64,000 nucleotides of DNA from Candidatus Woesearchaeota archaeon (GTDB lineage: Archaea; Nanobdellota; Nanobdellia; Woesearchaeales; JACPBO01), in contig JAUSCS010000006.1 of NCBI GenBank assembly GCA_030651135.1, positions 650,160-714,159 of the forward strand, written 5' to 3'. Numbering within the stretch: position 1 is the first letter of the stretch; each line of letters starts with the position of its first letter. The translations under genes were made by a program, and so were the position numbers. Shown here piece by piece: positions 1-64,000 of this stretch. The notes below the pieces were generated by a model. It did no database searches, was not told where the DNA came from, and saw nothing but the letters and a program-made list of their open reading frames with translations.

Positions 1-1277
1 TTGCGTTAGATCAGGCAAAGGTTGTTGGCAAAAGGCCGCATGGAAGATTAGCCGGGCTGACTGTCTCGATAAAAGACTGTATCTGCGTTGATGGCGTTGA
101 ATCAACTGCCGGCTCAAAAATATTGAAAGGTTACAATCCTGTTTTCAATGCAACTGTTGTTGAAAAAATAATAAGGGAAGGGGCGATTATTGTCGGAAAA
201 ACATCGCAGGATGAATTTGGCTTCGGAGGATTTTCCATTAATACTGGTGTTGACTTTAAAATTCCATTGAATCCTTTTGATAAGGAAAGGAGCTGCGGAG
301 GAAGCTCTGGCGGCTCTGGCGGTATAACGCAAAAAGCATCTTTCCCGCATATCAGTTTGGGTGAAAGCACAGGCGGATCAATTGTAAATCCTGCATCGTT
401 CTGCGGGGTTGTAGGCTTGTGCCCCACATATGGAAGAGTTTCCCGTTATGGTTTGATAGATTACGCTAATAGCCTTGATAAAATCGGGCCAATGGCCAAG
501 AATGTTTATGATGCTGCGCTGATGCTTGAAATAATTTCAGGGCATGACCCAAAAGACTCAACAACAATAAGCAAGGCTGTTGAAAAATATACAGATGCTG
601 TTGGAAAAGACTGCGATGGAATGAAGATCGGCATTATAAAGGACTCATTTGGCGAGGGAACAGACAAGGAAGTTAAAAACAAGGTTATGGATGCTGTTAA
701 AAAGCTTGAAAAAAACAATGTGAAATACGAAGAAGTTTCATTGCCAATAACATATAAATACGGGATTGCATGCTACTATCTTATCGCAATGTCTGAGTCC
801 TCAACAAACCTTGCAAAGTACTGCGGAATGAGATACGGGAAGCATGAAAAGCTTGAAGGCAATTTTAATGAATATTTTTCAAAAGTAAGGTCGCTTAACT
901 TTGGCCCAGAAGCAAAAAGAAGAATTATTCTTGGAACATTCGCAAGAATGGCAGGCTACAGGGATGCTTATTATATCAAAGCAATGAAAGTAAGGACAAA
1001 GGTTATTGATGAATACAAAAAATTATTCAAGAAATATGATGCATTGATCTCACCCACAATGCCGATAACTGCTCCAAAAATAAAAGAGATAGAAAAGCTA
1101 ACTCCTTTGCAGAATTATATGATGGACATCATGACTGTTGGCCCTAATCTAGCGGGTCTGCCGCATATAAGTATTCCTGTCAGGTTTAAAGGCAATATGC
1201 CGATAGGCATGATGATTATTGGCGATCATCTTGAAGAAAGCAAGATAATCCAATTAGGAAGCGCAGTGGAAAAATGA
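1..1277 (+). CDS. gatA: Glu-tRNA(Gln) amidotransferase subunit A (amidase family); 5' end lies upstream of the window
   Basis: Frame 3 is open from nt 3 (ALDQAKVVGKRPHGRLAGLTVSIKDCICVDGVESTAGSK...). Amidase signature GGSSGGSGG is present and gatB lies 4.4 kb downstream. Confidence 0.85.
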   Translation, partial: ALDQAKVVGKRPHGRLAGLTVSIKDCICVDGVESTAGSKILKGYNPVFNATVVEKIIREGAIIVGKTSQDEFGFGGFSINTGVDFKIPLNPFDKERSCGGSSGGSGGITQKASFPHISLGESTGGSIVNPASFCGVVGLCPTYGRVSRYGLIDYANSLDKIGPMAKNVYDAALMLEIISGHDPKDSTTISKAVEKYTDAVGKDCDGMKIGIIKDSFGEGTDKEVKNKVMDAVKKLEKNNVKYEEVSLPITYKYGIACYYLIAMSESSTNLAKYCGMRYGKHEKLEGNFNEYFSKVRSLNFGPEAKRRIILGTFARMAGYRDAYYIKAMKVRTKVIDEYKKLFKKYDALISPTMPITAPKIKEIEKLTPLQNYMMDIMTVGPNLAGLPHISIPVRFKGNMPIGMMIIGDHLEESKIIQLGSAVEK

Positions 1278-1414
1278 CAAAATGGGGCAATCAGAAGGAT
1301 GTTACAGCTTTGGAAAGCGAAGACAAGCCAAAGAAATGCCCAGACTGCGGCGGCAAGATCGTCTTTGAAGATGGCGAATTAATCTGCAGGGTTTGCGGGC
1401 TGATAGTTGAATAA
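1274..1414 (+). CDS. 46-aa C4 zinc-ribbon protein (CPDCGG...CRVCG), start overlaps the gatA stop (ATGA)
   Basis: ORF below the track cutoff: MTKWGNQKDVTALESEDKPKKCPDCGGKIVFEDGELICRVCGLIVE, with two CxxC pairs. Confidence 0.45.
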   Translation: MTKWGNQKDVTALESEDKPKKCPDCGGKIVFEDGELICRVCGLIVE

Positions 1415-1432
1415 TTTGAATAACGCGTTGGA

Positions 1433-2260
1433 ATGATCATGCAAAAAAGAGGCCAGATAACTGCATTCATTATAATAGGGCTTGTTCTAGTTATTTCTCT
1501 GGTCATTGTTTTTTCAATATCGGGCGGCAGGCAGGCAAGCGAGCTGAAAAGCTCAGCTGCTGAGGCAACTGTTGGCAGCGTAGAAACAACCGTGATCCGC
1601 ACATATATTGAGAATTGCCTGAAGACTACATCTCAGGATGCTGTCTTTTCAAAAATAGGGCTGCACGGGGGATATTTAACAGAAGAAACAGACGTAAATT
1701 ATGCCCACTATCAGGACGACGAAATTACTTATTACGTTCCTTATTATGTTGATGGTGCAGCTATTTCTATTCCTGCGCTCAGCTATATTGAAGCCAAAGC
1801 AGGAGAATATGTTGCAGCAGAAGTTGACACGTGCATTGATTTCGATATGCTGAAAGATCTGGGATATAATATAACAAAAGAGGATGAAATAGAAGTGAGC
1901 TTTAAAATAAACAGGGAAGATATTTCTGTTTCAATGCAATATCTGATAACTGCAAAAAAGGACTCCTCTATGGCAGAATTGTCGCAGTTCAGTGTTGTGC
2001 TTCCGATAAGGCTTGGATTGTTGTATGAAAAAGCAAATGAAATTGTGAATGCGATAAAAGCTGCAGAGCAAATCCAGCCGCCTGAAAATTATGATATTTC
2101 GCAGCACTGCAGTATGTTCGACAATAACGTCAATGTTTATTTTAAGAACGGTGAAATAGTGCAGCTGGTCGACTTCAAAACTTATGATTACAAATATACA
2201 CATTCAACCATATACCAGTTCGCAATACAAAATGTCAGATTCACAGGTGAGTGCAGTTGA
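1433..2260 (+). CDS. hypothetical membrane-anchored protein (N-terminal TM helix)
   Basis: 275-aa ORF with an N-terminal hydrophobic helix; no recognisable motif. Overlaps the next ORF by 10 nt. Confidence 0.45.
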   Translation: MIMQKRGQITAFIIIGLVLVISLVIVFSISGGRQASELKSSAAEATVGSVETTVIRTYIENCLKTTSQDAVFSKIGLHGGYLTEETDVNYAHYQDDEITYYVPYYVDGAAISIPALSYIEAKAGEYVAAEVDTCIDFDMLKDLGYNITKEDEIEVSFKINREDISVSMQYLITAKKDSSMAELSQFSVVLPIRLGLLYEKANEIVNAIKAAEQIQPPENYDISQHCSMFDNNVNVYFKNGEIVQLVDFKTYDYKYTHSTIYQFAIQNVRFTGECS

Positions 2261-3180
2261 AAAAAAACAATGCAGTATTTTTTGTTTTGATGATTTTATT
2301 TATTTTTATTTCTGTAAAAATAGCCCAGGCTGTTCCAGATTCTGACCGCGATGGTGTTCCTGACGCAAATGACAAATGCCCAGGCACAGCTGTATTGATC
2401 GTTGACAGCAATGGCTGCTCCTGCGCCCAAAAAAACTGCCCCAGCTTGAACAATCCGTGCAGAAAAGACTGCGATGACAGCACTTATGAAGCGATATGCG
2501 GCAAGCCGATCGATTATGCGTCATGCGGCAGCGCAAGAACGTGCCCAGAGGATAAATGCGAAGGAGATCTTTTTGTTGATTATCCTGAAAGCAAGAATGA
2601 TTACTGCCTGAACGGAGACTGCTTTGCTTATTCATGCGCAGCATTAAGCAGAGCATATAATGCAGATTGCGCATCTGGAAAAAAACCCAACATTAATGAA
2701 AGCGTTAATAAAACTGTTACGAGCAGCATAATCAATTTAACCAATCTGACAAACATTACAAATCTAACAAGTGCGGCTATTGGGGGAGGCGTTGCAGAAA
2801 ATTTAGAAAATGCCAGCGGCCTTAATCTTTCAAACCAATCAGCAACAAGCAAAGATTCAGGATTTCCGTTTATTCCTTCTGGCGAAGAAAGAACTGCTGC
2901 CAGTCCAATAAAATTCAATCTCGATGCAAGAATAATCATTGTTGGCTTTATTTCAATAGCAATCTTAATCGCAATCATATCGGCAATTCTGATCATAGCA
3001 AGGCAGATTGCAGTATCAGAAGCTGTTTCAATAGAAAGAGATTTGAAGCTGAGAAGATACATATTGGCGGCATTGGCAGCAGGATTTACAATTGATCAGA
3101 TAAGAAGAAGGTTGAAAATGTCAAAGATCCCGGACAAGCATGTTAAGAGGGCGATGAGGGGGATAAGGTTAAAGCGCTAA
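2251..3180 (+). CDS. secreted Cys-rich surface protein with a thrombospondin-type-3-like Ca-binding motif, N-glycosylation sequon cluster and C-terminal TM anchor
   Basis: A GTG start gives a signal peptide MQLKKNNAVFFVLMILFIFISVKIAQA. It carries DSDRDGVPDANDKCPG, 16 Cys, NLTNLTNITNLTS sequons, a C-terminal hydrophobic helix and a basic tail. Confidence 0.5.
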   Translation: MQLKKNNAVFFVLMILFIFISVKIAQAVPDSDRDGVPDANDKCPGTAVLIVDSNGCSCAQKNCPSLNNPCRKDCDDSTYEAICGKPIDYASCGSARTCPEDKCEGDLFVDYPESKNDYCLNGDCFAYSCAALSRAYNADCASGKKPNINESVNKTVTSSIINLTNLTNITNLTSAAIGGGVAENLENASGLNLSNQSATSKDSGFPFIPSGEERTAASPIKFNLDARIIIVGFISIAILIAIISAILIIARQIAVSEAVSIERDLKLRRYILAALAAGFTIDQIRRRLKMSKIPDKHVKRAMRGIRLKR

Positions 3181-4835
3181 GAAAGATTTAAGCTATCATA
3201 GATTTTCTCAAATAAAACCCCTTTTCTAAAAACAACGGGTGAGCCAGAACTTAAATCTATTATTGTTCCGCCTTTTCTTTCAGGATTTTGATATTTTGCA
3301 GGTTTTGAATCATAAATTATGTAATCAACATTATTGACCATTTGTACGGGCAGTTCTTCAAATACCGCACAATTTCCTTCTCCAGTATTATTGGCTGAAG
3401 ACCCGACAATTAAAACCTTGTCTTTCGTTGATAATTGCGCTAATGCTTCAATAACATTTCCAGGATTAAACGGAACTGCAATTTTTCCATCCTGCACCGT
3501 ATGATTCAATACCCACTCCGATAATGCGCCATACCATTGTCTAGATCTTGGGTTGATAGGAACTAAAAAAGAACACAGGTATCCTGCTTCTTTAATTGAC
3601 CGGATATATTTTTCATATGTTGGTATGGGCACATAAGTGACATCATCAAATATTTCTTGGTTATTTCCTATTACCATGCAAGGCTTATATTCAGGCCTTC
3701 CTTTTAATTCATACATCTTCTTTATGGCTTCTTCAGAATTTCCCAATAGCACATAACCAACATCTGAAGGAACTAAAATTAACCCGCCTTCTTTAAGAAC
3801 AGCATATGCCCTTTTAACCTCACGATCGACATTAGCATCACCTAACTCGCTACTTGAATATTTGCCTTGTTTCAATAGCCTTTCCCTCCCTACGTTGTTA
3901 GGATCAAACAATTCATAAGTGGCTGTATTTTTTAAGATGCCTTTTTGATGAGTTCCGCTTAAAGTCGTGAAGGATGTTTTCCCGACTACTGCTTTTTCAC
4001 AAGGAGAATCTCTCCCCAATACAGTATAAACCAATTTGCTTGTTCCAAAGAGCAATTTGGGCTTTATATTTGTTGTAAAATTATAAAAATCAGGCCTTGC
4101 GATTGAAGCAGCAATTATCTCTTCTAATGCGCAATTACCGCTTCGTTCCCCAACACCATTGATAGTTGTCTGTATTTCATCAACTCCTGCTTTGATTGCT
4201 GCCAGAGTATTTGCAACTGCTAATCCCAAATCATTATGCATATGAACACTTATTTTTAAAGAATCTTTAAAATGAGCTTTTATTTTTTTTATCAGATCTC
4301 TAAATTCTTCTGGCTGCGAATGACCTAAAGTATCAGCTATAACGATGCTATTCGCTCCTGCCTTTTTGGATTCTTCACATAATTTAACAAAGAAGGCATA
4401 ATCTGCTCTTGTTGCGTCCTCGATCCCAATAGCCACATCCTGAAATCTTTGTTTTGCGTATTGTGCTGCTTTAATGGTGTTTTCAATAGTTTGCTCTTTT
4501 GACCAACCCAGTTTATTAATCAGAATATCTGAACCAACAGTTGCTAATTCTATTTGAGCATTTTTGTTGGATTTTATGGCATAGTGGGCTGCATCAATAT
4601 CGGATTGATGTAATCTTGAAAATACGCACAACTTTGCATTTAAGTTAAGGCGGCTTATTTCTTGTGCAGCAAGATACTCCATATAACACGCTGCAGGAAA
4701 CCCTGCCTCAATTGTGTTTATGCCCAATTTATCCAGAGCCTTGGCTACCTCTATTTTCTGGGCAATAGTCATCCTGTTATTTGCTCCTTGCTCTCCGTCC
4801 CTGAGTGTTGTGTCGAAAATATTTACCTGTTTCAT
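3177..4835 (-). CDS. fusion protein: N-terminal HMGL-like (LeuA/homocitrate-synthase-type) TIM-barrel domain plus C-terminal YrdC/Sua5 (threonylcarbamoyl-AMP synthase-like) domain
   Basis: The N-terminus MKQVNIFDTTLRDGEQ...HMHNDLGLAVANTLAA matches the HMGL-like family. The C-terminus EGGLILVPSDVGYVLLGNSEEAIKKMYELKGRPEYKPCMVI...GGTIIDLSSGSPVVFRKG matches the YrdC fold. A single uninterrupted 552-aa frame. Confidence 0.65.
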   Translation of the reverse strand: MKQVNIFDTTLRDGEQGANNRMTIAQKIEVAKALDKLGINTIEAGFPAACYMEYLAAQEISRLNLNAKLCVFSRLHQSDIDAAHYAIKSNKNAQIELATVGSDILINKLGWSKEQTIENTIKAAQYAKQRFQDVAIGIEDATRADYAFFVKLCEESKKAGANSIVIADTLGHSQPEEFRDLIKKIKAHFKDSLKISVHMHNDLGLAVANTLAAIKAGVDEIQTTINGVGERSGNCALEEIIAASIARPDFYNFTTNIKPKLLFGTSKLVYTVLGRDSPCEKAVVGKTSFTTLSGTHQKGILKNTATYELFDPNNVGRERLLKQGKYSSSELGDANVDREVKRAYAVLKEGGLILVPSDVGYVLLGNSEEAIKKMYELKGRPEYKPCMVIGNNQEIFDDVTYVPIPTYEKYIRSIKEAGYLCSFLVPINPRSRQWYGALSEWVLNHTVQDGKIAVPFNPGNVIEALAQLSTKDKVLIVGSSANNTGEGNCAVFEELPVQMVNNVDYIIYDSKPAKYQNPERKGGTIIDLSSGSPVVFRKGVLFEKIYDSLNLS

Positions 4836-4941
4836 ATAATTACCGTACAGTAATTACATTTATTAAAGTATATAAATCTTTGTTGTAAATATAATTACTA
4901 CAAATAGAAACATTTAAAAGGCCGAGAATATATCCTGCATT

Positions 4942-5700
4942 ATGAGAGAAGATGTATTAAAGTCGCTTGGGCTTTCAGACAAAGAAGCCAAGACTTACAT
5001 TGTGCTGCTGGAACTTGGCCCTAGCTTAGCCAGCGAAGTGTCAAAAAAGACAGACATTCCAAGAACATTTACATATGACATTTTAAACGAGCTGATCAAG
5101 AAAGGACTGGCTTCTTACTTCATAAAAGAGAACAGAAAATACTTCAGGGCAACAGATCCTGAAAACCTAAAGACAGTGATAGAGCAGCAGAAGAGAATTC
5201 AATTATCGCTAATTTCAGAGGCATTGCCTGAATTAAATGAAATAAAATTCAAAGAGGCAGAAGAAAAGCCAAAAGTTGAATTGTATGAAGGAAAAGAAGG
5301 AGTTAAGACGATCCTGAACGATATCCTCAATACAAGGCCCAAAGAGATTCTTGTATATGGCGGCGTAGGCCAGTCAAGGGTCTTATTCCCAGTATTTATG
5401 AAACACTGGCATAAAAGAAGGCAGGAGCTTAAAATAAAGTTTAAGGTGATCTATAACAAAACAGAAGAGGCAGAGGAGAGGTTTAAAAAATTCAAGGAGG
5501 ATTACAAATATTCTGAGGTGAAGTTTCTGCCGCTCTCTTTTTTCTCCCCAACTGCAATGATAGTTTATAAAAACAAGGTTGCCCTTACTGTGTGGACCAA
5601 ATATCCTTTTGGGATTTTGATACAAAGCAGCGAAATCTCAGAAAATTATAAAAAGAGATTTGAATATTTATGGGAAATGGCAAGTAAAATCATCAAATGA
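4942..5700 (+). CDS. TrmB-family transcriptional regulator
   Basis: N-terminal wHTH LGLSDKEAKTYIVLLELGPSLASEVSKKTDIPRTFTYDILNELIKKGL, typical of TrmB. Confidence 0.65.
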   Translation: MREDVLKSLGLSDKEAKTYIVLLELGPSLASEVSKKTDIPRTFTYDILNELIKKGLASYFIKENRKYFRATDPENLKTVIEQQKRIQLSLISEALPELNEIKFKEAEEKPKVELYEGKEGVKTILNDILNTRPKEILVYGGVGQSRVLFPVFMKHWHKRRQELKIKFKVIYNKTEEAEERFKKFKEDYKYSEVKFLPLSFFSPTAMIVYKNKVALTVWTKYPFGILIQSSEISENYKKRFEYLWEMASKIIK

Positions 5701-5708
5701 GATAAAAA

Positions 5709-7127
5709 ATGACCCAAAACTTTACAAGCGACATTGTGATCGGCCTTGAAATTCACGTTGAATTAAACACAAAAACAAAATTATTCTGCGGCTGCGCAAC
5801 AAAAGGCAATGAAGATCCGAATACAAGAACCTGCCCGACATGCCTGGGCCATCCAGGGAGCAAGCCAGTATTAAACCAGGATGCGCTTGAATTTGCATTG
5901 AAGCTCTGCATTGCCCTTGACGCAGATGTTTCGCCGGAAATTGTCTTTTCAAGAAAATCGTATTTCTATCCTGATATGTCAAAGAATTTTCAGATAACGC
6001 AGTATGAAGTTCCTCTTGCAAAAGACGGGAAATTAAAGCTGAAAGCCGGGAAAACAATCGGAATAGCAAAATTGCATCTTGAGGAAGATCCTGCTTCCCT
6101 TGTCCATATCGGGTCAATGCAACAGTCTCCTTTTGTTCTGGTTGATTACAACAGAAGCGGCAACCCTCTTGTTGAGGTTGTTACAAAGCCCGAGCTTGAA
6201 AGCCCGGAAGAAGCTCGCGACTTTATGAACCAGCTCATTTCAATATTGGCATATTTGAGGATTTTTGACATCAACAATGGGATAATAAAAGCAGATGCAA
6301 ATGTTTCAATAAGGGAGAGCGGCTATGTAAGGGCAGAAGTTAAGAATATAACTGGATTCAAGGACATTGAGAGAGCATTGAGTTATGAAGTTGAAAGGCA
6401 GAAGAAGGAAATCGAAGAAGGCAAAAAATTAAAGCAGGAGACAAGGGCATGGGATTCTGAAAAAGGAATTACATTTTTGCTGAGAACAAAAGAAACAGAA
6501 GAGGATTACGGCTACATAATTGAGCCTGATTTAACAAGGATCGAGATAAGCAGCGAACTAGTTGAAAGAATAAAAGAAGCAATGCCGGAATTGGCGCATG
6601 AAAAGGCGAAGCGTTTTGCCTCGCAATACAAGATAAAGAAAGAAGATGCTGAAGTGCTGGCTCAGGAATTTATGCTTGCAAAGCTTTATGAGCAGGTCGC
6701 AAAGGAAATTGACCCTCTGTTGGCTGCAAAATGGCTGAGAAGGGAATTGCCAAGGGTTCTGAATTATATCAAAAAGGATTTAGAGGAAGTTGAACTTGAT
6801 GAAACGCATATAATTGACCTGCTCGATCTGGTTGAGAAAAAGGTTATAACAGAACAGGTTGCTCAAAGATTATTGGAAAAATTAGTTGAATCTCCTTTTG
6901 ATGTAAAAAAATATGTTAAAGATCAAGGCATGGAAGCTGTTTCTGACAAAAAAGAGCTTGAAAAGTTCTGCATTGAAGCTATTGCAGAGAATCCAAAGGC
7001 AGTTGAAGACTATAAAAAAGGCAATGAAAAGGCGCTGAACTTCATTGTCGGATCAGTCATGAAGAAAACAAAAGGGAAGGCAACTCCTGTTGAAGTTAAT
7101 GAGATATTGAAGAAGCTGGTAAAATAA
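5709..7127 (+). CDS. gatB: Asp/Glu-tRNA amidotransferase subunit B
   Basis: GatB N-terminus IGLEIHVELNTKTKLFCGC...CPTCLGHPGSKP and a GatB/YqeY C-terminal domain; 472 aa. Confidence 0.85.
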   Translation: MTQNFTSDIVIGLEIHVELNTKTKLFCGCATKGNEDPNTRTCPTCLGHPGSKPVLNQDALEFALKLCIALDADVSPEIVFSRKSYFYPDMSKNFQITQYEVPLAKDGKLKLKAGKTIGIAKLHLEEDPASLVHIGSMQQSPFVLVDYNRSGNPLVEVVTKPELESPEEARDFMNQLISILAYLRIFDINNGIIKADANVSIRESGYVRAEVKNITGFKDIERALSYEVERQKKEIEEGKKLKQETRAWDSEKGITFLLRTKETEEDYGYIIEPDLTRIEISSELVERIKEAMPELAHEKAKRFASQYKIKKEDAEVLAQEFMLAKLYEQVAKEIDPLLAAKWLRRELPRVLNYIKKDLEEVELDETHIIDLLDLVEKKVITEQVAQRLLEKLVESPFDVKKYVKDQGMEAVSDKKELEKFCIEAIAENPKAVEDYKKGNEKALNFIVGSVMKKTKGKATPVEVNEILKKLVK

Positions 7128-7217
7128 GGCGCTTTTTCATAATGAAATTTCTACAAAAGAGATTAATCGTTATCTAAAACCACAATCTTTATATATTAAT
7201 ACGTATTTTTACGTAAT

Positions 7218-8033
7218 ATGGTAGAATTGATCAGCAAAATAAGCAAAGGAAGCAGGATGGATCAGGTGTATATCCCGAAAAACAGGTCAGATTTTGCCAT
7301 AGGCAGCTATGTTGTGATAAAGCCGCTGGAAACTATGCCTGAAGAAGTGCTTAAGCCTTTTTTTTATAATATTAAATATCTGGAGCCGATAAAACTTAAA
7401 ATAGTGGAAGAGGTCTTTAAAAATATAGGAATGCTTGTCAAATTCGATAACATAATAATAACAGGCTCTTTTTTGGAAGAAGGGTTTAGATTTAATGATA
7501 TAGACATCATACTTGTCAGCGAAAATAAAATCGATGCAAAACTTATCGAAGCTTCTTTAAAGGAGAAAATTGGAATTGGATTTCATGTAAGTGCTATGAG
7601 CAACAAAGCTTTATTAAAGGGCATTTCCACAGATCCCTTATATCGCGCCATGCTGACTAAATGCGTTTCCAGTAAAAGGCTGATTTATAAAATACGCCCT
7701 GAAATAAACTATAAATTGCTAGACTTGCATCTTCTGAAAAGCAAGCCATTAATAGAAAACTTCGAGTTTTTAACAGGCGACGAAAAGTACAAAATAACAA
7801 GAAACCTTGTTGCCATACGCTTATTTATCGATAAAAAAGAAATAACCAAAAATAAAATAGATTCGGCTATTGATAACATTTTTGGCAGCAAAACAGTCCA
7901 GAAATTAAAAGAAAACATTGTTTTAAAAGAAGATTTTTTGGCTAAGTACAAGAAGCTTTATAAAGGTACTTTGAATAAGATTTTAGAGGGTATAAAGAAT
8001 GAGCCAAAACAAAAGGAGACTGAAGTAATTTAA
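7218..8033 (+). CDS. hypothetical protein, possible minimal nucleotidyltransferase fold
   Basis: GSFLEEGFRFNDIDIILVS resembles the GS...D.D nucleotidyltransferase motif; this is weak. Confidence 0.35.
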   Translation: MVELISKISKGSRMDQVYIPKNRSDFAIGSYVVIKPLETMPEEVLKPFFYNIKYLEPIKLKIVEEVFKNIGMLVKFDNIIITGSFLEEGFRFNDIDIILVSENKIDAKLIEASLKEKIGIGFHVSAMSNKALLKGISTDPLYRAMLTKCVSSKRLIYKIRPEINYKLLDLHLLKSKPLIENFEFLTGDEKYKITRNLVAIRLFIDKKEITKNKIDSAIDNIFGSKTVQKLKENIVLKEDFLAKYKKLYKGTLNKILEGIKNEPKQKETEVI

Positions 8034-8037
8034 TAAA

Positions 8038-8787
8038 ATGATAATCGAATGGCTTTACAGTCTGATAAGCGTACTGATCATCAGCTTGATCTCCCTTATA
8101 GGCGTTTTTACATTTTTCATAAAAGAAAAAACACTGCAGCAGATATTGCTGTTTTTGGTTTCTTTTTCAACAGGCGCATTATTGGGCGATACATTTATTC
8201 ATTTGCTGCCGGAAGTTGTCAGTGAATATGGCTTCAGCATTGTTGTTTCGCTTTATATCCTATGCGGAATGCTTGTATTTTTTATACTTGAAAAATTCCT
8301 TCACTGGAGGCATTGCCACATCCCGACATCAAAGCAGCATCCGCATCCATTGGCTCTTATTAATTTAGTTGGCGATGGCCTGCACAACTTTATAGACGGC
8401 ATGGTGATTGCCGGCTCTTATCTTGTTTCTGTTCCGCTCGGAATTGCGACAACGCTTGCTGTTTTGTTCCATGAAATACCCCAGGAAATGGGAGATTTCG
8501 GGATTTTGCTGCATGCCGGGCTTTCAAAGAAAAAAGCGCTGTTCTTCAATTTTTTATCTGCATTGATCTCTGTTTTTGGAGCAATTTTAATTTTAGCGAT
8601 AGGTGGCGCAATAAAAGATCTTAATCTTTTCATCCTGCCATTTACAGCCGGAGGATTTATTTACATTGCAGGATCTGATCTTATACCGGAGCTGCACAAA
8701 GAAGTGATACCATTAAAGTCTTTAATCCAGCTCATTAGTTTGGTGTTTGGGATTTTGGTGATGATAGTTTTGTTGTTTCTAGGTTAA
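8038..8787 (+). CDS. zupT: ZIP-family divalent metal transporter (ZupT-like)
   Basis: Multi-TM protein carrying the ZIP signature HEIPQEMGDFGILL. Confidence 0.8.
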   Translation: MIIEWLYSLISVLIISLISLIGVFTFFIKEKTLQQILLFLVSFSTGALLGDTFIHLLPEVVSEYGFSIVVSLYILCGMLVFFILEKFLHWRHCHIPTSKQHPHPLALINLVGDGLHNFIDGMVIAGSYLVSVPLGIATTLAVLFHEIPQEMGDFGILLHAGLSKKKALFFNFLSALISVFGAILILAIGGAIKDLNLFILPFTAGGFIYIAGSDLIPELHKEVIPLKSLIQLISLVFGILVMIVLLFLG

Positions 8788-9995
8788 ATCTCAATCATCT
8801 TGCTGATTTCTTCCTTTATCCTCTTCTCAAAATCCGCTATTTTTTCGCCTTCGCCTTTTTCAGCACCAAGAACTTTCATAAGGCTTTTTATCAGGCTTTT
8901 TTCTTTCTCCAAAGACAGTCCTTCAACCTTTATCTGGCCTAAATGCTCTTTAATCAGTTTTTCCTCTGTTTCCTCGACTGATGTCACTTCAACCTTTGTT
9001 TCCTCAAATTCCCTTGATGAAAGCTTGTTTGTGTTTTTCATCACAAAGTATGCTGATTTTTCATAAAGCTTTTCAAAAATTATTTTAAAATCAATGCTTG
9101 ACGGCTTTCCTCTCTCTAGCATTCCCTCAAGCCGTATTGTTACGATTGTGTTGTTGAATTCCTTGTTTTTAATCTCTTTCAAAAGCATTTCATTTATTTC
9201 TTCAGGTGTTTTATTGTCGCAGTTGATTGTCAGCGATAAAACAGGGCATATTTGTATCGGCTCGTAGCTTAATTTATCATCTTCAACAATGTAGAAGCCT
9301 CCATTATGCAGTTTTTCTAATTCAAGGAAGCTATTGGGAAATAATGGGCCAGGATAAGCTATCAATCCATAATCCTTTTCTTTTTTTTCAATTACCTCAT
9401 GGACATGGCCCCCCGCATAATAGTTGAAGTTTTTCGGCAATAATGAAAAGGGGATTGATTCCATGGCTTCCAGATCTTCTGTTTTCAATTCAGTCAGTGC
9501 AGTATGAAATACAAATATCTTGTAACCCTGCTCTTTTTCAAGGGCGGCCCTGTCAAGCAGTTCGTAATAGCCCTTTTCCAAAGTTCCTTTTTTTCCCAGC
9601 AAGCCTGTAATCTTTGCCCCGGTTTTTGGATCAACTGTAAACTTTAATCTGAGCTTTCCATCTTTTTCTTCCCCTCTTGCAGCATTTATGAACAGCCCGG
9701 CTTCTTCCAAAACATCAAGCATTGTTTTTCCTGAAGGTGAGAAATCATGGCTGCCTGCTATGATGTAAACCGGAATGTTTTTGTTTTTTATTTCCTTTAA
9801 CTTTTTAACAGCTGTTTTTAAATTATCAATCGCAGGCAGTGATGTGTTGAAGAGATCGCCGGAGATTATAATGAAGTCAACATTCCGTTCAATGCAGAGG
9901 TCCATTGCCTTTATGAATGCATTTACAGAAAGATCTCTTAATTTCGGCTCTCTCCATGATCCTATGTGCATGTCTGCTAGATGGGCAAATTTCAT
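8784..9995 (-). CDS. mre11: Mre11-type DNA double-strand-break repair nuclease (calcineurin-like phosphoesterase)
   Basis: Phosphoesterase motifs LADMHIG, ISGDLFN, IAGSHDF, FVFHTA and GGHVHE. Confidence 0.7.
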   Translation of the reverse strand: MKFAHLADMHIGSWREPKLRDLSVNAFIKAMDLCIERNVDFIIISGDLFNTSLPAIDNLKTAVKKLKEIKNKNIPVYIIAGSHDFSPSGKTMLDVLEEAGLFINAARGEEKDGKLRLKFTVDPKTGAKITGLLGKKGTLEKGYYELLDRAALEKEQGYKIFVFHTALTELKTEDLEAMESIPFSLLPKNFNYYAGGHVHEVIEKKEKDYGLIAYPGPLFPNSFLELEKLHNGGFYIVEDDKLSYEPIQICPVLSLTINCDNKTPEEINEMLLKEIKNKEFNNTIVTIRLEGMLERGKPSSIDFKIIFEKLYEKSAYFVMKNTNKLSSREFEETKVEVTSVEETEEKLIKEHLGQIKVEGLSLEKEKSLIKSLMKVLGAEKGEGEKIADFEKRIKEEISKMIEI

Positions 9996-10612
9996 CTTAG
10001 GTATTTTCTTATTTCATCAACACTAAATTGTCCCGCTGTTGTTTTTTTATCTTTGCTTAATGCAGCAAACGTCAGATAATTTTTTGGATGAATTCTTGTT
10101 CCTCTTCCTAATTCACCAATGCTGATTCCTATTATCGGCTTTTTTGCAAATCCAATTAACTGCATCATTCTTTTTACATCATCATATGTGTTTGCTTTAA
10201 CAGCTAACTTTGCAATGTCTGCGCCCTTAGCTGTAATTCTTTTATAAATTTCTCCGAGATTTTCAGGTGTTTTATTAATATCATGATATGCCACAATTAA
10301 TTTTGTCTTATCTCTTCTTAACAGATGAAAATAATTCAGCTCAACAGTAACATAATCCACGCCAAGATCGCATGCTTTCTGCAAATAAGCTGCTCTCTCA
10401 TTCTCGCTGCCTGAAAACCTTCCGCCTTCTTTCTTAGGCATACAGGTTAAAATAACTGGCTTTTCCGAACATTTTAAAAGTTCTTCTAAATCCTGTTTTT
10501 TTAAATAATCAAGCCTGATTTCAACAATATCTGCCTTTTCTGAAGCAATTTTTATACTTTTTATAGCTTCCTTAATTGTTTCTTCTCCAACAGATACAGC
10601 AACTAAGGTCAT
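9992..10612 (-). CDS. aroD: 3-dehydroquinate dehydratase type I
   Basis: EIRLDYL...[11 protein letters not shown]...GVDYVTVEL...GADIAKLAV matches the AroD family pattern. Its stop overlaps the mre11 start. Confidence 0.75.
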
Positions 10613-12138
10613 TGCATATTCACTCCGCTAAAATCATTCTTTATCTTGCTTTTATTGATTAATGTTTCCTTTACAACATCTTCAAAAAGCGGGATCTTTA
10701 CGGGAGTTGCGAATTTTGTGAAGTTGCTCGTTATCAGTGCCTCGCCTTTGTCAAGCGATGCTATATTCCTATCATCATCACTCAGATCCTGCGATGCAGA
10801 CTCAATTACAGCAAGCCTTTCGCTTTTCATCTCTATGCCGAGGATTATTTTTGTGTTTATATTGGCAAGAATTTCTTTTGGAATCAATGATGGAAGCTGT
10901 GTTATCGCAACCAAGCCTACTTTAAACTTTCTTCCTTCCCTTGCAATTGTTGAAAATATATTCGGGCCTTTTTCAAGCACATCCCTGCCAAGAACGCGAG
11001 GTGCTTCTTCCAGAATAATTGATATTATCGGCTTATCCTTAAGCTCGCCAGTCCTTTTATAGTTCTTGTATTTACTGAATATTTCAGACGCTATCATGCT
11101 GCCAATTAATATCTCAACTGCGCTGTCAAAATCTGAAGTGTCAACTATAACCGTCTTTGATTCTTCAAGCTCTTTTACAATGTCTTTTATTGTTGCTGAC
11201 CCGGCGTTCAATTCAAAGATCCCGGATGTTGTCAGCTGCACTCCGTCCCATTCAAGATCCAGCAGATTCATCAACTTTCTTTTCACAACTCCTACAGTCT
11301 GCTCTGCAAATCTTCCTTCAACCAGTTTCTCAAGTATTATTGCTTCAATCCAGCTGCCGCCGTATTTCTTGTTGAACATATCAAGGCAGTCTTTTTGCGG
11401 GTCGCTCCAGTCCACAACGCCGTTAAGGTGATGCGGCCTTATTGTTTCAAGATTTATCTTCAATGTCCTGCATCCTGGCGGAGCATCTTTTGAAGTGTAA
11501 TAAACAATTTTGTCTTTTGAAGGATGGTCCTTTAATCCAAGCTTATTTCTGCCGTAATACTCGTCGTGAGGGTCTAAAACCAGAATTCCGCAGTAATCCT
11601 TGTCAGCTGCATTCCACAGCATGATGCTTGTCAAATTAGATTTTCCCCTGCCCGTCGTAGCTGGAATTAAGATATGATGAGCGAATATTTCAGATCCATC
11701 AAGAACAATATCAACATCAACAATCTTTGATCCGCTCCTCAATTTTCCGATATACAACGGATTTTTCGGGATGCTGATAAACCCCAAGTCAGATTTTTCA
11801 ACAGCTCTTGTATTTGAAAAGAAATTCGGCAGCTCTTTGCACAAGCCGTGCTTATTATCTTTTATTGTCAATAAATTTTTAAGAAAAGCTACCCTGTAAT
11901 TCCTTATGTTTGCGTCCATAAATTCAGCGCTTGCATTTTCTTCAAGGTTCATGCCCGAAATAAGCTCAAGATTCTGCTGCGAGATCTGTGAGCTGTAATT
12001 AAGATCATAAACCTGGAGCAATACCTTGCCGCAGTCTATGTCGCCGATTAATAACTCCCCTATTTCAAGGCCAGCTCCAGCTTTCTCCCGCATTATTACA
12101 TTATTGAAGCTGCCCCCGATAACCATGCCTTTGATCAT
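10609..12138 (-). CDS. herA: HerA-like FtsK/HerA-superfamily ATPase (DUF87)
   Basis: N-terminal barrel region followed by Walker [17 protein letters not shown] and [12 protein letters not shown]; 509 aa. Confidence 0.6.
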
Positions 12139-12226
12139 AGAAGGAGTTATTTCTCTGTTGTTTTTATAGTTTTTGCTTTAAAATATGATTTAGAAATTAA
12201 AAAAATAAAAAAAAGAAACAGAAAAT

Positions 12227-12454
12227 TTATCTTCCTCTCGCCATCTTTGCGGCTGATACATTGCCTTTCTTGTCGATGAAGTACAAGTATCCTTTCTTTT
12301 TCGTGATGCTGCATTTTGCAACAACTTCAATCTTGGCCTTGCCCTTTTTCTTTCCGCGGGCCATCTTGGCTCTTGCTACGTTTCCTTTCTTGTCCACAAA
12401 ATACAGATATCCTTTTTCTTTCTTTACTCCAACTTTTGCTATTTGTTCTGCCAT
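12227..12454 (-). CDS. 75-aa basic protein with an internal tandem duplication (KGYLYF[VI]DKKGNV[AS]xAKMARG x2)
   Basis: The two halves are near-identical at protein level. A strong SD (AAAGGAGGTA) sits 8 nt upstream of the ATG. Confidence 0.5.
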   Translation of the reverse strand: MAEQIAKVGVKKEKGYLYFVDKKGNVARAKMARGKKKGKAKIEVVAKCSITKKKGYLYFIDKKGNVSAAKMARGR

Positions 12455-12573
12455 TTATACCTACCTCCTTTTATTTTATGGTTAATAAGACACACCCCCT
12501 ATGATGTTAGTCTTATGTTTTAAATAATAAGCCAGCTTATTTAAATACTTTTCGATTTTACGTCTATAAATCA

Positions 12574-13281
12574 TTATTTTCTCGTCTCGATCTTTATTAT
12601 TTTGTTGATCTCTTTTGAGGAGACGGCGCAGCCCCTGACTTTCAACCCCCACAATACAGCATCCAGAAGGGTTTTTTCAGGTTCAGGAATTGTTTTTATG
12701 ATGTATTTATCCAAAAATCCCAATTCATAAGCAACAGCAATCAATTCAACAGACCTTATTATTTTTAGATTTTCAGTTTCTTTTCTGAATTTTGAAAGGG
12801 CTTCTTTGTTTATTTCTATCTTCGTGTTTAGTTTGTTTTTCAGCAGTTTTGCCAATCTTTCAGGATTTTCTATCAAAAGCCTGACTGTTCTCTCATCTAT
12901 TATTAAGGCTTCAGCATCAAGAACAATGGTTGCTGCTATTGACATAGCATCGCCCAAATGGACAATATTGATGTAATTGTTTTGCGCAGTGAAGCAATGA
13001 TTGGCCAGATCCAGCAGCTCCATTCCCTTGTTTTTTATCTTTTCATTTTCGACGACATTCAGTACACCTTTGTTTATCAGATCCAGCACCTGTATTGCTT
13101 CAAACTCGAATCTTTTTGTGTTTAAAGGCCGGTCAACAAGCTCGTATTTTATCATATTTGCTATATAAAATTCACCTTTAAAATTTTCTTTCAGCTTTTC
13201 CATGATCCACAATAAGCTGTTAACGCTTAAGCTTATTATCGGGCCGCTGTCAAAAACCAATGATCTCATATCAAGCACCAA
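12574..13281 (-). CDS. hypothetical protein, possible PIN-like nuclease fold
   Basis: N-terminus VFDSGPIISL plus scattered D/E residues; this is weak. Confidence 0.3.
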   Translation of the reverse strand: MVLDMRSLVFDSGPIISLSVNSLLWIMEKLKENFKGEFYIANMIKYELVDRPLNTKRFEFEAIQVLDLINKGVLNVVENEKIKNKGMELLDLANHCFTAQNNYINIVHLGDAMSIAATIVLDAEALIIDERTVRLLIENPERLAKLLKNKLNTKIEINKEALSKFRKETENLKIIRSVELIAVAYELGFLDKYIIKTIPEPEKTLLDAVLWGLKVRGCAVSSKEINKIIKIETRK

Positions 13282-13810
13282 AAATATTTCTTGCCAATTC
13301 GAGCCTCTTTTTTATATCAGTTATTTTGCCTTCTTCTGTTATGCTGGTCTTTCCTATATAGCTCATCAGCTCCCACTGGGATATACCCAATAGCTCAGAA
13401 GCCTGGGCAATAGAAAGTCCATGCTCATACAGTTTGCTGCCTTTCTTTACCTCAGCCTGCTTTATAACCTCATCTATATACTGTTTTAATTTAACATCAA
13501 CCTTGGAAATTAACTCGAGGATATTCTTAATGGCATCCTGGTATTCTTTTGTTTTATCTTTAATTAAAAGGTCATAAGCATCTTTTAATTTTTTCACTAT
13601 TTCTGCATCAATGCTGCCTGTTCTCTCCATTATTTTTGACATGGCGTATATTATAATTGCAATCGAGATGGAATCCCTGTCCTGGAATATGGATGCATTA
13701 TGTATTGTATGGTTGCTTATCTTTTTAAGATCAACAAAATTTTTTTGCCCTATAAGAATAAGTCCGTCATCAATGATCTTAAGTATGTCTTTTTTGACTA
13801 TCTTATTCAT
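13271..13810 (-). CDS. hypothetical protein with C-terminal HTH
   Basis: C-terminus LSIAQASELLGISQWELMSYIGK is HTH-like. Overlaps the downstream ORF (ATGA). Confidence 0.4.
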   Translation of the reverse strand: MNKIVKKDILKIIDDGLILIGQKNFVDLKKISNHTIHNASIFQDRDSISIAIIIYAMSKIMERTGSIDAEIVKKLKDAYDLLIKDKTKEYQDAIKNILELISKVDVKLKQYIDEVIKQAEVKKGSKLYEHGLSIAQASELLGISQWELMSYIGKTSITEEGKITDIKKRLELARNIFGA

Positions 13811-13879
13811 AAGTTAATTTTTTAATTTTGGATTATTTAAAGGTTATTGTTTTAAACCCGCTAGTTAGAATTCAAACTA

Positions 13880-13981
13880 TTACTTTCTTGCTCTTCTTCT
13901 CTTCTCGCGCTTCATTCTCTTGCGCTGCCACTTCCATCGCATTTGCCTTTTCTTCTTCCATCTACGTGAGCTTCTTTTCAT
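13880..13981 (-). CDS. rpl41e: 50S ribosomal protein L41e (33 aa)
   Basis: Micro-ORF below the track cutoff: MKRSSRRWKKKRQMRWKWQRKRMKREKRRRARK. The RWKKKR.MRWKW core and the Arg/Lys run are typical of L41e. Confidence 0.55.
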   Translation of the reverse strand: MKRSSRRWKKKRQMRWKWQRKRMKREKRRRARK

Positions 13982-14044
13982 AGCGTTCGAAATAAGGGGT
14001 TTCTATTTAAATGTTTTTATTTTGTTAAGTGCACTTTTTAACTA

Positions 14045-14245
14045 ATGAAAGCGCCGACTATGGCGGTGCGACGGATATTTTCCTGCGGAAAATGTCCTAC
14101 GCGACAGCCCGTAGGGCGCAACCCCAGTCGCGCCGCACGCCACGTCGGCGCTGACCTGACGGGGGATGTCCCTTACGGGGTGGCAGGTAGCACAAGCGAA
14201 TGTAATGAGCTTGTGCGTCAGCCGCCGTTGTGGTGGCGTGCGGCT
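14045..14245. ncRNA. GC-rich (about 60% vs 35% background) structured RNA candidate of unknown class (SRP RNA-like or other); strand not assigned
   Basis: An abrupt GC island in an intergenic gap. Long helices are possible: 14051-14070 with 14133-14151 (about 16 bp), GCACAAGC/GCUUGUGC (14200-14226), and 14133-14142 with 14235-14244. The overlapping 98-aa ORF is Arg-rich and non-protein-like. Confidence 0.45.
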
Positions 14246-14368
14246 ATGAAGTTTAAAATTTTACTTTACATATTTTGCATTTATCCGCCAAATCACCAAA
14301 ATCTTTATATATTAGTTATTATTATGAAATGGAAACAATAGATAATTACTTCAAAATGGGGTGGAAAC

Positions 14369-15628
14369 ATGAGGGGTGTAAGATATTTAATTTTGTTGAG
14401 TGTAGTTCTACTGTTAGCTGGCTGCTATAAATATCCAGATTATTTTCCTGGATTGGTTCCTGCTTCGAATGGAACAGGCATTATAGCGCCTTTAAATGCA
14501 ACGCCGCCAGTAAGTGAAGATGTAACCGCAAACATAACTCCTCAGCCTGAAGAGCCCCCGCAGGAGCTGGCAGCATTGACAACTATTTCAGTCAGCGAAG
14601 GCGATTTAGTGAAGCTAAAGCTTGTTGCAGCTGATCCAGACGGCGATGCCCTAACATATACCTATGGCCCGCCATTGAACGAGAAGGGAGAATGGCAGAC
14701 AAAATTGGGTGATATGGGGGAATACAGGGTGACAATAACAGTTTCTGATGGAACAACAGGCGTTTCAAAAGACATCACAATAATTGTAAAGAAAACAAAC
14801 AAGGCTCCAGCAATTACGTCATTCAAGCCTTCTGATTTGATAGCGAACAGCGATGAAGGAAAAACAACTGAATTTAAAGCAGAAGCCACTGACCCGAATA
14901 AGGATGCATTGACATATTTATGGAAAGTTGATGATAAAGAAGTGTCAACTAAGGACTTTTACCTGTATGATCTAAGCTATGACTCTGCAGGCCAGCACAA
15001 AGTAACTGTCGTCATTTCAGATGGCGCTTTGGAAGCATCGAAGGAATGGATAGTTAATGCTGCAAATATCAACAGGCCGCCAGTAATTCAGGACATGGAT
15101 CTGATAAAAGTGAAGGCAAGCGAAACAGTTGAAGTAAGGCCTGTTGTGGTTGACCCAGACGGCGACAAGGTTGATATTACAATATCTGCTCCTTTGACAA
15201 CAGGAACGTGGAAAACCAGCTACAGGGATGCAGGAACTTACACAATAACAGTATCTGCTTCAGACGGCAAGGATATTGCAACAAAGACAGTTGCAATTGA
15301 TGTTATTGAAAGCAACAAGCTGCCTGTGCTGAATAAGATAGATGACATTTCAGCAAATGAAGGTGATATTGTGAAAATCAACGTAGATGCAGCTGATTCA
15401 GATGGCGATGAATTGACAATAACAGTAAGCGGATGGGTGACTTCAACAACTTATCAAACAACATATGATGACGCGTATCCGAAAGGATGCAATGCAAAAG
15501 GATGCACAGCAACATACAATGCAAGGGTTACAGTAAGCGACGGCAAGGAGAGTGTCAGCCAGGATCTGAAGATCTCGGTGAAAGATGTCAACAGGCCGCC
15601 TGTAATCGGCGACATTACGCAAAGTTAA
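14369..15628 (+). CDS. secreted protein with four tandem Ig-like/cadherin-like repeat domains (AADPDGDxLTY motif)
   Basis: Signal peptide with LLAGC, then about 90-aa repeats each with a DPDGD...TY...VSDG core joined by NRPPVI linkers. Confidence 0.6.
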   Translation: MRGVRYLILLSVVLLLAGCYKYPDYFPGLVPASNGTGIIAPLNATPPVSEDVTANITPQPEEPPQELAALTTISVSEGDLVKLKLVAADPDGDALTYTYGPPLNEKGEWQTKLGDMGEYRVTITVSDGTTGVSKDITIIVKKTNKAPAITSFKPSDLIANSDEGKTTEFKAEATDPNKDALTYLWKVDDKEVSTKDFYLYDLSYDSAGQHKVTVVISDGALEASKEWIVNAANINRPPVIQDMDLIKVKASETVEVRPVVVDPDGDKVDITISAPLTTGTWKTSYRDAGTYTITVSASDGKDIATKTVAIDVIESNKLPVLNKIDDISANEGDIVKINVDAADSDGDELTITVSGWVTSTTYQTTYDDAYPKGCNAKGCTATYNARVTVSDGKESVSQDLKISVKDVNRPPVIGDITQS

Positions 15629-15668
15629 TTTTATTTTTTTTATTTATTTTTATGGGGGTAAGGCGCTA

Positions 15669-17084
15669 ATGAAGAAATTACTTATTGCAATAGTTTTAAT
15701 GTTAGTATTATCTTTTTCTGTATTCGCTGTTACAAATCTTACAGTTGATGAAGGAAAGCTGCTGAAAGTCAAAGTAAATACTTATGATCCTGACAAGGAC
15801 AAGCTGACAATAAACTATGCATCACCTTTAAACTCGAAAGGAGAATGGAGGCCGGATTTTAATCAGTCAGGGGATTACAAAAGCTTTGTTTCTGTGTCTG
15901 ACGGCGAGTTTGTCATCTCAGATGAGCTAAACATAAAAGTCATAGATATTGACAGGCCGCCAATATTTAATCCAGTCAGGATTGCTGCTGTGAATGAGAC
16001 GCAGGAAGTTTCGTTTGATGCAAGCGCTTACGATCTTGACGGTGATTTTATTACAATAAGCGCAGTAAGCCTGCCGGAAGGCGCAATTTTCTCCAATAAT
16101 CATTTTTCTATGCCTACAAGCTATGACGCAGTCAAAAAGAACTGGTTTTCCAGATTGATAGATAATCTGCCGTTTGTTAAAATAAGCAAAACATTTGATG
16201 TAAAATTAAAGGCAATCGGCAGGACAGCATATTCTGAAAAGAATTTCAAAGTAAAGGTTTATGATGTCAACAGGCAGCCTGTTTTGGCTGCTCTTGCGCC
16301 GATAACAGTCAATGAAGGCGAAGAGGTTGTAATTAATCCCTCTGCAGCAGATCCTGACAATGATAAAATAAAATACAGCTACAGCGGATGGATGGATTCA
16401 AATAAAAAAATAACCGGCTATGATGATGCCGGAGTGCAGATTATAACTGTAAAGGCATCTGACGGATTTTTATCTGATTCAAAAGATGTTTCTGTAATTG
16501 TGAACAATGTAAACAGAGCTCCTGTATTTGATCCGATAAAGAATGCTGCTGTTAAGGAAGGCGATGAGATTATTATCGATCTTAAAGCAGCTGACCCAGA
16601 TGGCGATGCCCTGATATTTTCCTCTCTAAATATTCCCTATAATTCAACCTTGACTGAGAACAGGTTTATCTACACGCCAAGTTATGACGTTGTAACGCAC
16701 GAAGATGCCAAAACAAGGCAGAAGAAATTCAATATTACATTCACGGCAAGAGACAGCAGCGGCCTTAATGCAACGCAAAATTTCACATTAACAGTCAAGG
16801 ATTTTAATAGGGCGCCTGTTATAAATGATTCTGAGCCTAGCGGAGAAAAGATAAAAGCATATGTCGGCGCAAAGGTAAGGTTCAGCGTAAATGCCTCAGA
16901 CCCTGATGATGACAATCTGACTTATTCATGGCATTTTGGATTTCTGGATACGCGCAAAGGAAAAGACGCAATAACGATGAAGTTCACATCATCAGGGACA
17001 AAGAAGATCGCAGTGACAGTTTCAGACGGCCAGACAACAGCGAAGAAAGAATGGATTGTTGAAGTGCTGTCGAAGAAGAAATAA
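15669..17084 (+). CDS. secreted protein with tandem Ig-like/cadherin-like repeat domains (paralog of the upstream gene)
   Basis: Signal peptide; repeats with ADPDGD/ADPDND, VSDG and NR(A/P)PV linkers. Confidence 0.6.
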   Translation: MKKLLIAIVLMLVLSFSVFAVTNLTVDEGKLLKVKVNTYDPDKDKLTINYASPLNSKGEWRPDFNQSGDYKSFVSVSDGEFVISDELNIKVIDIDRPPIFNPVRIAAVNETQEVSFDASAYDLDGDFITISAVSLPEGAIFSNNHFSMPTSYDAVKKNWFSRLIDNLPFVKISKTFDVKLKAIGRTAYSEKNFKVKVYDVNRQPVLAALAPITVNEGEEVVINPSAADPDNDKIKYSYSGWMDSNKKITGYDDAGVQIITVKASDGFLSDSKDVSVIVNNVNRAPVFDPIKNAAVKEGDEIIIDLKAADPDGDALIFSSLNIPYNSTLTENRFIYTPSYDVVTHEDAKTRQKKFNITFTARDSSGLNATQNFTLTVKDFNRAPVINDSEPSGEKIKAYVGAKVRFSVNASDPDDDNLTYSWHFGFLDTRKGKDAITMKFTSSGTKKIAVTVSDGQTTAKKEWIVEVLSKKK

Positions 17085-17085
17085 T

Positions 17086-17703
17086 TTATTTCAGCACTTT
17101 CCCTGTTTTATTGCTCCAGAACAACAGATCAAGCTCGTCAACTGGTATTTTTACTTTTTTGGCAAATCCTTTTATTTTGTTTTCAATTTCAAGGTATTCC
17201 TTTTTGTTTTTGGGCCTTTTGTTGCTTTTCAAAACACCATGTTCCTTTAAGCAGTTCAATATGTGCCCGTCTATTATCGCCAATCCTTTATAGCCGATAT
17301 TTCTTAAAAAATGCGATGCTTCCTTAAAGCTCAATCCTTTGATGTTTTCAACAAGAAAATCTCGTGCTTCATCAGGATTTTTTGAAAGTCTTTTTAGGTT
17401 TTTTAACGCTCTTCTTGCCTCAATTATGTATCTCGACTTATTTTTGTGGAATCTTACATGCCTTATTAACAGATTTTCAAGCTCTTTTTGGCCTTTTTTC
17501 AATAAAACATTTTTATTCTGGGAAGTTATAACCTGGATTACCCTCTCTGCCTTGCTCAGCGGAGTGCATAAGCAATAGCAAAGCTCAACAAAAAGTTCTT
17601 CAATATTTTTCTTGCCGGTTTTTTCAAATTCGTTTAATCTTTTTTTTATTTCAGAGCTTTTATTCTTATGCTGCTTTTTTAAATGTTTAATTGTTTTTTC
17701 CAT
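17086..17703 (-). CDS. ogg: archaeal-type N-glycosylase/DNA lyase (Ogg, HhH-GPD family)
   Basis: GLSFKEASHFLRNIGYKGLAIIDGHIL fits the HhH-GPD family pattern (HhH plus catalytic Lys/Asp region); about 205 aa as for archaeal Ogg. Confidence 0.65.
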   Translation of the reverse strand: MEKTIKHLKKQHKNKSSEIKKRLNEFEKTGKKNIEELFVELCYCLCTPLSKAERVIQVITSQNKNVLLKKGQKELENLLIRHVRFHKNKSRYIIEARRALKNLKRLSKNPDEARDFLVENIKGLSFKEASHFLRNIGYKGLAIIDGHILNCLKEHGVLKSNKRPKNKKEYLEIENKIKGFAKKVKIPVDELDLLFWSNKTGKVLK

Positions 17704-18014
17704 TTGTCAAATCCCCTGACTTTTCCATTGTAAACTTTAACTAATTCATTATAAAGCCCTTTAATAACATCCGAATTGCTTTCAATGAACCCATCGGCAA
17801 TATGCTCGTTGAATTTAAACTTTTTGCCGTATGCTGTTCCAATATAGACTTTTTCAAGCTTCAACATAAGATAAGGCGGGCAAAAATTTCTGCCAAGCCC
17901 ATTTTCAAACTCTACATCAAACCTTCTGCATACATCACTTACTTGTATTATTTTGTCGATAGATATATTATCACCTTTCTCGATAAGCTCCTTTATGCCA
18001 GGCAGCCCAATCAT
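17679..18014 (-). CDS. hypothetical protein
   Basis: 111-aa ORF sharing short overlaps with both neighbours; no motif. Confidence 0.3.
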   Translation of the reverse strand: MIGLPGIKELIEKGDNISIDKIIQVSDVCRRFDVEFENGLGRNFCPPYLMLKLEKVYIGTAYGKKFKFNEHIADGFIESNSDVIKGLYNELVKVYNGKVRGFDKWKKQLNI

Positions 18015-19273
18015 TTTATAAACTCTCCAAGCCCTTTCTGAACTTTTTTCTCTTCTTTGAATTCTTTTGGTTTTGTGTTATCAAAAACCGGATATCCATA
18101 TTCCCCGTCATAGCCTGGCTGTATTTTTATTTTTTCATTTCTGTTGTCGATGATCGCCTTTGCAGCCTTTTCATCAACGATTTTAAGCAGATCTTTCTCT
18201 TCAGCATTTAATAAAATATTAAACTCATTCCCAAACTGGGCAATTAAGTCATTGAAAATCTTCCATGTCTTTGCAGTAGCTATCCCGGATCCAATGACTG
18301 CAGATATTATCTCTGACAATGGAATTAGTTTTTTGAATGGAACTGCATCTTTTGGAACAAAACCTTCAGGCCTGTCTGCCAGTTCTTCAATGCGGTGCGC
18401 CACTCCTATAATCAGTTTTCTGCCGCATTTCGGGCAGATATTTTTGATTTTTATTGATTCTGAGGGAGACATGCACACGTGGCAGAGCCTATGCCCGTTG
18501 TAATGGTATTTTCCATAGCCAGGATCAACTTCAACAGTCTCCTTAAATCCTTGTTTTGTTCTTATGGCATTGATTATATTTTTATAAGTTAACTCTTTCA
18601 GTTCGAAAACATTTGCTTCCCTTCCAATGCGCCATGGCCAGTAAGAATGCGAGTCAGAGTTTGAAACAAGCGAGAATTTATCTAATTTTGATAATCGCCA
18701 GTTCATTGCAGGATCGCTTGACATCCCGGTTTCCAAAGCATGAATGTATTTTGTCTTTTCCATAAAGCATTCTTCGACTGAATCAAAGCCGGACATTGAG
18801 CCGAATATCGCGAACCAAGGTGTCCATACATGTGCCGGTATGATCTCAATATCACTGTCAATCTTCATCAAATCATCGACTAATTCAATGCAAGAGTAAG
18901 ATCCGAAAATCGGCCTTCCGTCTGCTTTCAGCTTGCCTTTTTTCGACAGCAGTTCGTTTATTTGATCAACAACTTCAAAGCTTTTGGCAAGCAATATATT
19001 ATGGACTTTCCTTAATTTATTACCTTGATTGTAAATATTGCTGACTTCTGCCTGAAGAACAAAATTAAACCCAGTCTTTGTCTTTAAAATGCCTGTTTCA
19101 TCTTCAGTTAGCTCTTTTTTCAATTCAGCAAGCCATTCTGGATGCGTAAAGTCGCCTGTTCCAAAAACATCTAAGCCTTTTATTCTGGCGTATTTCTCAA
19201 GGTTCGGAATAGTAAGATCTTTGCTTGTTGCCCTTGAGAAGCGGCTGTGCAGATGCAAGTCAGCTATTATCAT
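18011..19273 (-). CDS. endoQ: endonuclease Q-like PHP-domain nuclease with C-terminal zinc finger
   Basis: The track start at 19348 adds an improbable hydrophobic leader. The likely start MIIADLHLHSRFS (PHP motif) is at 19273, with a TATA (TTTTATATAAAA) about 20 nt upstream. Zn finger CPKCGRKL near the C-terminus. Confidence 0.55.
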   Translation of the reverse strand: MIIADLHLHSRFSRATSKDLTIPNLEKYARIKGLDVFGTGDFTHPEWLAELKKELTEDETGILKTKTGFNFVLQAEVSNIYNQGNKLRKVHNILLAKSFEVVDQINELLSKKGKLKADGRPIFGSYSCIELVDDLMKIDSDIEIIPAHVWTPWFAIFGSMSGFDSVEECFMEKTKYIHALETGMSSDPAMNWRLSKLDKFSLVSNSDSHSYWPWRIGREANVFELKELTYKNIINAIRTKQGFKETVEVDPGYGKYHYNGHRLCHVCMSPSESIKIKNICPKCGRKLIIGVAHRIEELADRPEGFVPKDAVPFKKLIPLSEIISAVIGSGIATAKTWKIFNDLIAQFGNEFNILLNAEEKDLLKIVDEKAAKAIIDNRNEKIKIQPGYDGEYGYPVFDNTKPKEFKEEKKVQKGLGEFIK

Positions 19274-19375
19274 GAGAAACAGGAAAACGCTTTTATATAA
19301 AAACGTTCCTACAAAAACTATATAAACAACCCCATATTCAACTATCATAATTCAACTAATCGGAGGTCAAACAAA

Positions 19376-19420
19376 ATGTGTGGAACATGCGGCTGCGGCG
19401 GAAAGAAAGGGAAGAAGTAA
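19376..19420 (+). CDS. SD-led micro-ORF MCGTCGCGGKKGKK (14 aa)
   Basis: GGAGGT sits 7 nt upstream of the ATG. Composition related to the MGKGKKGCC micro-ORFs at 37231 and 42353. Confidence 0.3.
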   Translation: MCGTCGCGGKKGKK

Positions 19421-19592
19421 GTGTTTTTATTGTTACTTAAAAGTAGTTAAAAATAGAAAGATTTAAATACTAGTTCTGCTTAGTGCATTACAGGCAAATA
19501 TTGCTTTATCACGATGAAAACAAATAAAGCCGCCTGAGGGTTAGTTCTTAAAGCACCCCCGTGTTTGCCCTTAGGCGCTTTTATAATCAAAA

Positions 19593-19958
19593 ATGGCAAA
19601 AATACTTATTGTTGAGAATGATGCTGATCTGACTTTCATGTACGTAACAAGATTTGGGAGTATGGGCCATGATGTTCTTGCTGCATCAACTATTGATGAC
19701 GGGATTAAAATGTATGATGAACAAAATCCTGATTTGATTATCTCAGATTACAGGTTCAATGAGAAGACGGGCAAGGATTTATTTAACTATGTGAGAGAGG
19801 GAGATAAAAAAAATGGGAGGCACACGCCTTTTATTCTGGTATCTGGCAAAGAAAGGGAATTCAAACCAGATAAATTCTTGATGAAGCCTTTTGACGGCAA
19901 GGATCTGTGTAATGTTGTCGACACGCTTCTAAAAAATAAACATCTTTCTCAAAAATAA
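19593..19958 (+). CDS. stand-alone response-regulator receiver (CheY-like REC) domain protein
   Basis: ILIVENDADL...DLIISDYRF...K; REC acidic pocket and conserved Lys. Confidence 0.7.
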   Translation: MAKILIVENDADLTFMYVTRFGSMGHDVLAASTIDDGIKMYDEQNPDLIISDYRFNEKTGKDLFNYVREGDKKNGRHTPFILVSGKEREFKPDKFLMKPFDGKDLCNVVDTLLKNKHLSQK

Positions 19959-19993
19959 AAGGATTTATAAATTCTTTTCATTCTCTGTTAAAA

Positions 19994-20695
19994 ATGCAGC
20001 TCGATTATTTGGTGAAGCCATCTAAATCAAACGACAGAAGCTTTGTTCTGTCTAATTCCAGCAAAAAAGACATAAGGGAAAGGATCAGGAAGTCGAGCTA
20101 TGTTGTTTCAGACCTTGATTACACACTCATAGATTCCCCGACACTCGGCCTTGTTGTGCGCAGGTTTTTTGAAGGCGGCTTCCTGGATATAAGGCAGGAT
20201 ATCTGGGCCGTTAAAGCAGTCTTTCAGTATCTTCTGCACGGAAAAAATGCAGCTCCCCCGATGTGGAGCGAATATCGCGATAAATTCAAATGCGAGTTCA
20301 GGCATTACATTGAGTCCCACAAGCCAGCTCTTTCTTTCTATCCCGGAGTTCAGGAATTTTTCAGATCATTGCCAGAAACAACTGAAAAGATGATGGTCAC
20401 AAGAACATTTCACGAAATAGCAAAGCCTTTTGCAGACTGCCTTGGCTTTGGCGAATGCCATTCTTTTGAAGATGACAAGGTGCTGCCTTTTTTAGAAGGA
20501 ATAATCCACAGCAGCTATGATGTGCTCATAGGCGATTCAAAAGAAGATGAAAACATTGTAACTGCATTAAAAAAGAGGAGCACCCATCCTTTAACAATCT
20601 ATGTTGCAAGCTCGCCAAATAGAATAAATGAGAATTTTGAGATAAACATCGGAAGGGATTACAGGGGATTGAACAAAATAATAAATTCTGATTAA
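19994..20695 (+). CDS. hypothetical protein, possible HAD-like fold
   Basis: SDLDYTLID is DxDxT-like. Confidence 0.35.
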   Translation: MQLDYLVKPSKSNDRSFVLSNSSKKDIRERIRKSSYVVSDLDYTLIDSPTLGLVVRRFFEGGFLDIRQDIWAVKAVFQYLLHGKNAAPPMWSEYRDKFKCEFRHYIESHKPALSFYPGVQEFFRSLPETTEKMMVTRTFHEIAKPFADCLGFGECHSFEDDKVLPFLEGIIHSSYDVLIGDSKEDENIVTALKKRSTHPLTIYVASSPNRINENFEINIGRDYRGLNKIINSD

Positions 20696-20738
20696 TAACC
20701 TTTAAATATGCCTTAAACATAAGCCGGCTTAGGTTAAC

Positions 20739-21275
20739 ATGGATCTGGAAAAATACAGCGAACTGAAAAAAGCCTATGACGCGTATGGAAACTCTCTCTT
20801 AAAGCATGGCAAGCTTCTTTACAAGGACACGGAAAAAGGGATCTGGGGCATCACACCTTGCGAAGATATATTCAATCTTTTCATTAAGATCAACTTAGAA
20901 AAATACAAAACATTCCTTGATATCGGAAGCGGCGATGGAAGGGCAGTTTTAACAGCAGCATTGTTCGGCATTAATACAGTTGGCATTGAAATTGATGACG
21001 AGCTGATAAAGGTTTCAAATGAAATAAAAAATAAATTAAAAATAAAAAATGCCGTATTCTTAAAAAAGGATTTCTTTGGCGAGGATTTCTCAAAATATGA
21101 TGTTCTATTCATTAATCCGGACAAAGGATTTCATCTCGGGCTGGAGGATAAACTGATAAAAGAGTTAAAAGGAAGATTATTTGTTTATAATCGAATATTC
21201 GTGCCAAGGTTTTTAAAAAAGACAAGAATGATATGGGTTGGGCAGATGCCCATAATAGAATACACAAAATGCTAA
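20739..21275 (+). CDS. class I SAM-dependent methyltransferase
   Basis: Motif I FLDIGSGDGRAVL. Confidence 0.55.
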   Translation: MDLEKYSELKKAYDAYGNSLLKHGKLLYKDTEKGIWGITPCEDIFNLFIKINLEKYKTFLDIGSGDGRAVLTAALFGINTVGIEIDDELIKVSNEIKNKLKIKNAVFLKKDFFGEDFSKYDVLFINPDKGFHLGLEDKLIKELKGRLFVYNRIFVPRFLKKTRMIWVGQMPIIEYTKC

Positions 21276-21892
21276 AAATAAAAGCAGTAATATTTGACTT
21301 TGACGGCGTTGTAATAGACTCTCGCGCAAGGGCATTTGAGGTATGGGAATTTGCATTCAAGAAATTCAAGAAAAAGGACGTAAAATTAGACAGAGATTTC
21401 TTTGAAGCAGATTATAAGGATCTGGCAAAGAAGATCAACATATCAAAAAATAATTTAAAGGAAGTGGAAAAATTATTTTTTCATTCCAAAACCCCGGTTT
21501 ATCTTTTCAAAGGCATTAAAAGAATTCTTAACACATTGTCAAAGAAGTATAAGCTGGCATTGGTCTCCAACAATCCTCCAAATAGATTGAAGCAATATGG
21601 CATATTTAATTATTTTAAAGCGGTTATTGGAATAAGAAGCGGCATCAGGCTAAAGCCTCACCCGGACATGATTCATTTGGCTTTAAAAAAATTAGGAGCA
21701 AGGCCTGAAGAAGCGATGTTTATTGGCGACATGGAAGGCGACATTCTTGCCGGCAAAGCTGCAGGTGTATTCGTCATAGGCGCATCATACGGATTCCATA
21801 CGCATGTCAGGCTGAAGGGCGCAGATGTGATTATTGATTCGCAAAATGATATAATTCCCACAATAAGAAAAATAGAAAAAGGGCTGCTTTAA
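21269..21892 (+). CDS. HAD-IA family hydrolase (phosphatase / beta-phosphoglucomutase-like)
   Basis: Likely start MLKIKAVIFDFDGVVIDS at 21269 (overlap ATGCTAA). Motifs IFDFDGV, ...SNN... and GDMEGDI. Confidence 0.65.
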   Translation: MLKIKAVIFDFDGVVIDSRARAFEVWEFAFKKFKKKDVKLDRDFFEADYKDLAKKINISKNNLKEVEKLFFHSKTPVYLFKGIKRILNTLSKKYKLALVSNNPPNRLKQYGIFNYFKAVIGIRSGIRLKPHPDMIHLALKKLGARPEEAMFIGDMEGDILAGKAAGVFVIGASYGFHTHVRLKGADVIIDSQNDIIPTIRKIEKGLL

Positions 21893-21942
21893 TTGTAGAA
21901 AAGAGCTAAAAAATGCAAAGCGCATTAAAAAAATTTCTTTGG

Positions 21943-22410
21943 CTAGGATTTGTAAAGTGCGCGATATGATTTAAAAGCCTTCAATGCTATATTTCTGACA
22001 TCAGCAGGAATGTGCTCTTGATTTAACTCTTCAACAGAAAACCACGCAGAATTTTTAAGTTCAGACTTGTTAACTATCATTTTTTCTGGATTTTTAGTTT
22101 TGCATAAATAAAAGAAACAGCAATGGTCGTGATCTCCTACTCTGTGAACATTTGCATAAAAAGGAACAGCCAACTGCTTTACAATGTTGCCTCCCATTGG
22201 AATGTCATTTCTGTTCAGGATTTCCACATCCAAACCCAGTTCTTCTTTGAACTCCCTTTTCACAGCATCATCCGGAGTTTCATCTTTTTCAATATGGCCG
22301 CCCGGCGGAAGCCACAAATCCAGTTTTTTGTGGTGAATTAAAAGAACTTTGTTATTGTAAAACAAAAAAGCGCCAATTACCAAATCTGTTTTCATGATTG
22401 CATAATACAT
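21943..22410 (-). CDS. NUDIX hydrolase
   Basis: Nudix box GGHIEKDETPDDAVKREFKEELGL. Confidence 0.75.
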   Translation of the reverse strand: MYYAIMKTDLVIGAFLFYNNKVLLIHHKKLDLWLPPGGHIEKDETPDDAVKREFKEELGLDVEILNRNDIPMGGNIVKQLAVPFYANVHRVGDHDHCCFFYLCKTKNPEKMIVNKSELKNSAWFSVEELNQEHIPADVRNIALKAFKSYRALYKS

Positions 22411-22531
22411 TAATGCATTTATAAATTTATTTAAAATATGGCTGATAAATTTTAACCATTATAAAATGAATAATAAACTTAATAAACTACGTTAAAATAA
22501 AGTTACCATCCTAGAATAGAAAGGGTGGCTT

Positions 22532-23341
22532 ATGAAGTTTGATATAAAAAAGAGGTCGAATCCGAACAAGGCAAAGTATTCTAAAGAAGAGTATGAGATA
22601 TCAGCGGAATTTGCCAAAAGAACATACAAGGAGTTTGGATCTTTTGTAAAAGCCATCATCCTTTTCGGCAGCTCTGCAAGAAAGGAAGGCGAAGCCAAGG
22701 CTGATGTTGATGTTCTGATGATTGTTGATGATGTGAATGTGGTAATATCGCCGGAGCTGACAGACACATATAGAATAATAACAGAGAAGATCGTTTCAGA
22801 TGTCTCCACAAAGCTGCACATAACAACATTAAGGTTTACAAGCTTCTGGGAATATATAAGGGCAGGCGACCCAATTGGCATAAACATCTTAAGAGACGGA
22901 GTTTCATTGATAGACACTGGCTTTTTTGATCCAATGCAGATAATGCTCTACCAGGGCAGAATTAGGCCCAGCTTGGAATCAATATGGGTTTATTACTCAA
23001 GAGCACCTCAAACACTGTACAACTCAAAATGGCACATAATGCAGGCAACTCTTGACCTGTACTGGGCAGTCATTGATTCAAGCCATTCTGCGTTGATGTC
23101 TATCGGAGAGATTCCTCCTTCTCCAGGGCATGTTTCAGATCTTCTTGATGAAAAGATGGCCAAAAAGGGGTTGCTTAACAAGAAATATGTTTTCATAATG
23201 AAGAATTTCTATGAATTGGCAAAGAGAATAATGCACCGCGAGATAAAGGAGATTAAGGGAGAGCAGTACGACCGCTACTTCAAGGATGCGCAGGAATATG
23301 TTGAAGTGATGAAGAAGTTCATAGAGAGAAGGGAAAGATAA
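22532..23341 (+). CDS. nucleotidyltransferase-domain protein (Pol-beta superfamily) with alpha-helical C-terminal domain
   Basis: LFGSSARKEGEAKADVDVLMIVDD (GS...D.D). Confidence 0.5.
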   Translation: MKFDIKKRSNPNKAKYSKEEYEISAEFAKRTYKEFGSFVKAIILFGSSARKEGEAKADVDVLMIVDDVNVVISPELTDTYRIITEKIVSDVSTKLHITTLRFTSFWEYIRAGDPIGINILRDGVSLIDTGFFDPMQIMLYQGRIRPSLESIWVYYSRAPQTLYNSKWHIMQATLDLYWAVIDSSHSALMSIGEIPPSPGHVSDLLDEKMAKKGLLNKKYVFIMKNFYELAKRIMHREIKEIKGEQYDRYFKDAQEYVEVMKKFIERRER

Positions 23342-23342
23342 T

Positions 23343-23768
23343 CTATTTGATCTTATCGATGAAATCTTCAATTTTTTCTATGCCCAAAACATTAAGAGGG
23401 TTAATTTCAAGTAGATGGCTGAATCTTGGTTGATATTCCTTTAATCTTTCTTCAATATTCAAAAATTTTAGGGCACAATTATAAATTTCTCTTGCCTGCT
23501 GCATGCTTCTTTGCACAGCTTGCTGCGGAAGGTCGCTTTTCATGCAGTCTACGTCATCTATTCCTATACGGGTTGTTATCTCAGGAGTTGATATAAGAAT
23601 GCTTTCAACACTGCCTTCATCTAAATTTATGATTATTCCAGATCTCTTTTCTGCAGCATAAAGATGCAAGGTCTCCATCCCAGTCCCACTTATGCTATAT
23701 TCCATGAAATTAGTAGATATATCTCCTGCTTTTATTTTAAATCCTCTCTGAGCTATTGGTTTTGGCAT
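23343..23768 (-). CDS. hypothetical protein
   Basis: 141-aa ORF, no motif. Confidence 0.3.
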   Translation of the reverse strand: MPKPIAQRGFKIKAGDISTNFMEYSISGTGMETLHLYAAEKRSGIIINLDEGSVESILISTPEITTRIGIDDVDCMKSDLPQQAVQRSMQQAREIYNCALKFLNIEERLKEYQPRFSHLLEINPLNVLGIEKIEDFIDKIK

Positions 23769-23825
23769 GGTGTTTTCTTTATTTTACATATTTAAGAAAA
23801 TTAAAAAAATAAAAATTTTAAAAAT

Positions 23826-26456
23826 CTATTTCTTCATCAGATAAACCATCAGCACAATGATCAGCAAAGCAACTATCACTATCGCGCCGATCAGGATTAT
23901 TATGAATGCTGCCGATTCTGTGAATGGCTTCTCGATTATTTCATCATCTTCGTCGCCGGAAGTTGTTGTGGTTGTTGTTGCGCCTGCTCCAGACAATTTT
24001 GTGGTTGTTATCAGTGCCTGTCCGCTTGTTATGGTGTGTAGTGTTACAGCTACATCGCTTGTTCCATCGCCATTTAGGTCAACATTTCTTGTTTCGCCGA
24101 CATTCATCGACAACACCACAGGTGTAGATGATATTGTTATTGTCGCACTAGTTGTTCCAACGCTGTTTATCGTTATTGTATGGGCTTCGTTAAGCAGGCT
24201 GAAGGCTATAACATCATTTGCTTTCACTGTAAGCACTCTTCCGCTTGTTGCTGTGAAATCAATGCTGTAGCTTTGTCCGCCTGTTGTTGTGCCAGTTGCG
24301 CAATCTTTTACAACGATATTTACTATTCTCTCATCATCAAGCTCATCGCCGTCATAATAAGCATACATCTTTAGAGGATATGTTCCTGCGCTCAGATTTG
24401 TTGCATCAATGTCATAAGTATTGCTCCATACACTGTCGCTTTCTGACAGGTCATTTTCAAGCTCGAATTTCTCCCTTGAGCTTAAGCCAAGCTGAGTATT
24501 GACAATTGTAAATTCAGCTTCATCTTCTCGGCTGGAGCCGAAGTTATAAATATGCGGAGTTATTGTTGTTATTCTGCTGCATGAAAGAGTTGTATCTTCT
24601 ATTTCAAAATCATATATTCTCATATCATGGCTTTCCTTGTCAAGCTCGACATAAACAGTCCATTCTGCAGTATGCCTTGCGCCATATTCATCATCTCCTT
24701 CAGTATAAATCACAATAGAATAGCTTCCCTCTTCAAGTTCTATTGAAACATTTCCAAAATCAAATGTTTTTGTGCCGCTTTTCTTGTTCGCTTTCAAATC
24801 AAATGATCCTGTTTCTTTTTCGACATCTTCATCATCTTCTTCTAGGCTCTCTGCTGTTATCATTATAAAGGCATCTTCTATTTTGATGTCCTCTGAACTT
24901 GTAAATGTATTCTTGACCTCGACCTCTACTTTTAATCTTGAGCCTGGTTCTAATTTATCGTCACCAGTTGCGCCATTTGAAACGCTGTCTTCTTTTCCAT
25001 CAACCAATAATCTTACGGCGTTTATTTCAAGTTTGCTTTCCGGGTTGAAGTACAATGAAGACGTTGTGTTTGCCTGGTCGCTTCTTACATATATTGTGCC
25101 GATTGAATGCGAGCCAGAATCCTCTGATAAAGGCAAAAATCCATTTACAGTCGCAGTTGTGCTTCCGCCAACAGCAAGGCTTGTGCTGTACCCTGAGAAT
25201 GTAACGTTATAGGCAGTAGATGTTGCGCTTGTTGAAACATTGATGCCTGTTACAGCATAATCCCCGTTATTGGTTATTGTGAATGATGTTGATGTTGTTG
25301 TATTTCTTGTTGTTCCTGCGAATGTCGCTGAGCTTGGCGCGCTTAATGAATAAACTGGATTTCTTACTGTTAATGTGAAAGCTGCTGTTGTATTTGTGCC
25401 TTCTGCTGATGTAACATTCATTGTTCCGGTATAAACGCCATTTGGCAAGCTTGATGTGACTCCTGTAATTGTGAATGCTATATTTGCAGTTTGAGCAGGC
25501 AATAAACTGGCTGTTGAACTAGGGCTTGCTGCAATATTTGATTTTGCAAGCATATATATGCCGTTATAAAGATCAGGCAGTCCAACAACTATGCTGCTTA
25601 TATTAAGATTGCCGCTATTTGTTATTGTAGTATTTGCAGCTGCGCTTGTTGATATGCCCCTGACCCATGTTGCAGTTGCTGCTGTTGTAGTTAATGCGCG
25701 GCTGGCTGCTAAAACAGAAACACTTAATGTTGCATTAGCTGATTTCTCTGCATTTCTGTAACCTGCGCTGATTTGACCGGAATAAGCGCCAACTGTCTGA
25801 TCCAGCGGAGCAGATACTGTTATGTTGATTATTTTGCTGCTTTGGTACGGGATTGCGAATGAGCTTGAGCTTAATGCTGCTGTTAAATTTACTCCGACTC
25901 CCGAAATTCCTCCCATTGATAATATTATATCATTGACATCTGTATTTCCGGTATTTGTAATATTGATTGATGTGAAATTTGTAGTTCCTGCTATCAGCTG
26001 CAGTGTTGCTGCTGGAACTGACAAGCTAGGCGACCCATTTACAGTTACGTTTATAGATAAAATAGCATAAGTTCCTGACATGTTGGTTGAGAAGTTCAAA
26101 GTTCCAAGATAAGACTCATTAAATGCATCGCTCGGAATAGTAAAGCTATATGAAATATTTGCAAGCTGCCCGCTTCCAATTGAAAAATTTGTAGACCTAT
26201 TATATGTTAGTGTTACATTTTCGCTGTTCCTTGGCCCGGACAATATTACTGATGCGGGCAGATTAATGCTTATGTTGTCTGTAGCATGTATGTTGGCAAG
26301 GTTTATTGTGCCTGTTACAGTATCTCCTGCATTTACAACAGTGTTGTTTAAAGAACTCGGATCAATAGTCATGCTTCCGACAGCGCTGACAAAATTAACC
26401 AAAACTAACAATAAAACTATAGGCAAAAAACTTTTATTCATTTTAGCTACCCCCAC
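23826..26456 (-). CDS. large surface (S-layer-like) glycoprotein with signal peptide, Thr/Ser/Asn-rich repeats and C-terminal TM anchor
   Basis: 876 aa. Signal peptide, dozens of N-x-S/T sequons, a C-terminal helix FIIILIGAIVIVALLIIVLMVYLMKK and an acidic stalk. Confidence 0.6.
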   Translation of the reverse strand: MGVAKMNKSFLPIVLLLVLVNFVSAVGSMTIDPSSLNNTVVNAGDTVTGTINLANIHATDNISINLPASVILSGPRNSENVTLTYNRSTNFSIGSGQLANISYSFTIPSDAFNESYLGTLNFSTNMSGTYAILSINVTVNGSPSLSVPAATLQLIAGTTNFTSINITNTGNTDVNDIILSMGGISGVGVNLTAALSSSSFAIPYQSSKIINITVSAPLDQTVGAYSGQISAGYRNAEKSANATLSVSVLAASRALTTTAATATWVRGISTSAAANTTITNSGNLNISSIVVGLPDLYNGIYMLAKSNIAASPSSTASLLPAQTANIAFTITGVTSSLPNGVYTGTMNVTSAEGTNTTAAFTLTVRNPVYSLSAPSSATFAGTTRNTTTSTSFTITNNGDYAVTGINVSTSATSTAYNVTFSGYSTSLAVGGSTTATVNGFLPLSEDSGSHSIGTIYVRSDQANTTSSLYFNPESKLEINAVRLLVDGKEDSVSNGATGDDKLEPGSRLKVEVEVKNTFTSSEDIKIEDAFIMITAESLEEDDEDVEKETGSFDLKANKKSGTKTFDFGNVSIELEEGSYSIVIYTEGDDEYGARHTAEWTVYVELDKESHDMRIYDFEIEDTTLSCSRITTITPHIYNFGSSREDEAEFTIVNTQLGLSSREKFELENDLSESDSVWSNTYDIDATNLSAGTYPLKMYAYYDGDELDDERIVNIVVKDCATGTTTGGQSYSIDFTATSGRVLTVKANDVIAFSLLNEAHTITINSVGTTSATITISSTPVVLSMNVGETRNVDLNGDGTSDVAVTLHTITSGQALITTTKLSGAGATTTTTTSGDEDDEIIEKPFTESAAFIIILIGAIVIVALLIIVLMVYLMKK

Positions 26457-26570
26457 ATATATTGTTGAATATCTATATCTATAAAGTATTAATTCGAGAA
26501 TAGTAACACTTCATATATAAAGATTATTGTTTTGTGAAATATATTTCGTAGAATATACTGATGAACGCTA

Positions 26571-27239
26571 TTATTCATCGAAATCTTCGTTTTGCTCCTC
26601 TGCTTCTTTAGTTTCTGCCGCCTCTTCAGGTTCTTCATCAAACTGCTCTGCTTCATATTCTTTAGCAGGCTCTTCCCCGGAACTTTCTTCAACTTGTTCA
26701 GTTTGCTCAGAAATTTCAGTTTCTTGAGGTTCAGCAATTTGCTCTGCTTCACTTTGTTCTTCTGTTTTCTCGGCCTCTGATTCTTCTGCCAATTCCTGCT
26801 CTTCAATTATTTCGCCGCTTTCTTCAAATAATTCCTTTAAAGTTTTTTCTTTTTCCTTGGAGATGTCAAAATCCTCGAAAGTAGAAAGCGTTTCCTGCTC
26901 TTCCTTGACAGGCTCAATATCTTCTATTGAAATTGGCTCTTCTGCTAGTTCATCAATCTCAGGGTCTTTTATTAACCTTATTTTCTCTTTTTCTTCAGCC
27001 GCTTTTTCCTTATCTTCAACCCATTTTATTTTGCTAATTTCATCCTTTACTGGCTCATTTATCCTCAACTCTGCTTTCGGCGCTTCTTCTCTTTTTTCTA
27101 ATCCGGATCCAAACAATATATTCTCTGCTATCTTTGCAGCTTCTTCCATATTTACAGCAAAGCCCGTATTCTTGATAGTCTTTGCTAATTCATTCACTTT
27201 ATGAACCTGATCCAGCGTGAGTCCCATAATAGCTACCAC
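26571..27239 (-). CDS. hypothetical highly acidic protein (Glu-rich low-complexity C-terminal half)
   Basis: 222 aa; the C-terminal half is more than 40% Glu/Asp. Confidence 0.4.
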   Translation of the reverse strand: MVAIMGLTLDQVHKVNELAKTIKNTGFAVNMEEAAKIAENILFGSGLEKREEAPKAELRINEPVKDEISKIKWVEDKEKAAEEKEKIRLIKDPEIDELAEEPISIEDIEPVKEEQETLSTFEDFDISKEKEKTLKELFEESGEIIEEQELAEESEAEKTEEQSEAEQIAEPQETEISEQTEQVEESSGEEPAKEYEAEQFDEEPEEAAETKEAEEQNEDFDE

Positions 27240-27376
27240 TATAGAGTTCTAGTATATAATTTTTGCGGTGGTTTAACAAATTTCTCTTGGGCATGCAACA
27301 TCATAAACCATAAACTTATCACTCTGCAGTCAATAAGATAAAAAGATTTAAATATTGGCCAATAATTGCGTAGTTT

Positions 27377-29050
27377 ATGTTTTGGACAAAAAGAAAGGTA
27401 AAAACAGCATTAAACGCAGATAAGGCAGCACTAGATGAAAAACCTGTTGTTGCTTTAAAAGAAAAACCAGCAGCTGTTTTGGAAGAAAAAATAGAGCAGG
27501 CAGAAAGCAAGCCATCCAAGGCATTCAATAAGATCAAGATAGTTGAAAGATTTTTAAGTGCAGATTACTCGGCGCAGAAAGTCTGGGAGTATCTTTCCAA
27601 GAATGGCGAACTTAAAGAAATAGGTGAAACAGTGAATTATGATGGCAAAATTTCTGGATCGCCGCAGATGAAACGCTCTGAAGATAATTCGCTGTTCCCA
27701 ATAATTGCTGCGTTTAAGACGATTCTGGAAAAATCAGAGTATATTGTAAACTTTAAAACTTCTCTTTATGATGGGGGGCTTGAAGTCAGTATAGAATGTG
27801 ATTTTGACAATGTAAATCATGTAAATAATTTATTGAGCCTGGCAAAAAAAGAGAAGCAGGAAATTGTGTCCATATCCAGAAAGTACGATGACATAGAGCC
27901 CATTAGAAAGCTTTATGACATTCTCTCTGAAAATAAGTCAATGAAAATTTTTGCTTCATCAATCAATTCAACTCCGAAGATGATCATAGATGAGGAATTT
28001 GGATTACTGCCTGTAGACGCAAAGGTACAGGCAACACTTGAAGGGAATAACTATGTTTTTAATTTTCACTCATATTACAACTCGCACGAAATCATTGTTG
28101 AATGCCCGCCAGACAAAACAGATTTTGTCAAAAAGTTATTTGACAGCATAGCCATAAGGGAAACTGAAGAAGGGGAAACAGAAGTAAGGAGCCTGGATTT
28201 TTATGTTTCTGTCAAGGAATATCATTGGGACATGGTGGGCGGCCTGAAAAATGTCAGGAAAGAGCTGAAGCAGTATATAGAATGGCCGCTTGAAAATCCT
28301 GAATTATTCAGGCAGCTTGATTCTTCGATGCCAAAAGGAGTTCTTCTAATAGGCCCGCCTGGAAATGGAAAAACAACTATTGCGAAAATACTCGCGAATG
28401 AAACTAAGTCTTCTTTCTATGCAGTCTCGGCAAAGGACATAAATTCCATGTGGGTTGGCGGCACTGAGAAAAACTGGGGAAGGCTGTTTAGGCAGGCGCG
28501 GGAGGATGTCAAAGGCGGCAAATGCGTAATAATGTTCATAGATGAGATTGATGGCCTTTATACCGACAGGGAGGAAATGGACAAATACTCTAGAATTTCT
28601 TTCGGCCAATTCTGCCAGGAGATGGAGGGGATTTCGGATTTGGAAAATGTGATTGTTGTAGGTGCGACGAACAGGCACGAGGATTTGGACCCCGCCTTGA
28701 CAAGAAGATTTCCAAAAAAGATATATATCGGCAACCCGGATTCTGCTGGAAGAAAAGAAGTCTTTGATATATATACAAAGAAAAAGCCGATAGCCGACGA
28801 TTTGGATATTGGATATTTAGTTCAGGCAACAGAAGGATTTTCCGGAGCTCGCTTAAAAGACCTGTGCGATAGCGCTGCTTTTAACGCAATTAACCGCTAC
28901 TCAACAACAAAAGGAATTGAAGTAAAAGACATAAAAGGCGAGCTGATAAAAGAGATAGTTGTCGAAAAGCAGGATTTTGATCTTGCGCTAAGCGCCGAAG
29001 AGCATAATGGCGAAGAATCCGAGTTGTCTGTTGCCACACCTTCAGAATAA
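27377..29050 (+). CDS. AAA+ ATPase (CDC48/Vps4-like single AAA module) with a unique roughly 290-aa N-terminal domain
   Basis: Walker A LLIGPPGNGKTT, Walker B IMFIDEIDGL, second region of homology. Confidence 0.75.
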   Translation: MFWTKRKVKTALNADKAALDEKPVVALKEKPAAVLEEKIEQAESKPSKAFNKIKIVERFLSADYSAQKVWEYLSKNGELKEIGETVNYDGKISGSPQMKRSEDNSLFPIIAAFKTILEKSEYIVNFKTSLYDGGLEVSIECDFDNVNHVNNLLSLAKKEKQEIVSISRKYDDIEPIRKLYDILSENKSMKIFASSINSTPKMIIDEEFGLLPVDAKVQATLEGNNYVFNFHSYYNSHEIIVECPPDKTDFVKKLFDSIAIRETEEGETEVRSLDFYVSVKEYHWDMVGGLKNVRKELKQYIEWPLENPELFRQLDSSMPKGVLLIGPPGNGKTTIAKILANETKSSFYAVSAKDINSMWVGGTEKNWGRLFRQAREDVKGGKCVIMFIDEIDGLYTDREEMDKYSRISFGQFCQEMEGISDLENVIVVGATNRHEDLDPALTRRFPKKIYIGNPDSAGRKEVFDIYTKKKPIADDLDIGYLVQATEGFSGARLKDLCDSAAFNAINRYSTTKGIEVKDIKGELIKEIVVEKQDFDLALSAEEHNGEESELSVATPSE

Positions 29051-29623
29051 TTTCTTTAAAATTTCATCCCAACTTCTTGCCAGCTCGATCCCATCATTGT
29101 GCTGGAACTGCTCTGCATACCTGTCATCGCAGCCGTTCTTTAATAATATTTTTCTCATATCAGATTTCACATCGATTAAATGCATTATGTCATCATCAAT
29201 CAAAGTTCCTATGTTATTTTCCCTGCAAACATCTTCCTTGGTTTTTTTAATGCCATCAGCGGGTCTTGTCGATATTATGCAAAAAAAATATTTCAGAACC
29301 CCGTACTGCAGCAGCGTTTCTTTTGCAGATTCCACTCTTGACGGCCGCCGCATTGTAACAATGTACGGCGCGTATTTTTTAGCAAGTTCTTTGATTGCTG
29401 ATACTGCGCCATCAACAGGCGGTGTTTTTAATGTCCATTTCCTTTCATACACAACAGCATCCATTCTTTTGTGCGCCTCTTTGCCAATTGTTTTAAGCAA
29501 AGTTGTTTCATCGGTGTTCCACGGATCTACATTTATGCCTAAATTTTTCCTGATCCATAAAGCCCGCATCTTATTTGTGTCAGGAATCGTTCCGTCATAA
29601 TCAATGCCTATTGCTTCCCTCAT
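29042..29623 (-). CDS. HAD-like 5'(3')-deoxyribonucleotidase-type protein
   Basis: GIDYDGTI (DxDGT). Confidence 0.4.
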   Translation of the reverse strand: MREAIGIDYDGTIPDTNKMRALWIRKNLGINVDPWNTDETTLLKTIGKEAHKRMDAVVYERKWTLKTPPVDGAVSAIKELAKKYAPYIVTMRRPSRVESAKETLLQYGVLKYFFCIISTRPADGIKKTKEDVCRENNIGTLIDDDIMHLIDVKSDMRKILLKNGCDDRYAEQFQHNDGIELARSWDEILKKLF

Positions 29624-30411
29624 TATTGCTTAACCTCGCAGTCACCGGGCGGCATTGCAGCCATAACATCATCAAGGTTTATCCTGATCTTCGATTTGTC
29701 CTCAAGGATCTTCTTTACTTTCTTCGCACAGTCGCTTTTTTTAACGCTGCCCTGTTTTATATTTACATAAGCAATGCAGTGCTTTTTGACAGCCTCTTCA
29801 GGAGCAGCCATTATTCTGCCTTCTTTCATTATTCCAATTGATATTTTCAGCAAAGAGCTTACAAAGTTCTTTTTGCCGTATATCATGAAGGAGCCCTTTC
29901 CCATATACTCGCCGCTGGGCGTTTCCAAAGAGACCTGATCCGAATTGACACAATACGCTTCAACAGAAACAAGGTTTGTATTCCATGCCCTGGAATTGGC
30001 AGCTGTAAACTGCGCTGCCTCTTTTTTTGTCTTTTCTCCAATCTCTCTGCCATCTGCTTTTACAATAACAAAAGGAGAGCCCGGCATCTCTGTGTGAAAC
30101 ACCAAATCATCTTTATCCAAATGCTTCTTTACAATGATGTCGTTCGTAGTAGCATCCCTGCCGCCTATACAAAGAAAATCCTCAGAGCTTACAAACCACC
30201 TGAACTTTTCATACCATTCTTTTTTACGTTCAATAACTGTTTTTTCCTTTTCCTCTTTCTCAGCTTCTTTTTTTAATTTCTCCAGTTTTGCCTTTGCAAT
30301 TGCTATGGCCTCTTCTGCCCCTTTTATTTTCTTTCTTGCTTTTTTTGCTTTTTCAAAGTAATGCCCTGCATTCTGCTCTAATGACTTTTTAATGTTCAAT
30401 ATCAATTGCAT
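29623..30411 (-). CDS. NFACT-R (DUF814) domain protein
   Basis: DLVFHTEMPGSPFVIVKADG fits the NFACT-R (DUF814) signature block; coiled-coil Lys/Glu-rich N-terminus. Confidence 0.5.
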   Translation of the reverse strand: MQLILNIKKSLEQNAGHYFEKAKKARKKIKGAEEAIAIAKAKLEKLKKEAEKEEKEKTVIERKKEWYEKFRWFVSSEDFLCIGGRDATTNDIIVKKHLDKDDLVFHTEMPGSPFVIVKADGREIGEKTKKEAAQFTAANSRAWNTNLVSVEAYCVNSDQVSLETPSGEYMGKGSFMIYGKKNFVSSLLKISIGIMKEGRIMAAPEEAVKKHCIAYVNIKQGSVKKSDCAKKVKKILEDKSKIRINLDDVMAAMPPGDCEVKQ

Positions 30412-30452
30412 AAAAAGAAAAAGTATTGTTTTAGTATAAAAATGTTGTTGAT

Positions 30453-31175
30453 TTACGCTTCAGCTGTTTCTTCAGTTTTATTTTCAATTTCAGCTGTTTC
30501 TTCAGCATTTTCCGGCTGGGCTTTTGCTTCTTCCTCATTTTCTTTCAACTCTGCCTGAGGCTTTTCTTCCTTTAACTCTGCTTCTTTTATTTCTTCGGGC
30601 TTTTTTCCTTCTTCAATTGTCATCATTTTAATCTCAAGATTTTTAACAGGATATATTTTTGACATATCAGCCTTCACTTTCTTTTGCAGCCTGCTGCCAA
30701 TAATTTCATAAAGGAGAGCTTCGTAAGTCAGCTTTGCAACAGCTTCTTTAAGCAAGACCTGCATTTTCTTCCTTAATTTTGAAAGAATTGAGTTCTTTGT
30801 TGATGCTACTGTTATCGCCAATGGCTTTATTCTTATCACCTTGTTGTCAAGTGTTTTGCATGCAAAAGAATCGTCAACCCTTTCCTTTTCGCGCCTTATC
30901 ATTCTTCTTATTGAAGCAGGGTTCATCATATAGCCAATAACATCAGTAAAAACCCTGTTGCCTTCTATCCTGTTGATAACAAACTGCATATTTATATTCT
31001 GGTTTTTTGGGTCGCCAGTGAGGTTCATCAAATTTGCCGAAATACTCCTATTGAGCAGGCTTTTAATATCAGTAACCAGTGTTTCACCTATTACCTGCTC
31101 GCTGAATATTTTTGGAGCTATGATTGAATGCCACTTTTTCTTCTTGATCTTAAGTTCTGTTTCCTTTTCAGCCAT
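30453..31175 (-). CDS. rps3ae: 30S ribosomal protein S3Ae (S1e) with acidic/Lys-rich C-terminal extension
   Basis: KKKKWHSIIAPKIFSEQVIGET... is the characteristic S3Ae N-terminus. Confidence 0.75.
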   Translation of the reverse strand: MAEKETELKIKKKKWHSIIAPKIFSEQVIGETLVTDIKSLLNRSISANLMNLTGDPKNQNINMQFVINRIEGNRVFTDVIGYMMNPASIRRMIRREKERVDDSFACKTLDNKVIRIKPLAITVASTKNSILSKLRKKMQVLLKEAVAKLTYEALLYEIIGSRLQKKVKADMSKIYPVKNLEIKMMTIEEGKKPEEIKEAELKEEKPQAELKENEEEAKAQPENAEETAEIENKTEETAEA

Positions 31176-31278
31176 TTTACTATTGTTGGAAAAAGGGATT
31201 TGTTTAAAAAGCCTTCGGTTTTTTATTCAGCCAGCACATTCACAAGTTTTTTAAATAGGCTCGCTTTGCCTGTTTTCA

Positions 31279-31817
31279 TGAACAACAAAATGCTAGGATG
31301 GGCTCTTATAATATTTGCAGTCTTAATGCTCTCTGTTCTTTTTTTTATAAAGCTCGGCATTGACAGGGCTTATCAGGCGCAGATTGATTTTTATGAAACA
31401 ACTGGTGGAACCTGCCCGACTGATCCCAACATATGCCCTCACACTCAAAAAGCAAAAGCCCAGATCCCAATATATATAGGCGCGGCAATAATGCTTGCAG
31501 TGGCAAGCCTTGGGTTTTATCTCATTTTCTTTGAAAAAAGCCAGCAGGAAGTTATCAGAGCATTGAAAGAAACAAAGGATGAAAAATTCAAAGGGGAGAA
31601 ATTTGATATTCTGCTCAGCGGCCTGGGTGATGATGAGAAAAAGATAATCAAAGCAGTTAAAGAGCAGGACGGAATAACGCAGGCAACATTAAGAATAAGG
31701 ACGGATATGTCAAAGGCAAAGCTTTCTGTTGTGCTTTCAGGCCTTGAAAAGAAGGGCCTCATTAAAAAAGTTGCCAAAGGTAAGACAAATCAGGTATTCT
31801 TAAAGAAGGCGATTTAA
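31279..31817 (+). CDS. membrane-anchored winged-HTH protein (two N-terminal TM helices, cytoplasmic MarR-like wHTH)
   Basis: Likely start MNNKMLGWALIIFAV. C-terminus KKIIKAVKEQDGITQATLRIRTDMSKAKLSVVLSGLEKKGLIKK. Paralogs at 37925 and 51522. Confidence 0.5.
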
Positions 31818-31908
31818 TCATTTTTGAACGATTCTGAACATATTTTTGGTTATTTAAACACATCAGAGCCTGTTTATCAGTACAGTTTATGAGGTTAAAT
31901 ATATCATC

Positions 31909-32190
31909 TTGGCCTTATTCTGCATTAATATGCCAAAAAAACACGATCGAATCAAATATGACCAAATCATATTGTATGCTGTGATGGTTATTTTAATTGC
32001 AGCATTGATGTGGAGCGTATTCGGATTAACACAAAAGAATTATTTCGGATCTGATTACAATAAAGCAATACAAAGCCAAAACAAAGAAAACATCTGCGCA
32101 ACTCCTGAAGGTTACACAGATCAGGAATGGATAGAGCACATGGGGCATCACCCTGATCAATACAAGGAATGTTTGGACAAGCTAAAATGA
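31909..32190 (+). CDS. hypothetical small membrane protein
   Basis: One TM helix; no motif. Confidence 0.3.
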   Translation: MALFCINMPKKHDRIKYDQIILYAVMVILIAALMWSVFGLTQKNYFGSDYNKAIQSQNKENICATPEGYTDQEWIEHMGHHPDQYKECLDKLK

Positions 32191-32663
32191 ATGCAAAAAC
32201 AAAACTGATTGCCGGATTGGCATTGATTGTATTGGTGATCTTTTCATTGGCGATTATATTAAACGCATCAAAAAGCAAAATGCCGATGCTTGCAAATGAA
32301 AATATGCTGCCGGAGTTTGTGATGAACAACTATCAGAACAAGCTGGCTTACAGCATTGCGCTTGACAGGCAGGAAGATTTTGAATATATTGCATGCTACT
32401 GCGGCTGCGGAATGCATGAAATGCAGCACAGGGGAAAAACAATCCCAATAATGCACAGCCTCAAGGAATGCTTCATAAATGAAGACGGGAGCTGGCAGGA
32501 TCATGCTGCAATTGACTGTCCTGCATGTGTTGCCATAGCATTAAAAGCAGACGAGCTGCTCAAGCAGGGTTTATCATTAAAGGAAACCAGGGAATATATA
32601 GATACCGAATATGTTGATCAAAGATATATTGAAATGGGGACAAAGACACCCCTGCCGCCGTAA
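32187..32663 (+). CDS. PCYCGC-motif family protein (membrane-anchored, extracytoplasmic Cys-rich)
   Basis: Likely start MNAKTKLIAG. Motif IACYCGCGMHEMQH plus a further CPAC. Confidence 0.5.
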   Translation: MNAKTKLIAGLALIVLVIFSLAIILNASKSKMPMLANENMLPEFVMNNYQNKLAYSIALDRQEDFEYIACYCGCGMHEMQHRGKTIPIMHSLKECFINEDGSWQDHAAIDCPACVAIALKADELLKQGLSLKETREYIDTEYVDQRYIEMGTKTPLPP

Positions 32664-32677
32664 TTAGTGAAAACAAA

Positions 32678-33175
32678 ATGAAAAAAAACTTATTTTTTAT
32701 GGCAATGTTATTTCTTGCATTAGCAGCATTCATGCCGTTTGTAAGCGCGCATTGCCCGCTTTGCACAGCTGCTGTCGGTATGGGAGTTGCTGTAACGAGG
32801 TTTTATGGAGTCGATGATATGATTGTCGGGCTTTGGGTCGGCGCATTCATAATTTCAACAGCATTGTGGCTCAATAATGTGCTGAAGAAAAAATACATTC
32901 CATTCCAGGACCACATTGTTACAATATTGATATTTGCTGCAACAATAATTTCCTTTTATTTCGGGGGATTATTCAATGCAAGCAGTATTTTTGGAGTAGA
33001 CAAATTATTATTAGGCATAATAGCAGGCAGCATTTTAGTTTATGCAGGATTGTTCATAAGCAGCAATGTGAAGCAGATTAACAAAAACAAAGTTATATTT
33101 CCATTTCAGACAATTATTTTTATTTTGGCCTTGTTGGCAATAACAAGCGTAATAGTGTGGCTGGCAATAAGATGA
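32678..33175 (+). CDS. integral membrane protein with N-terminal CPLC motif
   Basis: Signal/TM segment, HCPLCTAAVGMG, four predicted TM helices. Confidence 0.45.
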   Translation: MKKNLFFMAMLFLALAAFMPFVSAHCPLCTAAVGMGVAVTRFYGVDDMIVGLWVGAFIISTALWLNNVLKKKYIPFQDHIVTILIFAATIISFYFGGLFNASSIFGVDKLLLGIIAGSILVYAGLFISSNVKQINKNKVIFPFQTIIFILALLAITSVIVWLAIR

Positions 33176-33675
33176 TAGCTGAAAATATCAAGATGGATGT
33201 GAATGAGCTTGTGAAAAGGGCGAATGTCATTAAAAATAAAGGCAAGGTTGACCTTTCATCAGATGAGGATTTGAGCATAGCCCTAATGAATCTGATAAGC
33301 ATAGAAGAGCACATGTATTTCAGCGCAATGAAGACGAATAAGAAGCTCTACCTTGATCTTTTAAATCAAATAAGAGAGCTAAGAAAAAATCTGCTTAAGG
33401 AAATAGTTAAAGAGCCTGAAGGCGAAGTGTGGTGCATAAGCAAGCATCTGCTTGGAGCAAGCATGCGCCTGATTGAAGTTGGCAATAAGCATCTGAATAA
33501 AGATGAAAATAAAGCACAGATGTTTTTCAAAAACGCATTTGACCTTTACACTTTATTTTGGAGCCTGAATCTGAAATTAATAAAATCAGGCGAGATGATC
33601 CAGACCCAAGGCAGCAGCTGGAAGGAAAAGCTTGCAAACATTGTTAAAAAAGTAATAGACTGCTGTAAGGAGTGA
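33157..33675 (+). CDS. hypothetical helical cytoplasmic protein
   Basis: 172 aa, no motif; overlaps the upstream gene. Confidence 0.4.
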   Translation: MAGNKMIAENIKMDVNELVKRANVIKNKGKVDLSSDEDLSIALMNLISIEEHMYFSAMKTNKKLYLDLLNQIRELRKNLLKEIVKEPEGEVWCISKHLLGASMRLIEVGNKHLNKDENKAQMFFKNAFDLYTLFWSLNLKLIKSGEMIQTQGSSWKEKLANIVKKVIDCCKE

Positions 33676-33739
33676 AAAAATGCATAAGGTTTTTAAATGA
33701 AAACAAACAACACATTAAAACAGAGGGGTGAAATTAAAA

Positions 33740-34450
33740 ATGGCAGCAATAAAACATAAAACTAAGTTAAAGGAAACAATAAACAAATTGAGTATTTGGC
33801 TGATAGTTGTTATCGCTTTACTTGTTGTTTTTAATCAATGGCAGATATCGGGCATAGCATCGAGATTTGCAGCAACAGGCATTTCGACAACATCAAGCTC
33901 TACAACGTCTGGCAGCACAGCAGTAAGTTCATCAAATCTTCAAAGTTCTGTTATTCCGACAGGAGTTCCGAGAATTTACGGAGCAGAGTTTGGCTTAAGC
34001 TATGATGATATTTCTTCGAATGATGCAAGAAAGACACAGGCAGCAATAAATAAGATGGGGGTTTATGATAAGTCAATCACACTGACAGGAGATGATTTGC
34101 AGCGCTATATAGCTGTCGGCATGCAAATAAGCTGTGAATATTGCTGCGGAGCTGAGGCAATTATCTTTAAAAATGGAGCTGCGGCATGCGGTTGCGCCCA
34201 CAGCGGTGCAATGCGCGGATTGGCAAAATACCTGATAAGCAAGCATCCGAATGATTTCACAAACGACGAAATCCTGGAAGAGCTTGGAAAATGGAAAACA
34301 CTGTTCTTCCCAGGCATAATGACTCAGAAAGCTGCGGTATTGCAGTCCAAGGGAATTGAGTTTAATTACATAAACCTTGCTTCAAACAAATACAGGGGAA
34401 TAGAGAAAGGAGCAACATCATCTGGCGGGGCAATGGTGGGAGGCTGTTAA
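33740..34450 (+). CDS. membrane-anchored Ser/Thr-rich protein with CEYCCG/CGCAHS Cys cluster and C-terminal MVGGC
   Basis: SD (GAGGGGTGA) precedes MAAIKHK. TM helix, S/T stalk, ...ISCEYCCGAEAII...AACGCAHSGAMRG..., ending ...GGAMVGGC. Confidence 0.5.
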   Translation: MAAIKHKTKLKETINKLSIWLIVVIALLVVFNQWQISGIASRFAATGISTTSSSTTSGSTAVSSSNLQSSVIPTGVPRIYGAEFGLSYDDISSNDARKTQAAINKMGVYDKSITLTGDDLQRYIAVGMQISCEYCCGAEAIIFKNGAAACGCAHSGAMRGLAKYLISKHPNDFTNDEILEELGKWKTLFFPGIMTQKAAVLQSKGIEFNYINLASNKYRGIEKGATSSGGAMVGGC

Positions 34451-34451
34451 G

Positions 34452-34721
34452 ATGGATAAAAAAATAACAGTAATTGTCGTCCTGCTGTCAGTCATCATGA
34501 TAGTTTCGTTTATTCAGGCATTCCAACTGATGGATATCAAGGCCAAGCTATCTGTAGCAGGTCTTGCAACAGGCGGAAGCGCAGCAAACGGCAAGCTCGA
34601 CACAACAGGATGGACAGAGAACGAAAAAATGAATTATGAAATGCATGGAACCATTCCTGCAAGAATCGGGCAAGGCAGCAGTTCAGGATCTAGTGCATCA
34701 TCAATGGTAGGAGGCTGCTAA
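34452..34721 (+). CDS. small membrane-anchored protein ending in MVGGC (family member 2)
   Basis: MDKKITVIVVLLSVIMIVSFIQAFQL...SSMVGGC. Starts 1 nt after the upstream stop. Confidence 0.5.
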   Translation: MDKKITVIVVLLSVIMIVSFIQAFQLMDIKAKLSVAGLATGGSAANGKLDTTGWTENEKMNYEMHGTIPARIGQGSSSGSSASSMVGGC

Positions 34722-34764
34722 ATGATAAAAAATAAAATAAAACAAAAAATAAGGAGGAAATAAA

Positions 34765-34962
34765 ATGGACAAGAACATAATAATAGCGATTGTGTTGGGC
34801 GTTTTATTGCTCGTATCTGTTGTGCAGGCATTTGAGCTGAACACAATAAAAACAAAGCTGAGCAGCGGAACAGTTGCAGTTTCAGGTGCAACTACAACAT
34901 CTTCAAGTGCAGCATCTGCGTCAGCATCAAGCTCATCCGGCGGAATGGTTGGCGGTTGTTAG
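34765..34962 (+). CDS. small membrane-anchored protein ending in MVGGC (family member 3)
   Basis: MDKNIIIAIVLGVLLLVSVVQAFEL...SSSSGGMVGGC. SD AAGGAGGAAA upstream. Confidence 0.5.
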   Translation: MDKNIIIAIVLGVLLLVSVVQAFELNTIKTKLSSGTVAVSGATTTSSSAASASASSSSGGMVGGC

Positions 34963-34971
34963 GAGGTAAAA

Positions 34972-35169
34972 ATGAAAATAAAAATAGCATTGATCTTATT
35001 GTTGGTTATAGGATTGATTTTTGTGGCAGGATGCTCGTCAAGCAGTGATTATGGCAGCGGCAGCGCTCCAAGCGGGCCAGTTGGCGGCGGTTGTGGAGTT
35101 ATAGGGCCGGAAGATACAAATGCAAACAATGCAGTTGAGAAGATTAATTCAGTTAAAGAACTTTTTTAA
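34972..35169 (+). CDS. small lipoprotein-like protein with lipobox-like FVAGC and internal PVGGGCG
   Basis: MKIKIALILLLVIGLIFVAGCSSSS...PVGGGCG...; SD GAGGTAAAA. Confidence 0.45.
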   Translation: MKIKIALILLLVIGLIFVAGCSSSSDYGSGSAPSGPVGGGCGVIGPEDTNANNAVEKINSVKELF

Positions 35170-35191
35170 TTGATTTATTTAAACAAACAAA

Positions 35192-35653
35192 ATGGAAGAA
35201 CTGAACAAAAAGGAGATTGAAGAAAAAAGGCAACAGAAGCATCGCGAGGAAGCAGACCAGCTAAGGCAGCAGAGGGAGCAGCTGGATAAGGAAAGAAAAG
35301 AAAATGCCGCAGCTAAAAAAAGAAACAAAATAATGATTTTGTCAGTTATCGCGGTTATAATTATAGCGATAATAGCATACAGCATCTATTCTGCATCAAA
35401 ACCAGGCGCTTTTGATGATTTTGCAAAATGCTTAAAAGAAAAGGGCGCAGTGATGTACGGCGCGATAGAATGGTGCCAGTACACGAAGCAGCAGGCAAAG
35501 ATGTTTGGAAACTCATTTAAATATGTTGATTACAGGGATTACCAGAAAGGGCCGGATATAAAAGTGACTCCGACATGGATAATAAACAATGAACGATACG
35601 AAAAAGTGCAGAGTTTTCAAAGATTGTCTGAGTTAACAGGTTGCAAGATTTAA
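35192..35653 (+). CDS. membrane-anchored protein with charged coiled-coil N-terminus and thioredoxin/glutaredoxin-like C-terminal domain (CxxT variant)
   Basis: KCLKEKGAVMYGAIEWCQYTKQQAKMFG...PTWIINN is a Trx-like layout. Confidence 0.4.
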   Translation: MEELNKKEIEEKRQQKHREEADQLRQQREQLDKERKENAAAKKRNKIMILSVIAVIIIAIIAYSIYSASKPGAFDDFAKCLKEKGAVMYGAIEWCQYTKQQAKMFGNSFKYVDYRDYQKGPDIKVTPTWIINNERYEKVQSFQRLSELTGCKI

Positions 35654-35670
35654 GATTTGGCGAGGTAAAA

Positions 35671-36492
35671 ATGGAAGAAAAAACTAAAAATAGAAAATTC
35701 AGCTTTACTAGCATCAAGTTGTTGCTAGTTGCTCTTATCCTCATAGTGTTCTTAACAAACCTGTTTATAATATTTGGGATAAGCAGCCAGATTGTTGTTA
35801 AAAAAGGCGTATCTTCTGTTTATATCAAAGCATCTTCATGCGAGAGCTGCAGCGATTTGACTGGCCTGGTCCCTGCGCTTAAAAATATAGGCGTTGTTTT
35901 TGGAAACGAGAAAACATTTGATGCCAGCAGCGCAGAAGGAAAACAACTGATAGATAGATATAAAATATTAAAACTGCCTGCATTTATATTTTCAAAGGAA
36001 ATATCCCAATACGAAGAAGTGACAAGCGCATGGAGCCAAATGGGAAGCGTTGAAAAGGACGGCAGCTATGTTTTAAGGCTGATAAACCCGCCTTATTTTG
36101 ATATCGCAGCATCTAAGGTAACGGGTTTTGTTGATATAACATATCTGACAGATAACAGCTGCAAAGCGTGCTATAATGTCACAGTTCACAAAATTATACT
36201 CTCAAATCCGCAAAGCTTCGGAATGGCTATTTCAGCTGAGAGATATGTGGACATTTCATCTGAGACTGGAAAAGAGCTGGTCAGGAAATACAACATAACT
36301 CTTGTTCCGACAGCGATAATATCAAAAGATGCTGCCCTCTACCCTTCGCTCACAGTAGTTTGGCCTCAGGTTGGATCGGTTGAGAGTGACGGAAGCTACA
36401 TTTTCAGGGATTTGAGTGTGCTGAAAGTTGTTTATAAAAACATTGCAAACAACACAATAATAAACGCGTCGTCATCAGCAGCTGCAAGCTAA
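35671..36492 (+). CDS. membrane-anchored protein with two thioredoxin-fold domains (CxxC: SCESC and SCKAC)
   Basis: Likely start MEEKTKNRKF after GAGGT. TM helix, then two Trx-like repeats each with a CxxC. Confidence 0.5.
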   Translation: MEEKTKNRKFSFTSIKLLLVALILIVFLTNLFIIFGISSQIVVKKGVSSVYIKASSCESCSDLTGLVPALKNIGVVFGNEKTFDASSAEGKQLIDRYKILKLPAFIFSKEISQYEEVTSAWSQMGSVEKDGSYVLRLINPPYFDIAASKVTGFVDITYLTDNSCKACYNVTVHKIILSNPQSFGMAISAERYVDISSETGKELVRKYNITLVPTAIISKDAALYPSLTVVWPQVGSVESDGSYIFRDLSVLKVVYKNIANNTIINASSSAAAS

Positions 36493-36493
36493 A

Positions 36494-37126
36494 ATGTTTT
36501 ATAATGGCATAATAAGTGCGCTTTATGATTTTGAAATCAGGCTCTTTTTGCTTTTTTTAGGAGGCGAGAAAAGGCTAAGGGAAGCTGCAGCAAATGCTGT
36601 TGATATCGGGCATGCAAAAAACACATTAGATGTTTTTTGCGGCACAGGAACATTGACAAGCCTGATTGCAGAAAAAACCAAAGGCAATGTTTTTGGGGTG
36701 GATCTGTCAGAAAATATGATAAGAAGAGCCAGGAAAAAAACAAGCTCCAAAAACACAAAATACATTGTTGCCGATGCAAAAAATATCCCCTTTGAAGACA
36801 ATTACTTTGATATTGCATTCGAATCCCTGGGCCTGCACGAATTAAAATTCAAAGACAGAAATAAGGCAATAGCAGAGATTTACAGGACATTGAAAAAAGG
36901 AGGCACAGCGGTTTTTGTTGAATATGTGAAGCCAAAAAAACAAACAGTCATATTTTTAATATTGAAGTGCATTGAAACAATAATTGACAGGGAAGCCATT
37001 GACGACTTTTTCAGCAGGGATTTTCAAAGTCATTTGGAATACCATAAGTTTAAAGTTATCAATAAAATTCCTGTGCTGAAAGGTTATGCCAACATATTTG
37101 TGGCTAAAAAATCATATAGCAAATGA
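36494..37126 (+). CDS. class I SAM-dependent methyltransferase (UbiE/Methyltransf_11-like)
   Basis: LDVFCGTGTLTSLIA...GVDLSENMIRRARKK. Confidence 0.6.
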   Translation: MFYNGIISALYDFEIRLFLLFLGGEKRLREAAANAVDIGHAKNTLDVFCGTGTLTSLIAEKTKGNVFGVDLSENMIRRARKKTSSKNTKYIVADAKNIPFEDNYFDIAFESLGLHELKFKDRNKAIAEIYRTLKKGGTAVFVEYVKPKKQTVIFLILKCIETIIDREAIDDFFSRDFQSHLEYHKFKVINKIPVLKGYANIFVAKKSYSK

Positions 37127-37170
37127 CACAAATTTTTATACAATATATGAATGTCATTTGCTTATTACGA

Positions 37171-37204
37171 GCGGACAACTATTTGTATAAAAACTATTGT
37201 CCGC
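37171..37204. promoter_or_regulatory. inverted repeat GCGGACAA-N18-TTGTCCGC enclosing a TATA box (TTTGTATAAAAAC); candidate repressor operator/promoter of the micro-ORF-methyltransferase unit
   Basis: Perfect 8-bp arms at 37171-37178 and 37197-37204. The TATA lies in the loop; SD GAGGTG at 37221; ATG at 37231. Confidence 0.4.
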
Positions 37205-37230
37205 GAGTATAAATGCAGATGAGGTGCAAA

Positions 37231-37260
37231 ATGGGAAAAGGCAAAAAAGGATGCTGCTAG
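37231..37260 (+). CDS. SD-led micro-ORF MGKGKKGCC (9 aa)
   Basis: ATG GGA AAA GGC AAA AAA GGA TGC TGC TAG preceded by GAGGTG. The same peptide is encoded at 42353. Confidence 0.35.
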   Translation: MGKGKKGCC

Positions 37261-37289
37261 CAAGTTAGTTAAGCAATACGAAGGCAAGA

Positions 37290-37904
37290 ATGGAAAAAAA
37301 TGGGTGGGACAGAATATATAAAGAAAACAGCCTGAAAAAAATTCCCTGGCATACTGAACAGCCTGAAAAAAATCTTGTGAAGCTTGTTGAGCAGGGGAAA
37401 ATCAAGCCAGGAGAAGTTCTTGACATGTGCTCGGGAGCAGGGACAAACTCTATTTATCTGGCTTCAAAGGGGTTTAAGGTTACAGGAGTTGACGTATCCC
37501 CTACAGCAGTAAAGATAGCAAAAGAAAGGTGCCTGAGAAAAGGCGTGGCTTGCAATTATCTTATGGGCAAGGTATTGAAATTCAAGACAAACAAAAAATT
37601 TGACTTTATTTTTGACAGAGGATGCTTTCACCATATTCCGGATAAAGACAAGCCAAAATATGTTAAAAGGCTTATTAATGTATTGAAGGGCAATGGCAGG
37701 GTTTACATCCAGTGCTTCAGCGATAAAAATCATTTTGACAAAAGCATTTCAAAGGAGGACATTTTAAGGTATTTTTCAGGCCCTTTTAAAATAGCCCATA
37801 TTAAAGAATCCATTCACACAGAGCCCGGCGGGGGAAAAATATACATGCACAATGTTTTTATGAAGAAAAAGAAAAACTTGGATTTTAATCGATCTCAAAA
37901 ATAA
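37290..37904 (+). CDS. SAM-dependent methyltransferase (TPMT/TehB-like)
   Basis: VLDMCSGAGTNSIYLASKGFKVTGVDVSPTAV. Confidence 0.6.
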   Translation: MEKNGWDRIYKENSLKKIPWHTEQPEKNLVKLVEQGKIKPGEVLDMCSGAGTNSIYLASKGFKVTGVDVSPTAVKIAKERCLRKGVACNYLMGKVLKFKTNKKFDFIFDRGCFHHIPDKDKPKYVKRLINVLKGNGRVYIQCFSDKNHFDKSISKEDILRYFSGPFKIAHIKESIHTEPGGGKIYMHNVFMKKKKNLDFNRSQK

Positions 37905-37924
37905 TACAACTAAAATAAACAAAG

Positions 37925-38416
37925 ATGAAAGAAACTTTAAAAAATCTGAATAATGCATCAAAAAGTGTATTGATTGTTTTAGTCATTATTGCTGTATATT
38001 TTTTATTGTTCCCGTTTATAGGCTCGTTTTTTATACGAGAACAAACTCCTATGATGCAAGGAATGAGCGAGATGATGGGAGCTAATATAATGAGTTCTTC
38101 TTCAATAAGCTCAATTACAATAAACCTTATTTCACTCATTTTTGCTTTAGGTTTAGGATTTCTTGCCTCGTTGTACTTATTTAAGATGAAGATAGAAGAT
38201 AAAGAATATAAAATTTTAAGAAAAGCATTGTCAGACGATAAAAAGAAGATTTTTGATGAGATTAAAAAGGCGGGTGAAATAACACAAGATTCACTAAGAT
38301 TTAGGCTAAACTGGAGTAAATCTAAAGTTTCAACTATTTTAACAGATCTTGACAAGATGAATTTAATTCAAAGAGAGAGGGTTGGAAAGACATATAAAGT
38401 GTATTTACAAAAATGA
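37925..38416 (+). CDS. membrane-anchored winged-HTH protein (paralog of 31279 and 51522)
   Basis: Two TM helices, then KKKIFDEIKKAGEITQDSLRFRLNWSKSKVSTILTDLDKMNLIQRERVGKTYKVYL. Confidence 0.5.
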   Translation: MKETLKNLNNASKSVLIVLVIIAVYFLLFPFIGSFFIREQTPMMQGMSEMMGANIMSSSSISSITINLISLIFALGLGFLASLYLFKMKIEDKEYKILRKALSDDKKKIFDEIKKAGEITQDSLRFRLNWSKSKVSTILTDLDKMNLIQRERVGKTYKVYLQK

Positions 38417-38468
38417 TGGTTTAAAACGGTTTAAATGGCAGGATAGTTATACTTGTTTTAATGTTTCA

Positions 38469-39221
38469 ATGTATAAAATGAAAAGAAAAATAGCAAATAA
38501 AACAAAAAACAAAGAGGATTATTTATTATACGGGCTTTTAGTTATAGCCTCTATTGTTTTGATCTTCAGCATAGTGTCTTTTTTAAATTTTCAAAGCGAT
38601 AATTCCAACCAACAATCAACTGAAATGCATTCTGCAAGTCAAATGTCATTAACAGCTTTCGATAAGCAATTGGCCAGAAATTTAATGGATAAAAATAATG
38701 ATGGGCTTTGCGATGCCTGCGGCATGGATGTAAGCGCATGCATAGATAGTGGCCAGCTGCAGTGCAACATGGATCCTAAATCAACGATTGGGGTGCTTGG
38801 CTCAGGGCACATTCACGCAGATTTTAAGGTTTTTATAAATGGAAATTCAATTAACTTCGCAAATGAAAAATATCATATGAAGAGCAGTTTTATTCATGTG
38901 GATGATAACCTAAATAAAGAAGATGCTTCAAGTGTCTTGCATATGCATGCAACAGGCGTGCCTTTATGGATATTTTTCAAAAGCGTTGGAATGGACTTCA
39001 ACAAAGAAAGCCTGACTTTACCTGATGGACGGAAATTTTCAAACGGCAGTAAGAATACACTAAAGTTCTACGTAAATGGCAGACCTAATAGTGAGTGGGA
39101 AAATTATGTATTCAGCGATCTGGACAAGATTTTGATTTCGTACGGAGATGAGACAGACATGAGCCAGCAATTAAATTTGATAACCGATTTTGCAAATGAT
39201 CATGGAAAGCAAGGTGAATAA
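38469..39221 (+). CDS. membrane-anchored extracytoplasmic Cys/His-rich hypothetical protein
   Basis: Likely start MYKMKRK. TM helix; DGLCDACGMDVSACIDSGQLQC; HIHADF...LHMHATG. Confidence 0.4.
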   Translation: MYKMKRKIANKTKNKEDYLLYGLLVIASIVLIFSIVSFLNFQSDNSNQQSTEMHSASQMSLTAFDKQLARNLMDKNNDGLCDACGMDVSACIDSGQLQCNMDPKSTIGVLGSGHIHADFKVFINGNSINFANEKYHMKSSFIHVDDNLNKEDASSVLHMHATGVPLWIFFKSVGMDFNKESLTLPDGRKFSNGSKNTLKFYVNGRPNSEWENYVFSDLDKILISYGDETDMSQQLNLITDFANDHGKQGE

Positions 39222-39223
39222 AA

Positions 39224-39670
39224 ATGGATATTAAGTATAAAGCAACAAGAAACGGCATTATAGGAATTTTGTTGATTGTGGTATTGAACATCATAATACT
39301 TTGGAGCCTTGGATTCCCAGCAATGGCTGTTGCGCAGATCAAGAAATACTCTCCTTTGCTTGTCTTGCTGATTGGCGGATTTGGTTTCCAGATAAGTCTT
39401 TTCACTTATCTGAGGCACAAGAGCGCAATTGGCTGCACAACAACAGTTGCATCAGGCGGATTATCCACAACAAGCATGATACTGTGCTGCAGCCATTATC
39501 TTGTGAATATACTGCCTTTCATAGGAGTATCAGCGCTGGCTTCCCTTTCAGGCTATACGGTTTGGTTTATTTTAATAGGAATACTCTCTAATGCCGCAGG
39601 CATTGCAATAATGCTTTACAAAAGCAAAGGCGAAAAAAACAAAATTAGATTAAAAAAGAGAAAGAAATAA
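39224..39670 (+). CDS. integral membrane protein (4 TM) with Cys pairs
   Basis: Hydrophobic; CTTTVASGG...MILCCSHY; basic C-terminal tail. Confidence 0.4.
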   Translation: MDIKYKATRNGIIGILLIVVLNIIILWSLGFPAMAVAQIKKYSPLLVLLIGGFGFQISLFTYLRHKSAIGCTTTVASGGLSTTSMILCCSHYLVNILPFIGVSALASLSGYTVWFILIGILSNAAGIAIMLYKSKGEKNKIRLKKRKK

Positions 39671-39705
39671 AAAGAAGACGGCTTTAATGCTAGTCGGAGG
39701 AGTAA

Positions 39706-40230
39706 ATGAAAAAAATATTGTTGGCAGTATTTTTGGTCTTATTGTTGAACCTGAGTTTAGTTTATGCAGTTACACAACAAGAACTAAGCGAAGCTAAAAA
39801 TCTGATTGATGCAAAAACTGACTGCAAAAATTTATCAGATTCCCAGCTGGAAATAATTGGAGAATATTATATGGAACAAATGCATCCTGGCGAGGCCCAT
39901 AAACTTATGCACAAAATGATGGGGCTGGAAGAGGGCTCTGAAGATGAAGAGCAGTTTCATATTAGCATGGCGAAAAGTATTTATTGCGGTGAGAATACAG
40001 CGGGAATGATGGGAGGAGGAATGATGAACGTGATGGGTGGAAATATGATGGGCGGTAATATTGGAGGCAACATGATGGGATATGGAATGATGAACAGCGG
40101 CTATATTTGGTATTGGAATTTCTTGAATGTGCTTTATGCGATATTGTTAATCGGCTCGATTATTTTAGTTTATTTATGGATTATGAAATTGTGGAAGAAT
40201 AATGCAAAACACAAAGGCGGTAAAAGGTGA
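39706..40230 (+). CDS. secreted, C-terminally TM-anchored Met/Gly-rich putative copper-binding protein
   Basis: Signal peptide, then MMGGGMMNVMGGNMMGGNIGGNMMGYGMMNSG (MxxM-type Cu(I) motifs). Confidence 0.5.
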   Translation: MKKILLAVFLVLLLNLSLVYAVTQQELSEAKNLIDAKTDCKNLSDSQLEIIGEYYMEQMHPGEAHKLMHKMMGLEEGSEDEEQFHISMAKSIYCGENTAGMMGGGMMNVMGGNMMGGNIGGNMMGYGMMNSGYIWYWNFLNVLYAILLIGSIILVYLWIMKLWKNNAKHKGGKR

Positions 40231-40673
40231 AAGACATAATCTTAAAACCGATTGGCATTGTAAAGAACAACATCAAGGAACTGAGATTTGGGAATTTTGC
40301 AGACGAAGTTTCAGAAATAGCAATAGACAAGAAATTCACGGGCGCGCTAAAGGGCGTAGAAGAATACTCCCATATTATTGTTGTTTATTGGATGGACAAG
40401 GTTAAAAGCCATGTTATCGAGCATCAGCCGCAGGGCAACCCGAATGTGCCGATTGTCGGGATTTTTGCATGCAGATGCCCTGCAAGGCCGAATCCGATTG
40501 CAATTACAACAGTTAAGCTAGTGGAAGTTGATCATAAGAATAACAAAATTAAAGTAAAGGGTCTTGATATTCTAGACGGAACGCCTGTAATTGATATAAA
40601 GCCCTACTGGCCCCAGTATGATGAAGTTAAAGGCGCAAAAATTCCGCCATGGGTTTATAAGCTTAAATTTTAA
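40227..40673 (+). CDS. TsaA/YaeB (TrmO-like, UPF0066) family protein
   Basis: IGIVKN...HIIVVYWMD...GLDILDGTPVIDIKPY. Start overlaps the upstream stop. Confidence 0.6.
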   Translation: MKDIILKPIGIVKNNIKELRFGNFADEVSEIAIDKKFTGALKGVEEYSHIIVVYWMDKVKSHVIEHQPQGNPNVPIVGIFACRCPARPNPIAITTVKLVEVDHKNNKIKVKGLDILDGTPVIDIKPYWPQYDEVKGAKIPPWVYKLKF

Positions 40674-40694
40674 TCAAATATGGGGGTGGATAAA

Positions 40695-41132
40695 ATGAAA
40701 AGAATGTATTTTGTTTTGTTTTTGGCCGCATTGGTTTTAATAGCAGGATGCACGCAGACTATCGGCAATGGGACGCAAGGAAATCAGCAAACATCAGGCG
40801 GAGCATCTGCAGCAGGACAAGGCACTCAAACTACATCATCAGGCGGGCAAGAGCAGCAAACCAGTGCAGCTACAAATATCAATATTGAAATTAAGAACTT
40901 TGCATTCAGCCCGCAGGCTATAACAATAAAAAAAGGCTCAACAGTAACTTGGGAACAGATGGATTCAGCACCGCACACAGCAACATCAACAAGCTCGCCA
41001 TCAGGAGCAGCATTCGATTCAGGAACTCTGAACAAAGGAGCTTCGTGGAGCCATACATTTAATACAGCAGGAACTTATGAATATTATTGCGCGATACACC
41101 CGAACATGAAAGGAAAGATAATTGTGGAGTAA
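40695..41132 (+). CDS. blue-copper (cupredoxin/plastocyanin-like) protein, lipoprotein-like signal
   Basis: LIAGC signal. Type-1 Cu ligands H...C..H....M in YYCAIHPNMKGKIIV. Confidence 0.7.
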   Translation: MKRMYFVLFLAALVLIAGCTQTIGNGTQGNQQTSGGASAAGQGTQTTSSGGQEQQTSAATNINIEIKNFAFSPQAITIKKGSTVTWEQMDSAPHTATSTSSPSGAAFDSGTLNKGASWSHTFNTAGTYEYYCAIHPNMKGKIIVE

Positions 41133-41382
41133 AATGGCAATAGACCCTTCGCTCGGAATAAAAATTGTATATGTGCTGGGTTGGACAAACATTCTCAGCC
41201 TAGTTTTAATTCTTTTATCATGCAGATGCATCTTGGGCTTAAAGCCATCTTCATTTAGCAGCTCTAAATTGTATATGAGATTTTATAAATATCACTGCTA
41301 TTACTGGTGGCTTTTAATAGCATCTGTGCTGCTTCACGCTATAATGGCATTCATTATATTCGGCAATCCTTTTGTGAGGTGA
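41122..41382 (+). CDS. small hypothetical membrane protein
   Basis: 86 aa, two hydrophobic helices. Confidence 0.3.
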   Translation: MWSKMAIDPSLGIKIVYVLGWTNILSLVLILLSCRCILGLKPSSFSSSKLYMRFYKYHCYYWWLLIASVLLHAIMAFIIFGNPFVR

Positions 41383-41385
41383 CAA

Positions 41386-41532
41386 ATGGCAGACAAGCAA
41401 TTTTTCAGATGCACTGTGTGCAACGACATACATTATGGAATGGCTGGCCCCGAGTTATGCCCGACATGCAAGCAGGTCAATGTGTATGTAAAAATCGACA
41501 TAAGTGAAGCAAGAAAGATTATGAAACTTTAG
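41386..41532 (+). CDS. rubredoxin-like zinc-ribbon protein (48 aa)
   Basis: ORF below the track cutoff: MADKQFFRCTVCNDIHYGMAGPELCPTCKQVNVYVKIDISEARKIMKL. SD GAGGTG upstream. Confidence 0.5.
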   Translation: MADKQFFRCTVCNDIHYGMAGPELCPTCKQVNVYVKIDISEARKIMKL

Positions 41533-41539
41533 GGAAATA

Positions 41540-41824
41540 ATGAACAAAGAAGAAGTAATAAAAGTCTGGGGTGAATTCTGTAAAAGCAACGGAACATTTG
41601 AGCTAAACCCAGACAAAAAGCATGTTGAAATTGTTGCTGACGGCATATTATCTAATGAAAAGAAGCATGGATTGAAGTTCTGCCCATGCAGATTGAGAGA
41701 TGGGACATTTGAGAAGGACCTTGAGCTTATATGCCCCTGTAACTTTTTTATTCATGAAACATGGCTGAGGCCTAATCCGGGAATGCAGCCAATGTGCTGG
41801 TGCGGGCTGTTCGTAAAGGCATAA
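41540..41824 (+). CDS. ferredoxin-thioredoxin reductase catalytic-subunit-like protein
   Basis: Spacing ...C...CPC...CPC...CHC/CWC, seen here as FCKSNG...FCPCR...ICPCNFFIHE...CWCGLF. Confidence 0.55.
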   Translation: MNKEEVIKVWGEFCKSNGTFELNPDKKHVEIVADGILSNEKKHGLKFCPCRLRDGTFEKDLELICPCNFFIHETWLRPNPGMQPMCWCGLFVKA

Positions 41825-41844
41825 AAACAGAAACATTTATAAAT

Positions 41845-41868
41845 AACATATGCTTATCTTAACATATG
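41845..41868. promoter_or_regulatory. twin AACATATG elements (each with a self-complementary CATATG core) 16 bp apart, overlapping the arsR start; candidate ArsR operator. A TATA (TTTATAAAT) lies about 25 bp upstream, implying a leaderless transcript
   Basis: AACATATG at 41845-52 and 41861-68; the second copy contains the arsR ATG. Confidence 0.35.
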
Positions 41869-42168
41869 ATTAAAAAAGCATATAAAACATTCTTCGGGAC
41901 GCTGGACAATGAAAGAAGGCTGGAAATAATAAACATATTGAGAAAAGCGCCTAAATGCGTTTCCGAGATATGCAAGATGCTTGATTCCAATCAAACCACT
42001 GTATCGCACAATCTTAAAAGGCTTGAGAGGTGCGGCTTTGTTTTTGTAGAGAGGAAAGGGAAGCACAGGTATTATTCGCTGAATAAAAAAACAATAAAGC
42101 CCCTGATGGATCTTATAGACAAGCACATGCACGAATTTTGCGAGAAAATAGTGGCGGGTGAAAGATAA
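41866..42168 (+). CDS. arsR: ArsR/SmtB-family metalloregulator
   Basis: wHTH ...CVSEICKMLDSNQTTVSHNLKRLERCGFV.... Confidence 0.75.
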   Translation: MIKKAYKTFFGTLDNERRLEIINILRKAPKCVSEICKMLDSNQTTVSHNLKRLERCGFVFVERKGKHRYYSLNKKTIKPLMDLIDKHMHEFCEKIVAGER

Positions 42169-42329
42169 TGGTGGTGGAAGAGGCAAAGGCCGGCAAACCA
42201 TATTATGTTTGTGAAGAATGCAGTTTCGCTTACGAAGGCAAGAAATGGGCTGAAAAATGCCAGAAGTGGTGCAAAGAGCATCACAGCTGCAATACAGGGA
42301 TCGCAAAGCACGCTGTAATGAAATCGTAA
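42168..42329 (+). CDS. 53-aa Cys/His-rich putative metal-binding protein
   Basis: MVVEEAKAGKPYYVCEECSFAYEGKKWAEKCQKWCKEHHSCNTG.... Start overlaps the arsR stop (TAATG). Confidence 0.45.
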   Translation: MVVEEAKAGKPYYVCEECSFAYEGKKWAEKCQKWCKEHHSCNTGIAKHAVMKS

Positions 42330-42352
42330 AACTATTTAAGGAGGTGAAAAAG

Positions 42353-42382
42353 ATGGGGAAAGGAAAGAAGGGGTGCTGCTAA
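42353..42382 (+). CDS. SD-led micro-ORF MGKGKKGCC (9 aa), identical peptide to 37231
   Basis: GGAGGTG sits 8 nt upstream. The stop TAA abuts the ATG of the next gene. Confidence 0.35.
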   Translation: MGKGKKGCC

Positions 42383-42637
42383 ATGAAGAAAATCTCCAGC
42401 AAAAAAAGAACAGCTGAAGAAGGCTGCAAAAGCGTAAAGCACGCAAAGGGCATAACGATGCTGGTGTGTTGCTTGATAGTTATGGTTTTATTAATTGCAG
42501 CTGTATATTTTTTTGGGATTGGCAGGAATTACTCATATTGGCTTATTTTGTTGTTGTGCCCTCTGATGCATTTCTTCATGATGAGAGATATGCATAATAA
42601 ACCTCCCAAAAAGGGAAATGGAGATAAATGTCATTAA
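42383..42637 (+). CDS. small membrane protein with CPLMH motif, as in small heavy-metal-operon membrane proteins
   Basis: MKKISSKKRTAEEGCKS...LLLCPLMHFFMMRDMH...GDKCH. Confidence 0.4.
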   Translation: MKKISSKKRTAEEGCKSVKHAKGITMLVCCLIVMVLLIAAVYFFGIGRNYSYWLILLLCPLMHFFMMRDMHNKPPKKGNGDKCH

Positions 42638-42701
42638 GTGCTAAACATGGAAAAGAAAAAACCATTAATAATTGAAAATCCAAAAGAAAGAGGTGTGAAA
42701 A

Positions 42702-42878
42702 ATGGGTTGGTTTGATAAATATTGCGAGAAATGCGGAATGAAAGTGGATAAGAAGACAGCGCCCCAGCGTTTTGGCAAATATTTTTGCTCAGATGAGCAT
42801 GCAGAAACATATGCAAAAGAGGTAGAAGAAATGAGAAAGAAAATGCCAAAACAGCAAAGCAGTGGCGGTTGTTGCTAG
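42702..42878 (+). CDS. TRASH/YHS-domain metal-binding protein (58 aa) ending in GGCC
   Basis: CEKCGMKVDKKTAPQRFGKYFCSDEH is the TRASH pattern. C-terminus ...QQSSGGCC; SD AAGAGGTG. Confidence 0.55.
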   Translation: MGWFDKYCEKCGMKVDKKTAPQRFGKYFCSDEHAETYAKEVEEMRKKMPKQQSSGGCC

Positions 42879-42879
42879 A

Positions 42880-43431
42880 ATGAGACTAAAAGGAAAAACA
42901 ATGGTGTTGGGTGTGTGTGGTGGAATTGCGGCATATTGGGCTGCAGAGATTATTGGCGTGCTTAAGAATGAAGAGGCAGATGTTTATGTTGTAATGACCG
43001 AGAACGCTGCCAAGTTCATAGCGCCTTTGACACTGCAAACGCTTTCAAAGAATAAAGTAGTTATAGACATGTTTGAGCTTCCTGTAGAATTAGATATCAG
43101 CCATATCACATATGCGAAAAAAGCAGACTTAATGCTGGTTGCTCCAGCAACTGCTAATTTTATCGGAAAAGTTGCGAACGGCATAGCTGATGATATGCTG
43201 ACAGCAACCATAATGGCAACAAAAGCTCCAGTGATCATAGCCCCGGCTATGAATGAAAATATGTGGAATAATAAAATTCTGCAAAAAAATATTGGGATAT
43301 TAAAGCAGGCTGATTTCAAGATCATTAATCCTGAATATGGCAAAATGGCTTGCGGCGGGGAAGGGAAAGGCACTCTTGCCAGCATTGAGAAAATAATGAA
43401 AGAAATTGGAAGATTAAAAGAGGAGAATTGA
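42880..43431 (+). CDS. HFCD-family flavoprotein (CoaC/EpiD-like cysteine decarboxylase), stand-alone
   Basis: MVLGVCGGIAAYWA...VAPATANFIGKVANGIADDMLT. ATG 1 nt after the TRASH stop; the track used a GTG at 42862. Confidence 0.65.
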   Translation: MRLKGKTMVLGVCGGIAAYWAAEIIGVLKNEEADVYVVMTENAAKFIAPLTLQTLSKNKVVIDMFELPVELDISHITYAKKADLMLVAPATANFIGKVANGIADDMLTATIMATKAPVIIAPAMNENMWNNKILQKNIGILKQADFKIINPEYGKMACGGEGKGTLASIEKIMKEIGRLKEEN

Positions 43432-43444
43432 GGAATAGGAGAAA

Positions 43445-44314
43445 ATGAGAAAACTGTTACTGAAAAAAGAAAATTTTTATTTTATAACTGTCTTGATAAT
43501 TGTGGCTGTACTGGGCCTTGCTTTTGGGTCATTCTACAAATTGCATGACAAATTCTGGAGCCATTCTATCTTAACAATGCTTGTTTTTGTCTTCGCGATT
43601 TCGCATGGGATAATAAACAAGGGTACAAAAAATACCTTGACTTTTCTTGCCTTGTCTTTTGCGATAAGTTTCGCTGCAGAATTTATTGGAGTCAATTTTG
43701 GCTATTTTTTCGGGGGCGGATATAGCTATTCAGATTTGCTTGGCCCAAAAATTCTTGGAGTGCCCTTTCTTGTTATTTTGATGTGGGCAGCTTTGATTTA
43801 CGTTGCATACGCATTAAGTGAGCATATTCTTGATTTTAGGATAACCAAGAATATTTCAAAAAAAGATAAATTTTATCTTGCATTTTTCAGTTCGATTGTA
43901 GCGGCATTGGCTGCTGTGGCATGGGATTTTGTTCTTGATCCGCTCGCTGTAACAATGAAATGGTGGACTTGGCAGACCGCAGGAGTTTATTTCGGCATTC
44001 CGGCAAGCAATTTTATCGGATGGCTTATTGTTGTGTTCTTGGCAGTGTTCTTATTTAAGATGCTTTTCGAAAAAGAACACGAAGAAACAGAAACAAGGTA
44101 TGATTATGCTCCGGCCCTGTGCTACTTCTTACTTTATCTTTCCATAATCGGGCTTGCGCTAGAAACAAGGCAGCCAATATTTATTCTAATAGGCTTTATT
44201 ACAATGTTCCCCTTTATCAGCATAATCTTGGTGAGATATTTTACTATGAAAACAAAAGCGCCTCATTTATTCAAGCATAAACATGGGAAAGTGAAAGGAA
44301 GTGAAGATGGCTGA
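43445..44314 (+). CDS. integral membrane protein (7-8 TM), possibly carotenoid-biosynthesis-associated (DUF422-like)
   Basis: Multi-TM; the family resemblance is weak. Confidence 0.4.
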   Translation: MRKLLLKKENFYFITVLIIVAVLGLAFGSFYKLHDKFWSHSILTMLVFVFAISHGIINKGTKNTLTFLALSFAISFAAEFIGVNFGYFFGGGYSYSDLLGPKILGVPFLVILMWAALIYVAYALSEHILDFRITKNISKKDKFYLAFFSSIVAALAAVAWDFVLDPLAVTMKWWTWQTAGVYFGIPASNFIGWLIVVFLAVFLFKMLFEKEHEETETRYDYAPALCYFLLYLSIIGLALETRQPIFILIGFITMFPFISIILVRYFTMKTKAPHLFKHKHGKVKGSEDG

Positions 44315-44355
44315 GAAAAAGAAAAGGAGGCCGTCATTGAAATGGAGGTTAAAAA

Positions 44356-44541
44356 ATGTTTGAAAAATTAAAAAAAGCTACTCCACTTGAACTGCAGATA
44401 TGGGTTTGGAGCGCATTTATTTTTGGCATTGGTTTGGGAGCTCTTGCAACTTTTCTTAAACCATATGCAGTATGGATAACAATAATAAGTTTGATTGTGC
44501 ATCTTTTTATGATGTATAAAATTTATTTGCAAAAGAAATAA
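44356..44541 (+). CDS. small membrane protein
   Basis: 61 aa, two TM helices. Confidence 0.3.
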   Translation: MFEKLKKATPLELQIWVWSAFIFGIGLGALATFLKPYAVWITIISLIVHLFMMYKIYLQKK

Positions 44542-44620
44542 AATGTCGGAATTTTCCACCAGTCTGGTGGTTTAAAGCAAATGTGCTTCAACATTGAGAA
44601 AATGATAAGGAGGTGAAAAA

Positions 44621-44893
44621 ATGGAAAAACTAAATGTAAAAACAACTGCATTGACATTGGCCATTGTAGGCGGAGTACTTTCTCTGGCCTGCGCTGCGAT
44701 TATTGCAATATGGCCTGGTTCATTGAAATACCTCGGCGCAATATTCCACGGCATTGATTTGACAGCAATAGCAAAAACAAGCGTATCTATCGGAAGCGTC
44801 ATACTTGGCCTTATCGAAGTTGTGGTAATCGGCGCAATAGTAGGGGCATTGTTTGCCTGGTTGTATAATTATTTCAATGAAAAAATCAAATAA
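44621..44893 (+). CDS. small membrane protein
   Basis: 90 aa, three TM helices; SD AAGGAGGTG. Confidence 0.4.
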   Translation: MEKLNVKTTALTLAIVGGVLSLACAAIIAIWPGSLKYLGAIFHGIDLTAIAKTSVSIGSVILGLIEVVVIGAIVGALFAWLYNYFNEKIK

Positions 44894-44925
44894 AAGGATT
44901 TTTAAAGAACATAGAGGTGAGAAAA

Positions 44926-45128
44926 TGAGTAGAAAAGTAATAAAGGTGGCGAATGTGCCGCTTGAAATCAAACCGCAGAAGGAATCTGCATGGATCTGCA
45001 TGTGTGGCTTGTCAAAAAACCAGCCTTTCTGCGATGGTTTGCATAAATTATGCAACGGTGAAGAAGAAGGCAAGCTTTACGAATATGATGATGCCGGTCA
45101 TCGTAAGGAAATAAAAAAAGAAGGGTAA
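44926..45128 (+). CDS. CDGSH-type iron-sulfur domain protein
   Basis: Likely start MSRKVIKV after GAGGTGA. CMCGLSKNQPFCDGLH is the C-x-C-x2-S-x3-P-x-CDG-x-H pattern. Confidence 0.6.
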
Positions 45129-45143
45129 AAATCATAATCCTCA

Positions 45144-45629
45144 ATGAATAGAATAAAACAAAGCCTGAATGGAATAAACTGCGTATTAGGCAATTGGGTC
45201 TATTTGATGATTTTTATAGTTTTTACCATGGTCTTTTTATCAATCTACATTTTTGCATGGAACTTTATTTTGCTGTCAAACTTTTATGTAAGAATAGATC
45301 TATGGACGCCATTGAATTTGTTGTTTTTAATAACTATTTCAATTTTATCGGGTATGATTTTGGCATTAAATATTTATGTTCTTAAATCAAACTGGTCTTT
45401 ACATAAAAAAGCCCATGGTTATTTTGCGCTAATACCTGCTTTGTTCACATCAGTCTGCCCAACATGCGCCCCTCTGCTTTTGTCTTTTTCAAGCACGACA
45501 ATCGGCATTGGCATGCTGATATCCGGCTTTAATATTTTTGTTAATGCATTTATTGTTCTGTTACTTGGTTTGATCTTGATAAACATATCATCAAATTTAA
45601 ACAGTTGCAAAATAAAGGCTAAAAAATGA
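45144..45629 (+). CDS. integral membrane protein with intramembrane CPTC motif; stop overlaps the copA start
   Basis: [14 protein letters not shown]; 4 TM helices. Confidence 0.4.
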
Positions 45630-48052
45630 AAACAACAATCAAGATAACAGGAATGCACTGCGCAAGCTGCGCAAATACAATAGAGAAAGCCTTAAAGAGA
45701 GCAAAAGGCGTGATCAATACAAATGTGAATTTTGCAACAGAAAAAGCAACTGTTGAATTCGATGAAAATAAAACAAATCAGGAAGGCGTTGAAAAAACAA
45801 TAGAAAAAACAGGCTATAAAATAATAAAGGAAGAAAAAGAAAGCAAAACAGGTGAAAAAGGTATTTCCGAGATAAAATTAAAAATCATCGGCATGGACAA
45901 TCCGCATTGTGTAGCCACAGTAAGCGGCGCATTAAGCGCAATAAAAGGCATTGTCTCAAAAGAGCTTTTAGTTAACCAGAAAGCGGCAATAAAGTATGAT
46001 CCCGTTCTGACAAGCATCAATGAAATCAAGAAAGCAATAAAAAATTCAGGCTACGAGCCAATTGAAGAAACTGCATCAGTTGACAAGGAGAAGGAAGCAA
46101 GGCAGAAAGAGATCAGAAGGCTGCAAATAGAGGTTTTTCTCGGGTTTTTATTGAGCATCCCTATTTTCATACTTTCTTTTCCTGAATGGTTCAAGATAAT
46201 TGTGCCTTATGCAAATTACGTTTTGTTTATATTGACAACTCCTGTACAGCTGGCAATCGGAAGAAGATTCTATGCCGGAATGTGGATCGCTTTAAAAAAC
46301 AAAAGCGCAAACATGGACACTTTGATTGCAGTAGGCACAAGCGCAGCCTATATTTACAGCGCTCTTGTGACTTTTATTCCAAATACCTTCAAAGGAGCTG
46401 TTTATTATGACACAGCAGCCATTATTATAACTTTCATTCTTTTAGGCAAACTGCTGGAAGCAGTGATGAAAGGCAAAACATCAGAAGCAATAAAAAAGCT
46501 GATGGGCCTGCAGGCTAAGACAGCAATGGTCGTAAGGAACGGCAAAGAAATTGGGATCAACATTGATGATGTTGCTGTCGGCGATATTGTTGTTATCAGG
46601 CCAGGTGAAAAAATCCCGGTTGACGGCGTTGTAATTGAAGGCCATTCAGCAGTTGACGAATCAATGATCTCCGGGGAAAGCATTCCTGTTGAAAAGAAAA
46701 TCGGCGACAATGTGATTGGAGCAACAATAAACAAGAACGGAGCTTTGAAGTTCAAGGCAACTAAAGTTGGAAAAGATACTGTTTTAGCTCAGATCATAAA
46801 ATTAGTTGAGGAAGCCCAAGGCAGCAAAGCTCCAATACAAAGAGTGGCTGACAAAGTAAGCAGCTATTTTGTTCCTGCTGTAATAATAATTGCAGTTGCA
46901 GCTTTCATTATTTGGCTATTAGCTGGCCAGAGTTTTGTATTTTCATTGAGCATATTCATTGCAGTTTTGATTATTGCATGCCCATGCGCACTTGGCCTGG
47001 CAACTCCGACTGCAATAATGGTTGGATCTGGAAAAGGAGCTGAAAACGGCATCTTAATAAAATCAGGCGAAGCACTTGAAACAGCCCATAAACTGACAAC
47101 AATTGTCTTTGACAAGACAGGAACATTGACAAAAGGAAAGCCCGAAGTTACGAAGATCGTTTCTGTTTCGAATTTATCTGAGAGGGAAATCATAAGATTC
47201 GCAGGCATTGCAGAGAAAAATTCAGAGCATCCTCTTGCAGAAGCAATTGTGAAGAAATGCGACGAACTGAAAATAAAGCTTACCGGCGCCTCATCTTTTA
47301 TTGCAGTTCCTGGAAAAGGCGTTAAAGCAAAGTACAAAGATGAAGAAATCATAATAGGCAACAGAAAAATGATGGAAAATTTTCCGTTAAAGCTTATAGA
47401 TCCGAAAATCGTTGAGCTTGAGAATTTGGGCAATACTGTTATGCTCATTGCGCTAAGGAACAGGGTTATTGGCATGGTTGCAGTTGCAGATACATTGAAA
47501 GAATATTCCAAAGAAGCAGTTGAGCAGCTTCATAAGATGAAAAAGGAAGTCATCATGATAACTGGCGACAACAAAAGAACGGCAGAAGCAATTGCAAAGC
47601 AGATCGGCATTGGCAAAGTTTTAGCAGAAGTGCTGCCTGAAGACAAGGAAAAAGAAGTAAAGAAGCTGCAGCATGCTGGAGAAGTTGTTGCATTTGTCGG
47701 AGATGGCATAAATGATGCGCCTGCTCTTGCGCAGGCAGATATAGGCATAGCAATTGGCGCAGGAACAGATGTTGCTTTGGAAACAGGGAATATTGTTTTG
47801 ATCAAAAACGATTTAAGAGATGTTGTTACTGCCATTGACCTAAGCGCTTATACAATAAGGAAGATAAGGCAGAATCTGTTTTGGGCATTTTTTTATAATA
47901 CTGCCGGCATTCCGATTGCAGCAGGAATTTTATATCCTTTCACGGGATTTTTGCTGAATCCGATAATAGCTGCTGCGGCAATGGCATTCAGCAGCGTGAG
48001 TGTTGTCGGGAATTCATTGTTTATGAGATTGTATAAGGCAAAGATAAAATGA
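45626..48052 (+). CDS. copA: Cu(I)-translocating P1B-type ATPase
   Basis: Two HMA domains (GMHCASC and an HMA-like domain), CPC motif [28 protein letters not shown]. Confidence 0.9.
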
Positions 48053-48657
48053 AGCTAAAGAAAAAATATTTGAACTATGGCTTTTTTGTTTTTATCATTC
48101 TGGTAGTTTTGTTTTTTTATTTAAAAAATGTTAATAAGCCTTATTACCCTGATATTTACACGCCAAGGCCTGTTTTGGGCAATGAAAGCGCCAGGATAAC
48201 AATAACAGAGTTTTCTGATCTTCAATGCCCTGCATGCAAGGCAGCACATCCGACTGTCAACAGGATAATGGAAGAATTCAAAAATGATGTAAAGCTGGAA
48301 TACATGCATTTTCCGCTGCCAATGCACCAGTATGCGTTTAAAGCAGCAGAAGCAGCAGAATGCGCGAATGATCAGGGCAAATTCTGGGAATTTGTTGACA
48401 AAGTGCACGCAAGCTCTGATGATCCGACGCCAAGAAAATTGAAAAACTATGCAAAAGAATTAAGCTTAGACATGAAAAACTTCAGCAACTGCCTTGATTC
48501 ATCAGCAAAAGCATCTTATGTTGCAAGAGATGTAAGGGAAGCCAAGAATATGGGTGTTGATGCAACTCCGACATTTTTCATTAACGGAGAAAAGCTGAGC
48601 AATTGGAGATATGACATTTTTAAGCAGAAGATAATGGAAGAAATAGCTAAAAAATAG
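48049..48657 (+). CDS. membrane-anchored DsbA-like thiol:disulfide oxidoreductase
   Basis: TM helix; [14 protein letters not shown]; overlaps the copA stop. Confidence 0.65.
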
Positions 48658-48885
48658 AACTATATCGTATGCGCTGTTATACATACCGAGCCATAGTGAA
48701 AATGTAATGTGGTTAGAACGAAGTAAGAAAGTCAGATTTTATTTTCAAAATTTGTGCGACAGCACAGAATATTATTGTAAAGTCGGGGGCACCTACAATT
48801 TAAGTAGTAACTTATTAGGGGTAATAATCAAAAGATTTATAAAGTCTAGGCCATAAAGACCAAATATCTAAAGATTTACAATAAA

Positions 48886-49737
48886 ATGGAACTAGAAGGA
48901 AGAATCGCACTTAAAAGACCTCTTAAAAAAGGAATTGAAAAAATAGAACTAGGAATTAATCATTTTCATAATGGCGCCATTATAGTTAATTGTGCAGGAA
49001 GTCTTGAAGATCTTAATGGTCATAATGGCAGATATAGGCAAATGGCAGAATTTATGCAAAAAAAAGAGCTCGGTACTATTGTGAGAGTTGGAAATAAATT
49101 TTCAGGAGATTTTTCGTGGCCAAAAAATTCAATGGATAATCTTAGATTTGTTATAGATTACTGCCTAAAGAAGGGAGAACTACTGAGTGGAAATGTAGAT
49201 CCAACATTATACCTTATGGGTTATTCGGCAGGTGCAGGTATTGTTGCAACAGTTGCTTCAGAATTTTCTGCTGTTGAAAAGATCCTCTTAATAGCTCCGG
49301 GAATTGATTGCGGTCCTAAAAAAACTCGAGAAGGATTAGAAAAATACGCAGGAGAAGTTTATATTGTCATTGGAAAAAATGATTATACTGTTGGATTAAA
49401 TGCAGGAGCCACTTTCTATAGATGGGCATCTCAATCAAGAAAAAAAGAATTAGTAAAAATTCCACAATGTACACATGATTTTGAAGGTGAAAAAAACAGT
49501 AGAATTCTCAGCAAGGCACCCATATGGGCTTTCGCAGGAGATGAGACCTTTCCATCGCCAGAAGGTGGAATAATAATGTATGATAAAGGTAAGGGTCCAT
49601 TCAAAATAAGGTTCTATAGTTCACTTGATTCTGGGCTTGTAGATGTCCCACCAACCGAAGCCCAGAAACGTGAATATCATCTTTATGACTTAGGCGTAAC
49701 AAGAATTAGTTATGGCAGAGCTCAAAGAGACTTATAA
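48886..49737 (+). CDS. alpha/beta-hydrolase-fold protein
   Basis: GYSAGAG (GxSxG nucleophile elbow); flanked by unusually long intergenic gaps. Confidence 0.5.
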   Translation: MELEGRIALKRPLKKGIEKIELGINHFHNGAIIVNCAGSLEDLNGHNGRYRQMAEFMQKKELGTIVRVGNKFSGDFSWPKNSMDNLRFVIDYCLKKGELLSGNVDPTLYLMGYSAGAGIVATVASEFSAVEKILLIAPGIDCGPKKTREGLEKYAGEVYIVIGKNDYTVGLNAGATFYRWASQSRKKELVKIPQCTHDFEGEKNSRILSKAPIWAFAGDETFPSPEGGIIMYDKGKGPFKIRFYSSLDSGLVDVPPTEAQKREYHLYDLGVTRISYGRAQRDL

Positions 49738-49961
49738 AATGTTAGTCTAAGACTTATAACCTGAACTGAATTAAGTAAACTGGTTCTGTTTTCATTTAGC
49801 TACTACATGACTTTCACCAAGAAGGCGAAGTGGTGCTCCTGACTTTTGTTCCTAAAACAAGAAAATCGGATTTCGTATAACTTGGATTTCAGTAATATTT
49901 AAAAAGTACAACACCTTACATCTAATTGGCCTATATTATTTTGGGGTAAGAAGGCAATAAA

Positions 49962-50579
49962 ATGACTGACTTCGACAAATTAGCATCACTTGAAACAATC
50001 AATGAAACGATCAAAGCCTTAAAAGCCAGAGGCATAACTGCTGAGCTTGTTGAAACAAAAGAAAATGCATTGGAAAAATTAAGAGAGCTGATCCCTGAAA
50101 AATCAGAGATCATGACAGGCGGCTCTACAACATTGGAGCAGGTAGGGTTTGTTGATTTGCTTAAATCCAAAAAGCATCCATGGAAAAATTTAAAAGACGA
50201 AATCCTGGCTGAAAAAAATGAGGCAAAACAAACAGAGCTTAGAAAAAGGAGCATAAGCTCTCAGTTCTTTATAGGAAGCATTCAGGCAGTTGTTGAAACA
50301 GGCGAAGTGCTGATTGCAAGCGCCTCCGGAAGCCAGATTCCGGCATATGCATTTTCATCTGATAATGCCATATGGGTTGTCGGGGCGCAGAAGATCGTTT
50401 CAAGCTTAGAAGAAGGGTTCAAGCGAATCAGAGAGCATTGTTTTCCTCTGGAAGACAAGAGGATGAAAAGCATTGGCTATGGAGGCAGCACAATTGGAAA
50501 GATTTTGCTGTTTGAAAGGGAGATAATGCCGAATCGCAGGATAACTTTGATCTTTGTGAATGAAAAGCTTGGGTTTTAA
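49962..50579 (+). CDS. LUD-domain (LutC/YkgG-like) protein
   Basis: 205 aa with a LutC-like layout; this is weak. Confidence 0.45.
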   Translation: MTDFDKLASLETINETIKALKARGITAELVETKENALEKLRELIPEKSEIMTGGSTTLEQVGFVDLLKSKKHPWKNLKDEILAEKNEAKQTELRKRSISSQFFIGSIQAVVETGEVLIASASGSQIPAYAFSSDNAIWVVGAQKIVSSLEEGFKRIREHCFPLEDKRMKSIGYGGSTIGKILLFEREIMPNRRITLIFVNEKLGF

Positions 50580-50580
50580 G

Positions 50581-51516
50581 ATGGCAAAAATAACAATCAT
50601 CGGAGCAGGAAATGTCGGTGCAACAGCAGCGCATCTGCTGGCTTTGAAGAATTTGGCAGATATTGTGTTAGTTGATATTGTTGAAGGTGTGCCTCAGGGA
50701 AAATCCCTTGACATATTGGAATCCGGTCCTATCGAAGGGTTCAATCATAAAATTATCGGAACAAACAATTATGAGGATACAAAGGACTCTGACATTATAG
50801 TTATAACAGCAGGCATTGCGAGAAAGCCTGGAATGACAAGGGAGGATTTGCTTAAGATAAATGCGTCCATTGTAAAAGGCGTTGTAGAGAGCGCGGTTAA
50901 ATATTCGCAGAATGCCATATTGATCGTTGTAACAAATCCTTTAGATGCAATGGTTTATCTGGCTGCAAAAATAAGCAATTTTTCAAAAAACAAAGTGATT
51001 GGTATGGCAGGTGTTCTTGACACAGCAAGATTTAAAACATTTATTGCTGAAGAACTGAATATTGATGCAAAAAAGATTGAAGCGATTGTTCTCGGCAGCC
51101 ATGGCGATGACATGGTGCCATTGATAAGCAAAACAACAATAGATGGGGAGCCGATTACAGAGTTATTGCCTGCTGAGAAAATAAATGAGCTGGTTGAAAG
51201 GACAAGGAAGGGTGGAATTGAGATTGTTAATCTGCTGAAGACAGGCTCTGCGTATTATGCTCCTGCTTCTTCAATTGTTGAAATGATTGATGCCATATTG
51301 AATGACAGGAAAAAGCTGCTGCCCTGTGCTGCCTATTGCGACAAAGAATATGGCATTGGAGGCTATTTCATAGGAGTTCCTGCAATATTGGGCAATAACG
51401 GAGTTGAGAAAGTGGTTGAATTAGATCTTAATGACGAGGAAAAGATGCAGTTTGAAAGGACTGTGGAGCATGTGAAAGAATTGTGCGGTGAAGTGGATAA
51501 ACTGCTGACGAAATGA
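50581..51516 (+). CDS. mdh: L-lactate/malate dehydrogenase
   Basis: Likely start MAKITIIGAGNVGAT. ...ITAGIARKPGMTR..., ...GSHGD..., LDH/MDH family. Confidence 0.8.
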   Translation: MAKITIIGAGNVGATAAHLLALKNLADIVLVDIVEGVPQGKSLDILESGPIEGFNHKIIGTNNYEDTKDSDIIVITAGIARKPGMTREDLLKINASIVKGVVESAVKYSQNAILIVVTNPLDAMVYLAAKISNFSKNKVIGMAGVLDTARFKTFIAEELNIDAKKIEAIVLGSHGDDMVPLISKTTIDGEPITELLPAEKINELVERTRKGGIEIVNLLKTGSAYYAPASSIVEMIDAILNDRKKLLPCAAYCDKEYGIGGYFIGVPAILGNNGVEKVVELDLNDEEKMQFERTVEHVKELCGEVDKLLTK

Positions 51517-51521
51517 AATAG

Positions 51522-52037
51522 TTACAACAGCCCTTCCATAATATCTTTAACTAATCTTATTTCATTAGTTTTGCCATAGCCTTCGACTTTAACAATGCCT
51601 TTCTCAGCTAATTTTTTAATTGTCCTGTGTGATCTGAGCTTGTTCATCCCTTCCAGCCTCGTGATATCAGCTTGCAGCATTCTTCCTTTATTTTCAAGCA
51701 GTTTCTCCACAACCTTTCTTTCTTCTCTTGCCAAAAACTTGAATATTATATCGATGTTCCTTTTCAAAGATTTTTCCTTTGCTTCAACCTTGAATGACAT
51801 TGTATAGTAAGTAGCAGCCCCGACAACAACACCCAGGCTCACTAAAATAGGTATGAGGTCAAAAATGGAAATGTTCCATCCGAATACAGGGCATGTAAGG
51901 GAATTTCTTTCTTTGTAGTATGAGCTTATTGAGAATACAATAAACAGAAACACAGCGATCATCCCTATTCCGAGCACGATCTTCTTATTCTGGATCATGG
52001 AAACAACTAATCCGAGCTTATTTTTAAGCTTTTCCAT
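51522..52037 (-). CDS. membrane-anchored winged-HTH protein (paralog of 31279 and 37925)
   Basis: Likely start MEKLKNK; the track start overlaps the next gene. Two TM helices plus a C-terminal wHTH. Confidence 0.5.
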   Translation of the reverse strand: MEKLKNKLGLVVSMIQNKKIVLGIGMIAVFLFIVFSISSYYKERNSLTCPVFGWNISIFDLIPILVSLGVVVGAATYYTMSFKVEAKEKSLKRNIDIIFKFLAREERKVVEKLLENKGRMLQADITRLEGMNKLRSHRTIKKLAEKGIVKVEGYGKTNEIRLVKDIMEGLL

Positions 52038-52096
52038 GGTTTCATCAAGTAATATATATGGTTTCAGCTTATTGATACTGTGTTTTATACAGGCTG

Positions 52097-53056
52097 GTGA
52101 ATGATATGAAAGTAAAAATGAAGAAATTATACATATGGCAGGCCATATCGGCTGTATTGCTGATATCCTTGATAGCATCTTTAATGCCGGACAAGGCATC
52201 TGGCCCATCAAAAGAGCAAGCAGCAAAGAAGGCAATTGATTTCATAAACGCGAATATGCTGCAGGGGCAGGCAGCAGCTGTATTGAAAAGTGTTGGAGAG
52301 AAAAACGGCCTTTACACCGTGAGTTTCAGCATTGGCAATCAGCAGTATGATTCCTATGTGACAAAAGACGGCAGCTTGCTGTTCCCATCTGCAATACCTT
52401 TAGAAGCAGCTGATCAGCAGCAGGCCAGCTCACAAACTAGTTCGCAGTCTTATCCAAAAACAGACAAGCCGAAAGTTGAATTGTTTGTGATGAGCCACTG
52501 CCCATATGGCGTCAAAGCGCAGGAAATACTTGTGCCTGTACTGAGATTATTAGGAGAATCTGCAGAAATAAAAACAAGATTTGTATCTTATGCAATGCAC
52601 GGCAAAATAGAGATTGATGATAACAGCATAGAATACTGCATACAAAAAGAGCAGGAGAGCAAATATGCAGATTATTTAGCCTGCTTTGTAAAATCGCAAA
52701 AATCTGATGAATGCATCAAGTCTGTTGGGATTGATGCCAATAATTTAAACTCATGCATCAATTTAATAGATAAGCAATATAGTATTACAGCGCTATACAA
52801 CGATCAATCAACCTGGCTTAGCGGCCGCTATCCGCAATATCCTGTTGACAAGGAGCTAAATCAGCAGTATGATGTGCAGGGCTCTGAAACACTTATTGTC
52901 AATGGCGTGCATGTATCCGCTGCAGAATACAGATGGGATTCTGACAAACTGAAGGCGATTATATGTTCTGCATTTAATACAGCACCGGCAGAATGCTCAC
53001 AGAATCTAGGTTCTTCGGCTAGCCCTTCCAGCCCTTCTGCAGGAAGCTGCAGCTGA
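52097..53056 (+). CDS. secreted thioredoxin-fold protein (CPYG variant) with Ser/Pro-rich C-terminus
   Basis: Signal/TM; ELFVMSHCPYGVKAQ. Confidence 0.4.
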   Translation: MNDMKVKMKKLYIWQAISAVLLISLIASLMPDKASGPSKEQAAKKAIDFINANMLQGQAAAVLKSVGEKNGLYTVSFSIGNQQYDSYVTKDGSLLFPSAIPLEAADQQQASSQTSSQSYPKTDKPKVELFVMSHCPYGVKAQEILVPVLRLLGESAEIKTRFVSYAMHGKIEIDDNSIEYCIQKEQESKYADYLACFVKSQKSDECIKSVGIDANNLNSCINLIDKQYSITALYNDQSTWLSGRYPQYPVDKELNQQYDVQGSETLIVNGVHVSAAEYRWDSDKLKAIICSAFNTAPAECSQNLGSSASPSSPSAGSCS

Positions 53057-53099
53057 GCAAACAGTAAACTATATAAAACAAATACATTAACTTATCAAC

Positions 53100-54017
53100 A
53101 TGATATGCTTGCTGGCTTTAATTGTGTTTGCAGTGCTGGGAATTTTCAGCTCCACTCATAGATTGCTTGCAAAAGAGGCATTTGACTGCGTTTTCAGAAG
53201 ACTAACATTAAGGAAATGCGAATCCGGCTTAGATAAAAGGCTGAAAAGCAATATAACCGGAAAGCTGATGAGAAAGAGCCCAAGGCTTGCAGGATTAATA
53301 TATAAAAACTTTGAAATCATTTCCTGGGCATTTACAATATTGCTTGTTGTCAGCCTTATTTATTCAGCATATTCTGGCTATAACTATTTTAAATACGGCA
53401 ACTGCTACGGCAAGCCGTCAGAAGCATTCTGCATATTTGACCCTGCAGGAAACACAAAAGCAACTGTGTATGACTATGGCTATTCTGGCCCTGTAACATT
53501 CCCAACAATAGATGATGACCCGTATCTCGGCTCAAAAAATGCAAATGTTACAGTAATAGAATTCGGCTGCTTCATGTGCAAATACACGAAAAAGGCAGAG
53601 GCAACTGTAAAGGAAATAATAAAAGCTTATGGTGATAAGATTCTGTATGTTTACAGGGATTTTCCATTAAATGAGAGGCATTTGGAGGCAGATATTCATG
53701 CTGAGGCAGCTGACTGCGCATCGGAGCAGGATAAGTACTGGGAGTATCATGATCTACTTTTTGAAGAGCAGGAAATGGAGAACCATACTATGATGTTAAA
53801 GGGCTTTGCAGAGAAGCTCGGGCTGAACATGTCAGAGTTTAACGAATGTTTCGACAGCAGAAAATACAGGGAAGAAGTTTTAAATGACTTTGAAGACGGG
53901 CTTAAGGCAGGCATTGTTGGAACACCGACATTTTTCATAAACAACAAAACACTTGTTGGGCCGCGAAGCTTTAACGAATTCAAGAAGGTAATTGACAAAG
54001 AGTTGCAGCGGAAATAA
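53100..54017 (+). CDS. membrane protein fused to a DsbA-like thioredoxin domain (CxxC)
   Basis: N-terminal TM helices with paired Cys, then EFGCFMCKY and a DsbA fold. Confidence 0.55.
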   Translation: MICLLALIVFAVLGIFSSTHRLLAKEAFDCVFRRLTLRKCESGLDKRLKSNITGKLMRKSPRLAGLIYKNFEIISWAFTILLVVSLIYSAYSGYNYFKYGNCYGKPSEAFCIFDPAGNTKATVYDYGYSGPVTFPTIDDDPYLGSKNANVTVIEFGCFMCKYTKKAEATVKEIIKAYGDKILYVYRDFPLNERHLEADIHAEAADCASEQDKYWEYHDLLFEEQEMENHTMMLKGFAEKLGLNMSEFNECFDSRKYREEVLNDFEDGLKAGIVGTPTFFINNKTLVGPRSFNEFKKVIDKELQRK

Positions 54018-54018
54018 A

Positions 54019-55221
54019 ATGCTGAATACAAATAAAATACGCGAGGATTTTGAAATTCTGAATAAAAGTATAAAAGGAAAGCCAATCATATACTTTGACA
54101 ATGCGTGCATGTCATTGAAGCCAAAGCAGGTTGTTGAGACAATGAACCGCTATTACAATGAATTCCCGGCATGCGGCGGAAGAAGCCTGCATTCTTTGGG
54201 CAAAAAAGTAACAGAAGAGGTAAGAAATGCAAGAAAAACAATGCAAAAATTCATAAATGCAAAGAGCGAGAAAGAAATAATCTTTACAAAAAATACAACA
54301 GAAGCCATTAACCTTATTGCAAATGCATTTAATCTTGAAGAAGGCGATGAAGTGATAACCACGGACAAGGAACACAATTCTAATCTGCTTCCGTGGCAAA
54401 GATTGAAGGAAACAAAAGGCATTATTCATCAGATTGCTGATTTTAATGATCCGGAAGATTTAAAAAACAAAATAACCAATAAAACAAAGCTAATCTCGAT
54501 GGTACACAGCTCTAATCTGGATGGCACTTCAATAAATGCAAAAGAAATAATAAAAATTGCGCATTACAATAAAGTTGCTGTAATGCTTGACTGCGCCCAG
54601 TCCATTCCGCACAAGGAAGTTGATGTGAGAAAGCTTGATGCTGACTTCATTGCATTTTCAGGCCATAAGATGCTTGGGCCTACAGGAACAGGCTGCCTTT
54701 ACGGAAAAGAAGCCTTGCTTGAAAAATTATCTCCTTTTATTGTGGGCGGCGACACTGTGAAAGATACAACTTATTCAACAGCAGAATTTGAAGATCTGCC
54801 TGAAAGGCTTGAAGCCGGGCTGCAGAATTATGCCGGAATTATCGGCTTTGCAGAAGCTGCGAATTACTTGATGAGGATTGGAAAAAAAGACATTGAGCAG
54901 CACGAATTGAAGCTGAACAAGAAAATAACAGATGAATTGCTGAAAATAAATGGTTTTGAGTTTATTGGCCCGAAAGAAGCAGAGCAGAGAGGCGGAATAA
55001 TAAGCTTCAATATAAAAAACATGGATCCGCACAATATTGCAATGATCCTAGACCAGTCCGCCAATATAATGATCAGAAGCGGAGCTCACTGCGTTCATTC
55101 ATGGTTCAATGCGCATCAAATGAAAGGAAGCGCAAGGGCATCTTTGTATCTGTACAATACAGAAGAGGAAGCGAATGTTTTTATTGAGGAAATGAAAAAG
55201 ATTGTTAAATTCTTAAAATAA
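54019..55221 (+). CDS. cysteine desulfurase (aminotransferase class V, SufS/CsdA-like)
   Basis: Likely start MLNTNKIRE. SGHKMLGPTGTG (PLP Lys); active-site loop RSGAHC. Confidence 0.75.
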   Translation: MLNTNKIREDFEILNKSIKGKPIIYFDNACMSLKPKQVVETMNRYYNEFPACGGRSLHSLGKKVTEEVRNARKTMQKFINAKSEKEIIFTKNTTEAINLIANAFNLEEGDEVITTDKEHNSNLLPWQRLKETKGIIHQIADFNDPEDLKNKITNKTKLISMVHSSNLDGTSINAKEIIKIAHYNKVAVMLDCAQSIPHKEVDVRKLDADFIAFSGHKMLGPTGTGCLYGKEALLEKLSPFIVGGDTVKDTTYSTAEFEDLPERLEAGLQNYAGIIGFAEAANYLMRIGKKDIEQHELKLNKKITDELLKINGFEFIGPKEAEQRGGIISFNIKNMDPHNIAMILDQSANIMIRSGAHCVHSWFNAHQMKGSARASLYLYNTEEEANVFIEEMKKIVKFLK

Positions 55222-55230
55222 ACAAAATAA

Positions 55231-55671
55231 ATGACACTTAAAAAATTTTTGATAAACAAACTTAAGAAATTCTTCGGCTTTGATAAATACGAATTCAATA
55301 AAATCATTGTAGATAAAGAAGTCATTGAAAAGATCATCGATCTTGCAAAGCAGGCTTACCCAAAGGAATTTGTCATTCTGCTCGAAGGTAAGTTTGAAAA
55401 CAAAGAGCTGGTCATAACTGATGTTTTATTTAACACTTACCAGGCATCGAACAATGCAACATCCATGACGCTTGATCTTCCGATAACCTCGAAAATAATA
55501 GGGACAGCGCATTCACATCCGGGCCATAGCAATATGCCTTCTGGGGCAGATCTGACTTTTTTCAACAAATACGGAATGGTGCACATTATCATAGCATATC
55601 CGTTTAATGCAGATACGATCAGGATGTACAATATTTATGGGGATGAGATTGGGTTTTTTGTAAAAGATTGA
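55231..55671 (+). CDS. JAMM/MPN+ metalloprotease
   Basis: E...HSHPGHSNMPSGAD is the JAMM motif. Confidence 0.6.
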   Translation: MTLKKFLINKLKKFFGFDKYEFNKIIVDKEVIEKIIDLAKQAYPKEFVILLEGKFENKELVITDVLFNTYQASNNATSMTLDLPITSKIIGTAHSHPGHSNMPSGADLTFFNKYGMVHIIIAYPFNADTIRMYNIYGDEIGFFVKD

Positions 55672-55818
55672 TCCAAAATTCAAATACATAAACTTTAAAT
55701 ACATAAACTGCCTCTTTAATATCATGATCCATGCCGGTTTATCAGCTAAAAAAACAAGTTCTATAGCAGAAATCACCTTCATTATTTAGAACACAGCAGA
55801 AAGTTTCTGCAGGCCAAA

Positions 55819-57360
55819 ATGATAATTTACGACACAACGCTTCGCGACGGAACCCAAAACAAGGATGTGAATCTGACAGTCCGTGATAAAGTGGAGTTTG
55901 CAAAGATCCTTGATGATTTCAAAGCGGATTACATCGAATTGGGCTGGCCCGGATCCAATCCGAAGGACATGGAGGCATTCCTGGAAGCTTCAAAATTAAA
56001 ATTTAATCATGCCAAAATAGCAGCTTTCTGCAGCACAAGGAAAAAAGAGCTTAAAGCAAATGAGGATCCTAATCTCAGGGCAGTTCTTGATTCAAAAGCA
56101 GCAGCTGCCGCAGTATTCGGCAAGACATGGATTCTGCACATTGAAAGGCAGCTTAAGGCGTCAAAAGATGAAAATCTTGATGCAATAAGCGATTCAATAA
56201 AATTTCTTAAAAAAAGCAATTTAGAAGTTTTTTTCGATGCAGAACATTTCTTCGACGGCTTTAAAGACGATAAAGAATATGCATTAGAGTGCCTTAAAAA
56301 GGCAGTTGATGCAGGAGCTTCCTGCATTGTTCTGTGCGACACGAATGGCGGCTGTTTGCCTGATGAAATCCTTGGAATAGTCAATGAAGTCAGAGCTGCA
56401 TTTCCAGATGCACAGCTCGGCATTCACTGCCATAACGATTCAGGCTGCGCAGTTGCAAACACATTGATTGTTGCAGGCAAAGTTAACCATATCCAGGGAA
56501 CAATTAACGGCGTCGGAGAGCGCTGCGGCAATGCTGATCTGTGCCAGATTCTTCCTAATATTGTATTAAAGAAAAACATACAGATAAATGCTGATCTTTC
56601 AAAGCTGAAAGAGGTTTCAGATAAATTCAATATTTTAGCGAATATTAAGCCGCAGCCTAATCAGCCCTTTGTAGGAAAAAATGCATTCTCCCATAAGGGG
56701 GGTGTCCATGTTGATGCGCTCAGCAAGGGCGCTTCTTACGAGCATATTGATCCGGAAGCAGTCGGCAATTCCCGCGATATTGTTTTGTCAGACCTTTCAG
56801 GCTCGGCTAATATTGTTGAGGCAGTTAAGCAGTTCGGCGTTAATGCGGATAAAAAAGACCCGAGAATAAAAGAAATGCTTGACGAGGTCAAGCTTCTGGA
56901 AAAGAAAGGCTATGATATCGGTGATTTGGAAGCTGAGAAATATTTATTGGCAAATAAGCATTTTCTTAAAAAAGATCCTTTATTCACAATAAATGGCTGG
57001 AAGATCATTTCTGAAAATATAGATGGTGAACTCTACTCTGAATGCATTATGGACGGCAATGTGAACGGCAGCAAAATCGATGTCATTGCCCCTGTAAAAG
57101 AGCAGGGCCCTGTTGATGCAGCATATGATGCTTTCAAAAAGCTTTTGGCCTCTTTCAGGCAGCTGGATGATATAAAGCTCATAAACTATAAAGTTATGAT
57201 CGCAGAGGATAAAGGCGCGGAATCTTCAGTAAGGGTTTACATAGAATTCAGCAATAATGGGAATGAGTGGGCAACTATTGGCGTTAATGAGAACATACTG
57301 AGCGCTTCGCTTGAGGCTATTGAAAAAGGATTCCGTTATTATTTATTGAGATTTTGCTGA
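55819..57360 (+). CDS. leuA: 2-isopropylmalate synthase / (R)-citramalate synthase (LeuA/CimA family, with C-terminal regulatory domain)
   Basis: YDTTLRDGTQ, HCHNDSGCAVANTL, LeuA-dimer C-terminus. Confidence 0.8.
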   Translation: MIIYDTTLRDGTQNKDVNLTVRDKVEFAKILDDFKADYIELGWPGSNPKDMEAFLEASKLKFNHAKIAAFCSTRKKELKANEDPNLRAVLDSKAAAAAVFGKTWILHIERQLKASKDENLDAISDSIKFLKKSNLEVFFDAEHFFDGFKDDKEYALECLKKAVDAGASCIVLCDTNGGCLPDEILGIVNEVRAAFPDAQLGIHCHNDSGCAVANTLIVAGKVNHIQGTINGVGERCGNADLCQILPNIVLKKNIQINADLSKLKEVSDKFNILANIKPQPNQPFVGKNAFSHKGGVHVDALSKGASYEHIDPEAVGNSRDIVLSDLSGSANIVEAVKQFGVNADKKDPRIKEMLDEVKLLEKKGYDIGDLEAEKYLLANKHFLKKDPLFTINGWKIISENIDGELYSECIMDGNVNGSKIDVIAPVKEQGPVDAAYDAFKKLLASFRQLDDIKLINYKVMIAEDKGAESSVRVYIEFSNNGNEWATIGVNENILSASLEAIEKGFRYYLLRFC

Positions 57361-57386
57361 ATTAATCTATGGCAGAAAAAGAGAAA

Positions 57387-58175
57387 CTATTTTAATATAT
57401 AAGTTATATTTATATCGCCAGTTGATGTTTCAACTAACAAGGTACCTATAGATTTTGCATTTGGCGGCGTATATACACCATTACCTTCTGAAATCATTTT
57501 CTTTACATTTACTTCTCCTGTAGATGTGTTTGTTTCAACAGTAAGTGGAGCATATAGTTCTAAAGATATATCGCCAGTTGATGTTCTAATGATGCCTTTG
57601 TGAGTCACTTTACCCTCAATATCTCCTGTTGATGTCTTAATATCAATTTCTAGTCCCGGATTGGATTTTGGTAAACTTAATACGCCCTCTAATCCATTAA
57701 TGAATAAATGATTATTTTTATATCCTGGCTCGCTACCAGTATTTCCCTTAACATAAACTTTATCCTTTTCAGATAAGCCAAGAGCAACATCGTTTGTACT
57801 TTCTCTTAAAGAAACCTTATTCACACCACAATACTCTTTATCAATCTCATATTCTAAATTCTTACCACCTATTGAAACACTAGATCCGCCACCAGATATA
57901 ACAACAGAACTTCCACTTACTACGCCTGTGCAGATATTGCTGCCCTGGATATGAATGCCGCTTCTACCGGCACCTTTCTTGTAATTTATTACTGTTCCTT
58001 TAACTTCTAGTCTGCCATTTTCAGGCATCTCTCCTGTTATCAAGTCTCTACCATCAGAAACATATGCGTATTTTTGTCCATCGCAGGATATAGCAATATT
58101 ATTAATTATACTGGCTCCTGAAAATTCCTCAGGTAACTCGACACCATTGATTACTGTTCTTTTTCTTCTAAGCAT
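57387..58175 (-). CDS. beta-strand repeat protein (DUF4097-like putative adhesin)
   Basis: Repeated TSTGDI/TSTGEV units; Gly/Ser-rich. Confidence 0.4.
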   Translation of the reverse strand: MLRRKRTVINGVELPEEFSGASIINNIAISCDGQKYAYVSDGRDLITGEMPENGRLEVKGTVINYKKGAGRSGIHIQGSNICTGVVSGSSVVISGGGSSVSIGGKNLEYEIDKEYCGVNKVSLRESTNDVALGLSEKDKVYVKGNTGSEPGYKNNHLFINGLEGVLSLPKSNPGLEIDIKTSTGDIEGKVTHKGIIRTSTGDISLELYAPLTVETNTSTGEVNVKKMISEGNGVYTPPNAKSIGTLLVETSTGDINITYILK

Positions 58176-58398
58176 TCGATTTCACCTTTAATTTATATAT
58201 GAATACGATAATGCAGCTAGTATTTAAATCTTTCGGTTTTGTTACTACTAATTGATTAATACTAATTTAAAAAATTTGGGCATTTAACAATAAGAACAGA
58301 TGAATCAACGAAATAGAACTGCCTTCCTGCGAATTGATCTGTATGTATTAAAATAAACAATAACCTTTAAAAACTAAAACATTAAATAAACTCTTAGC

Positions 58399-59337
58399 AT
58401 GCTTTACGAGATAAAAAAAAGGGATTTTAAGGATTATTTGGAGTTTCTTACAGATAAATTTGATCTCATTGCGCCTGTGCAGCAGGAGATCGTAAGGGCC
58501 AAAACTGTCCAGGCTAATGACCTTGTTGTCTTTGACCAGCCGCTGTATCCTGCTAAAAAATTCTTCCTGCCGAAAAGAGAGGAGCTTTTCCTGTTCGAGG
58601 ATAATAAAATAAAGCCAGACAGCGACGAAATTAAAACAACAGTTCTTTTCCTGAACAAATGCGATGCAAATGCTGTTCTAAGGTTTGACAAATTGTTTTT
58701 GCAGGATCCAGTTGACTTAAATTATAAAGCCCACCGCGATAATTCAGCAATAGTCGAGATTCCGTGCGGCAAAATATGCGAAAACAGCTTCTGCGAATCA
58801 ATGAATCTAAAGGATTACTATGATTTAAAGATTTTTGATAATGAAAATTCATACCTTATTGATGTTAAAACTGAAAAAGGAAAAAAATTGCTTAATAAAA
58901 AATTCTTTAAAAAAACCAGCAAGAAAATAAAAAAAGCAAAAATCAATTCTCCAAAAACTTTGAAATTAGGCAAAATAAAAACCAACAATAAAGAAATATG
59001 GGAAGAGAATGGAAAGAAATGCCTGAGCTGCTCTGCATGCACAATTGTCTGCCCTACATGCACCTGCTTTGAGCTTCGCGATGAGCTTGACCTGAACTGC
59101 CAGAACGGCATAAGGCAGAGAGCATGGAGCAGCTGCCAGCAGCTCGACTTTACAGAAGTTGCAGGCGGCCATGCCTTCAGAAGCGCAAGATCAGCAAGAG
59201 TGAGGCACAGGATACTGCACAAATTAAAATATTTCAAAGACAGATTTGGAGATCAGATGTGCGTCGGCTGCGGAAGATGCATAACAGCATGCCCGACTGG
59301 AATTGATATAGTGGAGATTGGAAATAAATTGAGGTGA
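58399..59337 (+). CDS. sulfhydrogenase beta / AsrA-like 4Fe-4S subunit
   Basis: CLSCSACTIVCPTCTC ... CVGCGRCITACP. Confidence 0.65.
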   Translation: MLYEIKKRDFKDYLEFLTDKFDLIAPVQQEIVRAKTVQANDLVVFDQPLYPAKKFFLPKREELFLFEDNKIKPDSDEIKTTVLFLNKCDANAVLRFDKLFLQDPVDLNYKAHRDNSAIVEIPCGKICENSFCESMNLKDYYDLKIFDNENSYLIDVKTEKGKKLLNKKFFKKTSKKIKKAKINSPKTLKLGKIKTNNKEIWEENGKKCLSCSACTIVCPTCTCFELRDELDLNCQNGIRQRAWSSCQQLDFTEVAGGHAFRSARSARVRHRILHKLKYFKDRFGDQMCVGCGRCITACPTGIDIVEIGNKLR

Positions 59338-59343
59338 TATGAA

Positions 59344-60243
59344 ATGGAAGAAAATTTTGTTAACCAGCAATCGATAAATTACAAGGAACCCAAAAAGTTT
59401 CCAAAATTATGGATCGTGCTTATTTTATTGATTATTGTTATCGCAGCTAGTATTTTTGCATTTTTAATATTCACTAAAAAAGAAAAAGCGCTAGATGCTC
59501 AGCAATCAGTGGAAAATTTAACAATATCAAAGCCAAGCATTGAAGCTATCCTTTTATTTGACTCCACATATGGGACAAATATGCTTGTGACAGATTCTCA
59601 AGGCAGAATGACAGGATATGTGAATGATGTTTTATTCATAGATATTCCCAATTCAGATGTACTTGGCGACGCAGGTGAAGGACAAATGATGGTGATAGAG
59701 AATCCTGACTCTGAAAACAATTTTTATACTATACAAATAAGTAAGACAGAAAGCGGTTTGGCCAGTATATCAATAAGTTACACTGATTCAACAACAATAG
59801 ATAGGGAAACGGCTGAGTTCAATGTAGAATCACAAAATCCTGTTTCTCTGAAAGTTTCAATTACTAGTGGTAGCAACCCATTGACAATTAGTCCTGTCAG
59901 TATGGATAATATTCCGCCCAATATGGTGACTGACCTCCGAGTTACCAGTACTAGTGAAAATTCCATCATCTTAGAATGGACCTCTCCCGGAGATGACGGC
60001 ACATCAGGAACAGCGAGTAGTTACGATATAAGGTATTCTACTTCATCCATTACAGAATCAAACTGGAATTCAGCAACAAAATGGCAAGAAAAACAAAATC
60101 CACAACCAGCCGGAGCAATTGAGATTCGCACAATTACAGGGTTATCACCGGGAATGAAATATTATTTTGCACTAAACGCTATTGATGATAAAGGAAACAT
60201 AGCATTGATTTCGAATGGTGCTCAAGCCACTACATTATCATAA
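59344..60243 (+). CDS. membrane-anchored secreted protein with C-terminal fibronectin type III domain
   Basis: TM helix; FN3 block DLRVTSTSENSIILEWTSPGDDG...YDIRYS...YYFALNAID. Confidence 0.5.
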   Translation: MEENFVNQQSINYKEPKKFPKLWIVLILLIIVIAASIFAFLIFTKKEKALDAQQSVENLTISKPSIEAILLFDSTYGTNMLVTDSQGRMTGYVNDVLFIDIPNSDVLGDAGEGQMMVIENPDSENNFYTIQISKTESGLASISISYTDSTTIDRETAEFNVESQNPVSLKVSITSGSNPLTISPVSMDNIPPNMVTDLRVTSTSENSIILEWTSPGDDGTSGTASSYDIRYSTSSITESNWNSATKWQEKQNPQPAGAIEIRTITGLSPGMKYYFALNAIDDKGNIALISNGAQATTLS

Positions 60244-60257
60244 AAAAAACTAAAAAA

Positions 60258-61043
60258 ATGATCAACCCCTATTTCCCGCAAAAACAGAAGATCCTGGACA
60301 TCAAAAAGGAAACAATAGACATAAGCACATATAAAATAAACTTCAGATCAGATCATCTTCCTGGCCAGTTTGTCGAGGTTTACATTCCGAAGATAGGCGA
60401 ATGCCCCATATCACTCAGCTACTATTCAAAAGATCACATTGAGCTTGCTGTAAGGAATGTCGGCAATGTGACTAATGCGATCCACAAGCTGAAAAAAGGC
60501 GGCACAATTTACATCAGAGGGCCTTATGGCCATGGCTATCCGATGAATCTGCTGAAAAATAAGAATCTTACAGTTATTGGCGGAGGAACAGGAGCAGCGC
60601 CATTAAGAGGCGTAATTGAGTTCATAATAAAAAACAGGAAGCAATACAAAAATGTTGATGTATTCCTCGGCTTCAGAAGCCCTGATGACATTTTGTTTAA
60701 ATATGATCTTGAAAAATGGAAAAAGCACATGAATGTTTATCTTACAGTTGACAAGGCAGAAAGCAATTGGAAAGGCAATGTTGGCCTTGTAACAGCATTG
60801 CTTGAAAAGATGCCGCCGAAAAAAGGCTCGATTGCAGTAACATGCGGCCCGCCGGTTATGATAAAGTTTGTAATTGAGTTGCTGGAAAAACAAGGCTTTA
60901 AAGACAGCCAAATATTTGTCTCATTTGAAAGATTAATGCACTGCGGCATCGGCAAATGCGGGCACTGCATGATCGAAGGCTATTACACATGCAGAGACGG
61001 GCCTGTTTTCAGATATGATTTTGTAAAGAATCTGGAGGATTGA
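60258..61043 (+). CDS. sulfhydrogenase gamma / AsrB-like FAD/NAD(P)-binding subunit with C-terminal 2Fe-2S
   Basis: PyrK-like FNR fold; CGIGKCGHCMIEGYYTCRDGP. Confidence 0.7.
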   Translation: MINPYFPQKQKILDIKKETIDISTYKINFRSDHLPGQFVEVYIPKIGECPISLSYYSKDHIELAVRNVGNVTNAIHKLKKGGTIYIRGPYGHGYPMNLLKNKNLTVIGGGTGAAPLRGVIEFIIKNRKQYKNVDVFLGFRSPDDILFKYDLEKWKKHMNVYLTVDKAESNWKGNVGLVTALLEKMPPKKGSIAVTCGPPVMIKFVIELLEKQGFKDSQIFVSFERLMHCGIGKCGHCMIEGYYTCRDGPVFRYDFVKNLED

Positions 61044-61044
61044 A

Positions 61045-62037
61045 ATGAAGATTGCATTTTTCGAAATGGAAGACTGGGAAAAAGAATATATTAAAAAAAA
61101 GCTTAAAGGCAATATTTTATTTTTCAATGACGAATTAAATGAGAAAAATATAAATCAAGTTAAAGATTTTGATATATTGTCTGTTTTTATTTATTCGAAG
61201 ATAAACAGCAATACGCTAAATAACCTTAAAAAACTAAAACTAATAGCAACAAGGTCAACTGGCTATGACCACATTGATATCGAAGAATGCAGAAAAAGAA
61301 AGATTGCAGTAGCCAATGTACCTTATTACGGCGAGAATACAGTTGCAGAGCACACTTTTGCATTAATCCTGTCCTTATCAAGAAAAATTCACAGGGCGTA
61401 TGAAAAAACAGTAAGGGGCGACTTTTCACTTGAAGGATTGAGGGGATTTGACCTTAAAGGCAGAACAATCGGCATTATAGGAGCAGGCCATATCGGGCTT
61501 CATGTTATAAGAATCGCAAATGGTTTTGAAATGAATGTTCTGGCATATGATGTCAAAAGAGACGCAAAGCTAGCGAAAAAGTTTGGCTTCAAATATGCTT
61601 CATTAAATGAGCTTTTAAAAAATTCCGACATAATCAGCTTGCATGCCCCTTACAACAAAGCAACGCATCATCTGATAAATAAAAATAATATAAAGCTGAT
61701 AAAAAAAGGCTCTATTCTGATAAACACAGCAAGGGGCAGCTTAGTTGAAACAGAAGCATTAGTCGAGGCATTGGACAGGGGGATTTTATCAGGGGCAGGC
61801 CTGGATGTGCTTGAAGAAGAACAGCTGGTAAAAGAAGAAAGCGAGCTTCTTTCAAAGAATTACCCGATTGAAACATTAAAGACAGTGATACAGAATCATA
61901 CTTTGCTGAAAAGGGAGAATGTGATTATAACGCCGCACAATGCATTCAACAGCATTGAAGCGCTGCAAAGAATACTCGATACAACAATTGAAAATATTAA
62001 AAGCTTTATGAAGGGAAAAATAATTAATAAAGTTTAA
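61045..62037 (+). CDS. D-isomer-specific 2-hydroxyacid dehydrogenase (D-lactate/phosphoglycerate dehydrogenase-like)
   Basis: GIIGAGHIGLHV, ...HAPY..., catalytic R...E...H layout. Confidence 0.75.
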   Translation: MKIAFFEMEDWEKEYIKKKLKGNILFFNDELNEKNINQVKDFDILSVFIYSKINSNTLNNLKKLKLIATRSTGYDHIDIEECRKRKIAVANVPYYGENTVAEHTFALILSLSRKIHRAYEKTVRGDFSLEGLRGFDLKGRTIGIIGAGHIGLHVIRIANGFEMNVLAYDVKRDAKLAKKFGFKYASLNELLKNSDIISLHAPYNKATHHLINKNNIKLIKKGSILINTARGSLVETEALVEALDRGILSGAGLDVLEEEQLVKEESELLSKNYPIETLKTVIQNHTLLKRENVIITPHNAFNSIEALQRILDTTIENIKSFMKGKIINKV

Positions 62038-62038
62038 G

Positions 62039-62815
62039 ATGGAAAAAAACGAGAAGCTTAAAGTTGGAATATTTGCATTGACAAGCTGTCAGGGCTGCAT
62101 GTGGAACATCCTTAATTTAGAGCATAATCTGATTGAGTTGATGAAGCTAGTCAATATAGCGCATTTCGAGCTGATCAAAAAAAAGAATGAAGAAGGCCCT
62201 TTTGATGTTGCGCTTATTGAAGGCTGCATTACAACAGAAGAGGAGCAGCAGCAGGCAATTAAAATAAGGGAAAAAAGCAAATTCGTGATTGCATTTGGAA
62301 CATGCGCGACTTACGGCGGGGTTCCAACAATAAGAAATTTTCTTGACTTGCATGACCAGATTGAAGCTCTGCCTCCGAATCCATTATTCTTAAAGCAAAT
62401 TGCTGCCAGAGGCATAGATGCTTTCATAAAAGTTGATTATTTCATGCGCGGCTGCCCAATTGACAAGAGAGACTTCATAAATGTAATGAAAGACCTTGTT
62501 GTTGGAAAAAAGCCAAAGCAGATAACTCATAATGTTTGCTTTGAATGCAGGCAGAAAGAGAATATCTGTCTGCTGCAGAAAGGCGAGCCCTGCATGGGGC
62601 CGATAACATATGCTGGCTGCAATGCTTTATGCCCTTCGCATTCAATCCCCTGCTATGGCTGCTTCGGACCTATGGAAGATGCAAATCTTGATGCTGAAAT
62701 AGAGCTGTTTAAAAAATGCGGCCTGACAACAGACGATATTAAAAGGTATTTCAGGACATTCGCAGGAACGTCAAAAGTTTTCAAGAAGTTCAATGAAGAG
62801 GTTGTAAAACAATAA
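62039..62815 (+). CDS. NiFe hydrogenase small (delta) subunit, group 3
   Basis: GIFALTSCQGCMWNILN...GTCATYGG. Confidence 0.75.
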   Translation: MEKNEKLKVGIFALTSCQGCMWNILNLEHNLIELMKLVNIAHFELIKKKNEEGPFDVALIEGCITTEEEQQQAIKIREKSKFVIAFGTCATYGGVPTIRNFLDLHDQIEALPPNPLFLKQIAARGIDAFIKVDYFMRGCPIDKRDFINVMKDLVVGKKPKQITHNVCFECRQKENICLLQKGEPCMGPITYAGCNALCPSHSIPCYGCFGPMEDANLDAEIELFKKCGLTTDDIKRYFRTFAGTSKVFKKFNEEVVKQ

Positions 62816-62816
62816 A

Positions 62817-64000
62817 ATGGAAACTAACCACACAATCAAGCTCAACCACATTGCAAAGATCGAAGGCCATGCAAAGCTGAATATCAGGATAGAAAACGGC
62901 AGGGTTGAAAAGGCAAAAATAGAAACATTTGAAGGAGCAAGGTTTTTTGAAGACATCATAAAGAACAGAAAATACGGGGATGCCCCTGTGCTTACTTCAA
63001 GGATCTGCGGCACATGCTCGCCTTCGCATCTTGTAACGTCGTTAAAAGCTGTTGAGGATGCATTTAATGTTAAAGTCAGCGAGCAGACAAAATTGCTGAG
63101 AGAGCTGCTTGTTTTGGGCTCTTATCTGCAGAATCACACCCTGCATTTATATTTCCTTTCACTGCCGGATTACCTTGGCTTTGACTCTGCAATTGAGATG
63201 GCTTCTAAGCATCCGAAAGAGGTTGAAAGGGCATTGAAGATTAAAAAAATAGGGAATGAGATTGTTTCGATAATAGGCGGCAGGGAAGTGCATCCTATAA
63301 CGCCGATAATCGGGGGATTTTCAAAACTGCCTCCAAAAAACGAAGTGAATGCTTTGCTTAGAATGCTTGAAAGCATAAAGCAGGATGCAGTCGAATCTGT
63401 CAAATTATTTTCTAATCTGAAATATCCTTCATTTGAGCGGGAGACAAAATATTTTGCACTCAAATCTGACACTTATTCTCTTGTTGACGGAGCAATATCC
63501 TGCACAGGCAATATGTGCATTCCAACCAAGGATTACCAGAATCATTTTAAGGAATATTTCGAGGAAGGCTCAAAATCAGAATTCGTTGTTGCAGAGGGCA
63601 ACAGCTATATGGTTGGCGCTTTGGCAAGGCTCAACAATAATTTTGAAAAGTTGCCTAAAGACATTCAGGATCTGGTTCCATTCAGGGCTCCAAGCTTTTC
63701 ACCTTTCAGCAATAATGTGGCGCAGGCAATTGAGCTTGTTTTCTGCGTTGAAAGGGCAGTTGAAATTTTGCAGAATCTTGAGCTGGAAGATGAAGGCTGC
63801 GCTGAAATAAAGGTCAAAGCTGGCAGAGGAGTTGGGATTACAGAAGCTCCAAGGGGGATGCTGTTCCACGATTATACTTTCGATGGAAACGGCTTTGTGG
63901 CAAAAGCCAACATTACAACTCCGACATCGCAGAACCTGAGGAACATGGAAGATGATATAAAGGCATTCCTGCCCGGAATACTGAATCTGAAAGAAAGCGA
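62817..64000 (+). CDS. NiFe hydrogenase large (alpha) subunit, 3' end beyond the window
   Basis: Not in the track (no in-window stop). METNHTIKLNHIAKIEGHAKL...RICGTCSPSHL carries the N-terminal Ni-binding CxxC. Confidence 0.8.
   Translation, partial: METNHTIKLNHIAKIEGHAKLNIRIENGRVEKAKIETFEGARFFEDIIKNRKYGDAPVLTSRICGTCSPSHLVTSLKAVEDAFNVKVSEQTKLLRELLVLGSYLQNHTLHLYFLSLPDYLGFDSAIEMASKHPKEVERALKIKKIGNEIVSIIGGREVHPITPIIGGFSKLPPKNEVNALLRMLESIKQDAVESVKLFSNLKYPSFERETKYFALKSDTYSLVDGAISCTGNMCIPTKDYQNHFKEYFEEGSKSEFVVAEGNSYMVGALARLNNNFEKLPKDIQDLVPFRAPSFSPFSNNVAQAIELVFCVERAVEILQNLELEDEGCAEIKVKAGRGVGITEAPRGMLFHDYTFDGNGFVAKANITTPTSQNLRNMEDDIKAFLPGILNLKES

Follow-up and report, generated by a model that had tools for sequence, protein, structure and literature searches.

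The fusion gene and its locus

Within the window analysed here, a stretch of 64,000 nucleotides from a Candidatus Woesearchaeota MAG, a single gene encodes an HMGL-like domain of the LeuA type followed by a domain of the YrdC fold (Table 1), the product being labelled 'Sua5/YciO/YrdC/YwlC family protein' at the NCBI. Its neighbours are a TrmB-family regulator, GatB and a membrane protein, and no pathway partner genes were found in the window. The divergent arrangement with the regulator recurs, since an orthologous TrmB (44% identity over the full length) lies in the matching layout beside P0003, a fusion 40% identical to the present one. Regarding a shared operator, the TrmB/fusion intergenic regions of the window and of L003 both contain palindromes of differing sequence, so that the palindrome of the window is a candidate operator at most. 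In L003, a B12-binding radical SAM gene overlaps the stop codon of the fusion; no homolog of this gene is present in the window, and it is thus not a conserved partner.

Table 1. Features of the fusion gene and of the adjacent divergent region, numbered from the first nucleotide of the window.
Feature	Position (nt)	Strand	Remarks
Whole fusion gene	3177..4835	minus	552 aa; ATG start, TAG stop; one unbroken ORF
HMGL-like DRE-TIM barrel (aa 4-267)	4035..4826	minus	Pfam E 1.2e-71
R12/D13, RDGEQ motif	4788-4802	minus	invariant across three full-length fusions
Substrate-pocket segment QIELATVGS (aa 94-102)	4530..4556	minus	alignment to 3rmj
E139, EDA motif	4413-4421	minus	invariant across three full-length fusions
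T169, ADT motif	4329-4337	minus	invariant across three full-length fusions
H198/H200, HMH motif	4236-4244	minus	invariant across three full-length fusions
HCS_D2 subdomain I (aa 283-326)	3858..3989	minus	Pfam E 4.9e-10 and fusion alignment
Catalytic-type His296, GTHQ motif	3945-3956	minus	invariant in fusions
Inter-domain linker (aa 327-345)	3801..3857	minus	AF2 pLDDT <50 only at 327-333
YrdC-fold domain (aa 346-539), uncharacterised subfamily	3219..3800	minus	Pfam E 1.3e-15; AF2 pLDDT 96.5
KGRPEYKP, K378-x-R380 half of ATP-binding tetrad	3681..3704	minus	invariant in 25 subfamily members
SSANNTGEGN, S480-x-N482 half of tetrad and subfamily-specific 'SGxGN' signature	3372..3401	minus	invariant or nearly so (25 members)
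FRKG, R537 (equivalent of Pa-Sua5 R195)	3219..3230	minus	invariant in 25 members; alignment to 6f87
Divergent intergenic region, 106 bp	4836..4941	.	AT-rich TATA-like elements; short palindrome TTGTA-N11-TACAA
TrmB-family regulator, divergently transcribed from fusion	4942..5700	plus	

In Pfam, the HMGL-like domain (241.7 bits vs. a cutoff of 29) and the Sua5_yciO_yrdC domain (57.8 bits vs. 25.1, over profile positions 2-178 of 178) both score above cutoff, with an HCS_D2 match in between covering positions 1-45 of 82 of its profile. The initial annotation had read the N-terminal ~330 aa as a catalytic domain of the LeuA/HCS type and the C-terminal ~200 aa as a YrdC fold; both assignments hold, and all the motifs it relied on are present, namely TTLRDGEQ (aa 9-16), HMH (198-200), KGRPEYKP (378-385) and IDLSSG (526-531). 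Its view that the YrdC module stands in for the LeuA regulatory domain extends to LeuA subdomain II, which is replaced too, and LeuA_dimer (PF08502), carried by most LeuA homologs, was not found by Pfam in the fusion protein. The separate canonical LeuA/CimA that it located near 55819 is a gene (55819..57360) scoring as citramalate synthase (TIGR00977, 541 bits vs. a cutoff of 450).

The fusion is a genuine, intact gene and no artefact, which is confirmed by an independent Logan assembly (L001) showing 100% identity across 14,160 bp, the entire fusion gene included, by the even GC of the two gene halves (0.378 and 0.358, for 0.383 in the window), by a confident AF2 model (full-length pLDDT 92.2) and by diverged fusion homologs (57% and 40% identity) in which both halves are kept and equally diverged. 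N-terminal and C-terminal halves are 56/57.5%, 42/39% and 43/40% identical between fusions, i.e. they evolve at similar rates. A frameshift or stop splitting the gene into two, envisaged at the outset as one threat to the fusion, does not occur between the halves of the continuous ORF. The two domains are connected by a flexible linker of ~10-19 aa, of which residues 327-333 are predicted to be disordered; from ~333 on, the YrdC domain opens with a helix. Since the inter-domain geometry of the AF2 model is not confident (pTM 0.67), neither a tunnel nor an interface can be claimed; a PDB structure search with the full fusion model returned relatives of the N-terminal domain only and no two-domain match.

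Catalytic motifs of the two domains

The core features of LeuA-family catalysis are present in the N-terminal domain, that is the metal ligands, the Arg and Thr binding the 2-oxoacid, the catalytic Glu and the GxH His of subdomain I; for R12, D13, E139, T169, H198 and H200, we take the roles to be those assigned in established structural work on MtIPMS and LiCMS. The best PDB relatives are IPMS (3rmj and 3eeg) and MAM synthase (6e1j). HCS_D2 (PF22617, 40.1 bits vs. a cutoff of 27) ends early, at the 'GKHSGR' motif, which reads here QGKYSSS. In the substrate pocket, QIELATVGS takes the place of the canonical LeuA 'RIHxFIATS', by which the pocket His becomes Glu. This QIE-type motif is common to P0002, P0004, P0005, P0008, P0011, P0015 and the LeuA-like gene of L017 but not to P0003; the pocket residue, Glu in P0001 and P0002 and still His in P0003, is not diagnostic of the 2-oxoacid substrate.

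The fusion stays below the cutoffs of the 2-isopropylmalate synthase equivalogs TIGR00973 and NF002086 (334 vs. 532 and 314 vs. 599 bits), of the citramalate synthase model TIGR00977 (164 vs. 450 bits) and of the homocitrate synthase models TIGR02660 (NifV) and TIGR02146 (LysS) (265 vs. 463 and 230 vs. 414 bits). The Arg of HCS for the distal carboxylate of 2-oxoglutarate aligns, by eye only and hence as a weak test, to Ala135 of the fusion. Matches to carboxyltransferases, namely pyruvate carboxylase, oxaloacetate decarboxylase and transcarboxylase 5S, are weak (~50-70 bits vs. 334 for IPMS). The closest standalone homologs of the N-terminal domain, P0004 and P0011, have aconitase or TPP-enzyme genes as neighbours and no YrdC gene nearby on their available contigs.

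Regarding the C-terminal domain, Foldseek aligns its model to TsaC2, Sua5, 3l7v and YciO with TM-scores of 0.71-0.78. The KxR/SxN tetrad is the catalytic and ATP-binding set of TsaC/Sua5, and R195 of Pa-Sua5 binds the substrate carboxylate (PMC10321239). In the alignment of 25 diverse subfamily members, K-x-R, S-x-N and R-x-G are the sole invariant columns. Mapping the threonine site of Pa-Sua5 by HMM alignment to 6f87 places T33 at S357, S181 at G523 and R195 at R537. TIGR00057 is the best named HMM match, though under its cutoff of 123.2 bits (55.4 with the full protein, 59.0 with the C-terminal domain alone), and the TsaC/Sua5 equivalog NF007919 reaches 24.6 bits vs. a cutoff of 175. In a neighbour-joining (NJ) tree built without bootstraps, the domain falls in a separate subfamily, apart from canonical TsaC. 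A provisional 'SSANxSGxGN' subfamily (P0121-P0201 and relatives) was delimited by an E-value below ~1e-20 with the A2 model, the motif itself, ~215-245 aa per domain and a position apart from canonical TsaC, and the C-terminal domain of the fusion displays each of these properties. The subfamily is distinct from TsaC/Sua5, YciO, HypF and TobZ; of the original YrdC label, the fold is thus retained, but the domain is no TsaC/Sua5 ortholog, belonging instead to a separate, uncharacterised subfamily. No other YrdC-family gene was found within the 64-kb window, which is part of a 731-kb contig.

Recurrent pairing of the two modules

An exhaustive search of 1.84 billion protein representatives returned only three clusters with the fusion, which differ in their junction and in the clade of each half; word-indexed searches, run with the C-terminal domain by itself or with the 25-member alignment, had yielded hardly any useful match. 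The LeuA half of P0001 and P0002 comes from the 'QIE' clade; each half of P0003 is ~51% identical to standalone proteins, yet just ~40% to P0001; and the P0158 fusion retains LeuA subdomain II. Besides, the standalone proteins closest to the C-terminal domains of the fusions adjoin LeuA-like genes in three unrelated contexts: a LeuA-like gene precedes a YrdC-like gene with a 16-nt gap in L017-L020, an HMGL-like gene abuts a YrdC-like gene in L022, and the order is reversed in L006, with the YrdC-like gene first. In three of the six standalone lineages (L004, L005 and L013/L014), no HMGL-like neighbour was found on the available contigs. The weakly YrdC-like protein of L022 (296 aa) has no sequence match in the PDB. 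The L017 operon includes a second YrdC paralog scoring above the TsaC cutoff, the copy adjacent to LeuA being of the subfamily type, and the two are therefore not redundant. An identity of this operon with the mangotoxin mbo operon was considered and rejected, as mboA-E comprise no LeuA or YrdC genes; they encode an HDO, a redox partner, ATP-grasp ligases and a deiminase (PMC13185094).

The same YrdC subfamily is fused to other partners. Sister C-terminal domains are joined to a beta-hydroxyacyl-CoA lyase resembling CitE/RipC, to which P0202 adds a region of the MaoC hydratase type, and further fusions involve CADD-type oxidases. Scores with the RipC and RipB models remain far under the cutoffs (111 vs. 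375 and 32 vs. 340). A scan of GTDB genomes with a very narrow pattern retrieved two standalone members in Polyangiaceae MAGs and two ordinary TsaC genes.

The LeuA-type and YrdC-like modules are recurrently coupled in evolution, and this pairing, whether fused or adjacent, points to what may be an undescribed two-step enzyme partnership. No description of the HMGL-YrdC combination was found in the searchable literature, in line with the initial annotation; the combination is extremely rare, with three clusters, but other organisms have it too, as independent fusions and as adjacent bacterial genes.

Function of the fusion and comparison with known systems

In our judgement, the leading interpretation, though no better than evenly poised, is a bifunctional enzyme, in which Claisen chemistry on acetyl-CoA and a 2-oxoacid would be combined with ATP-dependent adenylation of a carboxyl group on the same metabolite. 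This bifunctional reading is favoured by two complete and confidently folded domains (full-length pLDDT 92.2, C-terminal domain 96.5), by the invariance of R12, D13, E139, T169, H198, H200 and H296 among the fusions and by the equal divergence of the two halves. That the two domains act on one metabolite and that the C-terminal one is catalytic we infer, the latter because the only columns invariant in 25 members are the catalytic set of TsaC/Sua5. Functional coupling of the modules is suggested by fusions arising with different junctions and clades, together with the three split-adjacent contexts, and a role in carboxylate activation by the sisters fused to CitE/MaoC, activation being the missing step in such pathways.

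The N-terminal domain would convert acetyl-CoA and a 2-oxoacid into a 2-alkylmalate via the alkylmalyl-CoA, or catalyse the reverse cleavage, and the C-terminal domain would spend ATP on adenylating some metabolite of this short pathway at a carboxyl (or N-carboxy) group. The likeliest target would be a carboxylate of the alkylmalate that the N-terminal domain forms or consumes, and the acyl-AMP would then be transferred to CoA, to an amine or to a hydroxyl within the molecule. Tethered through the short flexible linker where LeuA enzymes have subdomain II and the feedback domain, the YrdC-like module may pass its adenylate to the fused partner by analogy with the YrdC-like domains of HypF and TobZ. 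To our knowledge, the characterised YrdC-fold enzymes all adenylate carbamates or N-carboxy-amino acids and no plain carboxylates, which counts against the bifunctional reading, as do the standalone lineages with no HMGL-like neighbour (three of six, on the available contigs) and the lack of pathway partners in the window. In its favour, every characterised YrdC-fold enzyme makes an acyl(carbamoyl)-adenylate (PMC6594144).

A broader proposal, which we consider doubtful, is that SSANxSGxGN proteins constitute a new carboxylate-activating class (acyl-AMP-forming, either CoA-ligase-like or lactone/amide-forming) teamed repeatedly with LeuA-type and CitE-type enzymes. If true, the Woesearchaeal fusion would be an ATP-driven, reversible machine interconverting (alkyl)malate and acyl-CoA plus 2-oxoacid, a functional analogue of ATP-citrate lyase made of wholly different folds, as well as the first YrdC-fold enzyme on an ordinary carboxylic acid. 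We know of no YrdC fold for which CoA-ligase activity has been shown.

Instead of catalysing, the YrdC-like module could serve as an allosteric sensor, non-catalytic or binding just a nucleotide or an amino acid, that tunes an otherwise ordinary alkylmalate synthase (of citramalate, isopropylmalate or homocitrate type), an unlikely option that nonetheless deserves weighing: the module sits exactly where subdomain II and the regulatory domain of LeuA would be, YrdC folds bind ATP and amino acid, a canonical regulated CimA is present separately in the window, and the split pairs are compatible with it as adjacent genes can encode regulatory subunits too. The full tetrad and the Arg as sole invariants across a very diverged subfamily exceed, however, the usual need for ligand binding, and the same module occurs on CitE-like/MaoC proteins and CADD-type oxidases, where LeuA-style feedback would hardly be sensible. 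The equal evolutionary rate of the fusion halves is neutral in this respect.

It seems less probable still that the C-terminal domain is the TsaC of this reduced-genome archaeon, i.e. its threonylcarbamoyl-AMP synthase for t6A, with an incidental fusion to a LeuA-like enzyme. The tetrad (KRSN) and the R195 equivalent are in place, T33 to S357 is a conservative change, TIGR00057 is the best named match and the gene is the lone member of the YrdC family in the window; TsaC/Sua5 is near-universal, some DPANN lineages having no detectable copy (PMC10321239). The TIGR00057 score of 55-59 bits is, however, far under cutoff, the NJ tree (without bootstraps) sets the subfamily apart from canonical TsaC, the equivalent of the Thr-binding S181 is Gly in the archaeal fusions, and bacteria, too, show the association with LeuA-like genes, the operon of one of them also containing a paralog that scores as TsaC.

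A purely speculative and very improbable scheme would have a carboxy- or carbamoyl-adenylate, made by the YrdC domain from bicarbonate or carbamate and ATP, act as electrophile for the enolate of the LeuA domain, so that acetyl-CoA or a 2-oxoacid would be carboxylated or carbamoylated without biotin. Known YrdC-fold chemistry does proceed entirely via adenylates derived from CO2 or carbamate, and carboxyltransferase domains, to which the N-terminal domain has its weak matches, belong to the HMGL superfamily; against this, the reaction is without precedent and the N-terminal domain, clearly of the LeuA/HCS type by its scores, still has the Arg that binds the 2-oxoacid and the His of HCS_D2. Finally, a frameshift or chimeric join merging two neighbouring genes, conceivable for a sequence of MAG origin whose modules are known as separate adjacent versions in other organisms, is virtually ruled out by the identical independent assembly, the three further fused clusters in other samples, the uniform GC, the continuous ORF and the conserved short linker (P0001 vs. 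P0002, 74% identity).

The YrdC fold is one of just nine structural classes known as adenylate-forming, and its enzymes have so far been confined to carbamoyl/N-carboxy chemistry, in t6A formation, [NiFe]-hydrogenase maturation and antibiotic carbamoylation. A subfamily that is catalytically intact by its motifs and repeatedly found beside or fused to enzymes of the (alkyl)malate synthase/lyase types may thus imply an undescribed YrdC-fold reaction and, in the metabolism of 2-oxoacids and alkylmalates, an ATP-coupled step not described so far, to which the archaeal fusion would offer a compact, one-polypeptide entry. As subfamily members are automatically named 'L-threonylcarbamoyladenylate synthase' or 'Sua5/YciO/YrdC/YwlC', there is a risk of systematic mis-annotation.

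Compared with the LeuA family (IPMS, HCS, CMS and MAM synthase), the first 326 aa of the fusion share the TIM barrel and the RDGEQ, EDA, xDT, HxH and GxH motifs, with 35-45% identity to IPMS (3rmj, 3eeg) and MAM synthase (6e1j), but the fusion lacks subdomain II and LeuA_dimer, scores under every equivalog cutoff, and has the QIELATVGS pocket, 'ADT' for 'PDT' and the attached YrdC-fold domain. The latter resembles TsaC/Sua5 in its structure (TM 0.71-0.75), its KxR/SxN tetrad, the R195 equivalent and a T/S at the T33 position, but it is only ~20% identical, has Gly at the S181 equivalent and its own SSANxSGxGN signature, and the genes of its subfamily associate with LeuA-like, CitE-like and CADD-like genes rather than with t6A genes. 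Unlike two-domain Sua5, which is marked by a C-terminal SUA5 domain and a gating loop containing PGM...HY, the fusion has no match to PF03481 (SUA5 domain) and ends 13 aa past the YrdC domain. YciO is characterised by a conserved basic surface patch and an rnm neighbourhood (PMC12506659); no rnm-like neighbour lies beside the fusion, and the profile match to 1k7j/1kk9 has an E-value of just 0.003, less significant than the matches to 3l7v and Sua5. The best solved relative is Smu.1377c from Streptococcus mutans (PDB 3l7v; profile E 1.6e-15, TM 0.78), which has SGxGN in common but is an uncharacterised, YrdC-like standalone protein of 295 aa with an additional C-terminal region.

As in HypF and TobZ/NodU/GdmN, a YrdC-like adenylating domain is covalently joined to what would be the adenylate-consuming enzyme (Foldseek TM 0.67 to 3vth and ~0.5 to TobZ/GdmN), but the partner is a TIM barrel of the LeuA type instead of a Kae1-like ASKHA domain; the fusion has no acylphosphatase or Zn-finger domains, and its substrate is presumably not carbamoyl phosphate. 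The itaconate/citramalyl-CoA pathway proceeds through a CoA transferase, the hydratase Ich/RipB and the lyase Ccl/RipC, and CitE/RipC-type lyases share acetyl-CoA/2-oxoacid chemistry with HMGL enzymes (PMC6689899). Sisters of the C-terminal domain are fused to a RipC/CitE-like lyase, with a MaoC-like hydratase too in P0202, and carboxylate activation followed by CoA-dependent C-C chemistry would be the parallel of the fusion with this pathway and with ATP-citrate lyase.

A LeuA-type barrel and a YrdC-like domain in one gene

The initial annotation had read a LeuA-type barrel and a YrdC/Sua5 domain in a single protein (P0001), which is borne out by Pfam on one uninterrupted ORF (see the table), with the complete Sua5_yciO_yrdC profile matched by the C-terminal half and all the quoted motifs present. 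The reported loss of the usual LeuA regulatory domain is likewise upheld, as PF08502, a domain carried by the majority of the ~8000 retrieved LeuA-type homologs, has no match on the fusion; the separate LeuA/CimA gene placed at 55819 is indeed a canonical citramalate synthase, which gives this DPANN archaeon two LeuA-family enzymes. The architecture sought elsewhere was found in two full-length proteins from other samples, P0002 and P0003, with the same three domains (57% and 40% identity to P0001, respectively).

The fusion is real and no artefact. An independent Logan assembly (run SRR13727527) agrees with the window at 100% identity over 14,160 bp, whole gene included, and an identical protein from a 731-kb contig of a Candidatus Woesearchaeota MAG stands in NCBI, named merely 'Sua5/YciO/YrdC/YwlC family protein'. 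The GC content of the two gene halves is 0.378 and 0.358, against 0.383 for the window. In pairwise comparisons of the three fusions, N- and C-terminal halves show identities of 56/57.5%, 42/39% and 43/40%, i.e. they diverge in step, the pattern expected of one protein under joint purifying selection. In the full-length AlphaFold2 model (mean pLDDT 92.2), values fall below 50 at residues 327-333 only, so that the chain is modelled as two compact domains joined by a short, flexible segment; with a pTM of 0.67, their relative orientation is not fixed and the predicted inter-domain geometry is unreliable.

Regarding local context, an orthologous TrmB (44% identity, full length) occupies the matching divergent position beside the P0003 gene, so that the pair of regulator and fusion gene is conserved; no operator sequence common to the two intergenic regions was found. 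Downstream of the window gene lies a convergent membrane protein, and the other neighbours (GatB, ZIP transporter, Mre11-like, AroD, HerA-like) are unrelated. At the P0003 locus (L003), translational coupling is suggested by a 4-nt overlap between the fusion gene's stop codon and a B12-binding radical SAM gene. Since its homolog was not found in the window and the neighbours are unrelated, the archaeal enzyme appears self-contained. The Mre11-like, AroD and HerA-like genes (8784-12138, minus strand) form an overlapping co-directional string, with AroD oddly placed between two DNA-repair-type genes. The annotated parts of the window showed no LeuB/C/D genes; the lactate/malate dehydrogenase, CimA and the D-2-hydroxyacid dehydrogenase suggest an active 2-oxo/2-hydroxy-acid metabolism in a small genome.

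Features of the window and of related loci (aa, residues of the fusion protein)
Feature	Position	Strand	Remarks
Fusion ORF	3177..4835	-	552 codons, uninterrupted
HMGL-like	aa 4-267		Pfam E 1.2e-71
HCS_D2, post-barrel subdomain	aa 283-326		Pfam E 4.9e-10; profile positions 1-45 of 82 only
Sua5_yciO_yrdC	aa 346-539		Pfam E 1.3e-15; entire 178-position profile
TrmB-family regulator	4942-5700	+	Upstream of fusion gene, divergent, 106-bp spacer
Mre11-like metallophosphoesterase	8784-9995	-	
Type I 3-dehydroquinate dehydratase (AroD)	9992-10612	-	
DUF87/HerA-like ATPase	10609-12138	-	
Two tandem secreted/surface proteins	14369-17084	+	Big_9, PKD, cadherin-like repeats
Large ORF	18011-19348	-	445 aa; no Pfam match at E<1e-4
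Large ORF	23826-26456	-	876 aa; no Pfam match at E<1e-4
P-type heavy-metal ATPase	45626-48052	+	Two N-terminal HMA domains
Lactate/malate dehydrogenase	50560-51516	+	Ldh_1_N + Ldh_1_C
Canonical citramalate synthase	55819-57360	+	Full-length, with regulatory domain; TIGR00977 541 bits vs cutoff 450
Sulfhydrogenase / anaerobic sulfite reductase-like cluster	58399-62815	+	AsrA-like, AsrB (293 bits vs cutoff 288.6), HydD/ShyD-like delta subunit; broken by a surface-protein-like ORF and the next entry
D-2-hydroxyacid/glyoxylate-reductase-type dehydrogenase	61045-62037		
B12-binding radical SAM gene	L003 2504-3937		
Operon of P0004	L010 1570-7143		TauD/CsiD dioxygenase, LeuA-like (P0004), aconitase, fatty-acid-desaturase-like, Zn-ADH
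Operon of P0142	L017 3205-13747 (also L018-L020)		PEBP, LeuA-like, YrdC-like, Amidohydro_2, CADD/heme-oxygenase-like oxidase (6918-7667), second YrdC paralog, MFS, LeuC, unknown, LeuD, ferredoxin-like, SBP
CADD/heme-oxygenase-like oxidase	L005 2089-2769		
YrdC-CitE-like fusion P0214	L007/L008 9277-11907		

The two catalytic cores

The closest solved relatives of the N-terminal domain, by sequence and fold, are truncated IPMS (Neisseria, Cytophaga), plant methylthioalkylmalate synthase and homocitrate synthases (35-45% identity). Among NCBIfam models, IPMS ranks top (334 bits), followed by archaeal LEU1, NifV and LysS; citramalate synthase trails far behind at 164 bits. All LeuA-family scores stay under the equivalog cutoffs, since the fusion lacks the part that corresponds to the C-terminal third of the models. 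By established structural work on LeuA/HCS, R12 and D13 (RDGEQ) bind metal and 2-oxoacid, E139 and H296 (GTHQ) act in catalysis, and T169, H198 and H200 likewise have defined roles; all seven are invariant in the alignment of the three full-length fusions. In LeuA-type enzymes, the condensation of acetyl-CoA and a 2-oxoacid passes through an alkylmalyl-CoA intermediate, and in view of these invariant residues the domain looks catalytically competent for such Claisen chemistry.

The pocket sequence is not diagnostic of the 2-oxoacid substrate. In P0001 and P0002, QIELATVGS stands against RIHxFIATS of LeuA (His replaced by Glu); P0003 retains the canonical His. The motif 'IADTxG' stands in place of 'IPDTVG'. 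The QIE signature is common to a clade of ~385-405-aa LeuA-like proteins without regulatory domains (P0004, P0005, P0008, P0011, P0015). P0004, which of the standalone homologs is nearest to the N-domain of the window gene (50% identity), belongs to an operon that represents another uncharacterised pathway around a LeuA-like enzyme of this kind.

Modelled alone (pLDDT 96.5), the C-terminal domain superposes on T. maritima TsaC2, Pyrococcus and Sulfolobus Sua5, S. mutans Smu.1377c (3l7v), E. coli YciO and the HypF YrdC-like domain with TM scores of 0.67-0.78 and just ~20% identity, TobZ and GdmN being more distant matches. A profile of the fusion C-domains retrieves 3l7v best among solved structures (E 1.6e-15), then Sua5/TsaC2, and YciO weakly. 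The domain does not qualify as a TsaC equivalog, with 55-59 bits on TIGR00057 (cutoff 123.2); the standalone proteins nearest to it score 18-60 bits. An exhaustive HMMER scan of 1.84 billion protein representatives gave 225 clusters below 1e-10, of which 41 fall below 1e-30; almost all are standalone 215-245-aa metagenomic proteins with uninformative names, and the subfamily lies apart from canonical TsaC in a neighbour-joining tree (no bootstraps). The sole invariant columns among 25 diverse members are K-x-R, S-x-N and R-x-G (K378, R380, S480, N482, R537 and G539 of the fusion), and a near-invariant G-N completes the signature SSANxSGxGN, common to 3l7v too. In TsaC/Sua5, K-x-R/S-x-N forms the catalytic tetrad that binds ATP, and R195 binds the substrate carboxylate (PMC10321239). 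The invariant Arg corresponds to R195; as for the other two threonine-binding positions, T33 becomes S357, and S181 becomes Gly in the archaeal fusions. In our reading, the active site for adenylate formation is intact and the substrate pocket altered.

Rare fusions and recurrent partners

Across the scanned representatives, a ~550-aa LeuA-type protein with a C-terminal YrdC-like domain occurs in the P0001/P0002 cluster and P0003 only. An additional fragment, P0158, comprises an HCS_D2 tail, subdomain II helices and YrdC; its contig has 68% GC, and the fragment begins there at base 3. The P0003 N-domain is 51% identical to standalone P0006/P0007 vs 42% to P0001, its C-domain 51% to standalone P0122/P0125 vs 40% to P0001, and the P0158 C-domain 54% to standalone P0142. 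The junctions also differ, subdomain II being kept in P0158 while the archaeal junction cuts at the GKHSGR motif. Judging from these comparisons, the fusions do not descend from one inherited fusion event.

The surroundings of these nearest standalone proteins are decisive, as split versions occur there. In L017, P0142 follows a LeuA-like gene of 407 aa (HMGL + HCS_D2) at a distance of 16 nt, as it does in L018-L020 from other samples, the gene order being the domain order of the fusion; P0125 abuts an HMGL-like gene in L022, and in L006 one follows a P0122-cluster member 171 nt on. Such an immediate neighbour occurs in three of the six standalone lineages examined, including all nearest to the fusion C-domains (many contigs are short), with no adjoining HMGL-like gene in the other three (L004, L005, L013/14). 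Fusions and adjacency together make a classical Rosetta-stone plus gene-neighbourhood signal of functional partnership, and evolutionary coupling of the two modules is shown by three adjacencies and by fusions that arose independently at least two or three times.

The L017 operon, bacterial and high-GC with two LuxI-type autoinducer synthases upstream, looks like an uncharacterised specialised-metabolite cluster; its second YrdC paralog passes the TsaC cutoff (130 bits vs 123). Its identification as the mangotoxin mbo operon is ruled out by the published description of the latter (PMC13185094). An HbpS-like (PF03928) gene stands beside the split pairs of two low-GC contigs (L006 5999-6406, L022 2949-3356). 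L022 also encodes a highly diverged YrdC-like protein of 296 aa (minus strand, 1930-2820), without match in a PDB sequence search.

In other proteins of ~880 aa (P0202, P0205, P0207, P0214; truncated in P0210 and P0280), from contigs with type-IX-secretion-type neighbours and a Chloroflexota MAG, the subfamily domain is N-terminal to an HpcH/CitE-like lyase. Pfam HpcH_HpaI is found in P0202, P0205 and P0210, followed in P0202 by a MaoC/mesaconyl-CoA-hydratase-like region. The lyase part scores best with RipC/Ccl and CitE and the tail is weakly RipB/Ich-like, all far under equivalog cutoffs; PDB relatives of the former are citrate lyase beta, malyl-CoA lyases and CLYBL. RipC/Ccl is the citramalyl-CoA lyase of itaconate degradation, the canonical route of which runs from CoA activation through hydratase to lyase, and CitE-like enzymes, with thioesterase/synthase side activities, interconvert beta-hydroxyacyl-CoA and acetyl-CoA plus 2-oxoacid, the same chemistry as the HMGL family (PMC6689899). 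By analogy, the YrdC-like module would sit in the activation-step slot of these tri-domain proteins, which look like all-in-one 'activation + hydratase + lyase' enzymes and are undescribed. The third partner is a CADD/heme-oxygenase-like di-metal oxidase (TIGR04305-like), fused in P0134 (446 aa) and near in L005 and L017.

Proposed function and relation to known families

Both catalytic cores are shown to be intact. [quoted passage not shown] The reading favoured here, with about evenly balanced confidence, is a bifunctional protein, in which a compound of the (alkyl)malate type would be made or cleaved by the TIM barrel and adenylated at one of its carboxyl groups by the YrdC-like domain; CoA, an amine or an internal hydroxyl would then accept the adenylate. 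The main argument for a common intermediate of the (alkyl)malyl-CoA type is that two families which are not homologous, yet share that chemistry, serve as partners of the subfamily.

A swap of regulatory domains, consistent with the absence of PF08502 and set against a YrdC-like domain with its tetrad conserved, is unlikely. An incidental fusion to the organism's TsaC for t6A would agree with the fold, the tetrad and the lack of a further YrdC-family gene in the 64-kb window; given the TIGR00057 scores and the recurrent partners, it seems decidedly improbable. Still less probable is CO2- or carbamate-adenylate chemistry feeding the barrel, near as it is to known YrdC-fold reactions, beside an N-domain clearly of LeuA/HCS type. 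An artefact, with an independent assembly in full agreement, is practically out of the question. If the subfamily proves to activate ordinary carboxylic acids, one of the few folds that form adenylates would gain a wider chemistry, and an ATP-coupled step in alkylmalate metabolism would be defined.

The HMGL + HCS_D2 + YrdC architecture is without mention in the searchable literature, in line with the initial annotation, which knew of no described pairing, and the TsaC-domain fusions covered in reviews are Sua5, HypF, TobZ and TsaN only (PMC10321239). What is rated new here is this domain architecture together with an uncharacterised YrdC-like subfamily having a reproducible partner. The N-terminal half belongs to the catalytic core of the LeuA family but to no defined equivalog. 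The C-terminal half shares tetrad and fold with TsaC, yet falls outside it, and has the fold of Sua5, YciO, HypF and TobZ but groups with none of them, the YrdC-like subfamily being shown as distinct from all five.

Follow-up and report, generated by a model that had tools for sequence, protein, structure and literature searches.

The GC-rich island located at positions 14048–14244 of the analyzed window (the whole 64-kb stretch of DNA) is a head-to-head heterodimer, both halves of which belong to an as yet undescribed family of small structured interspersed repeats. A covariance model (R1), which was built from an alignment of 26 units (A2) and searched over 1.3 Mb of loci, matched the island at full length twice, once on each strand (Table 1). 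The single RNA of approximately 200 nt that an earlier note had proposed for this segment is thus replaced by two units on opposite strands. Since these units, termed R and L, overlap by 24 bp, one DNA segment serves as the 5' stem strand of each: unit R uses its top strand as the 5' strand of P1, and unit L uses the complementary strand in the same way. Unit R consists of a P1–P2 stem, a three-way junction, a P3 helix carrying a loop referred to as the knob, and a P4 hairpin. The island is not a housekeeping RNA gene.

Table 1. Units of the island, their structural parts, and family matches at locus L186 (positions refer to the window, and for L186 to that locus).
Feature	Positions	Strand	Basis or remark
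Unit R, type-1, 113 nt	14132-14244	+	Full-length R1 match, 103.7 bits, E 5.7e-23
Unit L, type-2, 108 nt	14048-14155	-	Full-length R1 match, 63.2 bits, E 1.3e-12
Shared 24-bp segment	14132-14155	both	Overlap of the two R1 matches
Unit R, type-1 knob GGGGG-ATGT-CCCT-TAC-GGGG-T	14161-14181	+	Exact pattern match
Unit L, type-2 knob T-GGGG-TTGC-GCCC-TAC-GGGC-T	14106-14126	-	Core from alignment A3
Unit R, P1	14132-14143 with 14233-14244, 14146-14150 with 14223-14227	+	
Unit R, P1 3' strand GTGGCGTGCGGC	14233-14244	+	12/12 complementary to 14132-14143
Unit R, P2	14151-14154 with 14218-14221	+	
Unit R, P3	CCTGAC 14155-14160 with GGCAGG 14182-14187	+	One A.G mismatch
Unit R, P3 3' strand and conserved junction	14182-14189	+	With G14190 reads G-TA-G, GTAG tag
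Unit R, P4 variable hairpin GCACAAGC / 11-nt loop / GCTTGTGC	14190-14216	+	
Unit L, P4 hairpin GGACATTTTCC-GCA-GGAAAATATCC	14073-14097	-	MFE of unit L
Unit L, outer P1 strand	14050-14058		9/9 complementary to 14144-14152
L186, family matches	2158-2290 (-), 4614-4739 (-), 4750-4850 (+)		

Composition and folding of the island

The high GC content that had drawn attention to the island was borne out, with 61–71% at 14048–14244 compared to approximately 30% in the flanks. In 100-nt windows, values of 0.66, 0.71 and 0.61 were obtained across 14050–14249 (0.66–0.71 between 14050 and 14199, and still 0.61 at 14150–14249) versus 0.21–0.36 immediately outside. Folding of positions 14035–14255 (221 nt) yielded -105.9 kcal/mol (z = -4.6) for the plus strand and -96.6 kcal/mol (z = -5.6) for the minus strand, and none of 200 shuffled sequences folded as well on either strand. 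Folded alone, unit R reached -64.1 kcal/mol (z -4.4) and unit L -59.7 kcal/mol (z -5.1).

Regarding the helices described in the earlier note, the one between 14133–14142 and 14235–14244 was recovered as a perfect 12-bp helix formed by 14132–14143 and 14233–14244, and the one between 14051–14070 and 14133–14151 holds in its core, which is a perfect 9-bp pairing of 14050–14058 with 14144–14152. The GCACAAGC/GCTTGTGC hairpin is real as well, but its arms lie at 14190–14197 and 14209–14216, i.e., 10 nt upstream of the range 14200–14226 quoted for it; it is followed by G14217-T-C, completing a CGTC tag. Both long helices make use of the segment 14132–14151 and are therefore mutually exclusive on one strand, representing alternatives and not the pseudoknot that had been suggested. 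In the family model, each of these two exclusive helices is the closing stem of a separate unit, one unit lying on either strand.

The 560-nt gap harboring the island, previously regarded as devoid of any credible open reading frame (ORF), contains a 33-aa ORF at 13880–13981 on the minus strand. Its Arg/Lys-rich product MKRSSRRWKKKRQMRWKWQRKRMKREKRRRARK represents ribosomal protein L41e/eS32, which was missed by Pfam and matches archaeal ribosome chains over residues 1–32 (E 0.005). The TATA element at 14003–14011 was assigned to the L41e gene because of the A-rich BRE on its minus side, as read from the sequence. Directly downstream of the island, two adjacent predicted proteins are encoded on the plus strand (14369–15628 and 15669–17084), featuring N-terminal signal-like sequences as well as Big_9, PKD and cadherin-like repeats; the promoter of this gene pair (ctttatatat) is located at approximately 14299, about 55 nt past unit R.

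Several known RNA classes and elements were considered for the island. An Rfam scan of both strands had been recommended in the earlier note, which named SRP RNA and a reduced RNase P RNA as candidates. At gathering threshold, no Rfam 15 family matched anywhere in the 64-kb window, and only two chance miRNA matches were obtained for both strands of 13800–14450 at E<=10. Moreover, a search over 14 related loci returned only tRNAs, located elsewhere in those loci. Neither SRP nor RNase P RNA was thus recovered: the covariance model of archaeal SRP RNA (RF01857) was without match at gathering threshold and at E<=10, the element furthermore being multi-copy and replaced or deleted in close strains, and the RNase P RNA types A, M and T gave no Rfam match. 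Likewise, no ACAGAA...GGCUUA-like CR-V was seen, and the motifs of SRP helix 8 and of RNase P CR-I/CR-V are absent from the island sequence. The RNase P CR-II-like match GGCAGGUA mentioned in the earlier note turned out to be the 3' strand of P3 together with the conserved GUA junction. H/ACA RNA (ACA box), C/D boxes, hammerhead and HDV-like ribozymes, BHB splice motifs and 5S rRNA did not fit by their consensus motifs either, and ARAGORN predicted no tRNA or tmRNA genes in the window. An integron attC site was rejected as well, as the P1 strands do not fit GTTRRRY (R''/R' boxes RYYYAAC/GTTRRRY) and the 64-kb window contains one element, compared to the cassette arrays of integrons.

SRP and RNase P RNAs are single-copy. 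That the island represents one of these, or any other single-copy housekeeping RNA, is consistent with its being GC-rich and highly structured within an AT-rich archaeal genome, but the probability of this explanation is close to nil, given several copies per genome, two units on opposite strands, and replacement or absence of the element in close strains.

Architecture and distribution of the repeat family

The invariant 21-nt core GGGGNTGTCCCTTACGGGGTG, which has one match in the 64-kb window compared to none expected by chance, was found at more than 220 loci, nearly all of them on DPANN MAGs or metagenome contigs. These include 103 stretches of species-representative genomes, almost all from Woesearchaeota or Nanoarchaeota MAGs, and at least 120 metagenome stretches. 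Several copies per genome were observed, with up to six core-bearing contigs in one MAG, and no match was obtained in viral contigs. The family is absent from Rfam 15, and no description of it was found in the literature by topic or by sequence string; as far as could be found, this DPANN family of structured repeats is previously undescribed.

A few matches to the core carry bacterial bin labels, namely Binatia, Planctomycetaceae, Alphaproteobacteria and Roizmanbacteria (contigs L027, L035, L107, L036). Locus L027 is probably mis-binned, since it encodes apparent archaeal-type pilins (signal sequences), and in L035, featuring a GC content of 71%, the knob hairpin may truly be of bacterial origin.

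Units of the family are approximately 95–135 nt in length, and their common structure was written by hand on alignment A2. The long closing stem P1/P2 ends in a three-way junction; P1 carries a 3-nt bulge on its 3' strand and often reads ATGGCG/CGCCAT in its upper part, and P2 comprises 4–5 bp. P3 (6 bp) closes the 21-nt knob loop and is followed by the GUA junction and P4. On this structure, 87.6% of the cells in the 26-unit alignment pair, versus 37–51% when the partners are slid by 1–3 columns, and 31 of the 36 pairs have changed on both sides, values reached by none of 500 shuffles. The earlier note's reading of the island as structured is thus supported, the element being real, folded and evolutionarily conserved, with stems that covary heavily. 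For P3 (A2 columns 30–35 with 59–65), 90% of the cells pair and 5/6 pairs changed on both sides; for P4 the respective values are 92.8% and 7/8. The stems covary freely and the type-1 knob is invariant.

Of 174 units, 91 have GTAG at the P3/P4 junction immediately 5' of P4 and a further 31 have GCAG or ATAG there; on the 3' side of P4, CGT(C) is present in about 124 of these units. Among 176 P4 loops, 98 are triloops, mostly of the type C(GNA)G (GAA/GTA/GCA/GGA/AAA), and GNRA tetraloops are few. The C(GNA)G triloop is exceptionally stable in DNA. Furthermore, unit classes of identical P1 sequence recur in many species, and many units are bordered by GAAAAAA...TTTTTTC, extending P1.

The P3-plus-knob hairpin (model positions 24–56) also occurs alone, at loci L024/L029/L068/L093/L050 and L039/L084/L090/L103/L010/L033. 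There it is hosted by two other, differently folded scaffolds of approximately 190 and 140 nt with several copies per genome, and the copies of one of these scaffolds adjoin a putative rpS3Ae gene, as judged by a look at the sequence. Nested units were observed at L020 (~3985–4133, minus strand) and L074 (6189–6336), where another class contributes the 5' stem strand (..TCCAGCCATGGCGAG) and a complete unit sits inside this strand or follows it immediately; in L074 the outer stem encloses the whole inner unit.

Knob covariation and the folded strand

All knob cores can be divided into a 5' run (5 nt), a linker of 3–4 nt, a segment Y (4 nt), a loop of 3–4 nt, a segment R2 (4 nt) and a T at the end. 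The covariation between Y and R2 is that of a Watson–Crick hairpin (CCCC/GGGG, CTCC/GGAG, TCCC/GGGA, GCCC/GGGC), and the 5' run is the mirror image of R2. The 5' run is unable to pair with Y in the usual antiparallel orientation. A major-groove triple stack is the simplest explanation for this arrangement. Based on the covariation of the cores, we infer that the 5' run would lie antiparallel to R2 within the C/G hairpin and form G.G-C, A.A-U and U.C-G triples. Counted on distinct cores, which are not phylogenetically independent, a C-G bottom pair is accompanied by a 5' T in 6/6, an A-T bottom pair by A in 5/6 and a G-C bottom pair by G in 23/32 cases; for the second layer, the counts are 4/5 for A-T combined with A and 36/38 for G-C combined with G. 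The type-2 knob of unit L follows the same rule, its C-G bottom pair being combined with a 5' T.

Comparable covariation is displayed by the major-groove purine base triples of the tRNA core (9-23-12, 46-22-13, 45-10-25) and by purine-motif (R.R-Y) DNA triplexes, in which G.G-C likewise exchanges with A.A-U(T), T.C-G appears at an inverted pair and the third strand runs antiparallel to the purine strand. The knob differs from both in that a single unbroken loop of 21 nt would supply 4–5 consecutive triples, with the run first, then a 4-nt linker and then the hairpin. To our knowledge, no natural motif with this layout has been described. The proposal that the knob constitutes a new tertiary motif and, at the same time, the recognition handle of a DPANN-specific system, either of repeats mobilized as single-stranded DNA or of structured RNAs also recruited by insertion sequences (ISs) and scaffolds, is put forward tentatively and is held to fall short of an even chance.

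In order to assign the fold to one strand, the non-canonical pairs were considered. The MAFFT alignment was without strand signal (G.U 21 vs A.C 20), whereas the model-fitted alignment of 174 distinct units showed 195 G.U vs 94 A.C pairs and 342 G.A/A.G vs 65 C.T/T.C pairs; tandem G.A pairs are located in P3 of one subfamily. Because a model-fitted alignment leans towards allowed pairs, the G.A asymmetry represents the stronger argument. These values point to the strand carrying the G-rich core as the one that probably folds, which would also explain why unit L scores on the minus strand.

Genomic context, turnover and possible role of the repeats

Units occur singly or as strictly divergent pairs of type 1 and type 2. 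All 40 adjacent unit pairs are divergent, none being convergent or tandem, and in each of the 35 typed pairs one unit carries the invariant type-1 knob and its partner a variable type-2 knob. Overlaps of 15–27 bp were detected in 16 of the first 36 pairs, and the pair gaps cluster at approximately -24 or at +6 to +30.

Turnover at the locus was evaluated by comparing four syntenic strains of 86–90% protein identity. The 179-aa neighbor protein of the island is 100% identical to a protein of a Candidatus Woesearchaeota MAG, and synteny followed via this flanking protein held only in relatives of 86–90% identity and was lost at approximately 55%. The window strain possesses the double element of approximately 200 nt, whereas L001 and L109 contain a single unit of ~98 nt that belongs to another class, has wholly different stems and shares only a 30-nt core; in L001, P4 is replaced by GGTTTTTGC/GCAAAAACC, and in L109 the 3' stem strand of the window type persists in decayed form. 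In L110, only the outer hairpin AAAATCCAG-TGTTTGG-CTGGATTTT is present and the 77-nt interior is absent; the interior was either lost by a deletion that the hairpin mediated, or the locus shows the state before insertion. Since the island differs while the intergenic flanks are approximately 94% identical across strains, the element is dispensable at this locus and subject to fast turnover. This picture suggests something close to the "fragment of foreign GC-rich DNA" that the earlier note had listed as an outcome refuting its own proposal.

When L110 is aligned to window positions 14040–14250, its segment AAAATCCAG-TGTTTGG-CTGGATTTTTTT corresponds to the outer stem of a class-I unit. Moreover, for L001 (2493–2852) and L002 (277–636), public gene calls include a 119-aa "protein" that spans both the structured unit and the region of L41e; this ORF is most likely spurious and caused by the GC-rich repeat.

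Based on these results, a non-autonomous repeat that resembles bacterial REP/BIME elements (REPINs), is dispensable and is probably mobile is proposed for the family, a reading that we consider to have about an even chance of being correct. The fold, in single-stranded DNA and/or in read-through RNA, would be what is copied or selected, and the knob and the GTAG-tagged hairpin may serve as handles for a candidate trans-acting factor. REPs have been described as short hairpins tagged by GTAG or CGTC, single or paired and varying between strains; they form inverted dimers, rarely tandem dimers, and in some families obligate heterodimers (Di Nocera et al. 2013, PMC3733652). The enzyme proposed to mobilize them is RAYT, for which single-stranded DNA is the substrate and GTAG the cleavage site, and tagged REP families were assigned to bacterial phyla (PMC3733652).

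The DPANN units resemble these elements in being small GC-rich folded intergenic repeats that are present in several copies per genome, singly or as inverted dimers, with tandem pairs absent or rare and heterodimers as in some REP families. They also share a short GTAG-tagged hairpin with a stem of 6–9 bp and a loop of 2–3 nt, and copy content that varies between strains. In contrast to REPs, the host is archaeal and the unit is 3–5 times larger and branched, featuring a three-way junction and an invariant 21-nt knob that REPs lack; with 95–135 nt, a three-way junction and a 21-nt loop, it is not the simple stem-loop of 20–40 bp by which REPs are recognized. Furthermore, one DPANN hairpin bears both the GTAG and the CGTC tag, and no RAYT (a Y1 HUH transposase) flanked by the units as in a REPtron was found in 200 loci and no RAYT or other mobilizing enzyme in the 1.34 Mb of flanking DNA. 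The only Y1 transposase encoded in these 1.34 Mb belongs to the IS200 family (L186, 2654–3274, plus strand; NF033573, 127 bits), reaches 38 bits with the RAYT model compared to a cut-off of 80, and is separated by 364 nt from a family relative that lacks the knob. Target-site duplications or a clean empty site were not seen, direct repeats do not flank the units, and the L110 state may be a simple deletion. Moreover, heavy stem covariation around an invariant loop typifies functional RNAs more than it does transposon families of recent origin.

Read as RNA, the family would consist of paralogous small stable ncRNAs acting in trans, or of RNA modules in UTRs, the pairs representing back-to-back genes or modules and the knob binding a conserved DPANN protein or blocking exonucleases. 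This is considered possible but rather unlikely, and it shares one structural model with the REP-like reading. Strong covariation of the stems around an invariant loop, base-triple covariation of the tRNA-core kind and folding of the G-rich strand argue for it, as do the reuse of the P3-plus-knob hairpin in at least two other repeated scaffolds and the recurrence of unit classes with the same P1 sequence in many species. Further support comes from the DDE_Tnp_1 IS, the only exception to the finding that no conserved neighboring gene recurs in 200 loci. This IS encodes a transposase of approximately 390 aa between inverted repeats (CAGTAGAT.../...ATCTACTG), and all six metagenome copies contain a type-1 unit in sense orientation that starts 12–20 nt past the stop codon of the transposase and precedes the right terminal inverted repeat (TIR), which fits a role in an RNA 3' UTR. 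Copies were found in L134 (120–1480), L114, L196 and L199, and related ones in L190 and L131; between two diverged IS lineages, the unit stems differ by compensatory changes. On the other hand, no dedicated promoter was found in the form of a TATA/BRE at a fixed distance upstream of the units, many of which have none, and the 5' ends of paired units overlap by ~24 bp, leaving no room for promoters. G.U pairs are rare (~4% of pairs), the hairpins carry GNA triloops and not GNRA or UNCG tetraloops, units are deleted or swapped between close strains, and their orientation relative to adjacent gene 3' ends is unconstrained (42 vs 30), all of which speaks against an RNA gene or module.

The distribution of the units, which are scattered in intergenic regions, also bears on a cis-acting function. 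As a palindrome between A- and T-runs, the element could separate transcription units as a bidirectional terminator or insulator, or act at the DNA level as a promoter-upstream element. The flanking GAAAAAA...TTTTTTC of many units would suit such a function, and so would their tight spacing to stop codons (median ~45 nt) and their distance of ~90–100 nt from gene starts, with the downstream genes possessing their own TATA approximately 40–50 nt past the unit; these distances mirror ordinary intergenic layout. Of 75 units, only 8 reside between convergent genes, and 25 are found between divergent ones, a setting that calls for no terminator. A T-run of at least five at the 3' end is present in only 48/167 units and mirrored by an A-run on the opposite side that is as frequent (52/167), which also led to rejection of an intrinsic terminator, and the units of the window itself lack such a T-run next to P1. 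Since the runs are symmetric, with T-runs in <30% of units, a terminator role is unlikely; the three-way junction and the invariant knob are far more than termination needs, and the cis-acting explanation as a whole is regarded as improbable. Upstream of co-oriented genes, a bias of 55 vs 26 hints at a directional role, which counts against the REP-like reading.

Similarities to MITEs, ERIC, Correia/CREE, RUP and RPE were noted as well. These are non-coding repeats of approximately 100 nt with long terminal inverted repeats, which are intergenic, sometimes nested and sometimes hitchhike in or beside an IS. The DPANN units differ from MITEs in that no target-site duplication was seen and in that their copies deviate by compensatory stem changes instead of being near-identical by recent descent. 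Moreover, the only IS found with a DPANN unit carries it internally, and its TIRs (CAGTAGAT...) are unrelated. A MITE of the DDE IS was rejected, as the TIRs of the unit-bearing IS are different and the TIR motif is absent from free units. The genes between spaced units are unrelated, and units as ends of a cargo transposon were likewise rejected.

DPANN genomes comprise approximately 1 Mb and contain little spare DNA, and a conserved multi-copy family of folded repeats is therefore unexpected in these organisms. Annotation of islands of this type as SRP or RNase P RNA genes should be avoided, and spurious ORFs called over them, such as the 119-aa "gene" in L001/L002, are a further consequence of these repeats. 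The knob provides a compact, covariation-supported candidate for a triple-helix motif, and GGGGNTGTCCCTTACGGGGTG represents a sequence handle for finding the partner protein or the mobilization mechanism. Novelty lies in the knob motif and in the archaeal setting, and the family would extend REP/BIME-type biology to Archaea.

Follow-up and report, generated by a model that had tools for sequence, protein, structure and literature searches.

A family of tiny, predicted cysteine-tailed peptide genes in archaea

Adjacent cysteine pairs are used by several systems to handle soft metals and metalloids. In the mercury system, an adjacent Cys-Cys carried by a flexible terminal segment captures and hands over the metal: vicinal Cys pairs bind Hg(II) in MerA, for which the C-terminal pair is required (PMC8261052). 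CC pairs are also present in MerT and MerF. Vicinal cysteines likewise bind As(III) in the arsenic metallochaperone ArsD and in an ArsR, within a resistance operon that contains ArsR (PMC2440759). ArsD is, however, a folded protein of about 120 residues with three binding cysteines. Metallothioneins, which are typically at least about 25 residues long, carry many Cys residues in CxC, CC or CxxC motifs that form metal-thiolate clusters, and phytochelatins are made enzymatically; both are small, Cys-based, metal-buffering peptides encoded or induced in metal stress contexts. Glutathione, which is made without ribosomes, works with glutaredoxin, and large thioredoxin reductases carry a C-terminal GCUG/SCCS redox tail that is covalently part of the enzyme. 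Genes of fewer than 10 codons are also documented, such as mccA, the 7-codon gene of the microcin C precursor, whose strong ribosome-binding site and close terminator yield an abundant short transcript and a rarer read-through into enzyme genes (PMC4231749). MccA is modified at a C-terminal Asn by a dedicated, always adjacent enzyme and becomes an antibiotic. Finally, upstream ORFs and leader peptides are very short, lie behind a strong Shine-Dalgarno site and sometimes overlap the next start codon.

The locus described here encodes a nine-residue peptide, MGKGKKGCC, and lies in a stretch of 64,000 nucleotides (the window) from a Candidatus Woesearchaeota MAG. A protein of the window is 100% identical to one from a Candidatus Woesearchaeota MAG, and the gene content is archaeal, with HerA-like and CDC48/PAN-like ATPases, DUF7343 winged-helix proteins and a weak, sub-threshold match to the 'PACE-CTERM' putative S-layer protein model. 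A sequence-only reading had pointed to two copies of a nine-codon ORF, one of them with a strong Shine-Dalgarno site, upstream of a TPMT-like methyltransferase and preceded by a TATA box inside a perfect 8-bp inverted repeat. This observation is correct in all these respects. That reading had proposed peptide-level conservation and repressor control, an interpretation that is only partly supported, since the conservation goes further than proposed whereas the palindrome is not part of the conserved unit. The features of the first copy and its surroundings are the following.

36494-37126 (+), UbiE/MenG-like SAM methyltransferase upstream of copy 1
37116-37211, insertion of about 96 nt relative to the closest relative, carrying both inverted repeats
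37118-37162, perfect 11-bp inverted repeat AGCAAATGACA (37118-37128) / TGTCATTTGCT (37152-37162) with a 23-nt spacer, overlapping the stop codon of the upstream gene
37171-37204, perfect 8-bp inverted repeat GCGGACAA (37171-37178) / TTGTCCGC (37197-37204) with an 18-nt spacer
37182-37193 (+), TATA-box-like TTTGTATAAAAA inside the 8-bp repeat, a candidate archaeal promoter element (inferred only) about 40 nt before the ATG
37221-37226 (+), Shine-Dalgarno site GAGGTG of copy 1, 4 nt before the ATG
37231-37260 (+), micro-ORF copy 1, ATG GGA AAA GGC AAA AAA GGA TGC TGC TAG
37290-37904 (+), TPMT/TehB-like SAM methyltransferase, 29 nt downstream of copy 1 (Pfam TPMT, PF05724, 62.7 bits against a cut-off of 26, 5e-17; TehB, PF03848, 3.4e-8)

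The second copy lies about 5 kb further, in a run of genes headed by an ArsR-family regulator.

41386-41824 (+), rubredoxin-like gene plus ferredoxin-thioredoxin-reductase-beta-like gene (PF21349, PF02943), a candidate disulfide reductase
41866-42168 (+), ArsR-family regulator (PF01022, 4.5e-15), first gene of the run that contains copy 2
42168-42329 (+), 53-residue Cys/His-rich protein, 23 nt upstream of copy 2, used as the anchor family for the comparative search
42340-42346 (+), Shine-Dalgarno site GGAGGTG of copy 2, 6 nt before the ATG
42353-42382 (+), micro-ORF copy 2, ATG GGG AAA GGA AAG AAG GGG TGC TGC TAA
42383-42637 (+), DUF2933-like membrane protein (PF11666, 7.3e-7), whose ATG abuts the micro-ORF stop codon (TAAATG), with a CC pair in its first hydrophobic segment and a CPLMH motif
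42702-42878 (+), 58-residue Cys-rich protein ending in ...SSGGCC
42862-43431, PF02441 flavoprotein, CoaC-like
45626-48052 (+), 808-residue P-type ATPase of the island with HMA and E1-E2_ATPase domains, here read as CopA-type

Both copies lie in a single island of metal and thiol genes (roughly 32.7-48.7 kb), which also includes a membrane-anchored winged-helix protein (37925-38416), a Met-rich protein, a cupredoxin, a CDGSH protein and a DsbA-like protein. ArsR, DUF2933, the cupredoxin and the HMA/E1-E2 P-type ATPase were identified by Pfam and NCBIfam, whereas the Met-rich protein is read from its translation. The two copies differ at 5 coding positions plus the stop codon, and all the differences are synonymous third positions. 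The degenerate back-translation of the peptide matches the window exactly twice, against 0 matches in all 100 shuffles, and no other short ORF of the window resembles it.

The exact peptide was absent from the GTDB species representatives (0 hits), in which the clade is not represented, and loose DNA patterns searched on viral contigs returned only out-of-frame chance matches inside a phage gene. However, the peptide occurs once in JGI metagenomes (locus L001), and following the homologues of the neighbouring genes led to three further loci, L003, L004 and L024, the last from a second Woesearchaeota MAG. As the micro-ORF of L004 and its flanks match those of L024 exactly, both were counted as one lineage. 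This gives eight copies from four lineages in three different contexts: before the TPMT-like gene (window, L003 at 1165 and L024 at 4706), between the 53-residue gene and DUF2933 (window, L003 at 3971, L004 at 343 and L024 at 10181), and about 50 nt after the homologous CopA-type ATPase gene in L001, where the micro-ORF stands alone and is followed by a small hairpin and a T-run and then by a convergent gene. The flanks of the three context types are unrelated, apart from GAGGTGCAA at the Shine-Dalgarno site, which is shared by copy 1 and the copies of L024 and L001, that is by the first and third contexts.

The six distinct DNA haplotypes differ at seven positions (6, 12, 15, 18, 21, 27 and 30), every one of them a synonymous third codon position. 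As 19-26% of single changes would be synonymous, the probability that the six sites inside codons 2-9 are all synonymous under neutrality is 5e-5 to 3e-4. A difference in frame between relatives had been named beforehand as a ground for rejecting peptide-level conservation, but the ATG, the frame and the stop codon are kept in every copy, and all copies have a strong Shine-Dalgarno site. Furthermore, the in-frame upstream ATGs of copy 1 are out of frame in L024, so the conserved unit is the nine-codon ORF. The link to the TPMT-like gene holds only in the closest clade, since homologues of this gene at 62% identity or less have no micro-ORF; similarly, homologues of DUF2933 at 57% identity or less lack the identical peptide.

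An alignment of the 53-residue family retrieved 80 further loci (908 kb) from Woesearchaeota, Pacearchaeota, Aenigmarchaeota, Micrarchaeota, Thorarchaeota, Methanosarcinales, Bathyarchaeia, Dehalococcoidia and CPR bacteria. Scanning them for short ORFs revealed diverged relatives, only in archaea, all with an ATG and a strong Shine-Dalgarno site. They are given here by locus.

L038, MGKGKSKGCC, twice; the two paralogues differ only synonymously and have unrelated flanks
L057, MPKGKGKGCC
L071, MEKGKKGKGCC
L048, MGRGKGCC
L060, MGPKKRKKRGCC
L044, MAKKKKDRCC
L028, MGGDGCC
L043, MAKGKGKGCGC
L048, MTKAKGKGCGC
L059, MGKGKCNTC

Of 5768 ATG micro-ORFs of 7-13 residues in these loci, 18 end in CC: 8 of the 14 that are K/G/R-rich and have a Shine-Dalgarno site, against 10 of the 5754 others (Fisher p = 4e-18). 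None of the family members is in a bacterial locus. CC is the C-terminus in every copy of the close clade and in 8 diverged members. The peptides of the family have 7-12 residues and are mostly rich in Lys, Arg and Gly. The family signature is M, then a flexible and usually cationic stretch, then G-C-C-stop or, less often, Cys-Gly-Cys. The distribution of the family is patchy, since it was found in 5 of about 25 Woesearchaeota loci within 8 kb of the anchor gene. No NCBIfam model matches the peptides, even when they are padded to 20 residues, no Rfam family matches anywhere in the window, and literature searches on DUF2933, CC-tail peptides, DPANN thiols and the MVGGC ending found nothing describing this family, which appears to be undescribed.

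The members of the family lie in islands for soft-metal detoxification and thiol-disulfide chemistry. In L048, the micro-ORF starts 45 nt after a full-length MerA (TIGR02053, 489.6 bits against a cut-off of 454), which keeps its own C-terminal CC, and a DsbD_TM protein follows. In L060, a diverged peptide precedes a DUF2933-like gene that is 47% identical to that of the window; both DUF2933 proteins have a CC pair in the first hydrophobic segment and a CPL(M/L)H motif. A YruB-type glutaredoxin-like gene lies downstream in L043, L048, L059 and L071, that is 4 of the 11 such genes in the set, and is followed by a thioredoxin-reductase-like gene in L043 (TIGR01292, 1.9e-98) and by a homologous 325-residue ORF in L048, although no such pair lies next to the copies of the window. 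Other neighbours are AhpC/redoxin, DUF302, a YgaP-like membrane protein, thioredoxin-like proteins and an ArsP-type permease. As the loci were reached through a metal-island anchor gene, this association is partly a result of ascertainment and is not an unbiased estimate.

Several copies have the sequence hallmarks of stand-alone mini-genes. Indeed, 7 of 18 copies are followed by an oligo-T run 1-21 nt after the stop codon, and most intergenic copies have an A/T box of at least 8 nt located 30-45 nt before the ATG, an organization that fits an archaeal TATA box, a short leader with the Shine-Dalgarno site, 7-12 codons and an oligo-T terminator. In L043 and L048, a 12-bp hairpin begins inside the ORF and is followed by UUUUAUUAUCUUUUU. 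Other copies sit inside operons, such as copy 2.

The 8-bp inverted repeat upstream of copy 1 is unique in the window, with 0 expected by chance. The sequence-only reading had missed the 11-bp repeat just upstream and the fact that both repeats, each wrapped around a TATA-like run, sit in an insertion that relatives lack. Indeed, a three-way alignment shows that about 96 nt are absent from L024, the closest relative, in which the micro-ORF starts 18 nt after the stop codon of the UbiE-like methyltransferase, whereas L003 has a different upstream gene, an unrelated upstream region and no repeat. The 8-bp repeat was found in no other organism's locus among those fetched, and it therefore lacks the conservation with the regulated unit that is expected of an ArsR/SmtB-type operator. 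The arms of the 11-bp repeat recur with a 20-nt spacer in the Woesearchaeota locus L071 (7178-7219), between convergent genes. Apart from this, the insertion has no second copy in the window or in the other loci, and its reading as a repeated mobile element was rejected. No intrinsic terminator and no sigma-70-type promoter were detected in this intergenic stretch, the one promoter match of the scanned region lying at 36956-36984. If transcribed, both repeats would form hairpins (z = -3.2), a result that cannot separate a DNA role from an RNA role. Repressor control is therefore a possible lineage-specific addition, which may give this copy its own regulated promoter.

Globally, these data establish that purifying selection acts on the peptide itself, that the family exists and that its members lie among metal and thiol-redox genes, with the ascertainment caveat given above; translation, the existence of the free peptide, metal binding and any exchange with partner proteins are inferred from sequence and context alone. 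The most likely product, with a rough probability of 0.45, would be a soluble, flexible and cationic peptide presenting a terminal vicinal dithiol in the cytoplasm. In this view, the dithiol would bind thiophilic metals or metalloids such as Cu(I), Hg(II) or As(III) and buffer them or pass them to island proteins (the CopA-type ATPase, the DUF2933 membrane protein with its own CC pair, MerA and the methyltransferases), while the neighbouring glutaredoxin-like, thioredoxin-reductase-like or ferredoxin-disulfide-reductase-like proteins would keep it reduced. Where the micro-gene has its own AT-rich box and an oligo-T or hairpin terminator, it would be made in excess over the downstream enzymes, as expected for a stoichiometric ligand. 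However, one Cys pair is a minimal site, and Cu(I) or As(III) would need two or more peptides, or a partner protein. A bolder reading, which is not excluded but remains unlikely, is that the peptide is a ribosomally encoded low-molecular-weight thiol, a gene-made stand-in for glutathione in DPANN archaea with poor biosynthetic capacity. It would be produced in bulk from mini-transcripts, cycle between dithiol and vicinal disulfide, be reduced by the adjacent enzymes, and serve both as a redox buffer and as the thiol ligand presenting Hg, Cu, As, Se or Te to MerA, to the CopA-type ATPase and to the methyltransferases.

Alternatively, the ORF could be translated but act in cis, as a leader or coupling cistron that loads ribosomes for the next gene or tunes it, either through termination-reinitiation at TAAATG or through stalling at the two Cys codons when cysteine is depleted by thiophilic metals, the released peptide having no function. 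Indeed, the stop codon of copy 2 abuts the DUF2933 start in the window, L003 and L024, and copy-2-type sequences always use GGG for Gly7, which creates an SD-like AAGGGGTG 7 nt before the next ATG, so that a coupling role may coexist with any peptide role in this copy. Furthermore, the stop codon overlaps the start of the next gene in L044 (TAATG), and copy 1 lies 29 nt before the TPMT-like gene with a conserved spacer. Neither abutment nor overlap is found for copy 1 or for the stand-alone copies. However, the same peptide precedes unrelated genes or none at all, as in L001, 7 of 18 copies are followed by oligo-T runs, and more distant homologues of the downstream genes lack the ORF. In addition, a cis-acting role explains neither the identical Lys/Gly residues across paralogues with unrelated flanks nor the retention of the GCC end across diverged members. 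This explanation is unlikely as the main one, and the data do not fit a leader peptide of one gene.

Even less likely is a role as substrate for chemistry on the C-terminal cysteines, whether as a minimal RiPP-type precursor (oxidative decarboxylation by an HFCD flavoprotein, as for EpiD/CypD) or through S-lipidation anchoring a polybasic tail to the membrane. It was prompted by the PF02441 flavoprotein gene, located 480 nt downstream of copy 2 and overlapping the end of the gene whose product finishes in ...GGCC, and other island proteins end in ...MVGGC; MccA provides a precedent for a 7-residue ribosomal precursor (PMC4231749). However, the flavoprotein fits CoaC far better (coaBC 1.5e-62, coaC 1.4e-54) than the CypD peptide decarboxylase (2.8e-11), and its translation carries an ACGGEGKG stretch typical of phosphopantothenoylcysteine decarboxylases. 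No flavoprotein appears among the listed genes flanking the micro-ORFs in the other loci, and no candidate modifying enzyme travels with the micro-ORF across its contexts. An analogy with N-myristoylation or Rab-like prenylation (MG..., polybasic, CC end) was also rejected, because residue 2 varies (G, P, A, E, T), so that N-terminal Gly lipidation is not conserved, and no transferase is found in the context. Lastly, the ORF is very short, A/G-rich and SD-like inside, and is not called as a gene in any of the locus listings examined, so it could be a purine-rich RNA or DNA element, such as a ribosome-binding enhancer or a fragment of a repeat, that happens to be readable. This is very improbable given the synonymous third-position changes, the preserved ATG, frame and stop codon, and the diverged members, which change length and sequence but keep M...GCC-stop behind a Shine-Dalgarno site, together with the absence of any Rfam match.

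If translated, these would be among the shortest protein-coding genes with evidence of peptide-level selection, and they are missed by gene callers, none being called in the locus listings examined. They would add a new, minimal component to archaeal metal and thiol homeostasis, in a phylum, Woesearchaeota (DPANN), known only from metagenomes and for which a review of archaeal thiols says little about low-molecular-weight thiols beyond scattered GshA homologues (PMC7278568). More generally, short conserved ORFs in resistance islands deserve systematic searches.

Compared with the systems presented above, the family shares with the mercury proteins an adjacent Cys-Cys at a flexible terminus, and one member sits directly after a bona fide merA, but the CC tail is here predicted to be a free 7-12-residue peptide with its own gene rather than part of an enzyme or transporter, and its metal binding is only inferred. 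As for ArsD and the ArsR sensors, the vicinal cysteines lie in the context of an ArsR gene, which heads the run containing copy 2, but the micro-peptide has no sequence relationship to ArsD. Unlike metallothioneins, it has a polybasic body and a single CC motif, with 2 Cys in 9 residues. Like mccA, it is encoded by fewer than 10 codons behind a strong ribosome-binding site, and L043 and L048, where the hairpin plus U-run starting inside the ORF precedes a glutaredoxin-like gene and a thioredoxin-reductase-like gene or its homologue, recall its close terminator, but no enzyme partner comparable to that of MccA exists here. A small thiol peptide or flexible dithiol tail working with glutaredoxin-fold proteins and pyridine-nucleotide disulfide reductases is reminiscent of glutathione and of the thioredoxin-reductase tail, since such genes adjoin the micro-ORF in 4 loci, although a redox role of this peptide remains hypothetical. 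Finally, the micro-ORFs resemble upstream ORFs and leader peptides by their size, their Shine-Dalgarno site and the occasional overlap with the next start codon, but their peptide sequence is conserved across unrelated downstream genes and in stand-alone units.

In total, 19 of 4610 ORFs of at least 50 residues end in the motif ...[G/S]MVGGC followed by the stop codon. These ORFs were found in the window (33728-34450, 34452-34721 and 34765-34962) and in nine of the loci retrieved for comparison (L024, L028, L044, L060, L061, L074, L081, L093 and L103). They fall into two families, each displaying an N-terminal hydrophobic segment that resembles a membrane helix. The proteins of one family have about 210-250 residues and carry a CxxCC...CGC motif, whereas those of the other have about 65-95 residues, are low in complexity and end in ...NLQNLP[G/S]MVGGC. 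These genes co-occur with the CC micro-ORFs in five loci and, in L044, the stop codon of the micro-ORF overlaps the start of such a gene. A literature search on this motif did not retrieve any description of it.

The region located downstream of the second micro-ORF copy of the window includes two further overlapping genes:

42702-42878, a 58-residue Cys-rich protein ending in ...SSGGCC
42862-43431, a stand-alone CoaC-like flavoprotein

The Cys-rich protein displays a CxxC...FCSDEH pattern that can be read as TRASH/YHS-like, although only weak, sub-threshold family matches were obtained. The last codons of its gene overlap the start of the flavoprotein gene, which is followed by a gene encoding a membrane protein of the carotenoid synthase family. 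This is an odd place for an enzyme of CoA biosynthesis.

A different Cys-rich short ORF, MCDSCGCGGSSPPKAR, was detected in L045, another locus from Woesearchaeota, at 7661-7711. It has a Shine-Dalgarno-like site (AGGAGTGA), follows an ArsR-like gene and begins about 85 nt before the point where the alignment to a glutaredoxin-like gene starts. It may be a further kind of micro-peptide gene, but it could also have arisen by chance.

The 11-bp inverted repeat AGCAAATGACA/TGTCATTTGCT is shared by two different Woesearchaeota, with a spacer of 23 nt in the window (37118-37162) and of 20 nt in the locus L071 (7178-7219), where it lies between convergent genes. It could be an operator, an RNA hairpin or a small repeated element.

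Furthermore, a recurrent family of membrane proteins without any Pfam match, which carry a conserved ...CC(x)H(H/Y)...P motif, appears in the same islands (window 39224-39670; L057 6695-7267; L001 7375-8277), once, in L057, directly after a micro-ORF. In L001, a metagenomic locus, the CopA-type ATPase gene located next to the stand-alone micro-ORF (4055-6669, minus strand) is split into two overlapping ORFs of 562 and 335 residues, which reflects either a frameshift or pseudogene, or an assembly error.

The DUF2933-like proteins (window 42383-42637; L060 5027-5230) carry a CC pair in their first hydrophobic segment (MLVCCLI) and a CPL(M/L)H motif in the second one, an arrangement that resembles the cysteine pairs of small mercury transporters. 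In addition, the adjacent rubredoxin-like (41386-41532) and ferredoxin-thioredoxin-reductase-beta-like (41540-41824) genes of the window, which are located just upstream of the ArsR run that contains the second micro-ORF copy, look like a split version of the ferredoxin:disulfide reductase of methanogens.

Follow-up and report, generated by a model that had tools for sequence, protein, structure and literature searches.

The only chemistry established for the close HFCD relatives of the protein described here is oxidative decarboxylation of a terminal cysteine (PMC11350588; PMC9604783). In phosphopantothenoylcysteine decarboxylase, CoaC (the Dfp N-domain, AtHAL3a, human PPCDC; EC 4.1.1.36), the substrate is 4'-phosphopantothenoylcysteine (PPC), and a redox-active clamp cysteine reduces the enethiol intermediate (PMC9604783), whereas the LanD-type peptidyl-cysteine decarboxylases (EpiD, MrsD, CypD, TvaF, SpaF) act on a polypeptide C-terminus inside RiPP clusters with dehydratases or cyclases, and contribute to the making of antibiotics. 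Copper handling in archaea involves a cop cluster comprising a CopT/CopR regulator, a CopM TRASH chaperone and a CopA ATPase, and in bacteria copper-binding ribosomal peptides such as bufferins (MNIO/DUF692 systems) and methanobactins carry enzymatically altered cysteines that tune copper binding under copper stress. Removal of the carboxylate of a C-terminal cysteine has not been described for metal chaperones.

We examined a stretch of 64,000 nucleotides (the window) from a tiny DPANN archaeon, Candidatus Woesearchaeota archaeon (GCA_030651135.1, contig JAUSCS010000006.1), in which a sequence-only reading had proposed an ArsR-controlled operon whose Cys-terminated peptides feed a stand-alone EpiD/CoaC-like flavoprotein. 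The observation held: every ORF listed in that reading is present at or near the coordinates given there, with the ATG of the flavoprotein gene following the TAG of the preceding ORF by 1 nt. Three details required correction. The flavoprotein has 183 rather than 184 residues, the assignment of a TRASH domain to the 58-aa protein rests on its C-x2-C...C-x3-H motif only, and the co-directional cluster does not stop at 44314 but extends as 13 same-strand genes from 41866 to 48657, through CopA to DsbA (Table). The proposed interpretation was partly supported, as detailed below; the metal-responsive context holds, with ArsR and CopA in the cluster.

Table. Positions of the features in the window. 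L numbers denote related metagenome loci that were fetched for comparison.
Position	Strand	Feature	Supporting observations
33728-34450	 	MVGGC-terminated ORF	
34452-34721	 	MVGGC-terminated ORF	
34765-34962	 	MVGGC-terminated ORF	
37231-37260	+	Micro-ORF MGKGKKGCC, copy 1	Lies between two SAM methyltransferase genes; imperfect 22-nt palindrome upstream at 37166-37209
41829-41893	+	arsR promoter/operator (operator role inferred)	AAACATTTATAAATA TATA/BRE-like box about 21-35 nt before the ATG; 9-nt direct repeat TAACATATG at 41844-41852 and 41860-41868; ATATGCTT/AAGCATAT inverted repeat bracketing the start codon
41866-42168	+	ArsR/SmtB-family metalloregulator, 100 aa	Winged-helix Pfam HTH_5 (PF01022) 55.7 bits (cut-off 22); NCBIfam NF033788 70.4 bits (cut-off 55)
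42168-42329	+	Cys/His protein, 53 aa; relatives belong to DUF7128	Start overlaps the arsR stop; homologue at L161 77-235 carries PF23447 DUF7128 and lies next to CopA; also found by tblastn in L091 and L095
42353-42382	+	Micro-ORF MGKGKKGCC, copy 2	Preceded by an AAGGAGGTG ribosome-binding site
42383-42637	+	DUF2933 membrane protein (CPLMH motif), 84 aa	Pfam PF11666 29.7 bits (cut-off 21); also found in L088 and L091
42702-42878	+	Small metal-binding protein ending SSGGCC, 58 aa (proposed substrate)	C8-x2-C11...C29-x3-H33 treble-clef-like domain, helix at 31-47, flexible tail
42880-43431	+	Stand-alone CoaC-like HFCD flavoprotein, Trp-type	GGIAAYW, His75, PAMNENMW (Asn125), MAC158GG; PF02441 113 bits
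43445-44314	+	Polytopic membrane protein, Caroten_synth (CruF-like) family, 289 aa	PF04240 138.9 bits, E = 2.9e-40; among the fetched related loci found next to the pair only in this window, hence not a conserved partner
44356-45629	+	Four small genes: 61-aa TM protein (44356-44541), DUF5676 (44621-44893), CDGSH iron-sulfur protein (44925-45128), 161-aa membrane protein with a CPTC motif (45144-45629)	
45626-48052	+	CopA-type heavy-metal P-type ATPase with HMA domains, 808 aa	Pfam HMA, E1-E2_ATPase and Hydrolase
48049-48657	+	DsbA/thioredoxin-like protein, 202 aa, last gene of the tight cluster	DsbA-like genes recur in the loci of the 58-aa protein's family

The distance of the TATA/BRE-like box from the arsR start makes a leaderless transcript likely, and the second copy of the direct repeat contains the arsR ATG. 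Within the window AACATATG occurs 8 times against 2.96 expected, a count reached in none of 100 shuffles, and an AAACATTTA(T/A)A(T/A)A box together with ACATATG(T) palindromes recurs before arsR in L002, L161, L004 and L091. The micro-ORF is more than a chance occurrence, as its two copies encode an identical peptide with 5 synonymous and 0 non-synonymous differences, and copy 1 has its own GAGGTG and unrelated flanks. By contrast, we found no evidence tying the three MVGGC proteins, which had been offered as a further source of Gly-Gly-Cys termini, to the enzyme; these proteins begin with a transmembrane or signal segment.

We next characterized the 58-aa protein preceding the flavoprotein. 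In a family alignment C8, C11, C29, H33 and C58 are invariant, and the AF2 model (mean pLDDT 81.6) places tail residues 53-58 below 50, such that the tail is predicted to be disordered and should be accessible. No Pfam YHS/TRASH model matched any of 26 family members, a weak Metallothio_Pro match was obtained in 18 of 26, and the best fold matches, which were non-significant, were SmtA-type metallothioneins. In 40 of 71 metagenome loci of the family a CopA-type ATPase was present in the DNA fetched.

By both sequence and predicted fold, the flavoprotein is CoaC-like rather than EpiD-like. It scored 212.1 bits against NCBIfam coaBC_dfp (cut-off 219.7; the model includes CoaB), 184.8 bits against coaC_strep (cut-off 261.4) and 42.9 bits against the CypD model NF033753 (cut-off 215), thus falling below both CoaC equivalog cut-offs although it almost reaches the first with half of the model. 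It is 52-60% identical to Clostridia CoaBC N-domains, and a Foldseek search with its AF2 model (pLDDT 90.9) returned 6TGV and 1MVN as top hits (TM 0.86). The catalytic His75, Asn125 and Cys158 are invariant in the alignments. However, the lysine of the GGIAAYK motif, found in 80 of 80 control CoaC sequences and in 140 of 150 diverse representatives (in nine of the other ten the motif search did not match, and the tenth read Y), is Trp (W20) in the window and in 9 of 9 paired enzymes, with S26G, L78Y, L156M and D160G co-varying with it. This position aligns with Lys34 of AtHAL3a and with the lysine of human PPCDC and M. smegmatis CoaBC, while the peptide decarboxylase SpaF has Ala there. Lys34 reportedly contributes to phosphate specificity (Hernandez-Acosta et al. 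2002). Enzymes carrying Trp or Gln at this position form one clade that excludes every Lys-type sequence (NJ bootstrap 88/100).

To examine whether the association with the Cys-Cys-terminated ORF is accidental, we compared the neighbourhoods of Trp-type and true CoaC genes. In all 12 distinct loci with a Trp-type HFCD and readable upstream DNA (the window, L002, L004, L087, L089, L090, L091, L092, L095, L159, L161 and L170; 52-100% HFCD identity to the window; members from Woesearchaeota and Aenigmatarchaeota), a GGCC-ending homologue lies 0-20 nt upstream. In contrast, in 79 loci with a true CoaC, fused to CoaB or with CoaB immediately downstream, this arrangement was never found, and 0 of 464 neighbouring same-strand ORFs end in CC or CCx (Fisher p = 3e-15, not corrected for phylogeny; the 12 loci are related, so the value overstates their independence). 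The GGCC codons vary synonymously (GGC/GGA/GGT/GGG, TGT/TGC) while the residues never change, indicating protein-level selection on the tail. No CoaB was detected by tblastn in the 64-kb window or in any Trp-type locus, whereas in all 15 stand-alone Lys-type loci examined CoaB lies immediately downstream.

Cys-terminated proteins also accompany other stand-alone HFCD genes. Gln-type enzymes sit in arsenic-resistance or Fe-S-assembly clusters behind an FmdB zinc ribbon ending ...G(A/P/S)GCC and two YlbF-like proteins ending ...GGCC/TGCC and ...ASC/SSCC/STC/GSC, such that up to three consecutive proteins end in Cys. A third, more distant stand-alone HFCD, which lacks the clamp Cys, lies near GGCC peptides and CopA or DsbD in Nitrosopumilales. 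Conversely, the GGCC/GCCC-tailed family is much wider than the enzyme and mostly CopA-linked: 59 of its 71 metagenome loci show no HFCD in the DNA fetched, and L093 has a GGGGCC tail with no HFCD within 6 kb. The tail thus works without the enzyme in most lineages, and is first of all a metal-binding feature.

Combined, these results lead us to favour, at a probability of about 0.55, a reading in which the pair consists of a small copper-handling protein and a dedicated CoaC-derived enzyme that acts on the protein's own C-terminal cysteine instead of on PPC. In this model, ArsR would release the leaderless operon when metal rises, and the 58-aa protein would be made together with the flavoprotein, whose FMN would oxidize the last Cys to a thioaldehyde, with His75 as base and Asn125 holding the carboxylate, and with loss of CO2. 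Because Cys158 is retained, the enethiol would then be reduced back, leaving -Gly-Gly-Cys-NH-CH2-CH2-SH, a carboxylate-free, pantetheine-like dithiol arm that would bind Cu(I) and serve CopA; the 9-residue peptide MGKGKKGCC may be a second substrate. Gene order, the conserved pairing, the clade structure, the residue pattern and the disorder of the tail in the model are direct observations of this analysis, whereas the identity of the substrate, the chemistry (including any activity on PPC), the cysteamine product and the Cu(I) role are inferred from sequence alone. Gene neighbourhood shows a functional link, but not which protein is the substrate. It is about as likely as not that the proposal extends to a previously unrecognized protein modification system, in which Trp- or Gln-type enzymes would convert the C-terminal cysteine of small metal(loid)-handling proteins into a C-terminal cysteamine, acting on TRASH-like ...GGCC proteins in DPANN archaeal copper operons, on FmdB- and YlbF-like ...GCC proteins in arsenic operons, and possibly on MGKGKKGCC, to yield ribosomally encoded, pantetheine-like dithiol arms for Cu(I) or As(III).

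Ordinary coenzyme A biosynthesis, which the sequence-only reading had named as the alternative, is unlikely but not excluded. In this view the gene would be a housekeeping CoaC split from a CoaB encoded elsewhere, its position in the cop operon having no mechanistic meaning. The strongest family matches (including 104 bits to PDB 6TGV, CoaBC), the high identity to genuine CoaBC N-domains and the intact catalytic residues leave PPC as a possible substrate, and split coaC genes exist in Bacillota. However, this view leaves unexplained the pairing in 12 of 12 loci within metal operons, and it is further weakened by the absence of an adjacent CoaB in Trp-type loci, the replacement of the lysine together with four co-varying positions, and scores below both equivalog cut-offs; CoA pathways are also reported as rarely complete in Woesearchaeota (PMC8421398). 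A similarly doubtful possibility is a small-molecule thiol decarboxylase acting on a non-phosphorylated cysteine conjugate, for example pantothenoylcysteine or a gamma-glutamyl- or acyl-cysteine, to make a cysteamine-type low-molecular-weight thiol that buffers Cu(I) or As(III), in which case the enzyme would be co-expressed with metal-binding proteins without acting on them. Loss of the lysine fits loss of phosphate recognition, exchange of Lys34 in AtHAL3a is reported to have allowed unphosphorylated pantothenoylcysteine to be used, the clamp and Cys158 remain CoaC-like, and both subclades sit in metal(loid) detoxification operons; yet no ligase that would make such a conjugate is conserved next to the gene, and the one strictly conserved neighbour is a protein ending in Cys-Cys.

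A non-decarboxylating role, in which the flavoprotein keeps the vicinal Cys-Cys tail reduced, oxidizes it, or acts Hal3-like as a regulatory binding partner of the small protein or CopA, also appears improbable. Thiol-redox genes (DsbA, DsbD, glutaredoxin-like and FeThRed_B-like) do cluster around all three HFCD types, and yeast Hal3 is a moonlighting regulator (PMC9604783), but the complete decarboxylase catalytic set (His, PXMNXXMW Asn, clamp Cys) is invariant across the clade, which is not expected of a pure binding protein, and no disulfide-reductase activity is known for close HFCD relatives. Least likely is the LanD-type step of the sequence-only reading, in which the terminal Cys becomes an aminoenethiol that then forms an aminovinyl-cysteine-type crosslink. 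The adjacent ORFs end in Cys-Cys, as does the epidermin precursor, and fold and sequence similarity to SpaF, MrsD and EpiD are clear. However, the retained Cys158, absent from SpaF and from EpiD, would by analogy with CoaC reduce the enethiol (PMC9604783), making a reduced cysteamine end more likely than an aminovinyl thiol. Moreover, no dehydratase, cyclase, protease or exporter was seen in any of the 12 loci, the Pfam families of the neighbours having been listed for the window, L002, L004, L159 and L161, and the Ser residues before GGCC are not conserved (QQGGGCC, RGGGGCC, DGEECC).

Compared with described systems, the flavoprotein shares with CoaC the HFCD flavodoxin-like fold, the active-site residues and the expected decarboxylation followed by reduction (PMC9604783), but differs in being stand-alone, in carrying Trp in place of the conserved lysine, in forming a separate clade, and in being preceded, in the loci examined, by a protein ending Gly-Gly-Cys-Cys inside metal-resistance operons. 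With the LanD-type enzymes it shares the fold, a gene position next to a ribosomal product ending in Cys, the lack of a lysine at the GGIAAYK position (as seen in SpaF) and, if the proposal is correct, a polypeptide C-terminus as substrate; sequence similarity is much lower (64-90 bits in PDB), and the partner here is a folded 58-aa metal-binding protein in a cop operon. As in the archaeal cop cluster, a metal-responsive regulator, a small Cys-rich TRASH-like protein and a CopA P-type ATPase lie in one locus (PMC3595675; PMC7830388), but the regulator is ArsR-type and the small protein is not recognized by the YHS/TRASH models. This small protein also carries a Gly-Gly-Cys-Cys tail and is coupled to a flavoprotein, neither of which has been described as part of the cop cluster. 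Bufferins, methanobactins and other copper-binding ribosomal peptides modified at cysteine offer a functional analogy only, as they are bacterial, secreted or periplasmic products of a different enzyme family and chemistry (thiooxazole or oxazolone-thioamide), and none is known to use an HFCD.

To examine the gene context in full, we first inventoried the ORFs of the window, which comes from a DPANN metagenome-assembled genome (Candidatus Woesearchaeota; the same DNA is also present in a Logan assembly). Thirteen ORFs lie on the + strand with gaps of -4 to 79 nt, in the order arsR, a 53-aa Cys/His protein whose homologue in the related locus L161 carries Pfam DUF7128, the micro-ORF MGKGKKGCC, a DUF2933 membrane protein, a 58-aa protein ending SSGGCC, a 183-aa HFCD flavoprotein that starts 1 nt after the preceding stop, a Caroten_synth-family membrane protein, a 61-aa TM protein, DUF5676, a CDGSH protein, a 161-aa membrane protein, CopA and a DsbA-like protein. 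Just upstream, on the same strand, lie a cupredoxin, a rubredoxin-like protein and a ferredoxin-thioredoxin-reductase-like protein. The last of these, a 94-aa FeThRed_B-like protein rich in CPC motifs, which matches the NCBIfam 'FtrB family double-selenoprotein' model below its cut-off (41.9 bits against 160), sits directly before the arsR promoter. Every element listed in the sequence-only reading is thus present, and what it described is the front half of a copper/thiol island. The arsR start is preceded by a TATA/BRE-like AAACATTTATAAATA about 21-35 nt upstream. It is embedded in a twin TAACATATG repeat and an ATATGCTT/AAGCATAT inverted repeat, and the same box and ACATATG palindromes recur before arsR in four related loci.

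The micro-ORF is real: it occurs twice in the window, and the two copies differ at five synonymous sites and at no non-synonymous site, each with its own GAGGTG ribosome-binding site and with unrelated flanks. The copy outside the cluster lies between a UbiE-type and a TPMT/TehB-type methyltransferase gene, and is preceded by an imperfect 22-nt palindrome (GCGGACAA...TTGTCCGC core) spanning a TATAAAAA box. An analogous Lys-rich ORF, ...KKKGCGGCC, occurs in the related locus L159. Elsewhere in the window, three consecutive ORFs share an N-terminal transmembrane segment, a Ser/Thr-rich linker and the identical C-terminus MVGGC, the first also having a CEYCCG...ACGCAHS Cys cluster, while a fourth ORF is a lipobox lipoprotein with an internal VGGGC; none of these has a Pfam match. 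The coordinates of these and other features are collected in the table below.

Coordinates of features in the window and in related loci (L numbers denote fetched loci)
Location	Coordinates	Strand	Feature
window	41866-48657	+	thirteen-ORF cluster, arsR to DsbA-like gene
window	41540-41824		94-aa FeThRed_B-like protein
window	42353-42382	+	micro-ORF MGKGKKGCC, copy within the cluster
window	37231-37260		micro-ORF MGKGKKGCC, second copy
window	37166-37209		region upstream of the second copy, with the imperfect 22-nt palindrome
window	36494-37126		UbiE-type methyltransferase gene
window	37290-37904		TPMT/TehB-type methyltransferase gene
window	33728-34450		MVGGC-terminated ORF, first, with the Cys cluster
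window	34452-34721		MVGGC-terminated ORF, second
window	34765-34962		MVGGC-terminated ORF, third
window	34972-35169		lipobox lipoprotein with internal VGGGC
L158	217-2096		CoaC-like flavoprotein and Cys-terminated module
L162	3891-5627		CoaC-like flavoprotein and Cys-terminated module
L165	3691-5612		CoaC-like flavoprotein and Cys-terminated module
L169	3-676		CoaC-like flavoprotein and Cys-terminated module
L121	1061-1591	-	third stand-alone HFCD type
L166	5001-5564		third stand-alone HFCD type
L116	3101-3391	-	third stand-alone HFCD type
L168	5001-5552		third stand-alone HFCD type
L002	6856-8281		recurring genes beside the peptide-HFCD pair
L087	1150-2566		recurring genes beside the peptide-HFCD pair
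L091	6738-9022		recurring genes beside the peptide-HFCD pair
L004	2654-3328		recurring genes beside the peptide-HFCD pair
L092	1351-2004 and 10517-11260		recurring genes beside the peptide-HFCD pair
L002	6573-6767		second, paralogous small-protein type
L087	776-967		second, paralogous small-protein type
L159	5494-5748		second, paralogous small-protein type
L094	6160-6177		TAA stop before the two Cys codons
L096	6160-6177		TAA stop before the two Cys codons

We next asked what the flavoprotein is by sequence and predicted fold. It matches the CoaC half of the CoaBC model at 212 bits and the streptococcal CoaC model at 185 bits, compared with 43 bits for the RiPP decarboxylase model CypD. Its best solved relatives are M. 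smegmatis CoaBC (104 bits) and the peptide decarboxylase SpaF (90 bits), with human PPCDC, AtHAL3a, TvaF, EpiD and MrsD scoring 63-76 bits, and its AlphaFold model (pLDDT 90.9) superposes on CoaBC and on AtHAL3a bound to its reaction intermediate at TM 0.86. The matches retrieved in a scan of species-representative genomes were all Bacillota CoaBC or CoaC, with no DPANN genome among them, the nearest relatives there being Clostridia CoaBC N-domains at 52-60% identity. The flavoprotein keeps His75, Asn125 of PAMNENMW and the clamp Cys158, corresponding to the residues that in AtHAL3a carry out oxidation and decarboxylation (His90, Asn142) and the reductive second half-reaction (Cys175) (PMC9604783). 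On this evidence alone one would call it CoaC. Indeed, at least six stand-alone proteins of about 180-200 aa from this clade (database proteins P0004, P0008, P0024, P0042, P0045 and P0061) are labelled 'bifunctional CoaBC' or 'phosphopantothenoylcysteine decarboxylase/phosphopantothenate--cysteine ligase' by NCBI or JGI, although they have no CoaB domain, and this label feeds spurious partial CoA pathways into metabolic reconstructions of DPANN archaea.

To examine whether the enzyme is nevertheless distinct from ordinary CoaC, we compared 9 enzymes that follow a GGCC-ending ORF with 80 Bacillota CoaC sequences obtained from the genome scan. Most of the 80 are fused to CoaB, and in all 15 stand-alone loci examined CoaB lies immediately downstream. 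The Lys of GGIAAYK is K in 80 of 80 controls but W in 9 of 9 paired enzymes, and S26G, L78Y, L156M and D160G co-vary with it, as does Y129W. Among the 120 closest database proteins the motifs sort cleanly into three types: W-type (GGIAAYW / ..MW / G.MACGG), Q-type (GGIAAYQ / PAMNENMW / GPMACGG, about 200 aa) and K-type (GGIAAYK / ..MY / G.LACG[YDT]). A search of a representative library returned only K-type CoaBC at 55% identity or less, apart from one truncated 62% match, such that the W-type clade was not represented there; among 150 diverse 50%-identity representatives, 140 have K. The position aligns with Lys34 of AtHAL3a and with the Lys of human PPCDC and mycobacterial CoaBC, whereas SpaF has Ala there. 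Exchange of Lys34 is reported to let AtHAL3a accept unphosphorylated pantothenoylcysteine (Hernandez-Acosta et al., J Biol Chem 2002), which would make Lys34 the phosphate-specificity residue. A neighbour-joining tree of 166 sequences, computed with a numpy implementation, places W- and Q-types together in one clade that excludes every K-type sequence (bootstrap 88/100).

The 58-aa protein belongs to a tight family with invariant C8, C11, C29, H33 and a terminal Cys, nearly always in the context ...GGCC. In every locus with a W-type enzyme and readable upstream DNA (12 of 12, enzyme identity 52-100%, one cluster member coming from an Aenigmatarchaeota MAG), a GGCC-ending homologue ends 0-20 nt before the start of the enzyme, while in 79 K-type loci none of 464 same-strand neighbours ends in CC or CCx (Fisher p = 3e-15, uncorrected for shared ancestry). 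We considered whether GGCC might be conserved only as DNA, as the Shine-Dalgarno site of the HFCD gene, and rejected this possibility, as the last four codons vary synonymously while GGCC never changes, and as the tail is conserved in loci that have no HFCD. The AlphaFold model of the small protein (pLDDT 81.6) shows short zinc-ribbon-like strands, a helix at 31-47 and a disordered tail. Pfam and fold searches gave no significant family for it, the only similarities, both weak, being to SmtA-type bacterial metallothioneins. A second, paralogous small-protein type (CxxC...FC(D/C)xxH...), ending in SSCCCG, SGCCCS or SCRCC, lies just after the HFCD in L002 and L087 and just before the GGCC peptide gene in L159.

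The tail does not, however, need the enzyme. A metagenome scan with the peptide family returned 71 loci, in which the CxxCG...RFGKYFCSxEHA core with a GGCC, GCCC or GGCCC end is widespread, and 40 of the 71 carry a CopA-type ATPase. Only 8 of these loci have the W-type enzyme and 4 have a more distant HFCD nearby, and in L093 a GGGGCC tail occurs with no HFCD within 6 kb. The Cys-Cys end is therefore first of all a feature of a CopA-associated small metal-binding protein, to which the enzyme is a lineage-specific addition. In L094 and L096, close relatives with no HFCD within 6 kb, a TAA stop sits immediately before the two Cys codons (...CGG-stop-CC), which looks like recent loss of the Cys-Cys end and, although anecdotal, fits the two genes being lost together; reading the L094 stop as selenocysteine was rejected because the codon is TAA.

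Other genes beside the pair are less consistent. Caroten_synth was rejected as a conserved third partner, since among the fetched loci it accompanies the pair only in this window. PEMT/ICMT-like membrane methyltransferase genes (6 of 12 loci) and Lgt-like genes (4 of 12) recur beside the pair, and in L091 the Lgt-like gene overlaps the HFCD stop. Lycopene-cyclase-like proteins occur in L091 and L004, and the Caroten_synth protein occupies the equivalent place in the window. These genes could hint at lipid or carboxyl processing of a C-terminal Cys, or could simply be common metal-island passengers.

Parallel associations were found for related enzymes. Q-type enzymes (L158, L162-164 and L165; and the W-bearing intermediate P0052 in L169) follow a conserved module consisting of an FmdB zinc-ribbon protein ending ...G(A/P/S)GCC and two YlbF-like proteins, one ending ...GGCC or TGCC and the other ...ASC, SSCC, STC or GSC, with a glutaredoxin-like gene sometimes present. 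L162-164 also carry ArsR, ArsD, ArsA, ArsC and Acr3, L165 carries ArsA together with cysteine desulfurase and NifU, L169 has an ArsC-like gene directly after the enzyme, and L157 has cysteine desulfurase and NifU. A third stand-alone HFCD type keeps the His and the PSMNPNMW motif but lacks the clamp Cys and the Lys. It is common in Nitrosopumilales, where it lies near ...RRGGCC peptides, CopA, DsbD, YHS and glutaredoxin genes: in Nitrosotenuis aquarius it ends a DsbD-YHS-glutaredoxin operon that is divergent from a ...RRGGCC peptide gene, and in L121 it follows CopA, while the copy in L097/L116 is truncated. In Chitinophaga it is preceded by a 164-aa protein ending ...VVACAC and followed by a similar 195-aa protein ending ...IIFCAA. 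We found no paper connecting HFCD or PPC decarboxylases with copper or arsenic resistance.

Taken together, the comparisons establish a conserved and very tightly linked gene pair, a distinct enzyme clade that retains the catalytic set but has lost the conserved Lys, the recurrence of Cys-terminated proteins beside the related Q-type enzymes and a more distant HFCD type, and a metal(loid) operon context. From these we infer, with a probability of about 0.55, that the terminal Cys of the small protein is the substrate and that, because Cys158 is retained, the product is a reduced C-terminal cysteamine rather than an aminovinyl thiol. The result would be a carboxylate-free dithiol arm, chemically like the beta-alanyl-cysteamine end of pantetheine, that could bind Cu(I).

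Ordinary CoA synthesis, although unlikely, remains possible, since the enzyme is so CoaC-like and our analysis did not extend to the rest of the genome; CoA pathways are reported as rarely complete in Woesearchaeota (PMC8421398). A small-molecule cysteamine-thiol pathway is the least unlikely of the alternatives, though still doubtful, and a redox or regulatory partner role is slightly less likely than ordinary CoA synthesis. A true LanD-type crosslink is the least likely of these alternatives, and an aminovinyl-cysteine ring in particular was rejected as unlikely given that there is no dehydratase among the neighbouring genes, that the Ser residues are not conserved and that Cys158 is retained.

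The interpretation offered by the sequence-only reading, in which the HFCD protein modifies C-terminal Cys of the neighbouring peptides, is therefore supported in part. The enzyme-peptide link is now backed by comparative genomics and by a change at the putative specificity residue, but the likely product is not the proposed aminovinyl thiol, the CC tail is not specific to the enzyme, and the suggested contribution of the MVGGC proteins is unsupported. By its sequence the enzyme is a CoaC derivative rather than an EpiD/MrsD-type one, differing from the CoaC sequences compared here in the loss of the conserved Lys and in its pairing with a Cys-Cys-terminated protein. If it does act on the protein tail, this would add a new post-translational modification, a C-terminal cysteamine, to copper and arsenic homeostasis, and would show how a primary-metabolism enzyme was recruited by changing one specificity residue. 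It would also be, as far as we know, the first HFCD cysteine decarboxylase working on a folded housekeeping or stress protein rather than on CoA precursors or antibiotic peptides.
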